Assembly: GCA_973895155.1 (NCBI GenBank)
Contig: OZ316891.1
Location: forward strand, 17,544,095-17,608,094
Direction: 5' to 3'
Source of the DNA: Marsupella aquatica
Lineage: Eukaryota; Plantae; Marchantiophyta
Length of the DNA: 64,000 nucleotides
Positions within the stretch are counted from its first letter, which is position 1. Each line of letters begins with the position of its first letter. A program made the translations under genes and the position numbers. Below are positions 1-64,000 of this stretch, one piece after another. The notes below the pieces were generated by a model. The model ran no database searches. It saw only the letters and a list, made by a program, of their open reading frames with translations, and was not told where the DNA came from.

Positions 1-49
1 GCACACTTTTTATTGCCCAAATGTTCATAAATTGAATAATAATTCACTT

Positions 50-2854
50 TTAATGAATAGATTGATAAATGGACCTTCCGGTTGGAGGGTACCAAGGTTG
101 TTTCACATGTGCTTTGTATTGATATATTGGAACAATATCTCTCATAGAGAAAAGAAATGTCACTGGTTTTGAGTGACCCATTATGTCTTTTACCTTGAAA
201 GTTTTCAAAAACTCTTTGTAAGCTGCAACCTCTTGGATCAACCGTGGGACAAGATAAATGCTTTCACACTCCCAAACCTCAGCCATCAACCCCAAGAGGG
301 TAGAAACCTCCTTGTACTTCACTTGGTTGGATACTTTCAAAAACAATGCATCGACATCCTCATGGGTGTGACCAACCATGAGAAACGATATCTGCACTGT
401 TTCAAAAACCCCTCTACTAACAAGCTCACTGCAAAATGCCATCACGTACTGGTTTTTGTTATCTTTCCCTGAATTATCCAATTGCAAGGTCAGGTGCCTT
501 GGCAATGGTTTGAAAGAGGTAGACGTAGCCTTGGAATCAACACCAAATTTGTCTTGGTCATCTTCAGCTCCTTGAAATCTAGCAATTGAGACTTTTTTGG
601 GTTCTAAGTAACCTACGAGAAATGCTTCAAAGTCCAAAAGAGATTGAAAAATTGGCCTCGTTGCAGCCCAATATAATCCTTCAAGGAGGTCTCCAGATTT
701 GTCCCCCTTGTAATCCTCCAGATCTCTAAGGCACTTGGCCAATGATGTCACTGTGAAGTCTGCATCTCCCGGCCAAAGCCCAGTGAAACTGAAGTGAGCA
801 TACACTCCGGGATCCCTTCCATGGGTCAACATCCCAATGAGCGCAATGGGGAGCGGTTGACCACTACCAGACAATGATTTAGGAGTGGAGACCAACCTAG
901 GGATCCTTGTCTTGGCCTGGTCCATCTTGTCATGTATAATGCAAAGATAGTTCTCAGGATCCTTCTTCGCAAGAACCCTATGAGCATAGTAAACATATCT
1001 CCTAGACATTTGCTCACAAAGATGGCGAGCTCTTCTTTCCTCAATCTCTAAACGCTCTTTCTTTCTTTTCTCCCGCATCAACTGATCTTTGAACTCAGTG
1101 CAAAGTGTACACTTTGCAAATGCACTTCCCTTGTGAAAGTCAAAATTCATGAAGGACTCACTCCAGAGTTTATACATAGTGTTTTCACTCACCTTCACGT
1201 AGCCATCTAATTCCATTTTTGAGTATACGGTCTCCTCCAAAATCTCTTTCTTCGTGAAACAAGATTGGAAGTCTGTACTCAACCGTGTCAGCCCCGTGAG
1301 ACCCTTCATAGGGAAGATGCGGCATGGGTTCTCCGTTTTGGATTAGAATGGACTCCAACAAAGCACGAGCATGCAAGGTGCTTCCCCGTGTCTTGTGTGA
1401 ACCCTTGTTTCCGTGGAATCCAACCGTGCAACCTACTTCATATTGATTTTTGTAATCATAATACTTGGCAGTGCTGAATCCATGCATTTTAATAAATGCA
1501 CCCTTGCAAACAAGTCTACTTCTTACAACGAAATATCCTTTTGTCTCCACTTCCTTCTCCCTACAGCCAAAAAGAGTGAGAATGTGACTGGTTTTGTTGT
1601 CGCTTGACATCCCATGGTATTCCCTCCTTATTGCCTGTAGGTCTTCTCTTGGCATGTTGAGGCAACACTTCAACTTACAACAACCTTCTCTTTGGATGGA
1701 GTCGATTTCCTCCTCTGTGATTTTCAGTATCGCTTGAGACTCCAAGTGCTTCTTCCTTTTTTCATCTGGGTTGACCTTTGTTCTCTTGATGAAATTATAC
1801 GGGCGCTTCGAAAATTCAGTGTCACCTTTCATATCTACCTCTAGATGATCTTGACCATCAATAATTGGTTTCGGAGAAACCTCTTCAATGAGATCCAGAA
1901 GAAAAATACCCCTTGATATCAGCAGAAGTGAACGGACGGCCCACCTAACAAGACCAGGCACTCCTGGGGAGATATTTGGGAAAAATAGAGGGTCAATCGC
2001 GCGTGTGACAGCAACCCAACGTGATCTGGTCCAAGAACATCATCATCAATTGCACCTGACTCGAAAGGAATTGTGATGATGCCAACCCCCACTTTGGTCT
2101 GATTATCCTCAGCATACAATTCCACCTCCTCGGTCATCCAATTAGAACGCAAACTATAATCCTTGAAATTATAATTTGAAAAAACATACCATGTGGACAG
2201 GTCGTTTAGCATATCCTGGGAAGAACTCCTCCGAGTAACATCCTTTAAATTCCAGAATACAAAAGTGTCCAATGCTTCCTGAACGGTATCGGCTCCATTG
2301 TGAGGAAAGGGTAACCTCTCCCTTCCTTGAAAAACTTCACATATTTTCACACTAATCCTAGAAGTGCCAAGTCTTTCATTGTGACAGGTCTCATCGGGAT
2401 TCGTCTTGAACACAAATCCACGAGCCACAATCTGATTGCCGATCCAGAGCTCGACTTCATCGCCAAATATAATCGAGTCTCCAAAACTTCCCACTGAAGA
2501 TTTGTCTGGTACAAAACCGGGAACCGTATCCTTTGCAGAACAAGATGCATCCATTTGTGTTGTCGCTGGAGTTGACTGTGACTTCAAATATGCAAAAGAG
2601 GCATCCCAAATAATGCAGGAGTCGACAGCATCAAACAGGGTCCTGATCGGCGGCAAAGGGTAAGGAATTTCTCGTGATCCCTCATAGCACTTCTCAATGA
2701 GAACTCCTATATGATTACTTCCCAAATCAACATTACGCACTGAGTCACCCGAGTCAACCTTGAGGACGGTCCCGCAAGCAACTTCCACTCCGTCGATTAC
2801 GAGGCAAACCTTGTCCCCTCGAAAGAAAATCCCCATTTTGAAAACATGGTCCAA
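50..2854 (-). pseudogene. DDE transposase (Sola-like/DUF7869-type) with 3 N-terminal Tnp1/En-Spm-like (DUF8039-type) repeats; two frameshifts
   Basis: ORFs 1919-2854, 1185-1961 and 50-1309 join into one reading frame after a 1-nt loss near 2020 (restores HVGVAVTRAIDPLFFP...VRW) and a 1-nt gain near 1266 (restores EYRLPSCFTKKEI). Motifs: CCKLKCC, FAKCTLC, IIHDKMDQ, LQLDNSGKDNKN, FLMVGHTHEDVDALF. The N-terminal repeats read VA.G.V...LG..HI.V.I.....PYP....L.DA....I.W. Confidence 0.85.
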
Positions 2855-3579
2855 ATTGTTGGATGTAGTTACCTCGAGATCATCTCGAGGTAAAGTGACT
2901 ACAAAAACAAACCAAAAAACCCAAGTGTAGAAGTTTATCCCACAAAATTGTGTGATAGAGAAAATAAGAAACTCTTCTACCTCGAGACGATCTCAAGGTA
3001 GAAGAGGGACCAAAAACTCCAATATGTAAAAATTCAGAAGTATTTAGTTGGAGACGATCTCGAGGTAAAATATGAAATCTCACTAAATAGCGAATTCAGA
3101 TTCTATACCTCCGACTCTCTACAAACTCAATTATAAGAAGGAAAACTGAATGCACCATTAGAAAGAAGGCAAAAGTGAATAAGTTTGAGGATCAAACTTA
3201 TGACTCGAGATGATCTCAAGCCAAGAAGGACATTGTATTTGACAAAGAAACTATTATGAATTTTAAGCCACCCAAAATAAGAACATATAAATGGCTCTAG
3301 ATGATCTAGAGGAATGATTTGGTGCAATTAAGAAAGTAGGCTCCCAGTTTACTTCCAGACACTGAGAAATAGCTTCTAAAAGGCCATCAAATAGAGGGAA
3401 AAGGCTTCCAAATGGATTTTGACCGACACTAGTATAAGCTGAAAAGGTTTGGTTTTCTAAAAGATAGGAGCTCAATTATTTTAGACCTCCTTCAGGGATT
3501 AAAATGAGAATTTCTTGAAAATATCCTAAACACAAACGTAGAGTCCACAACCCTTGAAAAGAACAACAGAAAGAGATCA

Positions 3580-4060
3580 GAGCAAAAATCTAGAGCCAAA
3601 GAGAGGGAGAGGGAGAGGGAGAGAGAGCAGAGAGAGGCAGAGGGAGAAACAAGCGAGCAATGAAACGAAATGAGAAGAATGACCCGCTGGAGACCAAAGA
3701 GAAGCAATATATAAAACCCTGACAGACAAAAAGGCCAATAAGACGGCTTGGTTGAACTTGTGTCACGGCTAAACTCGCGGCACGGCTGAAGTACGAATAA
3801 CAATAATGACAACACGTGTGACCGTAATAATGACTGTACGCACCCAACAGGTTGCGTGGCAGCCTGCCTGAGCCTGCACGAGCCCTGGCACGCTTGGCAC
3901 GGCCAAGGCCGACCCCCGAGGGGCTTATAGTGGCTTCAGGGGTTTTGAATTCCCCATTTTCACATTCGCCTCCTCGCCTCTTCGCCTCCTCGCATCCCTT
4001 GCCTCCTTGCCTCTAGATTGTTTCGCGCTCTTGCCTCGAGATCCTTGTATTAGCCTCGAG
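3580..4060. promoter_or_regulatory. Putative bidirectional promoter of the transposon
   Basis: TATA-like tatataaaa at ~3707. A GA-rich tract at 3590-3650 reads as a CT-rich leader on the minus strand, and a CT-rich (cgcctc)n tract at 3968-4040 lies on the plus strand. A GC-rich core at 3770-3930 sits between the two divergent genes. Confidence 0.4.
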
Positions 4061-5349
4061 ATTGCAAAGGGTCGAGATTAGGTTTTTTCCTCGAGATTTT
4101 ATAGGGTCAAGATTTTGTGTTTAGGCTCGAGCTTTGATAGGGTCGAGATTTTCTGTTTAGGCTCGAGATTTGTGTTTAAGTTCTCAGCCCGTCGTACGTT
4201 CCTCTCTTCACCAGCCATGTTGACTGTTGTAGATTTCTCCAAGGAGGACTTCGCTGAGTACAACCTTGCAACCGTTGGCGAAGAGCTTCAGACCCATCTA
4301 GACTCAGCGCATCAGATCCATCGCACCATTAAACATAATTCATCATCTTTGTTCTGTTCAGGTTTAACTCGAGATCGTCTCGAGCTTCAATTGGTCCACT
4401 TGTTTCTGGATTCCTTGGATGCAGTTGAGGCTCGAGATCATCTCGAGCCTATTGATGTTTTCTGCAATACTTTACTTCAAAAGTTGTGATCTATCAATTG
4501 ATTTTGCATTTGATGTAAGTGGCATGAGGCTCGAGATCGTCTCGAGCCAATATGCAATTCCTGCATGTGACCTAGTGAGATTTCTTCAAGTTGGAAACCC
4601 TTATCCTTCAAAGTGAAACATCATATCCATAATATCTAAAATTTCCTTCCTCCAGGGACTTTTGTACCCTCCAACTCGTTTTGATCATTGACATCCAAAC
4701 AGGTTTGTGGGTATCAGAAGTCAATGGAGAAAGTGGATTTTAATCATTGATTGAATATGATGTTCATTGTTGAATATGATATTTGGATCACTCGTTTGAC
4801 ATGTTAGGCTCAAGATCGTCTCGAGCCAAATATATCCCTCACCATCTTCCATTATGGTCATTCGTATCCCTTGGCCAATTTCTTCCAGTTGGAAGGACTC
4901 CATGTCGTCTACTTCAATTACTCATATCCTTTTCATTGTGATCCAAGCTTGCCTTCTGGGCCACTTTCTTAGTCCTCCAACTCGTTTGTGAAGATGACAA
5001 ACCACTGAGTTAGAGGGTTTTGAATGTGGTCGAATAGGTGACATTGGATCATTCTTGAAAATGTTGTTCGTTAAATTTGAGTGGTTCATGATATGCAATG
5101 GAATAAAACCTCAACTGATATATATGAGGATCGAGATCATCTCGAGCCCTTGTCTTTTTCTTTTAAACAGATGGTGGTTCGAGATCATCTCGAGCCAATT
5201 GTGTTTCCTAACTATTGTGTTATCTTTTTAGATTTCTTGGGTTTGAAATCTCTTTTTAAATTCCACGGATGAAATGGCATTGGAACACGTCAGACTTAAA
5301 AGGAAGATCGAGATCATCTCGAGCCACCTATTTGTTTCTTGGTTTTGTA

Positions 5350-8300
5350 GTACATGTTTTTGACAATTGCTACATTTTGGCTGTACCAAGTGCAAAATTG
5401 GGATCGCCTAATTTGGTAGTCGAAGATGGTCGCAAAATCCATGGTTAGAAACCATGGAATGGTACCAGCTATGGCAGAGTTAATTCCGTATTCAAGAGAG
5501 AGTTTGCAGTTGCTCCATTATGAGAATACTGCTGAGGATCGAAAGGAGTTCGAGTGGGGTGTTAAGAATAAGAAGGTGCAGTTCCTTGCAATCAGTGGAC
5601 AACACTCGGCAAAGGCAGCTGTTTGGATCATAGGTTGGGCTAAGAGCGATGCAAAGTTGAAGGAGGTCGCAAAAAGTCTGTAAAAAGTCATGAATTTTTT
5701 CGGACAGAACTCCAAGAACAATACTTGCTCAACACTCACAAAGGGCAAATGCTGTTAATAAGACTATGGAGTATGAGTCCTGTTTTCTTGATACTATGGT
5801 CCATGCCCGTCGACAGTTTGACGAGTGTGGCCGTCCGGAGAGACCCGTGATTGGGTCCAATAGACTAACGGATCATCAAAAGTTCTAGGTAAATTCGAAC
5901 TCAAATCCACTTCTAGCTCAAGATTGTCTCGAGCCTCGAGGTCAAGTTTCTGTATTTGATTTATCTTCATGTATTCTCCCATAAATTTTACCATAGTTCC
6001 TTAATTCTACTTCGAGATCGTCTCGAGCCTCAGATTTTCTTTGTACTGTTTGGATCAGGATTTTATGGCCCTTGCCAAAATAACAACTGGAAAATCCGAT
6101 CTGAGGAATGTTTTTTGGTTGCTATTTTCGGATGAGAACCTCTTCCGAACTTGGAGACAAATGTGCATCGATTGGGTCAAGGGACTTCTTTCGGATGGTC
6201 TAGGGGAGTTAGGTTCAAAAATAAATGGGAAATCCTGGACAACAAAAATGATTACGCCGGCATTGTTTAGATGCTTTGAAGGAGACTTGAGTAGTGACGA
6301 CATTCTGAAAGTTTTTACTGCCGTTCAACAACAAAAGGTTTTATTGAAGAAAGACCCAGCCAACAAATCTGATGTTCAATCAATGAGTGATATGGCTCAT
6401 ACTTTCAAAGTCATGACCAAGCTGAGGGCAAAAATTATGGAGTACTTTGTTTTGAAGTATCCTGATCTGTTTGCCAATTCACTCACTTGGTTTGAGCTAA
6501 CTCAATTTTTGCCTGCATTTATGGATCGTGGTGAGTTGCCAAAACTTAGACAACTTGTTGGAGAGGTTTGGATTTCCAACCTCCTAAAAAGAAATAGGCC
6601 AAAAGACCCATTTCCACAAAGTCTCGTTGTTAGGCTTGAGCAGATATACTGCAAGGTATTTGGCGGGTTGCCTTCAATGGAGGATACTCCTTATCGCACA
6701 TTTTTTAGCGATAATTTGATGAGGACAATGAAGCCTGAGATTGTTGACTCGGTGCAAAGGATGTGCCCACTCTCCATTGTCGATTTTGGTCGTCTTCGAC
6801 AATAGTAGTGGACAGATGCCAAATTTTTTGTCTTGCTGGAGTATTGTTTGCAGATGGCGAACTCGACGGAGCTCTTAGTAATCTTTTTTGTCCGTCAAGG
6901 CCCATTGATAGGCCAGATTCAGAGTGCCTTTGAAAAGATTCGTCGTGAGAAGAAAGTCCACACGAAGCTGGAGTACGGGAGCTACTACCGTGATCAGCTG
7001 CCCAAGGAGGAGGGAGATTTTCTCATTGGAGCCCGAGACTCGATCATCTTTGGGGGAATTTGTTGTGAAGAGGAACCAGACTGGTCCCAAATTTTCTTTG
7101 ATGACTTTTATGCGTTTTGGAACTACAGTGAGAAGTGGGACAAAGACTTCACAGTCTTGCCTTTGAAGGCCCCTACTAGGAACAACAAAGACCAATCAAA
7201 GGGGAAAGATAAGCTCAATTAATCCACTATTGATGTCAAAGTTTTGGAGAAGATGGCCCCATCTTATGAGATGGTCGGTCGGCGTGGTGGCTTTGTAAAT
7301 CCAAGAGCAAAGCCTTTGCGAATGACAAAGCGTCTTGTTGATTATTTCTCGTGCCCACGTCATACAGGGTTGGATTTCTTCTCTGGAGGACAGACATTGA
7401 AAGCTTGTGTCATTCTTGGTCGGGATTGTTTTGTGTATTCGGACACAGCTCAAGAGATGGAATTCACAGAAGCCTTTGCTCAGCTCCTTCATGACAACAA
7501 GCAGGTTTTATATGTGCCACCCAATGAGCCGTTACCATCTGAGGAAATTACTGCCAGTCCCCTCGTTGTAATAGAAGAGGCGGCCTTAGACATAGCTCCA
7601 GTGGAAGCCAGTGTTTATGAGGAAGTATTTGCGGAGAATTTAGAGCATCGCAAAACAGAGGGCCCAAAAATCACAAGCTACATGGAAGAGGAGGGTGAAA
7701 TACTGCCTGAATTTGGAAATGATGCTTGAGATGATCTCGACGTTCCAGGTGTTCCTTCATCGGGTGACCTTGGGGATGCACAACGTGAACAACAGTCTTC
7801 AACCTTGGATGTTGGTTGGGAATCCACCTTGCAGGATGCAATTAGCCAACCAATTCCAAGCCCTCCTCAACTGGATGAGACTTTCTCTACTAAGAAAGCT
7901 AGTGGCTGCCATACTCCCCCTCAAGACGAGGCAGGTGCATCGTCCTCTCCCTTGGACCAAATGTTTTGCGCTTCAGAGAATAAGCTTGTTTTCACAGATT
8001 CTTCTACTGGAAGCCCCGTAATTCTCCCTTTCGTTAGGAAACTGGGGACTGAAATTGGTAGAACTGGTTACAAATCACTCAAAGCAAGTGCTACTCATTA
8101 TGTTTGGACTGATGGACCGTCAAAAGGTCAACAAGTCAGTATAGAGCAGTCTGAGAAGATTATTCGATCTAGAAAGTATAGGAAGGATAAGTTCAAATTA
8201 GTGTCAGTTTGGTCTGAGCCAGCTCTTGTTGAGACCCTTCCCGGAGGGATAAATTTGGACATCCAAAACCAACTAGGAGATAACCTTCTAGATGAATTTG

Positions 8301-9646
8301 GGTCTTTCAGCACGTGAGGTTGAAACCCAAGTTAGTTTGAACAGTCCTGAAATTCAGCCGTCGAAATTATTATGTCTACCTTCACAGAAATAGGCGGGCC
8401 CTTACCAGTTGTGGAGTGTGTCGACAATAATCTCCAAAGATGTCCTGAGATTTCTTCAACTACTGACCTTCAACCAACAATAGGTATGACGTTGACTGTT
8501 GTTCATTCACTTGTGATGCTCAAGATCGTCTCGAGCATTCCTCTGTTTTATCTCCCACAATTCTAACATTGGTGTTCCTTCTTTGCAGGACCCTTGCCTC
8601 CACTTCACGGTCCGATCAGACGGAAGCTATTGATTCTTGACCTCAACAAAATGTGTTGGGATTCTGTCAAAACGCCAAGTTCCGGACCGCGCCGTAGTGC
8701 AACAAGTGTCAAGGGTGTCCACTGGGGGAGACGTGGAGGGTTTAACTTTATGTATGTTGAGCGATCCCATCTTCACGAGTTCTTAATCGCAGCTTTTTTG
8801 TTATTTGATGTTGCCATTTGGACTTGTGCAAGGAAACCCAGGATGGATGAAATGATTCATTTGATCTTCAGTCAAGAAGAGCGAGAGCAATTCAAGTTTA
8901 TTCTCACACAAGAAGATACATTCGATACTGGAATCCAGAGGCCTGACATTACCGATGGGAAGGCAAATATTCATTTGAACGATTTGAGGGTGGTTTGGAA
9001 ACGTTATGGTAGATTATATGACGAAACTAATACACTCCTTCTTGATGACACTCCAATGAAGGCATTTTCAAATCCAGAGAATTGTGGGTTGTTTCCTTCC
9101 TCATTTTCGCATCACTCCACGAATGATACATTCTTTCCAGAAATACTATGGCCTCTGCTCAGGAAATTGTATCATGCCTTCAATCTTCAGCACTACCTTT
9201 TTATCAATCATCCAAAGTGGTCTATGATAAATGTTTTAGCCGATAGAGATCAACAGGCTGCCATTTATGCGTTGTTGACAGAGCGGTGGGGTAGTATGGT
9301 ATGGGTTCATTCGGTTATCCATACAGTCTTGGATGTCACAACGGACGAAATTCCTTGGGATGTCAAGAATGAAGTGCAACAATTACCACCAATGGAGGAA
9401 TTGACGGAGGAGGCGATCAATGACCTTGCAAAGACATTAATTGGATATTAGTACACAGGACCCTACAGAGACAATCATCGGGGATTTGTTTCGGAAGTCT
9501 TGAGGTGTAGGGACCTCACCACGAAGTTCTGGAATAGGAAGCCTCTCGATTTCTGCAATCGCGATATGAAATATGACCCGTCAGGGTCTAGATTTACTTG
9601 CTCAAATGAATTCTGCGGGGTGGAGGAGCATGAGATTTGGGTCTAG
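5350..9646 (+). pseudogene. Spliced cargo gene: ParB/Srx-like domain + beta-class N4C/N6A DNA methyltransferase-like fold + acidic linker + FCP1/HAD phosphatase domain (possible first exon at ATG 4217-4361)
   Basis: ParB-like YQV(Q/R)...FLAISGQHSAKA at ~5385-5620, then a frameshift near 5683. GT-AG introns at 5889-6058 and 8484-8588 preserve the frame. ORFs 6041, 6833, 7244, 7805, 8372 and 8594 share one frame and are separated only by stops explicable as C>T changes. MTase C-terminal motifs NPRAKPLRMTKRLVDYFSCPRHTGLDFFSGGQTLKACVILGRDCFVYSD at ~7298-7445. FCP1 motifs RKLLILDLN...R..LHEFL...FDVAIWT...DL..VW...YDETNTLLLDDTPMKA..NP at 8620-9110. Confidence 0.75.
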
Positions 9647-10346
9647 ATTATCTCGACCCTACACTGAACAGTTACAATGTGAGTTGTAGATATACATATT
9701 CTTAAAAAAAGTGAAGCTATGCGTACTATCCATTTGAGTCTAGATGCTGTTGATCCTCTTTTACTTGTACATATGTTCTCAAAAAAAGGTTATTTGGGTC
9801 TCGACCCTATACAAAGGGAATAGCTAGAGATATAGATTCAACAACGGGTCAAAATTATGTGGACCCTACATTTGGGTCGAGATAATCTTGACATAGATTT
9901 TTACATAGTAATTGATATACATTCAACAACCGGTCAAAACCATCTAGAGCCTGCATTGGGGCAGACGTGGTCTCGACCCTGTAAAAATAGGTTTTTTACT
10001 TTTATAATACATTACCGGTTTACCTTCTGTGTTTGTGTAACTTGGTTATCATGGGTCATTTGAATTTATTATATTGTCTTATTCTATTTTTTCATTGTTT
10101 ATATTGTATATAATAAGAATACTTTATTGTCTTTTAATTAATAAGTATTAATAATTGATAACTAAATTATTTAATTAATTATTTGGGAATTAGAATTGTA
10201 ATTTTAGACCTCAAAAAGTGTATATTTGGCCACTAAAATATATGCTTTTGGAGAACAAGTTATAGAACTTTTGGGGGTAAAATAAGAAATTTGAAGGTCA
10301 ACTTCTGGACAAGAGAAATTCCAGTTTTAATGAATAGGGTGATCTC

Positions 10347-11113
10347 CATAGCTTGTGAAAAAACCTGAACGTCTCCTTCACTCATCATGACGCACTCGGT
10401 AACAACTCAACAGCAATCCAGCTACCAAAATGACCAGCTCGCTTCAACCTCCACCTTGAGCTATAATGTGCGATCCCTCCCGCACTGCACAGCTCACACC
10501 GTTGAAAAAACGCGAACTCTAGTCTCTCCCCCGAAAAGCCGTCGAACACGAATAAAACCTGAACGACGCAAACTTCAATTCCTCTGCACCACGGATACCG
10601 ATCAGCGAGTTCTAACCACCGTTAGAAAGCCCTCTCACTAACCTATCCGCACAGCCACACACATTCGAGTTTCATGCGACGAAACTCCGACTGTACCATC
10701 GACAATGAACGCTGGAAACACTTGTCACGAAAAAACCTCGTCACCTCCCAGGCATGCTCTGATACCACTTGTTGAGCATAGACGACATTCGCAACGGCAA
10801 GCCCATGAACCATCCAACGCACAATAGTCGACATAGAGAGATACGTGGTTCACCTCCACATGAGGCTACGTCCACGGGAACACACAAGAGCTTTACTGCA
10901 CTCTAGGCCGACCGGCCATACCAAGCATCCACAGCGCAAGCTCTCCCTATCTCTCAACTAGCTTCGTAACAATGAGCCTAAGTTCCACCAGGGTCTGGCA
11001 TCAGCCCTGGCTATATGCACAACAACACTACCGCTAACATTAGCTAGGTCCTAACCTGAGTTACCCTAACTGTGGTTAGCTCATGAGTCACAAGACTAGA
11101 GCAATATCTAACA
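10347..11113 (-). mobile_element. Ty1/Copia 5' LTR (~10771-11113) with tRNA-iMet PBS and 5' internal leader, interrupted by the DNA transposon
   Basis: gctctgatacca at ~10756-10767 is the reverse complement of the PBS TGGTATCAGAGC. It lies next to an LTR edge tgttgag (10771), with the other edge probably ...ctaaca (11113). The LTR contains the acgtggtt...gctacgtccac motif typical of plant Copia LTRs. Confidence 0.7.
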
Positions 11114-14100
11114 TACACTGGCAGTGGACAGATAATTAAAACCAAAGGCAACACAAAGAAAACAATTGGGAGAGGCCCAACAAATATCTGAGGGTGAAGG
11201 ACCAAGCATACATACCCACCCCTCTCTTCTCCCGCTCCCCCCCTCCCTCTCGGGCCTCCATGGGGTTCACACAGGAAAAAAAGGTAAAAACTATATATAT
11301 TAATCATGGTCCTCATCAGAAATTCTTCTCCAAAACAACAAACCTTGGGCTCAAGACCTTTGACTTCAGTTTGGAAAACCACTCTAAGGAAATCTTTACC
11401 AACACATGTTTACTTTTCATGATCTGCTCTTGTTATGTCTTAGGCTAGGCGCATAGAATCAAAGTGTGTGTTTTCATTCTTTACTTATGTGGCTTTTCCT
11501 AATTCAAGAATGTACTCACCTCCTATCTGAGGTAAATAAATAACTAAACAAGCTAGGGCATGGTCAAACTCTGTTGGCCATATTAAAGCTGGCTGATCAC
11601 ATGCATGTCTGGTTGTCTAAAGGAGGGGACATCTAAATGGCAAGTTACTCACGACCTATCCGACATGATCATCATGCACAATGGTTGGACAGCACTTGTT
11701 AAAATGTAACGTAGACCTGACAGGTAGTTCATGGATGCAATGCAATAGTTCATGCATTTCCTGCTTCTGGTTGCAATTGGTTTGGGCACCCTAAAAAGTG
11801 GGCATACAAAACGTACAGTCACACTCAATTCCAAATGCCCAGTTTGTGGAGAAGGTGAATTTTGGGCCCCACTACAAGACTTCACTACTGTCCAGTCTTT
11901 TAAGGGGTTTCCAAGGTTAGCCAAAGTTTTCACTGCAAATAAAAGACCCTTGTCAAACTAGCTTGTTACACATTGCCATAATCCAGTATGCAATCTGCAA
12001 AGGGTGGCACACTGGATTTAGTCTTCTTTAGCCTCATTAACATTATCGGAGTAGTGGGGTATCAATTGCTAACTCATTGTTATAATAGACAATGGGTAGA
12101 CAATCAAGTTTGGATTAATTCTAATTCCAGGCGAGATTTTTCAAGGAAATACTATCAATGAGAGGTTGTCACTATTTGCCTATCTCTGAGTCATGTCCCT
12201 CATTGTGACTCCTACATCTGGTCATACGTAGTCCATAGAAAAGCACATTCATTAGGGGGTCGAGTAGGGGGTCTCAAACCTCAAAATTTGATGGACCTTA
12301 CCTTATTAGTTAAGGTTGTTGTCACAAAAAGTATGGACTACCAGATTCAGGATCCATAACTTTCTGCCATAAAGATTGGTCATAAGTCAGGACCATAAGT
12401 CATTGTAGAGACTAGTGAAAACAAACAAACAAACAAACAAACTTTTACATAACCTTGTGAAAAAGCTATGGCCAAGTCATAGTCCCTAATTATGAACCTT
12501 TGAGATGCCCTATTTGGACATCATTTCAATAACCTTTTGCCAGCCCTCACAACGCTGAGTTTTCTAGGTCCTTGCTTGCTTACTTTCCTATTTTTTTGTG
12601 ACTATTTGCCTGACTATTTCTTTCATATCTCCAATCGTGATGACTTATTATCCTGCTTATTACTTCTCAGCTAGCATTACCTTTGACTGAACATTGCTCA
12701 TCTACGTTTTAAATTCTCTAAGTAGCAACAATTCAACAGCACTTTGTTTTTGCCCCTGTTTTTAGACCTAAGCATTAGTTCTTGGTGAACCCTTCTCATC
12801 TTGATTGTTGGACTTGTTTCTAGCATTTTCCTTTGCAAATCTGTCCAGGTGGATAACAAGTTATATGACAGTTTCTCATGCAAATATAGCGGTCTAATGG
12901 GTAAAACTTGCTTGTACTATCCCCACTTATTGTAAAGATCATTATAGAGTTTAATTCTAACCTAGGTGGTCTAGTTTCTACAAAAATGACACATTGTATG
13001 CGCTGAAGTATACACGAGAGTATAGGGTTGTTATATTGGTTCAAAGGAAAGACTTTTTAAAAATTGGAAGAACATTACGGTCTTTAAATACAATTTTGAG
13101 CATTGGAAGAAAAATAAGGTTTTTAAACCATTTTCTACAATATTCTAATGTTAAAAAAAAGTGGAGACAATTTGAAAGAAAACTATTCTTAAGTTTCAGG
13201 GTGTTGGAGACCCCAAACGTTGCAGGTGATGGATGCTTCATGTAGTGAGGTTTCTAACATTAGTTGTAGTCATTAGATTTATAAAAAAAAGTTCTTATCA
13301 GACATTAAGACATGGCACAACCAATTATACAATAGAGTTTCCCGTGAAAGCATCTTCTTGAAAGATTGGTAACTCACCCTGTAACTCTATAGTAGAGAGT
13401 ACATTTCATTAACAACAGTTTTGAAAAAACTTTTTAGTCAATCGCCAGGGTGACTCCAGTAAATGATTATAGGGCAACACCTCTCCTTTCACGCACTCCA
13501 GGCACTCCAGGGTGTGCATTCTGATTTTGCTTACTTGAAGCTTGAAGCTACTATACAAAGCTCCACTCCTGCTGCTGGCTGCTACTCGATGCCACTGCTT
13601 GGTGTTGCTCAGAGTTGCTGCCACCTCGCTGCTCCTGCTATAACCTTGTCATGCTCCTGCTCATTACTCACTGCAACCTTGTTACTCCTTGATGTTGCTT
13701 GAATTTTGCTGCTGTGTTCAAAACTCGGGCAAAAGTGACACTTGATGCTATGCTCAGAGCTGAGGAAACGGCCATTGCGGCCGCTGCTTCTACTTTGGAA
13801 GGCCAAGAAGAAAGATGGTAACTTAGGCATTGACACTCCCAAAAAAGATTTAACTAAGTGTGTTGCCCTGTTAATGAGTCTTGTGTATTTTAGTTCCATG
13901 GGCAAAAGTCAAGTCACCTTGTGAAGTTGCCCCGTAATGATCCATTTACGGGAAATTCTAATTCTATGAGGATCCACATGTTCAATCTATTCACCCCTTT
14001 TTGAGCTTCTACACTTACTATAAGCTACTTGTGATGCTTCACAAAATCAAATAAGCATCCCTTAGTTGCTTCATTTATATTGAGTATGCAAGTCTTAAAG

Positions 14101-15502
14101 AGTAAGCCTTCAAGAATCCAAATAATATCCCTCTCTATGTGGTTTTCCTTTTTTTATATCTCCCATGAGGCCTTTCATCAACAATTATTCTGCAAATGAA
14201 TGCTATCTACCAAAATGCTTACTTTCAGTTGTTGCATGGCGAGGTGAAAATTCTTATCTCCAATTTGTCAAAGCTGGAAACCTTACTCCTGGTTTCTTGA
14301 GAAGTAAGGAGTAAGGTGTAAGGTTTTTCAGCTCACCTTTACTTAAGAACCTTACTACAGTGCACTGTTGATTGGACCTAGCTAGTGAATAAAGTGGGTA
14401 AGGGTAGGTCAAATTGTCTCACTACAATGGCTATTGCAGATTATGAGGACGGTTTTTCTAGACGGCAACGTTGCTTAAGTGTTAACACTATTTGGCCAGC
14501 CAAGTAGTGCTTTGATTTCTCACTGAGCTCATTGCATGCTGGTTGTCAGAGATTATATTCAATCGCCAAGTGCCATCAGTCAGGCTATCAATTGGTTAAA
14601 AAGGCATTGCAGTTGTGATTATTATTTTTTACCAAAGTTCTAAGGCAAGGGAAGGTGGAATCCTGCAAGATCCCACCCCGTGTCCATTTACAAACTTGCA
14701 AAAGGAGGGAACCATACTGTCCCGTCGTGTGTTGTCCAGGGTTATTTGAGACTCTTGGATTAACTAAAGTGGTACCCAAGATTGTTCTTGAAGTAGAGTG
14801 CAAAATATGAGAGATGCGCAAGAGTGTAGTCATGACTATGCTAGCTATAGCCAATGCATAAAGTGTTTTGGCATGGAGCACTAAAGGAATAGATTGTCAT
14901 GAAATTGAGGCTAGGTTTTAGGCATGGAACGGTCAAAGGGGGATGTAAATTGACAGGGGAAAGTATATTAGCTTCTTCTCTTGGGGAGGAAATTTTTATT
15001 TTGTGGAACTTTATTTTATATTTTCTTCCCAGTTTTTTTACTCTTATTTTAATGGTGTTGGAAGGAAGAAAAAAAGGGAGGGGGGTGGGAGGGGAGGGAC
15101 GAAGGCATTGCAAGGGCAAGGGAAAGAGAGGCAAGAGGAAAAAAAGGGAAGCTAGGCCATTACTTCACAGCATCACTTTCACAATAACAACATCAATTAA
15201 AACGACAACGTTGTTACACCAACAACCATGCACTTGAACAACACTTCTGCACCCATAACATGACTACATAGATGACACGGCTAGAATGACAACACTTTTG
15301 CAACAATCACATGGTCATAATGATGATACAATTGAAATGACAATTGACTTTCAAAACCACGACATAGCCACATTGCCATCCCAACCACAAGCACAACCAA
15401 ATTGTAATGATAATCGTGCAATGCATGGACATAGGGCTTCAAAGCTCACATTGCCTCCACCACACTTCCTTTCTTCTATTACTTCCTCCACAACATCATT
15501 TG

Positions 15503-15662
15503 TGTTATGAGGTAACTAGTGCTAGACCAGACTAGGAGGTTACCTTTACCATGGTTACCTCAAGACACTATATATACACCCGGTTGATCCCCAACCGAGT
15601 GATTCATTCATTCATTCAATCTCTCTCCCTCTCCAACTATGTATGAATCCTATATCACAACA
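15503..15662 (+). repeat. 5' LTR
   Basis: tgttatgagg...atcacaaca, 158/160 identical to 18956-19115. Confidence 0.95.
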
Positions 15663-18600
15663 CGTTATCAGCACGACTCTCGGAGGCTGAGCACTTGAAT
15701 TTTTGTAGGGATTCGACAAGTGACAAAAATTAGACACTTGAGGGAATCCCAAGACAAAATCCCTTCAAGGAAACCTTCATTTGAGAGTCCATGTCAACCT
15801 GGCGTTGGAAATTGATGGAGTATCCTCTATGAGAAACTGACTCCCAAGAAATTAGAAGAAACAAAATCAGAAGGAGAGGCTGATCAGACAAAGAGTCAAA
15901 CCCATGGATTGACCCTTATGGGATCATTAATAAAAGCTTTAGAGGGATTGATTCTGAAATGCAAGATTGAAAGTACACAACATGATTTATTGAAGGAGGA
16001 GAAGAAACACTGCAGCGCAAAGTCCATAGAGAAACCAGGATAAAGCTTGGGCTGGAGTCAATCAATCCAATCAAAGAGACCTGATTGAATATAGGCAGAG
16101 CACAATCAACAAAATTTCAATCAAGGTTAGATCTGAAAAGGCACCACACCCTATAGAGAACGAATGTTGCATTAGGGCTCAACAACCGGAGGGTGAAAAG
16201 GACTGAAGGAAATTTGAGGGATGGAAACCTCATGAGAAGACAACACAGTGATCACGGACGCAGCCGCGAAGCCATGCAAAAGGGGGAGAATCAATGCACA
16301 AGCCCAAAACGGCAAAATTTGGACCAGGCTTTTCGAGAAACCATCGACAAAACTTGATAAGTGCAAAACCCCCATACTTGCAACTCATTATAAAGAGTAT
16401 TTTTACTTACAAAAGAATCAGATCACTTAAAGCATATTTTTCAAAGCTTTTAAATCACTTTAAGATACATGTGTAATCCTTAACATAAACCTAAATCACA
16501 AGCTTACACTCTCATTTTACAAATGTGAATACTGTGCCTTTACACATTACCTACCAATACACATGTTGAGTTTACAAGCATTTATACACATTGGATACAT
16601 ATAACATGGTTGTTACACCATTAATATGACTTTCCACCATAGGGGGAGGAAGCACATTGTACCCACAACTATCTCCCACCTCCTAATGTCATTTTGGTTC
16701 ATTCACCTTCTAAAACCATTTGAACTTATACACCTTCTGGTATCATTTGATCTCATAAGATCCAAACGGACTCAGATAAGGGACTTTCCATGACTAACAA
16801 AGGTAAAGGTAGAGATGATTTGATAATGGGCAAAGCCCCTAATCTCATCTATACATGAGTTAATGAGGAGTTAATATGGGCAAAGCCCCTAATCTAACCC
16901 CTACATTCTCTTGATCAGTGGGCATTCCTATCAGACCTTACCTATAGATGAGTTCCAAATTTCAGAGATATTCCTCACACTCACAATTTCAAGAGAAAAT
17001 AGCATGCATTTTATGCAGATCAATGGGAAGAAACTTCATTGTCTCTAACTTATCTACTCAAAAACTTAAACCAAACTCATGATACACTACAATGGAAAGT
17101 ACCTTTGTACTTGGCCATACACATAGTGATTAAGACCCAAAACCAGAATCTTATACTTTGATTAAAGTTTTATACACTTTTAGCATGCATGCCTTTACAA
17201 CTTGTACAGAAGTAAGACCACAAACCTCATCCCTTTGGACCTAGGATCATGTTCACCAGACAAAATGAAAACACTTACTCTAAGACACTGGACTAGGATA
17301 AGAGAATTAGAAAACTAACAATGTTAAAGGTATGGTACAGATGTTTGGATTATGGGCAAAGCCCCTAACCTCATCTAGTCAAGACCCAATGCGGGGTTAA
17401 TATGGGCAAAGCCCGTAATCTACCTTGATACACTCTTCATTTTAGGGAACGGAATAACATCGCGGACCAATGACACATTCACCTTTGTGTATTACTATTA
17501 AACAAATCTCTTAGATTGAAACTAAAATTAAGACAATTTTCATCCCCACACCCAACATAGAATTAACGGGAAAACAATATGAATTAGATGCATACCAAGG
17601 GAAAGAAACTCAATTCTCTCAAAACTTATCTATTGAAGAACTTGAGCCCACCTACACCACAATTGTACGTACAACTAGTACTTGGAAACTAAACAGAGAC
17701 TAAACCTCATATATCTCTATACGAGGAGCCAAATAGTTTAGGGGAAGCATCTTATCTCCACAAGTTACTCTAACTTCAAATCTCCCTACATGGCTATCCC
17801 ATGTCTCAATAATATTTTGAATCTACTTACATGGCCTGCTACCCCATGTCTTGACACACTTGTCAAACTACCCCGTGATATGTGCAGACGTGCAGGCAGA
17901 CATGCCACTCACGGGAGACCTAACTTAACCGACACCCTCTGGTGTGATTCTGGTTCATACACCCTCTGGTGTAGCTTGAGACCTAACACCCTCTGGTGTC
18001 AACAACCCTGTGTCCACTAGCACCTCTGTGCCTCCTGACACCTTCGTGTCCATCAACACCACTATACTCTCAAATGAGCTTATTGCCATAGACTCTCCCA
18101 TGATAACATTGCCCCATCCTACCCACATATGGGTCTTTTATCTTGACTTTGGGCATTTCTAAATATGGTACTTACACCATACCAAACTAGGACTTTTCTA
18201 TCATTTTTATAATAATACATGATTAGCATCCGTTGATGCAACATGTCTACTCCACACTTTGGAAAACTCCCATTTAGCAATTGGGCTAATTAGCACCTTC
18301 GGTATCAATCCAGTGATCTGAAACATATAGGATAATGCCACTGCATCCCCACACAACCCACATTAATTATCTTAATACCCCCTGGTATTAGATAGCATGC
18401 ATAAGCCATACTAAAACATGACATGGTTCCTCCAGCTACTAACCAAACTACTAATTATTTGGAACTTAGATTGTTTATTTGATGCAAGGCCATACAGGTG
18501 ACCCAAATTTCAAATGCGGAGAACTAGACAAAGTTTTTCATGAAGGCATTGACCCCTCCTGTCCACAGACACCACTGCCATGCAATTGAACTCCGAAGCT

Positions 18601-18955
18601 TACACTGCCTGATTACTACTGATTGACACACACCACCACTGTGGTTCAACTCTCACATCTCACCAAGAGAACCAACCGGCTGTACTCTTTTTCCTTTAGG
18701 GTCATGTATTTTATTTTTTCTCTACTACCCTGGTAGAGTTGTTTTTACCCCAATCTAGCACCGCTAAAGGTTTTAATGAGGCAGTCCACCTCTTTGGTCA
18801 ATCAAACATACATGTCTATAAGCATGCAAACACTTTTTACTATCACTGAAACTCATCCCGTGCAAGTCTATAAGCATGGTGATAGATTTTTCTTACCTAG
18901 TTCTAGGACTAGTCTAGATTGTCTCCATAACTCCCATTATGTAGCCAAGGGGGAG

Positions 18956-19115
18956 TGTTATGAGGTAACTAGTCCTAGACCAGACTAGGAGGTTACCTTT
19001 ATCATGGTTACCTCAAGACACTATATATACACCCGGTTGATCCCCAACCGAGTGATTCATTCATTCATTCAATCTCTCTCCCTCTCCAACTATGTATGAA
19101 TCCTATATCACAACA
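18956..19115 (+). repeat. 3' LTR
   Basis: Preceded by the polypurine tract and followed by the TSD atttg. Confidence 0.95.
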
Positions 19116-19283
19116 ATTTGCACAGCATCTTCTATGCAATGCATGAGTATTGCCATGCAAACAAGCCATGGCCGCAATGACCACATGATTGGCTGTAATG
19201 ACCACAACAATGTCATGCAATGCATGGGCATTGGGCTATCAAACACATAGCATCACATTTGTATTCCATCATCTTAGTACGCA

Positions 19284-19830
19284 TTATGTCTTCTTACGCA
19301 ACATCTTTGCTTCCTTCGATCTTAATAGCCCCACCATCTGTTTCCAGAAGTTTTCCTCACCAAAATGAGTAGAATTCATTTTGAACCATGAAGGAAAAAA
19401 CTGATTAACACTGTAAGTACACCAAACACTCAAGGGATGATGGTCTGACATATACTGAGTAGAAATAATCCTTATATCAATGGCACAATTAAACAGATGA
19501 GAATTCTCTGGAGCATGGCATCTATCCAGACCACGATAAATCCCATCGCTTAACAACATAGATCTGTATTATTTACACCATGAGAACTGAAGCTAACCTG
19601 GGATTCTCTTAAAAGTATCATCCATTTCATGTTCCTCTTAAGATGATCCCACACTCCCAACCCGCAACAACATGAAGATGACCCCTAGGTACCTGATACT
19701 CAAAAATTCTTGACCATATTAAAACCACCCACCATAATCCAGGCTAAATCATTCCGCACTTTGTGGAATATCTCAGCCCAAAGACCAGCCCTCTCCCTTT
19801 CACCATCAATCCCCATGGGTGCCTATACAT
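19284..19830 (-). mobile_element. L1-type LINE remnant (AP-endonuclease fragment)
   Basis: Broken frames give NV(Y)AP...W...WIMVG.FNMV (19830-19712) and RGLDR...MSDHHPL...WFKMN (19540-19380), which are APE domain motifs of LINE ORF2. Confidence 0.7.
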
Positions 19831-21092
19831 TCAGGATTCCAAAAACACCCAGGTTAGGATGGTTAAAAATGCACCGCTGACCCTGACCACTGGGGTTATC
19901 CACTTAAGCTCTGGCATTTGATCCGGGGGATTATGATTTGGCAGTTGTGGAAAGCACATTGCTCTTGGGAGAAGGAGAAGGTTTGTATTATGATGATGGG
20001 AATTCAGATCAAAATATGGAGAAAACTGAGATTGAATTTGAAGATTTATTGGAATCAGGGGCTGTAGCAACAAAGCTTAATGGTCGAGCTAGACAGGATA
20101 TGTTGAGGAGAATAATCAGAGATTTTGGTTGTTTATTGTGGATTATACTCCTTTATAGCTGTTCAACCCTCCGTGAAGCTCATTTATTTTGATGGTTTGG
20201 TTTTGTGTTAGTTGTTGGCAGTTGGCGAATCCTTTTGTTTTGGGAATTCGCCAAGGCACAGTCAGTCAGATGTGGTTTTTTCTAGCTCTCCCTGTACTCT
20301 GGTTTGAGTTTGGCACTCATTTCTGCTTGTCTTTTGTCTTGGTTAGGTTGGTTGTTTTTGGGTGGGGCCAGTTTAGTGGCTTTCTACTGTTTTCTCCTTT
20401 TAAGCCTGTACCCACTTGACTAAATGTGTATGGTCCTCGTGTGGTGTGTGTTCAGCCGTTTTGTTCCATGTTTTTATTGGGTTTTACTTGGGATATAAGG
20501 AAAGTATTCCCTTGAACATTTCAAAAAGAAACGACAGTGAAAGTCAAGTTATTATTGCCGAAACCCCTATTTCTGCGAAGTAGCAGAGCCATGGCAACAG
20601 TTACGTACGGTGGGCCATGTTATTGTACCGTATTGTACGGAATAATCTGGTTCTGGAGGGAAGGTCGCTGGCAGACACATGGGACCCGGAGAGTGGTGGG
20701 GAGGATTAACACGTGGATCTCTTGAAAAACGATAAGAAGGGCCAGAGAGCAATCCGGGCCGTTCGGGCGTCTCTTCGCATTTACAGGTCAGGTGAACTTG
20801 AGTACTTGACTACCCATCTACTGCGTAAGTACTCCAGCTTGTGTTCACAGTCAGGGTCCTGGTAGCGTATTTTTCTTTTTGTCCAGTGTGGCCAATGTTA
20901 CTGGTGTGAAGGTCTTCACCGAATTTACTAGATCACTTTCCGACGTCAGATCTTACGTACTCAAAATATGAACGGTTAGATCCTAGCTAATCGGGTTTGT
21001 GGTTGGGTGAAATCCTGGCTGATGGACAAGGAAGAACTAGCCATTTTTAGCCAAAAGTGGCCAGGACCTTTTTAATGAGCTGGAATCCCTTA

Positions 21093-21435
21093 GGGCCAAC
21101 TCACATGTAAGCGGCCCTACCCCTAAAACTGAATCGCGGCAGTGTATTAGTGCATGAGAGAAAAACACTGCCACCTCCTCCCTTGCCAGTCCCAACGGCA
21201 GAAACTTCACAAATCTAAAGGCAACGGCCGGAACTTTTCCAGCCTTGCACTACCCGACCTCAACTTCCACATAAAACAATTGCCCTAAAATAATGTAGTC
21301 ATATGTCGACAGTCTGCCATTGCAACTTTTGTCGTAGTGCACATGACACGCACTGAGGACAAAGATTAACTTGTCCCCAAGTGTTCTAGGGTAAAGGGTC
21401 GCAAAACACAAGGCCACTCACATGTGAGTTGGCCC
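21093..21435. mobile_element. MITE with ~26-bp TIRs (PIF/Harbinger Tourist-like)
   Basis: Left end gggccaactcacatgtaagcggccct versus the reverse complement of the right end, gggccaactcacatgtgagtggcctt. Flanked by TTA on the left and TAA on the right (TWA-type target, imperfect TSD). Non-coding. Confidence 0.75.
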
Positions 21436-24139
21436 TAAATGCTCCCAAATTGGCCACTATAGAAACCACTGTTCTGTAATGATTGGACCTCGATTTCAAT
21501 GTAAACTGTAGTTAATAAAGTCAGCGACTATGGTGATGGACCTTACCGTATCCGCCAGGATATGAAGTCCCCGGTAAAATTATGAAGTGCATACGTCATT
21601 GGACATCTGGAATGATGAACTGATCGGATCGCATCCAATAATATTCCGCAATTCGATGGCTTTTGGTCGGGAGATCGGAGTGCATTATGTCCTGATCGCA
21701 GAGGTCCACTATGATCCTGTAGTAAAGTTGCTAGTATTATATTTGTTTTCCAGGACAAAGGCCACGTAACTACAGTAAACTTTACTTGAAAAAAGACCAA
21801 AAACATAAGAAAAGTGACATGGCATTATGGCAAGTGGGGTCACATGATCTCTCATTATTTATTTGGGGTGTCAAATGTATAAAATTGAACCCAACAAGTT
21901 TGAAATTGAGGCTGTGCTAGACCACAATGTTTGACCTCTGTCTAGGGTAGGTCCAATTGGTAGACTCGACAGCTTCCCAACAGAAACAAAGTAGACTTGA
22001 ACCTGCAAACAACTTGGATTATGCCAAGAATGAGTAAAATAGAACAATAGATACTGTTGTACTAATTTATAGAGATCTATTCTAACCAATAAGTGCGCAT
22101 GTGTGAGTTCCCCGTATAATGCTCAAGCAACCTGTGCAATCGGGCCAATAGGGTTTGGGATTTAGCCACTAATGTATTTGGACATACCAACAAATATAAA
22201 GGGTGACTGGTCTAGATCTCGCACTATAAAACAACACAAGTCCATTTCTGTGCAAAGTCATTGCCCAACATATTTTTGTTTTTATACTTTCACTCCAGAA
22301 AGAAATAGTAGGGGCAGGCACTTTTAAAGCAATATGGTCCCTTTCGTCTAGGGGTATAGGACATCTGCTTTTCATGTCAAAAACACAGGTTCCCGCACAG
22401 GTTCAAATCCTGCAAGGTTATATATGCCCTATTGTGGCACTTAAACTCCTTCCTCCCTTTCCTCCTCCTAGAGTATTCCTACAAGATTGGTGGTTTTTCA
22501 TATTTGCAAATTCAGTATACATATTAATCAGCTGACAAGTGGCTTACCATAGCTCACAGCTAATGGAAAAGAACGGAGTCACAATAAACACTGGTAAGTT
22601 TTTCTTTGAAGAAAAATAGTCATTTGATGTGCTCCAGGTTGCTTGTCTGTACATAATACTTCTTTGAAAATATCTTAAGAAGTATATGTCACATTAGGCA
22701 CACACTGCTATTGTAGGGGGGTTTGGGCATGAATGACATAAATATCTAGCTATGCTCTTCATTACATTCATTCTAGTATACATATAACACTGTATAAGAG
22801 CAAATTAAAAAGGCTAAACTAGAAGACATGATTGCAAAGGCAAGACACCCAATAGCTAGTGGGGAGAGAACAAGGGGAAGTCCATGCAAACCAAAGAGCC
22901 CGAGAGCCCGGAGGTTTCCATGAATGGCCAAAGAACTAAAGCCATACTAAGCATCAAATTGAAAAGTGTCATAGATATCGGAGTAAACCCCATTGATAGG
23001 AGAATCACATTGGGGAATTTGACTAGATGCCCATAAACCAACCCCCTTGGCCCTAGGTGTCATGGACCCATTGTGATACCACCTAGTCCAAGATGCCACC
23101 TTAACAATGATGACCATGAGTGGTTTCTAATAGCAACATCATGAGCTTCAGTTGACCTAAATGCAATATATATGGATCATCATTGCCAATGGAGTCGACA
23201 AGGCCGTAAGTTATAGTTCCGACTAGATATGGATTGGGGGTCTAAAATAAGGAACAAAAGCTGGTCCAACAATGACAGCTCCCCTATATACATTTGAGGG
23301 AAATATATGTTCCAAGAACCATCACAAACAATCAATTGCAATCAATCAAGATCCGTTGCTATAGCTAGCCAAAGGGACAAAGAGTAGCACAAGAGCGCTG
23401 TTGCATATGAGGGCACAGGGGAGGTTGGTTTCCTTCCAACTTGTGGTTCACTCCAGGGTAGGTGGTCCCAACATGCCATTTCGGTGGCCCTCTGGTGGGA
23501 CTACTGTCACTGCCCGTGGGCAACAGACCATAGCTCGCGATCCGCTCCCTGATCTTAAAAAGCTAGTGGGTGTTTTGCCCAGCAGCTGATGAGGACTGCC
23601 AGGGAGAAACTCAACAGCCAGACCCCAGATCAGGATCCGATGCTACCCTAATAGAATAGTAAATGCCTAGTGTGACCAAGTCTCCTTGCATGTGACCAAA
23701 GAAAGTAGTCCTAGTGGGGTGTGCCCAAGTCTCCAATGGTGAAGAAGTTTCATGTGACCAAGCCTCCCTGGTCAAAAATATACTCTAGTACATTCTATTA
23801 TAGTTCATTAAATAAATTATCCTTGCTTAGCCAATTCTCATCAACTTTATGTCTTAGAAAAATGGACAAATCTTTTTGGCTCTTTGGCTTGTTGGCTTTT
23901 GCATTCTTACGGGTTTCTCCTTTGTTTTTCCCCCTTTTTTTTTAAAGAAATAAAACACATACTTTTTACAGGAAAGGGCCAAATAGAGTACAAAAGAATA
24001 AACAAGAGAGGTCCCAAGTGGACAAAACCAAACGCAAAAGAAGTGAGCAAAAGAAAACCCCTGAAAACCAAGAAAGAGGAACTGAAACTACCGCAAATGG
24101 ACCGAGTTCCTCATCATTCCTAGCAAATGTGGCAAAAAG

Positions 24140-24620
24140 CTAATGGTCTACATCAAGTGTCGAAACTAAATCGGCAAGTGGGATTGGAATGTCATCTAGG
24201 GGGGCTAGCCGCTGCGGAGTCACGCTACCATCCACTCTCAGAGACCGATGATAGATGGCCCGAGCTTGAGCACGCTGTAAGGTGACTGAAATGCGTTGGC
24301 GAAAGTGCGTGGTCACAACAAATAGCGGGGGTCCGGTGGGACCCATCCGGCCGTGAACATCCCGAGAAGCTTGGCGAAGAAGCCCGTTGAACTGATGATG
24401 GAGACGCCCAAATATCTCAAGAGCAAGGGGCAGGAAGCTATCAGATGAAGCTCGTGCAACATATTTGGCCTCCTTCGTTGTTGCTGTTGCCCCTGCCGTT
24501 GTTGCCCCTGTCCCAATGATGTCTTGGCGCAATGGGTTTGCCACCACTACATCTGCCAAAGTACATTGACCCTCACGGACCATGGTGATCCACCCGTAAC
24601 CGCTGCGATGGAGGACCAGG
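24140..24620 (-). mobile_element. 5'-truncated CRE-type non-LTR retrotransposon remnant (C-terminal restriction-like endonuclease)
   Basis: LADVVVANP...KEAKY...FLPLALEIFGRL...FRQRISVTLQRAQA matches the PD-(D/E)xK RLE C-terminus of CRE/SLACS-like elements. No RT domain remains. Confidence 0.75.
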
Positions 24621-27371
24621 TAACTCGAGCACCACCTCTTGCCGTGTGCAGACCAAAGAGCCAGAAAGAACCTGAGCAGTGGCATCTGGATTTTTTTGCC
24701 TTTGGAATCACGTCTCTCTGTTCGGCATTTTGGTTCCTTTGCAGTTATATATAAACAACTATATTATATAAAACGCTACAACACTTCCTCAAGTTGAGTG
24801 CAGTCTACAAAGACCAAATACAAAATGCTTGCAGAAGACGCAAGGGCTTGACGTGGTTCAAACAACAGCTGTTTACTCATTGTTTCTTGTCTTGTTTTGT
24901 GTTCAGCCCGCTCCACAGGTCATGGTGGTGGTGTTTACTACGGTTTCCTTGGTGTGGGTACTGAGGGAGCAGAAGAACATATAGAAAGGGAAGAATGGAC
25001 GGTTTTACTTCCCATATATAAAATTATATTATTACATTTTAAGATAGAACCAGAATGACATTGATCTTGACATTTGGAGTTGCAACACTCTTTGAGAGGA
25101 ACATTCTTGGAAGACAACAATAGGTCGTCTCAAACATTAAAAAATGCGGAAATTTCTAACGCCGGGAGTTCACGGCCCCAAATGCAGACCCAAATGTGTG
25201 AACATTCAAGTTGGCATCCGCACCTTTGCGCCCTGGTTTTTGTGCAAACCACAGGCCGCGGATCTGGGTTAGACTGGGAGGTACAACTTGATCAGGGTTT
25301 ACAGTAGTCGCATGGACTTGCCGTGCCGTGCATTGACTACACCAGTGTCAAACCTTAACGAAGGAATAGGGGGAAACGATGAGCGTGGGACATTTTTTTT
25401 ATCTCGGCCGTGTACAACCTCGGAAGTCTCACTATATGGATGCCTCCCCATGCCCTGCAACATTTGTAGGCCTCGGACCCCCTAAAATGTAAGAAAAAAA
25501 TTTATGTTTCAACCCCTATAAAGTTGGAATATTCCAAAATTTTAGTTAGAAAGGCACTAGTGTTCTTATAAGTCTCAAAATTGAATTATAAAGACCCTAT
25601 TGTTCGTCTGCCAAAATTCTTAAATCTTCCTTTCAAACCAATAAAACTACCCTATCATCCGTCGCAGGTGATGTGCCATTTTTGTGGAAATGAAACCCCC
25701 AAGTGTGCAACTCTAGCACATCAAAATGACTAGTTGCGCAGTTGAGTAGTCTTGTGAACTACAACTTTTGCTTTCCACGATTTTGACATGCTTTCTGCTC
25801 GGCTTTTTGGCATTTCCATTTTGGAAATGAAGTTCGACACTTGAAGTGCCTTAATTTTTTGGAAGGTGCTTCTTGTGAAATTGTCTGAGACATTTGTGAA
25901 TTCAAAGCCCTCATCGGATGTAGTCACAAAATGTGTCCTGTCAGTTTCCCGAGTTAGTTTCTAGGCGCATCGCAGGGTGTGGATGGAATATTTTTTTGTG
26001 TTTGACAAAGGAATGTCGTTGTGGACCCATGGACTAGAAAGCTGTCATTGTTAGATGCAATCTTAGTTGTTTATAGGTGGAACTGCAATTTTGTCTTCTA
26101 TGGATAGTTCAAGTGAATGAAAAGTGCACAAAGGATTGAAGGAGGCAGGGACTTTATTCTTAATATGCAGTATTGTAAACGTAGGTCAAGGTCAATAGTA
26201 GCAGTAGTGAAATAAGAGAACCTTTTCCTTGCCATAAGTTTCCTGTAGAGAACTCCAAACCTTCTTTTGCAAGGTAATTTTGCTCAGGTTGTCACCGGAT
26301 TTAGGTTGCTTTTGGGCGAGCTTTCCTTAGCCCAACAGCCGCTGCTGGGAACAGAGAGAATTCAATGTGAATAAGGGCAATTGTACTTCCATTCTGGGTT
26401 CATGGAATGTTTGAAACATTACTCTTTGCTTTAAGAGCAATGCAGTGACATCAATGTCACATTTGGATTTCAACATTTAGTGCAACCCTGAACTGGAGAA
26501 CGGCACAAACCTTCGGCAATGAATGAGGCACAATTGCCAATTCACTCCTAAGCTGTGAACAGACTCATTCAAAAAAGAAAGTTGGAATTTATACAGAGGG
26601 TATACCATCTTCAAGCGGGACTGAAGTGTGTGTGTACACACAATTTTAAGTACTATAAATATAAAAAACTATAGAAGGGGGCACAAAGTTTTTGTCATGC
26701 CTAATGGTGGTTTAACAAGCGGCTACCCATCTGAAAACTCAGCACCAGCATTTTCTTCTGCGGCAAAAATTTGCCACATTCCACCTCCCCCAAAATCTTT
26801 CCCCAATTTTGCCTAAAATTTAGCTACTATTTTTTTATATGAATAGCCAGTGTTTCACCTAATTGCAGGCCCCATAAGCCAGATCTAACGGTCAGCCTTA
26901 AATCTAGGGAGATCTGACGGTCAGGAAAATAACTGAATAGGGAATCTTTTGAGCATCTTTTCCTTCACACACTTTACATTCGTCACTCTGGCGAAAAAGT
27001 AAATTCCTTATTAAAAAATAAGCTGCTCCGCACCCCACCCCCTTGTTTGTGCATGACCGGAAAGTCGGTGCCGGGCCGTGTTTTCGGGCACGAATGTTCG
27101 CAGTCATGTGCCCGTGTGGCGTGTGTGCCCGCGACGGGACCCTGTTGGACAGCGTCATGTTTGAGTCGCCCTAAAGGAGAACTTACTGCTGATAACTTTT
27201 TGGAGAAGCGAGTGGAAGCCCCGGAGGCTTTGTCCGTGTAATAATAATTGATTATGCACGACACGAGCAGCTGGATGAAAATCGACAGAGCTCAGTTCCG
27301 GCGCGAAAATTGAGGAGCGGCGCCGGAGGTGGGTCGTTCTCGACTTCTCGCCAAGCGGTCCCTGTGGGGCT

Positions 27372-27625
27372 GTGGGCTGTGGCAGTGTGGACGAGAGTGC
27401 CTTCTTGATGAAACGAGGAGTGAGGAGGGGTTTCAGAACAGGGACAACGATGATAGCGAGCGAGGCTATTTTTGTGTTCACTACTAACGTAGAGTTTGTA
27501 GCGTGGGCTGTGGCAGTGGTGGACCAGAGTGCCTTCTTGATGAGTGAGGGGTTTCAGAACAGGGACAACGATGATAGCGAGGCGAGGCTATTTTTGTGTT
27601 CACTACTACTGTAGAGTTTGTAGCG
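27372..27625. repeat. Tandem duplication of a ~125-130-bp unit upstream of the transporter gene
   Basis: gtgggctgtggcagtg...gagagtgccttcttgatga...aggggtttcagaacagggacaacgatgatagcgag...ttgtagc occurs twice. A 17-bp duplication gttgagtgagtcatcgt follows at ~27723-27760. Confidence 0.9.
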
Positions 27626-28228
27626 TGTGTGGTCTATTATTATTGAGTGGGGTGATGTCACTGAGATGTGCACTCATGCATGTCCCGTGCCCCGTGGGGA
27701 TCGTCCCGGTTGAGGTTGGCCGGTTGAGTGAGTCATCGTGTTGAGTGAGTCATCGTGTTGAGTGCCTCTCTGGAGAGTCTCGTTTTCAGGCGCTCGCTGG
27801 TTCAGTTTGGGGAGACATAGAGTACGTTGTAAGATTTGTATGATCGGTGGGGGCTCCCTTGTGGGAAGAAACGCGGGAGGATCCGTAGCGGTGGATTTTC
27901 GTCGATGCTGATGATGAAGGAGTAGCTCCTGTCTGCGTTGGGCCTGGTTATAGTTTCCTCGGTCTTGCATGGTTCTGGAGAGCCTTTCTTGTGCGTTTTC
28001 CGGGATTCGGTAACGAACCGCTAAGTGTCGAGAGTCGTCGAATTTTGGCCCGCGTCGAAGAAAGATGGAGGATTTCTACCGAGATGGGATTTTCCGGAGT
28101 TGATGGATGGTTAGGTGGTAGACAAACATTGGCTGATTTCTGCAATTCTGCAGGCTTGCGCTGCTCCCGTTCTCTGTGGTGAACGAGCATCAGTGGTTGC
28201 TCCAAAGTCGTGTCAAGAATTGGATAAA

Positions 28229-31200
28229 ATGGTGGAGCATTGGGAAGCTCACGTAGGAATGGCGATGGTGATGGTGTTTTATGGAGGGTATCATGTAATG
28301 ACAAAGCTGGCATTAAGCGTGGGCCTAACCCAGATTGTGTTCTGTGTATACCGAGATTTGACGGCATTGTGCATCCTCGGGCCGTATGGGTATTTCAAGG
28401 AGAAGTGCGTCACATCTTTGCACTCTGCTTGCTTTGGTAAATACCGAGGATACAAGAACGCATTGTGCCGTAGCTGTCCCTCTCTTGCGTCCTTGTGCTC
28501 GATTTGAAAATATAAAGAATGCTTACATTGTGTGACATCTTAGTAATAGACGTAGGGAGTGACTATGATAATCATGGTTTCCACTTTAGTATGTCCGTCT
28601 GGCTGGCTACAAGTCTCTTTGGCTCTGTTTGAGAGTAGATGATCTCAGTTAAGTCACTAGGAGAAGGTGAAGCTGCGCTAGGGTAATTCGGGAGGATGCT
28701 GAACTTCCCAAGCTCTGTCAGTTATCGAGGTTTTCCCGCAAGAAAAGGACACGAGGGGAAGCAATTCTCCATATCTTCCAGCCCTCTGTTTCCTTCGTTG
28801 ATATCTCTCGGAGTTAGTTCTTCCATGTTACTGCTTCATCATCTTTCCCTAAGCAAAGTATAGGTTTTAATTTCATTGTTATGGGTCTCATGCAGGAGGG
28901 TCCGACCACCTATTACAAGGAAGCTGCTGTATCAATTCTTCTTTCTTGGAGCGACAGGGTAAATATTGACATCCGTAAATTTTCCTATGGCTCGGAATTA
29001 TTTATTGCGGTCCTTTTGCAGCGGAGATCTGCTCAAAGATTTCACCTCGAAGAACGTGGCAGTCCTATAGCTGATGGGTCGGTAACGGCTTCGTGCAGGA
29101 TTTATGGCAACCAGCTGCTGTTCACTCTTGGTCTATCTCTCACATCCCCAGCAGTGGGTGCTTCAATGCAGCTGCTGGTACCTGTTTTTACTTCGGTGTT
29201 GGCAGTCATTATGGGGTACGTCAGACCTCTCATTTCCAACGTGGTCGATTCTTACTGGATCAGCTGAACTTCTGAAAAACCTTCTTCGTGCTTGTGTGAA
29301 CTCGTCTATGTGAAGTCCTGGTTGCTTAGAGATCAGAGATGAACATTAGATTCGCAATTCTGATGAAAACACATACAGCAAGGATGGTCTCTCCGTAGCA
29401 GATTTTTCTTTCTTTCTTTTTCAATCCTTTTAGTCTTAACAGAATCAGCGATGTTTTGTGATAAATTCTTGAAGGATTGTAATCGACTGCCATATGTTTA
29501 TTGGTGGTGGTGGGTGGGTCGGGTAGAGACTATCTTCTAGTGCAGACGATGATTATGCTGACACAACTTCACACGACCCCTCCATCATTTCTCCCGCGCT
29601 GCCTGTTTGTACTTGTACAGGACGGAGACATTGAACTTTCGCAGAGTCGACGGCAAGGTGAAAGTAGGAGGAATCTTGGTCAGCGTTGCCGGAGCATTCT
29701 TGATGGGAGTGTACAAAGGTCCACCTATTTTCGGCGATGGATACGATATTGATAATTTTTTGGGCGCTGTGGGTGGCAAGCCTTCCCCGGAGCCGGTTGG
29801 TTGGTTGGGATCTGCTCTATTGTTTATAGGACTCGACATGTGGCATATTGGAATAATATGCCTAATTGGCAATTGTATGTGCTTGGCGATATATTTTGCT
29901 TATCAGGTAACTTCCCTTCTTGCGACAGTATGCGGAACACTGGGTCAAGTTGATTACATTTTTGCTTACAAATGGGCAATTGTTTTGTTGTTACCGGGAT
30001 CTTGGTCTTTAGTCGTAACGTTGCATTGCCGGAAGTCTTCATTTTGATGTCGTAGGGCATGTTACTATCGTTCTGAGCAATATCCGTGATTGCTGCATTT
30101 ATGATGGGTCATTGACGATTCTTTGATCATGCTGAGTGTTACAGGCACCAGTGTTGAAACGCTATCCGCACAGCTTGTCCGTCACTGCATATTCTTACTT
30201 TTTCGGGGCATTTCTCATGGTCGTTACTTGTCTCTTAACCACATCGGAGATCAGTGCCTTCACCTTAACTGGGGCTGAAATCTACGCCGTTATTTATGCT
30301 GTAAGTGTAGATTCACTTATTGATTTTCTGTCAAAGCGTTTTCTGGACCTTTGCATTCTGTGTTGCAGTATTGTGGTGCTACATACGAGAGAGCAGCGTT
30401 GGGACTGTCGCCATATGCATGCTGATTTCCTTTTGTGCTCGTTCTAGCTTTCTTCTCAAATTAGAGTCTATCCCGAACGTGGTGTTTTCCTCGATTGGAA
30501 ATTTCTGCGGTCATGTTCATAGAGCTCTGACATAAGTTACTGATTTCTTGCAATGATCGTCCTAAATTGTATAGTGTCTGAGAAAATTGTTTTACAGCCA
30601 CGTCCTGTCTCGGATATAATAAAATTTGGCTCTAAAAGCGATGCACATGAACGGAAACTATGGCGAGTTTCACTGAAGGAAATTAGAGTCTTCGCCTTTT
30701 AGAAGTTAAATCTGGATTTGTGATTAATAGTGGTTTTCCATGGTTTATGCAGGGAGTCGTCGCATCTGCCATCAATTATATGATCATGACGTATTCCAAT
30801 AAGCTCTTGGGCCCGTCCCTTGTCGCTCTTTACATGCCACTTCAGCCAGTCACTTCAGCTGCCCTTGCACGCATATTTCTTGGAAGTTCCGTGTTCCTGG
30901 GGAAGTAAGTATTGCTGCTGTCTGAGAGTCATGCTTAATTTGTAGAATACTTTAAGACTGTAAGTCCGAACTTTTTTGATAAGGTAGTTTCAGTACAAAA
31001 TTTTCTAAAGTTAGTGAAGGAAGTTCCAAAACAGAGAATGGTGCGGTCATGTTACCTGAAGTAGCAGAATTTTAGAATGCTATTTCTGCTCGGGAATGCT
31101 ATTTAATGAGAAGGGAGGATTGTGAATGGGAGTATTTGGGGAGAATTGTCTGTTTTCGTGATTCACTAATCAGGCAGATCACGGACCCAGTACGTTTTTC

Positions 31201-31474
31201 AGTTATTGTGTTGTACTGAAGACTGTCAACTTTCTGGTTGTTCAGCGTTCTAGGCGGGATCCTCATATTGGTGGGCTTATTTTGCGTCACATGGGCACGC
31301 AACGAGGGTGATCGCATAGGGAGTCGACCTCGTCTACCTTTGTCTGAAGTGACGAAAGGAGAGTCGTCCATAAGCGTCAAAACTCCTTTGCTCAAGGTGC
31401 TTGGTCAGAGAGTGCTTTCACATCACCCCAGCTCCCCTAAATCTCTCTCTCAAAACTGGGCGGATTCCTTGTGA
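28229..31474 (+). CDS. WAT1-related / UMAMIT (EamA, nodulin MtN21) transporter, 7 exons
   Basis: Exons 28229-28404, 28896-28958, 29099-29215, 29621-29906, 30145-30300, 30753-30904, 31246-31474. Protein motifs [61 protein letters not shown]. Confidence 0.93.
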
Positions 31475-31889
31475 ATAGTTAACTAGAATCTCCCGGTTTC
31501 GATGATACTCCTGCGTGAAAATATGTTACAAGGTTACTGGAATGAACCTCTCTAAACAGCGAGGCTCCAATTCAATTATCTAAATCTAGATGGTGCATGA
31601 GGAAAGAATGAACGAACGATTTCCCAAATTAAATTTACACAGGTATCTTCCAATATAAACAATTTTTACTAACCTTTCTTGTCATGGTAACAAACTAATA
31701 AGCAAACAGATGGCCAGAGTCCTTATTGGTGAAGGAATCGCCGCAAATTTCTTGTAGTCATTGAGAGAACTTGTCTGGCGAAGGTTTTGTCCTAGATGTA
31801 GACTCGTTTTTATGGGTAGGTGATTGATTTGTACGTTCAAGGTATTTGCAAGTGTCGAACTTTTGTTGCAAACATCGTCACCATAAGCT

Positions 31890-32200
31890 CCGAGGAGTCC
31901 AAATTTCGATTTCAGGAGTATTTTATGTCTTGAACATCCATGGACAAACCGAAAAGTAAGAATATGGATGGAAACAATCCTTCCACACTGGTGTGCATAA
32001 CCATGACATCGTAGAGACTGACATTGTTATCAAGTCTGTTTCCAGCTTGTGACCATTTTCCCGAACCAAATGTGTTAAGGAGTGTTGCCAGATAGTTCTT
32101 GAGTTGTAAACAGAAAGTGCCTGTAATTGTGGCAGTGAACGGGAAGGAGGGGATCTGCGCCCAACTGGTTATCATCCTTTGAGTACTATGTCAGTAGCGC
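31890..32200 (-). pseudogene. Possible degenerate S-protein-homologue (SPH) pseudogene
   Basis: The minus strand reads NQLGADPLLPVHC (32173-32129), then ...IWFG....KQT..QC and later VCPW...W across stops and frameshifts. This resembles the SPH pattern N.LG....L.VHC...T...C...C.W. Confidence 0.3.
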
Positions 32201-34837
32201 ACGGTTGTTACTGCCTCAATCTTGGTTGACGTTGACATAGAACCCCCAGAAATCAGTGATGGTCGCGGAGACAATGGGTCAAAGGGTCATCGCTTGTTTG
32301 TTTTGGGGACTTGGCTGCGAAGAGGGCCTGAATTTTCTATTGATTATTGGGTCAGCACCATTGTGCTGAAAGCAGGGTTTGAACTGGTATTTGCACAGCT
32401 CGTGTAAATGAAGTTCTTGGAAGCCATCGATAAGGCATAGTTTTGAGCTGCCATCCAGAAGGGTATTTTCACAGCTCGTGTAAACTTAAATTCTTGGAGG
32501 CCATTGAGTATTCATAGTTTCGAGCTGTCATCCAGATTCAACGATAGAAGTAAATATCTGAAGTGGTATGTAAATTTATTTATTAATTGTAGTCTGTAGG
32601 AAAAATTATTATTGTTGGGGAAGGAGATGTTCGTATTATTTATCAAAGTGTTCCGTATCTAGAAGTGCGACGGTATCCACCAGAATAAAGTCTGCAGTGA
32701 AGGAAGGGACGGTATGCTGCGAAGTGATAAATCCTGTTGTCGACAAGGTGTGCACAATTTGCCTTTCTCCAGGATTTCCGTAGGGTTTCTCCTCCCATGT
32801 CTCAGAAAGGTTTGGATTTTTTGGGTAGTTGACACTAGTGGTTCCTGGAAAGTTTTCAACCGAACGTGGACTGACGAGGAGAAGTGGGCAACATACGTTG
32901 GATAGCTGGACTCCTCAAGCCACTCGTCGGTAGACGTTCTATTGTTTGTACTTTATGTGCTTCAGCAGTCTTCGCGCTGTTGTGAGAGGTATGCGCATAA
33001 GCTCCGTCTCTTGCTATGAGCTTTTACTCCTAGCACAACGTGAGCATATTTACTGACTCAGCTCACCATGTCTCGATTTAAGTGTTCCACGGAATGGACA
33101 ATATACAGCAGCAATTAAATAAGGATTAATATGACTCACCTTCATGACGTGAAGGTCGTTGTATGAAGAGCTTGAAGAACAAAGAGTAAGAGTGCCTGAT
33201 GAACTCGACTGTAGATTGCAAGCGCTGTTCGTGTTTGTCACACTTCAACTGGACAAGGTCCATGAGAAATGCTCAATCATGATCGTTCGCCCTCTGCGCT
33301 TCAGTACAAGGTGCAGCAACCAACTCCTTTCTAAGAAACACTCCATCGACACTCCAACGCCAGAGGAAAATTATCATAAAAATACGCACTATTAACAATC
33401 ATTTTTACACAATGGATATAGCCCCCAAGGTATATTATGTGAAAGCGAATTAAGTCCGAACTATGATGAAGTAGCAAATGAGAGTTTTCTTGTTGACAAA
33501 ATATAGCGCTCCTGTGCCAGCACATACGTGTCCTACACCACAAAAGTTATTCTTTTACAAATCGACGCTAGCGACACGTGATACCCTACACCACAAAAGT
33601 TATTCCTCTATAAATCGACAAATCGAAGCTAGTGACACGCGATATCTGTAGGCTAGCGGTGGATGATGGCTTCTAGCGATTCTGTTGCTTCATGATTGTA
33701 GCGCATAACTGTCGGTTTGAGACCAGTACCATGTTTTGATTGGATAGAGACTGACTCGGGAACCGGACAGACAGAGCCCTCACTTTTTCAGAAAGTAAAT
33801 TACTTAGCTCTTGCTTCCTCTGGCGATGGATTTGAGAACTAGCGAACTTTTTTGCAAAACTTCCGGTGCCCAACTTTTATAATGAATAATTGCAGACAAA
33901 TACATCATAGCACAGCTCTCCCAATATTGCTAACTCCAACCTGTCCATTCAAGTTCCTCGATCGTTCGCACAGAGATCTTAAGATATTTTCAAGCTAGGA
34001 CCAGCAAAAATTTATCTTCATTAATGCAATGTTACGAAATAAAAAAGACTGATTCAGAGCTACTTCGCGGCTGTGGTGCCGCTTGTAATTATGAAAATCA
34101 ACCTTTCAAATTTGTACAAAGTACTCGTCATACCTTATATTTAACATGCATCCAATCACATACTGGACACTCTCAGAATATCTCGATGAGAAATGTTCCA
34201 ACACAGTTTCAACAAATATAGAAAGACAATAATCATATGATTGTGATGAAACTGCTTCCTAATTTTGCATTTTATCGCTACACACGAAATTCCGCTTTCC
34301 TCTATGCCTTACTCTAGTAAATTGGTATTGAAAGCATTCCGCCAGTTGAGCTGTCGACTTTCACTTCCAACTGAATTCACTGCCTACGTGCCCTTTACGC
34401 CTATACAGCTGAATTCACCGCCTACGTGCCCTTTACGCCTAGTCATTCCGAATAACACTAGCCGCCCCCACGCCCCCCCCCACCACCACCCCGTCTTACC
34501 GCGGCTGCTTGAGGTTCAGATTATTTTCAGTTAGATTATTGACTGCTAGGAAGCAAGACAAAGGAACATTTACTTATGGGCAAATTCAGTCCCTTGTCTA
34601 GAATTCAATTTTCCATCCAATGGGGTTCTTGACTACTCAAGCGGAGCGAAAGGCCGCATTTACATGCCCATTGGACCATATGTCAAACGGGGAGTGCAGA
34701 AGTTCCCAAAGCTCATGTTCACTGCCTACAAATAACCTCTTGGCAGTGATCAGTTCAGTCTTCATCAGGAGGGAACACCTCTCAGACCTCTCACACCTAG
34801 TGAGGGACAATGTCTGCGGGCAACAAGTATCAACTAA

Positions 34838-37800
34838 TTACTCAAGTTTTGCCTGACTGTCGATCGGTGACTCAACTTTTGTTCGACTCTCGACTGGTGA
34901 AGTGAGTTGGCGAAGGTTGTATTTCGACAGCTCTTTAAAATCTTGTACTACTCCAATTGCACAGGCAGTCTGCATTGCAAGCGACAAGAAGAAAAAGAAC
35001 TACACACTGATGAGTGTAGTCACATGCAGTTTATGCACAAACTTTCATGTTGAGCATCATTACGAAATAATAGTATTGGAAGTCAAAGTAGGATACTAGA
35101 TACAGAGATTAGCCACAGGTAAAATACCTTCACAATTTGAATAAGAATGGTTTTATCTGGTTTCTTCAGGTCAACGAAATGCGGCTCTGGGACCATCTTA
35201 GCTACAGTGTGGATGAAATCCATCTTGTTTAAATTGGTGTTGGCTCGGGCCTCACAAATGACAGCAAACTGCAAGCAAAAGAAGACAATAAACACATAAA
35301 TTAGCATCCTCAACTGTTTTCCCCAGGGAGTAGATCAACGGATACTGAAAGCCTTCAGAAAAACCAGTTTAAGCAATGAGGCTCGAGGAAAGGCTGAAAC
35401 AAGTCCTATAATTTTACTCATTGCACAGCGTGTGCCACCGCCTTTCAGCCGTCTATTCCGGGGGAAAGAAAAATCGACTTCAAGTCTGATAGCAAGCTAC
35501 CTACACATCTGGCAAAACCAAGTTGTGTAGTCCAGGCATTACTAAATACCAAAGCAAAAGTAACCTAAAACATTCCATCATGGGAACAAATTTCTTGGCC
35601 ATGTGGATCAAGAATGCAGATACCAGAAATTCGTGCAGTTGCCTGATTGCTGTTATAGGTAAAATAAACAGAATAACAATAATTTAAAACAACGAATTAC
35701 AAAATTAATCACCGCTATCACTTGTGGTCAAAAAAGCTACCCCGAGGTTGAGTAAAGCATGGTCTCAAACTTACCTTTATGGAAGATTGATCTGGGTCCT
35801 TCGGAAAGTGCCGTAAGATCAGAGGCTCTGCTGCCTTTTGAAGCTCACTAGTAGAAGCATAGCAGGTTAACTCAACTGGTAGCAGCCTCATGCAGAACCT
35901 GTTTACAGACGACAGAGGCAGGAAAACAATGACCTGCTCAAACTTCTTGTTGCTCCTAAAATCAAGAAGAATCAGATATTGGTCTGATTGAGCAAACACA
36001 GAAGAGAACGAAGGACGATATAAACTTCTCACTTCATCCGATCATGCCAAAACCAGACGGTCTAGCTATCTCATGGAGCATTCGAGGATCCAGAACTAGA
36101 TATAATTGGAAATGTGTCGAGTATAGATGAATCACTCCTGGAACATTAAGGAACGAAAGGGCACCCTTGATGTGCTTGACAGAAAATTTCACCTAGATCT
36201 TGATTTCTTGGATGCAGCAGCCTCACGTACAATCGCCTCAGCCAGTTCCTTGGGTCCCCTTTGTTGTACGCCTTTCTCCACATGCATGCGGACAAAAATG
36301 ACCCCATTGCAGCCAGTTTCGTATCCCACAAAGCGAGCCTAGATTGATGCATGGAAACCAGGAAACAACACGAATGAGCAGCCTGACGATTATTTAGGCT
36401 CCGATTGAATCAGATCAAACCAATTATTTGACTTTGTCTTAACAAATTGATGTTTAGGAATCGGGATGACGTAATCCATTGTATTATGTTGACGAAATCC
36501 AGTGGTGACCTACACTCCAGTATGTGAATAACCAGTATAGTAATCCCGCTACTTGCTGATCGGCTTATGCCAAAGCAGTTCAGGACGGTTACATTAGCAG
36601 CGTGATCGGGGTTTGGAACGTCACTAGATTTGTACACACAAAAGTTTCAAAGTTACTACTGCTGCTCTTGTATTTCAGCCTACCTTTTTATGGTCTCGTA
36701 AATCCTCAAGTTCAGCTGCAAGAAGTTCATCAAAGCTCTTACTGGCTTCCCCTGTCTCGTATTTTTTCAAGGGGTCCCTGACATTTGAAGTCGGCTCATT
36801 TGGCTTCTCACTGTAAGCCACTCTTTGGGAATCTTTGGAAGCACTCGATTCCTCCAGCCGCCTACATTTGGTCCACCCCAAGCCTTCCCCATCTGAATCG
36901 CCTGAAGCTTCAGCTGAATCATCATCGGTGCCTTCCGCATCTGGTGGAGGACCTGGAGAATGAGTGGTATTGGAAGGAGAACCGTTTTGTTTGATATCTC
37001 CAGCTGCTAAGGCGGAGGATCTGCTCGGCTCATCTTGAGTGGCACCATGAGATCTACCATCATCTACCGCACCCTCAGAGAACTACAAACCAATAACAAA
37101 ATTAAATAAGTTTCTGTCAGTTCTTCTTCATATGGTGTACTCTTCCTCTTGATACGACGCCTCGTCCATATTGCATTATCAGATAACCTCGACTCTCTGG
37201 TCATAAAAAAGTGCTCAGACATAATTCTGGACCAATTTTAATAAAATCAGCGAATGGCAATGAACCGTGAAGGGCAAGACAACTGCATAAACTCCCATCA
37301 GAAGACATTGAGACGGTAGGGACCCACTTACAGGATGACAGGAGATAATAATGAGTGGTAGACTCACCCGGTCCAGGAGGTTGATGGCTTCCTTTATGCT
37401 TTGACGCTCTTTGCCAGCAACACAAGTTATTAGAAAACCTTGTACTCCAGCTGATATGGTTGCCTTCTTACCACTCTGAAACATCCAACCACGACCTGAC
37501 TGAGTTTCCTTCAAATAAAGATCTCGGGCGTACAGTTCAACAACGGGCTTTGTAATCAAATCAAACCTTCTATATGACACCCAAACAGATTTCCTCTGCT
37601 TTTGATTCCGACAGTCGTATTTGATGCTGGATTTTTCCTCTTCGGATATGGTACCATTTACAAGATTAATTGTCCAAACCCTAGAGTTCAAGCGATTAGA
37701 ACTCATCATTCACTCATCCTCCAAACATAAACATTTTTCCGTTGACTTGGAATACCAGTTAATATATATATTATGGGATACGAAAGAACGCAGCTATGAC

Positions 37801-38225
37801 TAGATGACACAACTTACGACATTTCGGATGGATAAACCGAGATAAGGAAATCAGGAGAACAGCGCGGTTTCAAATCTTGACAGTAATGGGCCACCGTGGA
37901 TCAAGCCAAACGAAAAAAAAAAACATTGTCGTCCGTGACATTGGCTTCTCTGGATTTCTGCACTACTCATCTAAAAGATGCGCAGCATTGATCAATGAGC
38001 AAGGAAAACGAAACTGCGCAAATTTTGAGTAATTTAGTTGAAGAGGGTGGAGATTACATACATTTCGACGACGGGAAGCCACTTAATTCAATGCCAGCAA
38101 AAACCCAATTAGACTGACAAGGATAGCATCAGAAGACCCACATGCTGTAGGTACTTGGATTGCCGTTTTCTTTTCTTGCCTCTGCCTCCCTGTCTTCGAT
38201 TGTCGTCAGCTCCTGCTGAGGCCAT
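34838..38225 (-). CDS. THUMP domain-containing protein (THUMPD1/Tan1-like tRNA ac4C adaptor), 7 exons
   Basis: Exons 38225-38142, 37475-37368, 37082-36684, 36338-36193, 35898-35775, 35268-35128, 34969-34838, all in frame. Motifs GVQGFLITC..KERQ..KEA, RFCMRLLPVELTCYAS, FAV..EARAN, HFVDLKKPDKTILIQIVK, KYNLRQL. Confidence 0.92.
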
Positions 38226-38467
38226 CTTTGTTGCCAACGCCCCTCAATCAGAAAGGCCACAGAGAGATTCAGGGTTCTCGCCACCTGAGTGGGAACATTA
38301 GAGCTCGGGCGGGCTTTTCGGTACATTCGTTGCGTTGGTTCTTCTTTATCTTTTCCGTGCGTCCGTCACTATATGCGGCTACAAGTTGCAAATATCCGGT
38401 AGTCCGTCACAAGAACTCGGGTTTAACAAGGCATATTTTCACAACACACTTCAAAGCCTTTACCCTC

Positions 38468-38850
38468 CATCTCCGGGACTTGATGGACACCAAAGATGTA
38501 TTTTAGTCTCATCTCCAGGACTTGATGGAAACTGAAGATGGGATTTTAATCTTCTCTCCCTGACTTGATGGACATTAACGATGAATTTTAGTCTCATCTA
38601 CCGGACTTGATGGACTCTGAAGATGGGATTTTAATCTTATCTCCCCGACTTGATGGACACTGAAGATGGGATTTTAATCTTATCTCTCCGATTTGATGGA
38701 CACCCAAAATGGATTTTAGTCTCATCTCCCGGACTTGATGGACACTGATTGAAGAAAGGGATTTTAATCTTATCTCCCCGACTTGATGGACACCAAAGGT
38801 GTATTTTAGTCTCATCTCCCAAACTTGATATATGGAGACCGAAGATGGGA
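38468..38850. repeat. Tandem array, ~9 copies of a 42-48-bp unit
   Basis: Unit tctcc..gacttgatggacac..aagatg.gattttaRtct(c/t)a, with two alternating variants. Confidence 0.9.
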
Positions 38851-40797
38851 GTTTAATGGGGGTTAGAAAAAATGGTTCACACTTTTTATGGTTGACAGTG
38901 TAGCTAATTATGGCGAAAAGTGTAGCTTAGTTTTGGTTCTAACTTTGCTGTAGCTAGGTACCAAAAGAAAAGTGCAGAATTGTAGATTACAGTTTGTAAA
39001 ATTATGATTTTTGAGGAGATACGATTGAGTGTTGGAGTTGTCCAAAACATCCCAGCATTTTTCAGTAGGTAGCTTGAATGTCAAGGATCACACCAAACAA
39101 TTTTCAAACTTTTTTAGTTATCCAAAAACAAATGTTTGAGTTTATAGAAAATTGACATTTTGTAGGTTTTGTGGCACCCTGAGTATGTAGTATGCGCCCT
39201 GTGCAGCGGAGGTAAACTCGACGTACAGCAACTATGACAGAAAGACTGTATTTTTTGGATTTCTACTAAGTTATGGTATTTTTATGATTTTGGACGGCCT
39301 ACCATCTAAGGAGTCTGATCAAGTACTCAATCCATCTTTGTGGTCAATCAAGTCCACAAGATGCTAGAGGGGGCAGTTAGGTCCTGTCCTGCCCTCATTG
39401 GGCTCATTTCAAATCTTCAAATCATACTGCCTGTCCCTCCTGATTGCTTGACAAGAAATTTGAAACTATTCTCCTACTTCTAGGAATAACAATTGAACTA
39501 ATTCTGAAGGCACTGATGTGCGGTACTTAAAATGAATGACTTATTAACTCAAGTTATTCGATCTATTATTGTACTTTTTTTTCTCAACCACCAGTATCAA
39601 TATATGTGTTTTAAACATCGATATACAGTATTGACTATAAACTCTGACTACTGATGTATGTAGGTTGACATCCCATCAGTTACTCATGGCCGTCAATTGA
39701 AATGAACAGTCCCACAAGTTTTGGGGGTCATTCGCACACTGTCAGTGATTCTTGATTATGCCTGAAGTGACCAATTAAACAAGTCTTCGTTAAGTCACTT
39801 TACAGTCCTAGTCTTTTCAATCTGTGAGATATTTTATCAAAATTTATATGGAAATGACTTCCCCAGACATTAAGGACAAGATATATGTCATTGTTTGCCA
39901 AGTTAAGTACTTTGGCTAAGGATCCCCATCCCCATTAAGTTATATATGTGTGCAATTCCCACATATATAAATTCCTAAGCCGGTTCCTAAGCTTGCATGG
40001 GATCTACTAAAACAAGTATCTGAATCAGACTGTTCATACGTTCAAGGAGTATTTTGAGATCTCATCTGAGTTCAATGGTTTGATTGAAGATCCCATCTAA
40101 GCTTGTGAACCCGGGTTTACACATTTTGCTTCCTCAAAAACTAGTTAGATCATTTACTTCGACAAAAGACAGTCAAACTTATAAAAGGGAAGGCCAAAGC
40201 AACACAGGACCCATATCACCAACCCTTCACGTCCTACTGTATTTTCTTTCAAGAATCTTTATTTTGAGCTATGTTCTACTGAGCAATATAAGAACGTACG
40301 TGGCCGGAGAATCTGTAAAAGGAAAAAAACTTGAGGCTGTATTGATTCAAGAATTCTCAAGATTGGATACTTGATCATTGATCAGAGAGTGTCAAGTTCT
40401 TGTCACAGTACTTATATCGATCTCAACCAGCTCAAGTAAACTAGTTCAATGATCTAGATTGTCTTTGCAGTTAGAACTTGGAATTATTAATTAGTGGCTG
40501 ACTTGCAATTAGAATACTCCCCATGTTTGGCCGGGAAGGAAGGGAGGGCCAAGTCCCGAATGGGAAGACTTACTCTACTACATAAGCTTCGATCAGTATG
40601 ATCTCCTCCAACCTCATTCAAGATGTTCTTTCTCTAAGATTAAGGTTTCCTTCGAGCAAAGTGCGTGCCGTCATCTTTTCTGGCTATCTTGCTCCAGTGA
40701 ACATTTGGAAAGCGATCCCCTCTACATCCTCTTTGCAGTTTCTGTTTCTGTTTTTGCTTCCAGACTTCCGAAGGACTGATTTCAGTTGCTTCTCAAG

Positions 40798-41205
40798 ATG
40801 GCGATCAAAGCACTATATTCTCAGTTGGCCGTCACTTTCCTAGTCTTTCTCCTTGCAACAGTGGCTTTGGCGGATCCAACCATAATTGCTCTCACTGATA
40901 CTTTCCATGTTAGTTGTGACACTTCTCCGCCTGTTCAGTGGGACCTAGTTTATCCACAAATTGCCACAGTTCCACTTGGTGACAGGCCAGATGTCACCTT
41001 TTGCTCATTTACTCAGGTTACACAAGGTGGGGTTCACCGTCATCAGAGATTTGCAGTATACCCCGATGCACTTCGTCAAGTGAGTTGCGATCCCGGTAAT
41101 TGTGCATGGGCAGTCAAAGCGGATGGTTTCTATGTGCACGATCCAGCTACCAACACCGAGGTGCTTGGATTCGTGTGGCTGACTGATGTATTCACTGAAG
41201 TTTGA
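40798..41205 (+). CDS. Small secreted Cys-containing protein, S-protein homologue (plant self-incompatibility S1-like)
   Basis: Intronless 135-aa ORF with a hydrophobic signal peptide (..VTFLVFLLATVALA-D). Four Cys in the SPH-type pattern HVSC...TFCSF...FAVY...C....C.WAVKADGFY...W. Confidence 0.7.
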   Translation: MAIKALYSQLAVTFLVFLLATVALADPTIIALTDTFHVSCDTSPPVQWDLVYPQIATVPLGDRPDVTFCSFTQVTQGGVHRHQRFAVYPDALRQVSCDPGNCAWAVKADGFYVHDPATNTEVLGFVWLTDVFTEV

Positions 41206-44151
41206 GGAGTCCGTAATCGATCGCAGACAGGTACATAGGTCTTGAACCTTTGTGACTCTTCATTCATCACTGAGTCAGAGTATTAATACTTGAGATCTCT
41301 ATCTGGTTATATACGTAGTTTCTAAGAGACTGTCAAAACTTGATTGACCCGGATACAGGTCATCTGAATTAGTTGTGCTAGGCCAATTGCTTCAAATTTG
41401 CATTGCATACAGGGCTCGTAATTAATCCACTTGAGGTTGTCTTACTTCCGTTATGCCCTTGTTGTATTCTTACCCAGGTCCATGGGCGCGAGGATTCTGA
41501 TCGCAAGCTGGCCACCCGGCTGGTCACTCCTAATAATTGCAAATCCTGATTGCAAAGATAATATAGGTCGTTCAGTTGGTTTCCTTGAGCTAGTTGAGAT
41601 CGATATTACTATGACATGAACGTGGCATAAATAAAGTGGGTGATGGCCCTATGGCCTGTCCTATGGATTTCATCTAGTCTGTACTTATCTTCCGCTTGTT
41701 TTCTTCCCTGCAATCTGAGTGGAGGCCAGGACCCCGGGCCAGGACCCCGGACTAGGGCCTGTCAGAACTAAGGTACATAGGACAGGATGGCACAGGGAAA
41801 AACTGTCACATGCCCCTGTCGGAAATCAAATTTATCCTACCTTATGTGTGACTTTTACCTAGTTTGTTATTGGTGTTCTTAAGTCCTACTTACAAAAAAT
41901 ACAATAGTAGAGTATTTGTATTTTCCTTTGGTAATACGTGGGTTTTTGCCAATTCTCTTGTGTTCAGACAGGAATTTGTATACTTACCTACAAACACTAA
42001 AACTGCTCATAAATCTTCAACCAGAGCATCAATTTGGGCTATAAAAATTGTGTCAATGAATTCTAAATGGGTAATGATGCATGAATCATTACCTAACAGT
42101 CTACATAAATAACACACGTGCCTTGTTCCACTTAAAAGTATTAAAAGTACCCAAAGATATCCTCAGGAATTACTACATAACATACTGGGAAATTTAATTC
42201 CAACGTGGGGTCCCACTTTAAATCAGAACTCGGAGAAGCTCCTATATTCAGAAGTGGGAATGTATGCAATTCTACCACTTTGCGCGTTCTCCTACTTATT
42301 TGTCAAAATGATAGGAGAAACCTCAACAAAATGGGAGTATGTCCCACATGGGAAGGGGATAGATCTGCCTTGTGTGGGCTAGTCTACCCATCAAGTCATT
42401 CTTCAAATTACATGTCTAGTCTGTCACTCTCAAAGAACAGTTTGGGTTTCAGTCTGACTGATTTTTGTAAAAACTTAGTACGTACATATTTTTTTTACTT
42501 GTTTTCTTGTTACAATTGGGCAATGGTCGATCACTTTGATATCGATCTTTGTTTGTCTGGATGAACTGTGCATATGCAGTTGGGCCATGTGTAATTGTGT
42601 CGTAGTGTTTGTGATCGATTCATCTCATATATATTAATTCCTTCAGTCTTCAGTCGTGTCTGAGTTATATTTATGTCTCTCTTCATGACTTTGCATGCAT
42701 GCATTGATTATATTGTCAAATCTTTCTAACTCCTTCTAGGCTAAGAGGAAATGTAAATATACAATTTCTCATTCTCCATATCTTAATATCTCTTCTTTTG
42801 CATTCCCGAATGCATTCTCTCGTAAAAGGAGGACCACAAAAGTCCAGTGCGAAGCCCACAGTCATACAAAGAAACCCTGCAGGGAAAGAGAACAAAATAA
42901 AACAGGGCGCCATATATTACACTACTACTATCGGCCACTAATGCACCACTGTACACGGCTAACCAGAAACCATCCATGGGCCAAAGAGATAAGCAAGTAT
43001 TGTGGACCATCTCTACTCTAAAGCCCAGTTTTCCGGCTGAGCCTAGAGAGTTGAACCTTTCTCATGCAAATAACGAGGATTCCCCATGAAATATGCAAGC
43101 GAAATATTGCAATTGGTCAAGGAAAGAAAGATATAAGGTCTCATAACTCAAAAAAATAAATAAAGGTCTAATATACCGAATAGAAAAGAATGAATTGAAA
43201 AAGGGTAAAGGAGTTGAGAGAATTTACTAGATTCAAAACAATACAAAGTAAAAGCATAGAATAAACTAGATTGACAAAAAACATAACAAGTAATTCTAAT
43301 GCGACAAGATAACTAGAAGATGTTAGTCCATGTAGGATATGGAAGTGTCCAAAAATTTTGTCCCAAAAATATAGCAACTGTCTGTGGATCATCTTGACTC
43401 TAAAGCCCCAAAATCTGATGGGCTCTCCAGTCTACCACTATTAACAAGAGGAAAAACAAAGTGGCTAATTAGCTACCTAACCTAAGAGGCACAATGGCTA
43501 TGTATCACCCTGACAGAGAAAGAGTCCATCAGGCCACCAGCCTGCGTTCGTTGGGAGATAATTTACTCCTTAGCACGCAGCAGACTGGTAATCCGTCCCT
43601 GCTGGTAATCCGTCCCTGCTGGTAATCCCACATTAAAATGTGATAACATAAGTTAAAATGTGATATAAGGCTGGCACTCATTGAGTGAAAGAAAACAATT
43701 TAATGTGATAATATAATGCGTGCACTCATTGATTTAAAGAAAAACAAAGAGGTTTATCAAGGTATGGAAGAATGTACACACCGTATACTACGGGTGTGCC
43801 ATAACAGCGGCTTTACACATTCCGTGGACTGGGTCAGCCATTTCTTCTGAGAGTAATCGAACCATATCAAAGGATCTTTTCTGCCCACAGTTGCAAAACA
43901 TCCTTGACTCTCTTCTGCTCGCGGTGAGAAAAACCCTGTACAAAATGAAAAAGAAATGATGAGCCTCTTAAGTGTTTTTCGAAGCACTCATGCAACTCGA
44001 TCGAGTCAATCAGCACACACTGTAGCCTTTGTCCAGGCGTCGATGTTTCCTTTCCCCATCTCCGAACAAATTCGGTTGCCGTCGAGCCATCAGTTCGGGC
44101 TTCTCCTCGCTACTGTCATCAGCAAAATTTGGTATCCGTTCAGTGTCAGCA

Positions 44152-47100
44152 ATGTTGAGGATGTTATTCCGACAAGTCACCGGGCCGGGTCCAGCTCGGT
44201 CGCCTAAAATTCAGCTGCTGCTGAAAGACAGTGGTCTTCGCCAAGTGAGTGCCACTTTTCGGCAATCAATCCTCTCCTTTCTCCTCCTCTCCTCCACACT
44301 TCTTAGCGAGAGACACCCATAGCAAAGCACCTGAGTGAACCAAGAAGCTGATGAGAATTGAAGGATTGCAGCGAATTTTCAGTGATCCGAAGCACTCTGT
44401 TTCCATCTGTAGCTCTGTTCTGGTGCTAGAGACAAAGTTAGCTTTACTGGAATGAATTGTGCAATGAATTTGCAAGTTACGATTGAGTCCGATACGTAGT
44501 GATGTTTCGACCCGGAGAAGTCACGTCTGGAGGGAACATTCTATAGATGTCGTTCAAGTAAAGGTTGTGCGTTTCTAAAGTGGGAAAGAAAGTGTAGCTA
44601 CAAAAAAACCGTTGCTTTTCTGTTAAATCTTCAGTCTGCTAGGCTCAGCTTCAGAATGAGCTTTGGAATTCCGACTGGGGAGCAGATGAGACGTCGGAAT
44701 TTCTATTGCGCACCACCCACTGCTAGAAGAGGGCCCATTGTAAATTGCATGTGTCATGAGGGCAAAGATGGCACTGATCATTAACCGTACGACGACGACA
44801 AGTAAAGTTTACTGTCAAATTTTCTCGAGCTGTGATCTCCTGTCTCGTAAGCAGTCGGAATCCGAAATGCACGAAAGAATTGAAGAGTGGGATTAGACTG
44901 TCAGTAGGGTGCAGTTTTCTGTGTACGGCCCATTCTCGTCCCTTGAGATTTTTACATATTGCTAACTTGACTCGTCCCTTATCTAAGCAACCTACGTGCT
45001 GTGCCGACTGATCGGTAAATGCTTTGCCAGTCTGCAACCAGACAAGTCATAACAATGGTCTGTTTGGAATTCGTGCCATCAGATGGGCACTATGGCATTA
45101 ACAAATTCTCAGGCGGTGGCGAAGGAGCTCAAGGATGCCGGTCTGTTACTTTCCAAGGCGCTCATTGGAGACAAATGGGTTGACGCTATTGATGGACGCA
45201 CAGTATCGGTTAGTGTTTCTCTTCACTAGCCAACTGCATCTCACTTCACTTCAATATACTCTGGACACGATATTAGCTGGGTTGATCAGCTAATTGTAGA
45301 CAGTTGCATCCGATACCCTAGGGTCTTCAGTGTGGTGAATCTTTCAGGTCAACAATCCTGCCACGGGAGATTTTCTTACAGACGTTCCCTTCATGGGGAA
45401 AAAAGATACCGAGCTGGCCATTGATGCTGCTTACAAGGCCTTTCCAGGTTTGTAAAGCTGACAAACTCTCCTGTATCTGTGGCTTCGTGAGTTCTACGGA
45501 TGGCGCACCCTATCTTTCCTTTTCTTCAGATATTAGTAGTTAGACTAATAGAGCAATTGTTATTTGGAAGTATGGGCATCGTAGGATACACCCAATTCTT
45601 AGATGGTTCACCGGTCCATGTTGACAAGCCTGTTCGTTTTCCACCACTATTAAAGAAGAGTTTCCAAAATCAATCATACGACGAGGAATTTTTCAAGTTG
45701 ATCAGTTTTGTGTATTCTCTAGTGTCTATATAGTTTGTTTGTGAAGACTGTTTAATGGCTTCTGCTCTACATCGCGTTCAAGCTGTATCTTGTTTGTACG
45801 TTGCTGTAGGTGAATGTTATCTTGTACTTTCAATGGAATAGAGGGATGTAGGTGATGTCTTGCAGTGCTTAAATTCTCTGCCACGGCCCTAAAATGCAAT
45901 GTTTCTTATCATTTGCTGCTTGTGTCCAGCATGGAGTCAAAAAACTGGGAAGGAACGAAGTAACCTTTTGCGAAAGTGGTGAGAATGAAACTGAGAACAT
46001 TCTTTGGCAAAAACATGTAAAGCTTGTGAATCGCGCTTCGTTTGTTCTCTTGAATAATCTGATGAATTGATAGAATATATGGAAGTTCCAAGGAGTCTTG
46101 TTGATATGTTTTCTCAATTGCTGCAACATGTGCAGGTTTGATCTTATGATGGAAAAGAAAGAGCATTTGGCGCGTCTGATGACTCTGGAGCAAGGAAAAC
46201 CTATACAAGAATCCCTTGGTGAGGTACTTTGTCGGCTTATACCTCCAGTGTGCGTGCTAAGGAGGATGGTCAGCCCTTATATCGATGACTTGATGGGTAA
46301 AGTGTATTCGAGGGCTCTCAAAGTGCTGACTAATTTACTTGGTCAGCGCCAGTGTACAGGTTTCGTATGGGGCTGGCTTCGTGGAATTATATGCTGAAGA
46401 AGCCAAGCGAATGTATGGCGATATCATCCAAGCCCCAACAACGGATAAACGGATGTTTGTCTTGAAACAGGTCAAAATTTAAATTTCAATCTGTTTGTAA
46501 CCATACGACAAAGATGTTACTGTTTATACTATCACGAGATTTACATGATGCATGTTTTTCATGAACTCAGCTCTGCTCTGTGTAAAACTGCAACTCCTCC
46601 GGTGAAGGCGCAAATTAGCTGTCGGAGACTAGACAAGTGTATCCGTACATCCGTGCAATATGTTATGACAACGTCCTTGTCTAATGTTTGTTGTTTACCT
46701 TCCACATTTGGATACTGAGCTTTGGTCTTGGAGGTGGCAGCCAGTGGGGGTGGTTGGGGCAATCACACCTTGGAATTTTCCTATTGCTATGATCACTCGC
46801 AAGGTTGGTACACCTGTCAAGACTACCATTTGCTGGTTTAGGATCATTTCTTTTGAGTCACAGGATTTGATGAAATCCAGGCCATTCTGTCAAATTTCGG
46901 CTGAACGACTTCTGCTTTCCATTCCATTCTCCATCTACGCGTCTGCAGAGTCTTCTCTTTAGATCATCTTGAAGCTAGAAGTTTTGTCACGTTATGTGGA
47001 CTGCCTGCATATGCCATGAAAGTTCACTAAAGCCTTTTTGGGAGAAAAGGTGCCTTTATCAAATGATTCTAAGAGATGCCGTGTGTCCAGGTTGCACCAG

Positions 47101-50100
47101 CACTTGCAGCGGGTTGCACGATTGTTGTAAAACCTTCAGAATTGACTCCTCTATGTGCAACAGCAATAGCAAAGCTTGCCCTTGAAGCTGGAATACCTCC
47201 AGTAATCCTCTGACCTAGATAACCAATCTGAATGTGTAAGATGGTTGTTTTTGGTTCATACTCGACTTTCCCATATCCAAGTTGTGAAACAGAAAAGGCT
47301 GTTTGTCGTTCGTGCAGGGTGTTATGAATATAGTCATAGGAGATGCTCCTCAGATTGGAGATGCTCTCATGGAAAGTTCCAAGGTATTTGTTTTTCTCAT
47401 TTGATGTGGAGGAGATCTCTTGTTACATATATTCGGATCGTCCTTCCATCCAATCATTGGGCATTTCTTTGGCAAACGCATGCTAGCAGATTCTAGAACC
47501 TAAGGCAAACAAAGGTTTTGGTCATGAAATTCACTACAGGCATGGTCTACAGAATACTGTCTTCTTAAAGAATTATTCTTTGTGTGCCCTTTCACATGAT
47601 AGGTTCGAAAGTTTACATTCACTGGGTCAACTGCAATTGGAAAGAGACTGATGGCAAGTGCTGCGGCAACTGTCAAAAAGGTGCCCCATTTCATGTCATG
47701 TAACAATTTTCAAGGTGCTCACATATTTCTGGCCGCTATATGTAAGTCTGATGATAGGAGGTATCAATGAAACGTGTACTAAAAGGCATGAGACTTCTTT
47801 GTATCTATGAGTGACATGCAATTGTACCATTTCTGGCTGCACCACAGATATCTTTGGAACTGGGTGGACTTGCCCCTTGTATCGTATTTGACGATGCCGA
47901 CGTTGATGTTGCTGTAAAGGGAGCGGTATGTTGCTTGTAGAGTGTGTCCCTCCTTTTCATTCTCTCTTGCTCACAAATGTTTGAAGAGATCTCAAAGTCA
48001 TGCATACCTAGGCCTGCTCGTAAAGAGCACATGATCTTCGTGCAGCAGTTTCAGCGAACCTTGAGATGGGTGTTTGGGTAATTATTATTTGGAGGTGCAT
48101 CTCGTATTATTGCTCTGTGAAGAGCACGCACAACAGTTTGTGGGAGGTCTTGTTTTAAAGAAGAAATAATTAGCAAAGTCTGGTGTTTATCTCATCTTCA
48201 GTCAATGCTTCCTGTGTTGGACCAATTCAGTTTCAAATGGAAACGATAGTGGAAAGAGTACCTGAAAGATATACTTGCCATTGAAGTTGGCAGGCAAGTA
48301 CCGTAATGCTGGGCAGACATGTGTCTGTGTCAACAGTATTTTGGTGCAAGATGGTAAGTAGATTTAGAAACATTCTTCAATCATACATCCTGAGTTTCTT
48401 CCCTGATGAAGCCTAGTATTTTACTTCGTAACTTTAAACTCTTCATTTGCTTTTTTCAACCTAGCTTTTGGGGTTTGTTTGCTAATGGCTTCCGTTTCCT
48501 GTTTTCATTCGTCATTCATCTTTGCTCTTCCAAACCCTGCAGTACTCCTGTTTATTGCCAACCTCACTTTTAGTTTGTTCTCCCACTGCAACGTAGATAT
48601 CTATGACAAGTTTTCGGAAGCCTTCACCGAAGCTGTCTTGACGTTGCAAGTCGGAAATGGGCTCGATAAAGGTGTTACTCAGGTAAATTTAAGTGTTGCG
48701 AGATCTGAGTAGACCAAATCGCGAGTTTCCAATTCTGCATCTCTTAGAGGTTTCTGACAGGCCTGCCCTCGGTTGCTTGCATGTGCAGGGTCCTCTTATC
48801 AACCAGAAAGCTTTGGAAAAGGTATATGTCTATCTATCATAATCCCTGGGCAAGAGCAAATGCCTTCACATGTCTACTTTCGATGCCCAACGTGAAGGAT
48901 TTTAGAGTTAACAACCTGTTGCGAAAAACCTACTGGAACAATTGGTTTCTTTGAGACTTGCGTGCTTAACATGCACGTGGGGATCACATCTTGATAACTC
49001 TAAAGTAATTGGCTGCGTTCCCTTTTTCAGGTTCACTCCCACGTTGATGATGCTATTGCAAAGGTACTGGTTTTCGGTCTATACAGGCTTAGATGTACTG
49101 CTCATTTTAAGGGTATTTGGATAAGCTGAAGCTGAGATTGGTCGTTTTGGCATATCTTACATTTACAAGAGCAGTATTTACAGAAGTAAGTGGAGGTAGA
49201 CTACTTGGGCAAAACATGGGGTTTTCCTACGGAACCAGGGCATTGCTGCTGGAAATATGGATTAGCCATGTCTCATACAGAGACGATCATCACATGAGAG
49301 ATCATGTCATCTCTAGTTGTTTCTCGCTATCGAGTTGGTAATAATTACTTTTTTCGAGCATTAGGCTTATGAGAGACGTTATTCAGATCATAGATTGGGT
49401 CGTTGGTGGTGTTGATAATCTTATAACAGATTTATGGTCTTTTGGGTACTGGCAGGGAGCTAAGGTACTTACCGGGGGCAAGAACCACAGTCTCGGACGC
49501 ACGTTCTATCAACCGACCGTTCTGGGAGATGCCACAGCGGATATGAAAATTTTCAAGTACGCTAATTATCTCTATCTGGTATCTCTAGTATATCAGGGCA
49601 ATGGAAAAGGTATAGCAACCATTTCAAGAGCAGCTAGGCTAGGCTAGGCTACTTTTGGTAACATCTTCCATCTAATTGTGTACATTGTTATTGGTTTCAG
49701 AGAGGAAGTATTTGGACCTGTTGCACCTCTGATACGATTCAAAAATGAACAGGATGCCATCAGAATGGCAAACGACTCTGATTTTGGTAAATCACTATGA
49801 AATGAGGAACACTGGCGGTCGTGTATGTGACAGGGAAAATAGCTGCTGTGTAATTGCTTAACCATACTTGATGGCGATCAAAATTGCATTCCTTTAAAAC
49901 GTAGACAGCTCTCCAGTGATTTGATGGATACGGTCTCTTCAATGTCTCCTATCATAAATATTCGTACAATCGCCTTCGAAATCTTGCAGGCCTAGCGTCT
50001 TATTTGTTCACAGAGAACATCTCTAGGGGTTGGCGTGTTGCAGAAGCTTTGGACTTTGGGATGGTTGGTTTAAACGAAGGCCTTATTTCCACAGAGGTAG

Positions 50101-50742
50101 GCTCCTGTAGACTGTCCTTGAAGGTTACCAGCCTGTTACTCTGAAATATCCTTCTGAAGTAGTTTTTGCTGGGTTTCCTTATCTTTTATTAGGAGAGATT
50201 GCAATTCTTTCGTGGGTGTTGCAATAATTGTACTAGACCTCATCGCAAAAGTGTAGTCTGTGAACTAAAAATCGTCAGGAAGGTCCTTCACACAGCTTTA
50301 ATAGTAACTCGTGTCCATCACCTCACACAGCAATGAGATCTTTGTTATGCAGGTAGCTCCATTTGGGGGTCAGAAGCAGTCCGGACTTGGCCGGGAGGGC
50401 TCCAAGTACGGACTTGATGAATATATAGAGGTTAGCTCCTCCTCTTTGGAAAATGTGGGACGCTTGGCATCAGTAGTCAAATTGCAAGGTTAGAATTTGA
50501 CTAATCCATAGATTTAAGCACAAATCAGGGATGATGCAAAGCCATTGCCGACAGAGAATCTTCGGACGATTGTTTTAACTTCCACCCACTGACTGACCGC
50601 CAGAGCCGACCAGGTAAGTAAGCAGGACAACACCATTGCCGCCCTGCTGTTTGCCACGATAGCTTTTATTGGATCGCTGAGTTTGGTTCGTCTCTTGCAG
50701 ATGAAGTACTTGTGTCTTGGAAACATGCACAAGCCTTATTAA
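44152..50742 (+). CDS. SSADH: Succinate-semialdehyde dehydrogenase, mitochondrial (ALDH5F1), 20 exons
   Basis: Exons 44152-44244, 45083-45208, 45348-45447, 45930-45978, 46136-46223, 46360-46470, 46741-46803, 47091-47201, 47318-47383, 47603-47680, 47848-47925, 48287-48353, 48597-48682, 48789-48821, 49031-49063, 49456-49556, 49701-49786, 49990-50096, 50353-50430, 50701-50742. Motifs [56 protein letters not shown]. Arg-rich transit peptide. Confidence 0.95.
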
Positions 50743-51861
50743 ATACGCTGGAATACTTTGTTACAATCGAACGCGGGTCAGCAACAGCTCAAGGATTTTG
50801 CCAAAGGACATTGTGCAGGTCGAGAATTGAGGATTTTCTGTTCAAATAATCGTGCTTTGCGGAAACTTAGTGAGGAGAATTGACTTTCCCCTTCGGAGAA
50901 GAAGATTGGTTTAGGAAGCGCATCAACTGCACAGTCCAAATTGTTTAGCAAGATGAATCTTCTACAAAATAGTGAGACAATTGCTTCTTGCGTGTTTCTT
51001 TTTGTTTCTGATTGCTTTGACCGAGCAACCGGAATTCGTAGGCCAGAACATGCCAATTCCAAGTCGAGAGGAAGCTGAGTATTGTATTCCATGGTGGTCA
51101 TGCGCGGCTGCCAGAAACCTAAATGGGCTGACTGAGTTGTTGGCCATATTTCATGACGTACTCGAGCGACAAGATGAATTTTATTCATGAGTGGCCATGC
51201 TAGCTTGTCAGGCGCCTCCCTTACACCGAGCTCTCCCGAATCGACCACCAACAGCTTCAAAAAGTTTTCTTCAAATTACAATAGCACCTTCTGAAACATC
51301 CTCTGATACATATGGCTGGAAGAAACGTTGTGTATTTCCAGGACACTCCCTGGCACTCTCCTTACCAGGTCACTATCACTACTGTCCATGAAAATGCCAA
51401 ATCAATGTAAGAGACCTTCCAGCCAAGAGGGGCAAGTCCTTCCGACACGACCCTAGATCTTCATTTACTTCATCACACACAGGCCGGAATTGGGAACCTC
51501 TACCCCTCCCAAGAGATTTTAGCTATAGATACATCCCTCCCACATGTACCGCGAATGAGGTTCACAATGATGTACATGCAGGGAGTTCATAAACTGATGT
51601 TGCCTCCTATAATGAAAAAATTGAGCTATGAAACTATCTCCAATGGGCTGCCTGCCAGTCGAAGACTGCCTTCCATCAGAGAAAAAGGCTGCAGACTTCC
51701 CTGTGCCTACTTTGTCAATGCGAGGGCATCTTTCTTGTCAGACTCTATAGTTTAACTCTGCACTTCAAGAAGATTCCAAATAATAAGAGAGGCCTTATGG
51801 CCCACCTACCCTTGACGGTAAGAGTAATCGCTAGGAGGGTCAATTCTGCTGCTGCAGAGGA

Positions 51862-54800
51862 TCAATGACTGTCATTTTGGACGTCAAACCATGGCTGTGA
51901 CAGATGCATAGTTGGAGAAGCAGCAGCCAGGCCTTCACCGCCATATATGGCCCTCTTCAGCACCATATAGTGCTCCTTCACAATCTCAAATGCTGTAGAC
52001 GAAAACTTTTCTTTCGCCTGTACACGATCCGCAAGGTAAGTCTAGCGGAACAATGATATGCGCAGTGGAAATCGCACAACTCCCAAGACAGTACACGACG
52101 AGATGGACGACTAAACCATGGGCTACGTAGATGACACCCATATATCTTTAGAAACCATGCCACCTTTACAAATTTAACAACTTACTTCTTCTTTGGTGGT
52201 TGTTGTGGCAGTTATCTTATTAAAGTCCAGCTCCGACGCGACAGCCAGACCCACCCCAGTGTACCCAACTAGCCTCTTTTCTCCCAGTTCCTTCTCTACC
52301 TGGAAAAAAACAAAAGAGTAGACGAGATGTTAATGTAAGCGCCGAAGAGGAAACACTAGTGAAGCTTGGGAAAAGAGCAACGCCTCGTTCCAATTACATC
52401 TCAAAAATGAGCTTTACCACCCTCCAGCGACAAACCAATAGGAGGATACGTTGAAATTCAAAAATTGAGCTGAGAAGCGAAAGTTTTCTAGAATTTATCA
52501 AGACCTTGCGAGGGGGTGGCATTATGTCATGACACAGTAACGACATTGGGTACATATGTCCAGGCACAGGCATATGCCCAAGCAGCCTCCGCATATTTTC
52601 TACAGCTGAAGCATCAAAGGCTGCCTGCGAGTACACAACCAATACACCATAATGAAGAAAAATTGTGATACTTAAGATGCCCAAAGGCCATCAAGAATTA
52701 GATCGTGCAATAGCCCAGGATACTACAATTAAACAGAAGTCCACAACTAGGAAAGCCAAAAGCAAAGCACCAAGTAATTCATTTTCTCCAAGTGATCCAG
52801 TGATAGGGTCTAAGAACTGGAAAGGCTAGCAAAAATGTCTTCAATTTTCATCCATTACTGGAGAGCAAATGTGATGCTTTTGAATCCAACTAAATCGGAA
52901 CTGACACTGAAGTCTAGCTTTGATGGACTTACTGGGGTCCAGTCATCCGTCACAGGGTCTGGGCGATCTCGCCCGCCACTTGGAGCAATCCAGACCAGCT
53001 GGCCACCTTTCCTGCAAAACTCGATGAAATACAGTCACGACTGGTGCCACGCGACTAGTTGCGTTTCAGGTGACTTAGAAACAATAATAATTACATAATA
53101 GTTGAGGACTCAACTGATAGTCATTCATTCTGGAAAGGGACACCATACTTGAGAATCGCACTCATTTCTTTCAATGTTCTAGTGTTTGCCCTCTGCTTCA
53201 TATCAGCATGCTCTGGGATGTCGTTGATGTGCTTTTTGGAGTAAACACATAAGAGATTCCTGATTGCCGGAAAAACGTCAGTAAAGAGGAAAAACAAAGT
53301 TTAAACAATCTTTGCAAGTATTTGACAGCAAGTGAAAGAGCAGTAACCTTCCACATTTCGTTCCTACTTGACCAAGTAGAAAGTAATGCGACAGGGGTCA
53401 GAATTTTCCAACTTGAGAAGAGAATCGATTATCACAATGTAGATTGAATTGCGCCAGTCAAGAGAAATACTGGAAGTAACGCCGAGCTTACCTGCCCATA
53501 CTGAAGGGCTTGCAAAAAGGATCCAGAACAACTCGGTCGCCGGCAATATATGTCTGCCACACCACAAACCAGAATCATGAAATTCATACTTGCACCCTAA
53601 CTCCCACAAGCCTGCCACAATCAAACCGGTCACTAAGAGATTTACCATGCCCAAAGCTTCCCGATATATGTGACATACCAGATTCTCAGCCAAATAAGGA
53701 TGACTGCGCTCCAGCAAAAGGGCCATCACAGCCGGATCAGCTTCAGTTTGATGGTTTGCAAATAAAAAGACGTTATGCCCCTGCATCCAAACAAGCGTCT
53801 CAGTCGTTCTACATCTATCTTGACATGTGTCCTACAACTTTCAAGTGAGGAGAAGACAGGTTCTCTGTACAGAATGCCGTCGACAACGGCAAAGGCAACT
53901 ATTCACGGACCTGTTTGAGATAGCTTTCGACTTCGTCAAACACCTCAGTATTCCCCAGGTAAGCATTTCTGCGCTTCCGACACATCATATGAGTGGATAG
54001 TAAAACTGGGATCGAGATCAACTAGAGCCACCAATCGAGGAGATACCGTTAGATGCAAAAACAACTCCCATTGTAGAGTACGATTTTATGCATGCGTGTT
54101 GCTTTGCACGTCACAAGCTTCCATACCTGTAATTTATCAACGGCCGGATATAGTTTTGGCCAAACGTGTAATAATCGTAAGGTTCCAGCATCCGCTTGTG
54201 ATAAGACGGAAAGGTGAATGGCTCCTGCGTAAATTGAAATAGTGACATCAGACGAGAGAAAGATGCCAATTAATACAGGCTATTGCAGGTATGAATAACG
54301 AGATCTGGGAAGTAGTCATCTTAGCTCTCGAGAAGGTGGTCGACGGACACGGACGACAAGAAAGTCCCGTCTCAACTTTAATAACTATATCTACATGTGC
54401 CTTTGAAACCCATTCGAAAATGATTGCCAAGAAATTTCTCAGACCAGCCAGCGTTACTGACGGCAAGGACTACAAATTTGTGGGAGAGGTCCAAACCTCG
54501 AACTGCACCATAATGCGGTCTAGCACGGTCGCCATTATCTGAATCACAGTCTCCATTGCATCGTCCACTCCACTGCTCAGCACCTGATTTTACGTACCGA
54601 GTTCAGAATTTGCGGCTCTGATTACGAAAGGTAGCATTGCGAGACTTAGAATGCAATGGAGGAGGGACATACTTTGATCGTGGAAGAAAATAAATCTTCT
54701 TACACAGTATCAGCCATACAAACATAGAGCTCGTGGAGTCGACCAAAATCGAACGAAAGGTTGCTGAAAACGGAATGAATATTCAGATGCCGACTCCCTT

Positions 54801-55838
54801 CGCATTGCAAGTGCCTCTTGCAACAAACTGCTAAGAGAATTTGAGAAACGCCTATGCGGAAGAGAAAGACGGCAATAACAACGGGACTCACCGCGTCCCG
54901 GTAGTTGCTGTAAAGCTCCAGCATTCCGGCACTGGCCCTAGGTTGCAGCTGCTTAGCCTCTACTTCGTATCTAATGCCGTTCAATAGTTCTGTTTGAAAA
55001 AATGTCATTGTCAATCCCTGCCTCTGTAAAATTTGTAGGCCGTGAAACTTTACCAATGCTGCCAAATTGTGATCAAATAATGAAGGTAGAAGGTTCCAGA
55101 TCAGTATGCGGTGACAAGAATCCCAGGGAAGAATACGATTTCACAACAAACCAGTATCATTGGGGCACACGAATTATTGATAGCTCAAGTAAAACGTATA
55201 TGGCATGGCAGTTCATACGGGGACATTGAAGGACAGGCTTACAAGCTTCTTCTGCGTTGAAAATTTGGGAGAAATGGATGGCTTAACAACTTGCCAGGAG
55301 GCATTCACGGAAGGACTGCCTATTACTATCCTGAGATTTTCCCCGAGTAAAAGTATTGCATGCGTGCGAGACGGACTTAGACTAACAGATTCGACAATTC
55401 AAGTCCTGATTCGTCCAAGTATTTCAAAATGGTTGGGAGCAGTCTCAGGAGTTCCCCCTAACCTTCTTCGGTGGTGATGCCCTCGAATGTCCTGGGTTGT
55501 GCAGCTGCCACTAGTGGCGAAGAAGAGCTGCCACGAGATGCAGCGTCGTTATCCAAGCGCAAGGCAGTGCCTGCAGTCTCTGCTACTTCCGTAATAGCAC
55601 TCACCCGCAAGTTCTTCAGAGAAAATTCGGAATTCCCAGCAGCCCATGGCTCTTTAGCTCGGTGAGAGGAAACAAGGAAGGGGGATGAGGGTGACTGATG
55701 AAATCCGGCCGGAAGCAATTTGATGGAAGCGATTGAAATCTTCACATTTGGTTTGAGTAGTGTTTGGGCACACAAACCAGTCGGACTCGGTCGAGCAGTG
55801 ACAGCCCCGGCAGCCGCTTGAAACACAGCCGCTGCCAT
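51862..55838 (-). CDS. ATS1: Plastid glycerol-3-phosphate acyltransferase, 12 exons
   Basis: Exons 55838-55463, 54989-54892, 54583-54497, 54224-54127, 53968-53911, 53780-53679, 53553-53492, 53259-53149, 53011-52933, 52624-52505, 52299-52186, 52017-51862. Catalytic NHQTEADP (HxxxxD), [38 protein letters not shown]. Ala/Ser-rich transit peptide. Confidence 0.95.
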
Positions 55839-57104
55839 AATCTCACTCGATTCCCAACTCTCCTCCTCTGCGCTCCCTCAGGACAGCCCCAACGAAAGAG
55901 AGGATAGAGAGATCACCAGGGTTTTTACTCTCAGCTCTACGTTGTAAAACTCCTCAACACCTCCACATTAAACGCCGTCCCATGATCTACAGCCACAATT
56001 CGGCACGTGGAGCAGCAAACAATTTCACTTCAGAATGGAGCAATGTCCGAGTGAGCAACAATCGAAAACTGCGCAAAACCTGGAGCAAATCTGGAACAAG
56101 GCCCAGAGAGGGTGTGGACAATGGATGGATGCCCTAGTGTCCAGAACTCGCCCAAAATAATGGTGACGTGCTACTAAAATGTGGTGACCCCAGTGCTATA
56201 CTGTGCTCAATGTCGGGAACAACCGAAAGCAGGAAACCCTCGAGGAATCACGGGGCGAGGAGAGCGGATTCTAGGAGGAGGAAGACGAGGAGCAGGAGCA
56301 GTGGGGCGGGGGGCAATGAAAAGGCTCGCGGAGTGATTGACGCCACACGTACGAAGCGCGGATAGAAGCAACACCACTGCGTATCGCACACATCTCCTCC
56401 AACCACAAACAAGGAAACGATCAAACGAGAACGACAAAGGCAGAACCGCGAGCTCTGCGACCGCCTCGTGCCTCGTGGGCCACAGCAAAATCACAGCAGG
56501 GGGCGTCACAGACACCGACAAACCCCGTAGCTTAAGGAGGGGGAACATCTGGGCCTATCGGACCGCTTCTGCCCTTCAGCTACAGCTACAGCACCACCAG
56601 AGTGCCAGACGAGACTCCTCTCATCTGGGCCTCTACTTCTCATTTGACTCATTTCCTTCGGCTCATCATTTTCTCTCCTCACGACTATTGTTTGATTTGT
56701 TTCGTCCGCTTTACATACCCTCCCCTCCAGTCCTACACCATCGCTTTTGCATCACTTTTTTTCTTCTGTGCTTGAATTGATGGATTCCACGAAATTGCAA
56801 GTCCACCATCGCTCTTGAGCCTCCAGAAAGAATAGTACATCACCTTTGCTTTCCTTTTTCTGGGTTTCAATTGAAGGATTACACGAAATTAGAACTGCAC
56901 CATCGCTTTCCGCTTTTGGAGGCCATTGCCTTTGAGAGAATAGTACAAAAGGGCGCACTTTGTTTGGAGGATGTGTACATAGGATGGGTACAGCAGAGTC
57001 CCAGAGAGAGATTGTAATCATTGTAATCAGCAAATGCGATCCAACGTCATCTTCCAAATCCAGCCTCTTCTCCAATAGAGTAGTCCAATTTTACACAGGC
57101 TAAT

Positions 57105-57400
57105 AAGGGGCCTTTACAAGAATGCGAGTACAAAATTTGACCCATCACTTGTGTTTTGCCATGCGTATCCATAGGTCCACTTATTTGATAAACTCTTACA
57201 CGACAAAAAAAGGTGATCACATCACTTGTGTTTTACCAATGTTACACGGGCTAAAGGGTCTTTACAAGATGGGTAGGATAAAATTGATCCATCACTTGTG
57301 TGTTACCATATTTATTCATAGGTCCATTTAATTAATAACTCTCTCATGACAAAAAAAAGGTACATCACTTGTGTTTTACCATATCTGATCCATAAGTCGA
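57105..57400. repeat. Degenerate tandem repeats (catcacttgtgttttaccat core, ~4 copies)
   Basis: The core recurs at ~57144, 57220, 57290 and 57363, within a larger ~145-bp period. Confidence 0.7.
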
Positions 57401-58871
57401 TGTAGTAAACTGACTCGGGACCAAAAAAGTGATCAAATAACGCATTTGATACTCCAATGATAGAAAGTGAAGAGACCAAGAACTGCTTTCAAACTACCAT
57501 GGCAAAAGGTGATCTAAACTTTGGCAAACATTACACTGTTCACATGAGCATTTGGGGACCCACTTGAGTCCATGTAGAATTGGGAGAAATCCAATGTAGG
57601 ATTGGTTTTACAAAGAATATTCAATTTCAGGTAAAGCCAAGTAAACATCATAATACTTGATATAAAAGGTTGTTTAAAATTAAAAAGCACATCTTGAAAG
57701 TGACTAGGATCGCAAAATTTCCTGTAAAGTAACCCCTCAATCTGATGTAAAGCCAAAGTGGATTGGTCACTTGATAACTCAAATTCCATGTAGTCCAAGG
57801 TGTATTGGTCACTGGATAACTCAATTTCATGTAACCTGAAGGTTGAGTGGTCACCCAATACGAGGGGTTGTGGTGAATGTAAAAGCAAAATCTTATAAAG
57901 GGGTTGTCCCCTGGTTCTCATACCCTTGTTCTTATACAGCTTCAAACCCTGACGAGGTCTGGTGTGTCAGCTGCCCTCCCCAGTCCCCTTAAGTAGCTCT
58001 GGGCTAAATGAATGAACTTAACCAAGTGGCTTTAGTCAATTGGCCAGGTATTAGCCTAGAACCAAGAGATCCCAGGTTTAATCCCCCGTCCACATGCAAT
58101 GGGTGTGAAGGGTATTATTTGTCGGTGGCCTAAGTGGTGGGAGTACTAGTTTCTCCTCAGCCGCTGGCTGGTCCGTTACAGGGCTCTAGTTCATCCCTCC
58201 TGCCATCCTGGTCTGGGTCCATGTCCGATCTCTGGGTTTGACCCCCCTTGCGGCTACCCTACAGAGGCGCATTCTCCAGAGTAGATCATCTATCTTCTGT
58301 TGGACGAGTCTACTCTCAGTTTCTAGGCAATTAATAACTATACTACAAGGTGTCATCTTACAGAACATAGTGTTTTCAGCTACTCACGAGTCAGAGAAGG
58401 GCAGCCTACTGCTTCTCAGAGGTGGCTTAATTGGCCTTGCAGGTAGGAGGGACAAGGATGAAAGATCTTGCCCTTGCTTGTGTGTACCTTGATGTAACCA
58501 CATGTACCTTGTGCCAATCTATTTATATGTATCTGAAGACTATAATATGTGATAGTAATTTTTGTTTCTCATTGTCAACTTAGGAAACGTCATGCTAGCT
58601 GGAAGTCTACCTACCAAATTATTATTTTGACATTTTTTACTAACCATGAGATGGGTCTCGAAGTCACTATATTGGCACTTTTTCACACCCAACCCATCAA
58701 TTTCCCCACAACTTGCTATATCTAACTAATATCAAACTACGAGGCCAGGGACTGAGTCTGAGAAATGATGACTTATCATAGGACAACTTTTGGGCTTTTT
58801 AGGCTTACCATGACAGATGTACTGCAGATTCTTCTCGTGGCTGTGATGTAACCTAGACGTGGTGAACCATG

Positions 58872-59020
58872 TATCTCTATGTCATTGTCAAAAGCACCCA
58901 ATATTGCAGACCAGAGCAAATTCTTTAATGACTCTTTTTCTTAACACGTATCTCTGTGTCATTGTCAAATTCACCCAACATTGCAGAGCAGAGCAAATTC
59001 TTTAATGACTCTTTTTCTTA
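58872..59020. repeat. Direct tandem duplication of ~76 bp
   Basis: gtatctct.tgtcattgtcaaa..cacccaa.attgcaga.cagagcaaattctttaatgactctttttctta occurs twice. Confidence 0.85.
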
Positions 59021-60637
59021 TCACCTCTGGGCGGATCAGAATTGTGGGTTTGATCCACACACACTAGCCCAACCACCTTCTTAACACATCTAAGGGTCAA
59101 TGTAATCAAGGAAATACTTGATGGGGCCCTTGCAGGGAAAGACTTGACGAGACCCCTGCAAGGAAAGACTTGACGAGGCCCCTCCTTTTGAAAAGGACTT
59201 GTTGGAAGCCCCATTCCTCTTGCCCTGACAGATTCCCTGCCACCCCAGCCCCTCCACTATTGCAACCCTCCTCTACACAGCCTGATACCCCAAGGCCATT
59301 TTGATCTGCCAACCTATTTTTAAAGGTTTTCCTAAATGAATATCACCTGGTTTGCAATAGAATATTCTAATTAGTTTGAGGGCCACATGGTTATGTAAGT
59401 TTGATGTTATTTAACAAGTTGGAGCCATCATGAAGACTTGCATTCTGAATAGGTTTGAATATGGAGATGAGAGGACAAAAGAGTAAATTAATTGTGGTAA
59501 TTGCCCATGCAAAATGTGCCCTTAGTCTATACAGTCCATGTAACATTCACTAAAATCCATGCAAGAAGTTATTGTAGTTGCATGAAGTTTTTTTTTACTT
59601 TCCCTTGGTATTCTCTATCCATAGTAGTTTCTTATTGTCCCTTGATATTCCCTTGTCCATAGTAGCCAAAGGGTTCCTTATTGCCCCTTGGTATTCCCCG
59701 TGTACAGTAGGTGAAGAGTCTCTTTCTACCCATGGTTACATACAATTTGTCAATTAAATAGAATATTCAAGCATAGTACTGGAAAACACTGATTTATCAA
59801 TCATGATCCACCCAAACCTTATTTTCTTTTACTCAATTTTTTTGTTTGTTTATTTGAAGTCTTATTTTCCAATCTTCCATTGTTTTTACAGTTACAAGTT
59901 ACAGGGCTTAATTGTTTTGTATTTGTCTTGTCTCAAAACACAAACAAAAACAATCATGCTTCATTTTTCTTTCATAACTAATTGCTCTTGTTTATGGCCA
60001 ATAACACTTCTGTGGTCCAGGGAAGCTCCTAGCTTCCCATGGGGAGCCCTAAAAACACTCATTGTATCGTTTCCTAAATTACTTTCTAACCATTAGATCT
60101 CACTAGAGCTACGAGAACCACCCTCAATGGTCCATCTAAAAGTGGGACCCCAGACCTTTATAATTGTTGAATTTTCCATGGACATGTCCACCCGTGCGAA
60201 GGAGAGGGTGCGTGAAGGCCGTCTGGCTTGCGACGTAGGACGTGCGACGGAACCCAGCTCCAACGAATGGCCTGCTGCCCTATGAGGGCGGAGGATGTCG
60301 GTCCCCAAGCGAAACAGTCGTGCTCTTCTCTAGTCAGTACACAACACAACAGTGCAGTGCGAGTCGAAAAGCATGCTCGAGTTTAGCATTTGAGGAGGAA
60401 GGAGAAGGAAGGAGGAGGACTTTGTGCTTTTGTGTATTTAGATGGTTGCTGCCGGCAGAGCTGCTTTTGCTTTTTCCCATTGTGCAGTCCGGTTGTCGAT
60501 TTGAATTCCTTTGTCCTCTCGTTCGGGGAGGTTTTGCTCGATATTCTCTCACGGGCCCGACGCACAGATCAGCGTGGACAACAAAACGTACCTTGTTTTC
60601 GAGAGCGCGATTCCTTCAGTAAGCGGCTGTGCTCACG

Positions 60638-63618
60638 ATGACGCCGAAGACACTGCTCCGATGGCTCTCTCCTCTGATCCTGCTCACGCTCGTACTCGCC
60701 CTGATCGCCTCCGCTCCCTCGTCAGGTATGTGTGATTGACTCTGCGGACTCGGGTGCCTTGACTGCTTAATTTCGCCCTCTTTTGTGGTGCGGTGCCATG
60801 TGTTGTCGGTGATGATCGGCTGGTTCGCTCAGGGTTTCAGATTTTTTGTGCCGTAGTGGTATGCTGCTGGATGTTTGTGTTGCAGTTAGTTAGGATGTCC
60901 TATGACTTTCGTTTAGCTCGACAAGAGCCCATAGAGTTTGGGGACTCTGGAGAGTAGTCCTTTTGATTCGCGTTTCGTTATCGGCAGCAGCTTTGTCTTT
61001 CTGTGTATCGAGATGTCGTTTTCTGACAGCCAGGACCTGAACTCTGCGGCAACCTAGATCCCGTTTTTTTTTTTCGCTTTCCCTTTTGGACGGTATTATT
61101 GACTGCCTAGGAGCTCGAGTCGTGGGGGTTGCGAGAGTCTTGTAGGGGTTTCCGTTGCTTCGGGATCTGGAATGACCTTTAATTTTTATCTGGCTTTGGC
61201 GTCCAGCTGCTAGCGATGATTTAGTGGAAGAGTTTGAGGAAGCCGGAGCTGCGGATGGCGGTGAAGTCGGACTTGTTGGCGAGGAATTGGATGATTTTTT
61301 CAGCGGTGACGTTTTGGGATCTGCCCCGGGTGTGGACACCGTCGTTTATTTTCCGAAGGATCATGACAAACGTAAGTATGTGGGACTTTGAATGCAACGT
61401 CAGGTGTCGAGGTTCAGGAGTGATGTGGAACAGGATAGAAAGTTTACAGGTCGGGTATGCAAAACTTGTAGGTCGAGTAGGCGAACTCGCCTAGGATCCA
61501 TTCGCTGACACCTGCTTTATTGTTGCTGTGCCTCCAGTCATCGTAGCAGGAGAAAAGTCTGAGATTCTCGTTGGAGTCAGCAACTTTGGTATGTGACCTG
61601 TTGACTAAGTTCTTGATTTATTTAGAGAATGCTTTGTAGGGTGGCTACTGTCCAACAATACCGTCGCAAAGTAAGTCTTTTTAAACTATCTTAGTTTACC
61701 TCCTGTATAGCCATCGCACTTTGGAACCCTAACCGACGAGAAAAGGCATTTGAGAGTTGGCCGATGCAATTGAATCTGATAAACACTAAATCCTGTATCA
61801 GGAAGTCTGTAGATAGAGTCCTGTTTAACAGTTTTCAATGCGCTTCTAGGTGATTGTCGAGGGCACTAGAGACGGGTTGGCATTGGTAGCTGTTTTCAAA
61901 TTAGTGTCTGGGGATCTCATAGTTTGCATTGTTGGCTTAGATAATTAGAATTGGATAACCTTGTCCTGCACGCGTTTCCGCTGCCTCGCAGGCCCCCTTC
62001 TTCTTGTTTAATTCCTAAGGAGGGAGGAATCCAGTAGTCCCATAATGAGTTTCCCTTGAGGCTTTTCATTTCTCGGTCAATTTTGGGTCTCGATTCGATT
62101 GAGATTGCAAGGCAATACGCAGGATAGTATGCCTGTTTTAGTTAGAAAAGGTCAGTTTTATATTGTTGCTCGATTGGGGGCAGGTAGGGCAGGAAACTTG
62201 TCTGGAATCACTCAGCAATAACTCATTGTTGACTTGTTGTCGCTTTGTAGGGGAGTCTCCATTGAAGGTGACGTCTATCCGGGCGAGCATCAACTTGCCC
62301 TATGACCACAGAGTCTTTGTCCAAAATTTCACTGCTCAGGTTAGACCTCTCATTTCCCTCTGTATATGTTTAGGGGCTTCAATCACAACTTCATGCTTTT
62401 AGTGCGATATCTATGTATAGCAAGAATTATTTTGTAGCCTTAGTTGGTCTAAATGTGTCGTACACACCTCAACACGCTCATTCTGTAACTTGCTTGGGGC
62501 AAGTGGTAAGCTGGGCTACGGTAGTCGCTTTTTCGGAATTTTCTGATATGGGAGAACTCGAATGTTTACTCAAGTCCTGACAAATAATATCGTGTCTTTT
62601 GAATGGACGTTCTCTTCCTTGCTGTGAGAAGACGACCTGATTCTTGCCCTTGCAATGGGTTGATTTTGGTCCATTCTTTATCTGTCGCAGGAATTTGTCA
62701 ACTCAACTGTGCCTTCAGGAATTCAAGCATCGTTTCCTTACTCCTTCACCATCAGTAAATATTTGCAGGTTTGTGCTAATGTCGCAGTCCATTAAAACGG
62801 GATTAACATGAAGAACATTCCTTTTGAATCATCTCCTGCATTGCAGAGAATTTTGTGCTGGTTTCCAGTTGAATGACCAGGGTGTTTGTTTCTCCCCGTC
62901 ATTTGCTCGATAGGTTCTCGTAGGCCAATACCCATAATCAGATTATGAAACTTGGAAAGCTTGCACTGATGAGCCATTTGAATGCAGCCCGGAGGGTTCG
63001 CTCTCGTAGCAAGTATCTATTACGATATCGACAACCAGGCCCACAGGACCACATTTTACAATGGCACAGTGGAGGTCGTTGAGGCACATGGCTTTTTCAG
63101 TGGGGAAACTCTTTTCCTCATAACTCTGGGCCTAGGGTTGTCCGGTCTTCTTGGGATCTGGGCATATGGACAGATTCAGCGTATGTCAAAGGTGAGAACT
63201 GCTGTTTGGTTGCAATCAGTATTAATCAGGTTGTATTGGCCGATTCGCGTATATCTTTCTTCATGTTGGAGAGATTCTATACAAGAAGGTTTGCATCTGA
63301 TGTAGTGCTCCAATCAAGAACATGTAAGGCGCAGGGATGTTGTATTATCTGGGCCGTTTTATATCGAGCTTGATTTGGGTGGTACTCGCAGAAATGTGTC
63401 GTGTTAGAGTTAGAACGTTCTTATAGAAGGTGGATTTTCGCTATACTGTATTTCAGGACTTCTTGGAATTGTACCAGTATGTGTAGTTTCTTCCTAGTCT
63501 AATCTATCGAGCTTAAATATGCTAGTTTTGGGGATTCATCTTGCAGAAAGCTCGGAGAACCAAGAAGGTTGAAACTGGCACTCGGAGCACAGATGCAGCA
63601 AATAATGAATGGCTACAG
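60638..63618 (+). CDS. Translocon-associated protein subunit alpha (TRAP-alpha/SSR1); last exon probably beyond the window
   Basis: Exons 60638-60725 (signal peptide), 61207-61371 (acidic region, APGVDTVVYFP), 61538-61588, 62251-62339 (SIRASINLPYDHRVFVQNFT), 62691-62768, 62988-63191 (TFYNGTVEVVE plus TM helix), 63547-63618 (KKVETGT...NEWLQ). Confidence 0.92.
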
Positions 63619-63790
63619 GTCTGTTTCCCAAGTATTCCGAAGTCAATGTTGCTCCCAATTCTCCCTTGTCTTTTACATAATGGAAATAAACTTGAACTGA
63701 TGCCACTTATTGTTGAGGAACCTGAAGTTCGATATAGCTAGGAAGGGACTGCCATATTAAAAGTGAGTCGGTATTGTCAAGCAATCTGTT

Positions 63791-63874
63791 GATTTCTGGT
63801 TCCAAAAGAGTTGCATTGCAATAGATATGCAATTGTTCCTTAGATCTATTTTTCATTGCTTGGAACCAGAAATC
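63791..63874. other. Intronic hairpin (15-bp perfect inverted repeat plus inner 7-bp stem)
   Basis: gatttctggttccaa ... ttggaaccagaaatc, with inner aatagat/atctatt. Confidence 0.6.
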
Positions 63875-64000
63875 TGGATCTGTTTGCTTGGATCAATCTC
63901 TTTCTTGGAAGGATTATGTGTATAAAGACTGAATCTAAAAGACAAGCGTTTTGAAAGGATCAAAAAATCTGACAGCAAACAGGAACCTATTTTCGTGCAT

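Follow-up and report, generated by a model that had tools for sequence, protein, structure and literature searches.

Within the window analysed here, 64,000 nucleotides of Marsupella aquatica DNA, lies a 10.3-kb element (positions 61 to 10338). It is a defunct member of a repeated family of DNA transposons that has relatives in liverworts and mosses. Its DUF7869 transposase gene lies head-to-head with a cargo gene, and an FCP1-like open reading frame (ORF) completes the layout.

48 to 60, plus strand: 13-bp end word, read from the sequence and common to 10325 to 10337
59 to 2836, minus strand: DUF7869 transposase gene, disrupted and split into three frame pieces (PF25273, E = 2.3e-40)
5420 to 5888, plus strand: cargo exon for a ParB-fold domain, of which the C-terminal two thirds are present, SGQHS box included; one frame break near 5680
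5889 to 6058, plus strand: GT-AG intron with two motif copies (cores 5918 and 6012), its junction matching spliced homologs P0023 and P0093
6059 to 8317, plus strand: cargo exon with a helical domain, a methyltransferase fold and a C-terminal part
8484 to 8588, plus strand: probable GT-AG intron, in frame and with an internal stop, carrying one motif copy (core 8520)
8589 to 9645, plus strand: FCP1/NIF phosphatase-like ORF (PF03031, E = 4.5e-14)
10325 to 10337, plus strand: inferred right end of the element, the 13-bp word shared with 48 to 60

Judging from the sequence, the word at 48 to 60 probably terminates a second copy of the element, one that abuts the transposase where it is truncated; other copies of the element diverge before position 67, and the true left end lies outside the window. 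LTR-retroelement sequence follows the right end word. Related loci were found in one of 118 candidate stretches in metagenome contigs and in none from viral contigs.

A preliminary description had reported about 20 copies of an element-restricted 21-bp palindrome built of paired XhoI-like CTCGAG half-sites. We searched the whole 64-kb window for the core TCGAGA-N3-TCTCGA with up to 2 mismatches, using 60 shuffles for comparison, and found 19 cores in the element at the places described, 8 of them exact and 17 with no more than one mismatch. Shuffled element sequence yielded a mean of 0.48 copies and a maximum of 2 (n = 60). In the other 53,662 bases of the window there were no matches at 0 or 1 mismatch and four at 2 mismatches, which makes the motif nearly absent from the window outside the element. 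A 21-mer search returned 23 strand-matches at 13 places, against a chance expectation of 0.01. The palindrome is thus real, but its conserved unit is the 15-bp TCGAGA-T(C/T)(A/G)-TCTCGA: the 9-bp arms are perfect in 3 of the 19 copies, and just 4 keep both XhoI sites intact. Three single matches to an exact 19-mer in viral contigs, without clusters, were treated as chance. The copies and their groupings are as follows.

Core centres, from the core search: 1847; 2881, 2989, 3056, 3212, 3303
Core centres, continued: 4376, 4439, 4538, 4817, 5138, 5186, 5315
Core centres, continued: 5925, 6019; 7733; 8527; 9649, 9884
1840 to 1854, minus strand: motif copy with 2 mismatches within transposase coding DNA, from the core search
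2874 to 3310, minus strand: five copies of the motif, all upstream of the ATG of the transposase gene (core starts: 2874, 2982, 3049, 3205 and 3296)
4036 to 4171, plus strand: tandem array of the half-site TCGAGAT on a single strand, period 36, two half-sites per unit
4369 to 5322, plus strand: seven copies of the motif, lying upstream of the first cargo exon that has homology (core starts: 4369, 4432, 4531, 4810, 5131, 5179 and 5308)
4520 to 5120, plus strand: old tandem duplication of about 280 to 320 bp, one motif copy heading each unit
9642 to 9980, no strand assigned: subterminal group with full copies at 9642 and 9877, which have flanks of GGG/CCC type, and with half-sites at 9586, 9738, 9798, 9942 and 9970

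Only 2 of the 19 copies lie in coding DNA, although coding sequence makes up 65% of the element (P = 1.4e-6; the copy centred at 9649 spans the final stop codon and counts here as non-coding), confirming that the motif is kept out of exons. Placement in introns is supported for 5889 to 6058, whose junction is matched by a spliced homolog, plausible for 8484 to 8588 and putative for 4367 to 5325. The motif had also been placed far inside the element; this describes the 17 copies whose distance to the right end exceeds 1.7 kb but not the 9640 to 9980 group, which is subterminal and begins and ends within 350 to 700 bp of the inferred end. The site also has a polarity, in that 16 of 19 copies are oriented with the sense strand of their gene (P = 0.004, for copies that are not independent), including four of five in the transposase leader and all seven in the cargo leader.

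This polarity could indicate a motif acting at the RNA level, where a hairpin or protein site on the sense strand of leaders and introns would govern how both genes are spliced or translated. In favor of this idea, a GC-rich stretch separating the two genes (about 3700 to 4030) is flanked by full copies and contains none, and two of five stretches folded as RNA formed strong hairpins (z = -4.1 and -5.4). Against it, the three intron stretches folded no better than shuffles (z = 0.32, 0.75 and -0.55), the core shows zero compensatory changes among the 19 copies, pairing of the flanks beyond the core passed a permutation test at only 1 of 8 distances (p = 0.01), and there was no Rfam match. Duplication history can also produce polarity, and we consider RNA-level control quite improbable.

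Between the seven copies in the cargo leader, all intervals are multiples of 3 (63, 99, 279, 321, 48 and 129), and stops are scarcest in this register whichever strand is read (11 and 9 of 343, versus 17 to 23). A coding repeat is unlikely, given frame-breaking gaps between the duplicated units, a one-base insertion at 4609 in other element copies and no homolog match in the cargo leader. The spacing by 3 and the scarcity of stops remain a residual oddity despite this rejection.

Conservation of the core was then compared among copies. None of its nine non-CpG positions varies in any of the 19 copies, and the core is preserved between copies whose flanks are unrelated. All 13 core mismatches fall at CpGs, eight as CG>TG/CA changes, in agreement with the decay noted before, and five as CpG transversions. 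Within the old tandem duplication, the motif is identical at 20 of 21 columns, compared with 153 of 228 (67%) in the other columns, and the best other 21-column block scores 18. At three positions within motif copies where element copies differ (3048, 3050 and 4812; among the 40 of 996 difference rows listed), the other copies carry the consensus. Family-wide purifying selection on the motif is suggested by these three rows together with the within-window comparisons. A distant relative, L001 (28% identity), has an intron at the same position as 5889 to 6058 and no motif in it at up to 3 mismatches, and the motif therefore looks lineage-specific; the L001 sequence covers 1.8 kb, so a palindrome elsewhere in its family would escape this comparison.

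Alternatively, the copies could be neutral by-products of slippage, gene conversion or template switching, or sites for a host factor. Two copies do stem from one tandem duplication, short flank classes are shared among copies, and two extended arms, of 11 and 15 bp (the latter at 2982, with one mismatch), fit template switching. Such an origin, which we rate as very improbable, is hard to square with a core that stays invariant amid unrelated flanks, with near absence of the motif from the other 53.7 kb, or with the confinement of mismatches to CpGs (P = 6e-7 if mutation is uniform; 0.09 if CpGs mutate ten times faster).

The cargo gene encodes a ParB-like domain that is real by its predicted fold. 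The exon at 5420 to 5888 was defined by tblastn with liverwort homologs and by the fold of homolog P0093, residues 20 to 163 of which align with ParB (7bnk_B; Z = 8.8, rmsd 2.3, 96 residues aligned). The top 13 rows of the P0093 fold search were ParB, Noc, PadC, KorB and plasmid ParB, and the top Foldseek match of the domain was 7BNR. We found no trace in the window cargo of the first ~50 residues of the ParB domain, about a third of it; hidden micro-exons were rejected as an explanation, a profile scan of 3400 to 5460 staying within control scores. The CTP-binding arginine patch of ParB is GxxR. The corresponding position reads SGQHS in nine of nine sequences, making a CTP clamp doubtful. Structural alignments reached into the DNA-binding range of ParB, but superposing the helical region on that domain gave a poor overall rmsd of ~10, with linker pLDDT under 50, so that a helix-turn-helix is at best putative; TM scores to ParB_N+HTH_ParB clusters in the Atlas were 0.46 to 0.52, under its bar for naming. 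When longer proteins were searched by word matching, the cargo exon returned nothing, whereas HMMER with the cargo gave 86 homologous sequences.

In the exon at 6059 to 8317, which has internal stops and one reversed motif copy (7726 to 7740), the helical domain is followed by a beta-class methyltransferase fold, an acidic linker and a conserved C-terminal block. The fold and its motif order match the beta class: CcrM aligned over 214 residues (Z = 15.8, rmsd 3.9), RsrI and PvuII were among the top matches, with PvuII and rotifer N4CMT just behind CcrM, and M.RsrI was matched by profile (E = 7.6e-7). Conservation extends to motif X (NPxxKP-like) and to a putative SAM-binding motif I (DFFSGG); the latter reads DFFSGGQ in 13 of 30 sequences, lacking the last glycine of FxGxG and one residue shorter than in RsrI. 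The strand that should carry motif IV (238 to 242 by its place in the model) instead bears DF(S/T/A/G)R-type words (DFSR in 10 of 34 aligned sequences, DFTR in 3, DFAR in 3); a DPPY-type motif IV occurs in 0 of 34, and [DNS]PP[YFW] in none of the 86. The FCP1-like ORF is either a third gene or a spliced extension of the cargo; in Riccia P0065, an FCP1-like part is fused to the methyltransferase fold.

The preliminary description had proposed the motif as a methyltransferase target. An active N4C/N6A enzyme with an unusual catalytic motif, marking the sites, would agree with the clear fold and conserved motifs X and I. The absence of DPPY and a decay pattern of the 5mC type weaken this proposal, as does the length of the site, since the targets of known amino-methyltransferases are far shorter than 15 bp. 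The cargo of Ectocarpus Sola1-1_Ec32 is described as predicted to make 4mC or 6mA (PMC12477816), but we regard such activity here as highly improbable. The CG>TG/CA changes point to ordinary 5mC deamination in the window copy, not protection: with every mismatch at a CpG and 8 of 13 of the deamination type, its sites appear unprotected.

The main rival to binding by the cargo protein is binding by the transposase. The transposase is 54% identical to the 1250-aa relative P0100 up to P0100 residue 960, lacks the C-terminal ~290 aa of its relatives, and has three N-terminal repeats (about 2000 to 2836) alignable to P0100 residues 1 to 330. Pfam reported only DUF7869, and no Mutator-type transposase, for the window ORF and four of four full-length relatives. 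Three acidic motifs are visible that may resemble those of the DDD transposase of Sola, DNA transposons with terminal inverted repeats and a 4-bp target duplication. An Atlas search with the repeats gave only scores under 0.9, and a full-length relative had no match by sequence among solved structures. The repeats might bind the sites as TnpA does in Spm, for end synapsis or self-activation, leaving the cargo uninvolved. They weakly match TNP1/EN/SPM (PF03017, E = 0.19, under the Pfam cut-off), relatives carry precomputed PF26133, and half-sites recur in the direct tandem array at 4036 to 4171 and in the subterminal group; half-site arrays fit transposase or TnpA-type binding equally well. As described, TnpA binds and hypomethylates high-density motif clusters, with both effects restricted to termini, and transposases themselves activate cognate copies (10.64898/2026.08.24.746577). 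The clustered family-specific motifs are a further likeness, but TnpA sites are terminal, while most sites here are internal and the repeats belong to the transposase ORF. We hold transposase binding to be unlikely, if a serious contender.

Because the core is invariant at its non-CpG positions, shows no compensatory change and is kept in the duplication, a sequence-specific protein binding site is the best reading of the motif. The earlier proposal of a dimer-binding site fares well as to protein binding; the sense-strand polarity is unneeded by a symmetric dimer and counts against a dimer of the cargo protein. With near-even confidence, we favor the copies as family-specific sites for the ParB-like cargo protein, serving self-regulation in the style of VANC. 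The present analysis demonstrates that the sites exist, avoid exons and are conserved, and which folds the cargo domains have; this reading builds on these results. Active element copies would recognize and regulate their own DNA through the ParB-like protein at the palindromes: a cargo-protein dimer may read the two TCGAGA(T/C) half-sites via the helical region behind the ParB domain, as modelled on ParB-parS and KorB-OB, and then hold or spread along both genes, covering their leaders and introns. The methyltransferase fold, with its altered catalytic motif, could serve as a DNA-, SAM- or partner-binding module. The likely outcome would be an element that stays expressed despite host CG methylation, as VANC achieves for VANDALs. 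The window copy is defunct and the ParB domain of its cargo is missing its beginning, so any binding there would be in trans.

VANDALs are Mutator-like, whereas the element here combines a DUF7869 transposase with a cargo of ParB and methyltransferase folds. The likenesses to VANDAL/VANC, assessed within the window, are a short family-specific motif, 17 of 19 copies non-coding and 16 of 19 in sense orientation, tandem duplication and an accessory gene; VANC motifs are described as occupying introns and further non-coding sequence, mostly sharing one orientation, and as multiplying through tandem repeats (PMC5735166). The VANC21 motif is the non-palindromic 9-mer YAGTATTAY (PMC5735166), in contrast to the palindromic 15-mer here, and anti-silencing is proven in Arabidopsis (PMC5735166; PMC10398659) but putative here. 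ParB-parS and KorB-OB share with our element a ParB N-domain fold followed by a helical region and a palindromic site of similar length, which in the OB oligo is arranged around a single central base, and their sites are reported to act at a distance from promoters, which we take as a likeness (PMC11790492). They differ in the arginine patch, SGQHS here, and in the helix-turn-helix, which is only putative here; our setting is a eukaryotic transposon in which no ParA or KorA partner was seen.

Compared by description, two algal systems come close. PAG3 of the red-algal Plavaka (EnSpm) elements of Bostrychia moritziana (10.1101/2025.02.11.637652) is an accessory gene with a ParB-like N-terminal domain whose best match is 7BNR, as here, and it lies beside inverted-repeat arrays on the same element that are proposed as PAG3 binding sites. 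These are tandem arrays next to the gene, whereas the palindromes of our element are polar, stand singly and are scattered across leaders and introns; PAG3 has as its second domain a 2OG oxygenase rather than a methyltransferase fold without DPPY, and our element has a DUF7869 transposase with bryophyte relatives. Sola1-1_Ec32 of Ectocarpus carries a ParB-like and N4C/N6A methyltransferase gene proposed to bind and modify its own element (PMC12477816). Both it and our element have a gene for ParB-like and DNA-modifying folds on the strand opposite the transposase, but Sola1-1_Ec32 is 21.5 kb long, its methyltransferase is predicted for 4mC or 6mA, and the passages describing it mention no binding motif.

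Published accounts thus already cover a ParB-methyltransferase cargo, on Sola1-1 of Ectocarpus, and a ParB cargo neighbouring inverted repeats, on Plavaka elements of red algae. [quoted passage not shown] To these the present element adds a candidate site sharply delimited to 15 bp, along with a bryophyte protein family to match it, which makes the self-binding proposal directly testable in plants that have CG methylation and laboratory models. It is also conceivable, if improbable, that a land-plant transposon family repurposed the bacterial ParB-parS module, a ParB-fold clamp loading at parS-like palindromes within leaders and introns of the element, spreading, and shielding the DNA from host CG methylation via the pseudo-methyltransferase and CTD-phosphatase domain. 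As this ParB-like domain also appears to be the hitherto unexplained DUF3723 cargo of fungal Starships, such a system would be a module for self-recognition that spans kingdoms and has a defined target. If true, self-regulation through these sites would represent a second, unrelated sequence-specific anti-silencing system of plants, made from bacterial parts.

The short palindrome repeated through the ~10.3-kb decayed DNA transposon is real and non-random. Searching the window with the 21-mer gave 23 strand-matches at 13 places (0.01 expected by chance), 12 of them within 1-10,400. The recurrence reported in the preliminary description thus holds, but the unit conserved when all copies are centred spans only 15 bp of the proposed 21: TCGAGA-T(C/T)(A/G)-TCTCGA. 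This core occurs 19 times at two or fewer mismatches in 61-10338 (shuffle mean, 0.48; maximum, 2 in 60 shuffles), in line with the roughly 20 irregular copies first described, and 0, 0, and 4 times at 0, 1, and 2 mismatches in the window's other 53,662 bases. Paired XhoI-like CTCGAG copies exist as claimed, but both XhoI sites are intact in only 4 of 19. Nine non-CpG core positions are invariant in all 19 copies, and the core mismatches (13 of 13) fall on the two CpGs, eight being of the CG>TG/CA decay type already noted. If CpGs mutate ten times faster, this CpG-only pattern has a P of 0.09, which speaks against selection. At 4036-4171, seven more half-sites are repeated in tandem and in direct orientation.

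Copies avoid exons, as had been noted: coding DNA makes up 65% of the element, yet holds 2 of 19 copies (P = 1.4e-6). The core is asymmetric at its centre, and 16 of the 19 lie on the sense strand of their own gene (P = 0.004, treating non-independent copies as independent). All seven copies in 4369-5322 are spaced by multiples of 3 in the window copy, for which coding has so far offered no explanation. A lone motif-like copy at 54009-54029, with 3 mismatches to the 21-mer, aligns to 5306-5331 (26 bp, 88%, E = 0.038); it lies near an acyltransferase-like ORF (53364-53831), and no further element remnant was found nearby.

Between the units of an old tandem duplication, motif positions agree at 20 of 21 versus 153 of 228 other aligned columns (P = 0.003), in an alignment anchored on the motif whose best other block reached 18 of 21. 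Of 996 difference rows, 40 were listed; three of these fell in motif copies, and in each of the three other copies carry the consensus letter. A distantly related locus, L001 (28% protein identity), has an intron whose position matches that of 5889-6058. Because this counterpart, at a single short locus, lacks the motif, an old intron probably gained the sites within the present lineage. A neutral or host origin of the copies we consider very unlikely.

The minus-strand DUF7869 transposase (Pfam, E = 2.3e-40) lies head-to-head with the cargo gene. It is 54% identical to a 1250-aa relative up to the latter's residue 960, where it ends, and had 49 matches, among them Riccia, Physcomitrium, and Ceratodon proteins. 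In contigs of four public sequencing runs from two studies, one possibly the window's source, element depth far exceeded that of the flank; in run X1, six listed element contigs had depths of 320-439 versus 13.7 for the flank contig, which is not a copy number. Stops at 6803, 6806, and 9449 read CAG in other copies, making the window copy a decayed family member. At 2980-3002, a contig of run X4 turns back at a long-armed copy, and its extra letters contain another motif-like copy, which hints at copy-number change among elements.

We infer a right end at 10337 because a 13-bp word recurs at 48-60; an LTR retroelement follows, and the left end lies outside the window. The DNA transposon appears to sit inside the retroelement's internal region. 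Surrounding features were as follows.
1-66: probable second element end abutting the truncated transposase, with 6 bp of filler between them; nested insertion or deletion of adjacent DNA is the likely cause
10340-11113: LTR retroelement piece of very high depth (LTR about 10770-11113, loose ends), with a primer-binding-site-like word just ahead of the LTR
38415-38838, 15502-19115, 40409-41611: a repeat cluster with a period of ~43 bp, a 161-bp direct repeat pair (99%), and an inverted pair of 81 bp, all probably parts of further mobile elements

The cargo had 86 HMMER relatives; of ten looked up, the four that carried species names belong to Calypogeia fissa and Riccia sorocarpa, both liverworts. 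In a structure model of 6059-7528 (mean pLDDT, 85.6), residues 206-483 match beta-class amino-methyltransferases (CcrM: Z, 15.8; rmsd, 3.9; 214 aligned). The expected DPPY strand, as assigned by us, reads DFSR and similar words; DPPY was found there in 0 of 34 aligned sequences, and [DNS]PP[YFW] anywhere in 0 of 86 cargo sequences. Active methylation of the sites by the cargo, the link drawn initially, therefore seems highly improbable. Marchantia MpDN4MT1a/b, in contrast, are described as carrying TSPPY (10.1101/2021.02.12.428880).

The upstream domain was modelled on P0093, a spliced homolog from Calypogeia (mean pLDDT, 74; pTM, 0.48), and matches the N-domain of ParB (Z, 8.8; rmsd, 2.3; 96 aligned); its helical part extends into the ParB DNA-binding range, but at an rmsd near 10. 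In 9 of 9 sequences the box is SGQHS, lacking the ParB arginine needed for CTP binding. The ParB-like region adjoins fungal DUF3723 Atlas clusters (score, 0.96; 188 of 256 features), in which 78% and 22% of members carry that annotation; these clusters are nearest to both 5420-5888 and P0093. DUF3723 is an unexplained cargo of fungal Starships; the two names appear together in 31 papers of a search listing, and our literature search found no report linking DUF3723 with ParB. Homology begins only near 5420, with the first ~50 residues and the relatives' N-terminal extension missing, so 4200-5420 is a non-homologous leader whose exons are putative. Since several homologous ORFs end just past the block ending at 8317, the FCP1/NIF-like ORF (8371-9645) is a possible third gene, although one Riccia model joins it to the cargo. 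It reads DLNK where the phosphatase motif DxD is expected, so the catalytic words are changed in each of the three cargo domains.

Two leader copies fold better than shuffles, as action at the RNA level would predict, but three intron stretches do not, and the core is invariant with no compensatory changes. That invariance points to a protein that reads bases rather than to a hairpin, and we regard the RNA explanation as quite unlikely. The element encodes two candidate readers. Binding by the transposase N-terminal repeats, which match PF03017 weakly and have a precedent in the Spm protein TnpA (10.64898/2026.08.24.746577), is the main rival, though a rather doubtful one. We tentatively favour family-specific binding by the ParB-like cargo for two reasons: ParB-family proteins read palindromes of similar size and act at a distance, as KorB does (PMC11790492), and the majority of sites lie internally, an arrangement shared with VANDALs (PMC5735166, PMC10398659). 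The cargo would bind the sites, might spread along the element, and could thereby counter silencing.

Comparable arrangements are described in algae. In Ectocarpus, Sola1-1_Ec32 has, on the strand opposite its transposase, a gene that combines ParB-like and N4C/N6A methyltransferase domains, and the product has been proposed to bind the element that encodes it and to modify that DNA (PMC12477816); likewise, red-algal Plavaka carries ParB-like PAG3 beside tandem inverted repeats, for which the same was proposed (10.1101/2025.02.11.637652). Chlorophyte ParB-HTH-fused methyltransferases and inactive DIRS1 methyltransferases are also described (PMC4738411). PMC5751038 offered no usable Sola signature. 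Our literature search, with most subscription papers and Repbase reports outside it, found no report of such a land-plant element with dispersed palindromes, nor of a liverwort DNA transposon with ParB, inverted repeats, and an accessory gene. In its action the motif would resemble self-recognition sites of the VANC or parS type, but by the tests applied it belongs to neither family. On the boldest reading, which we think unlikely, a land-plant transposon would have reused a bacterial ParB-parS module as a spreading anti-silencing clamp.
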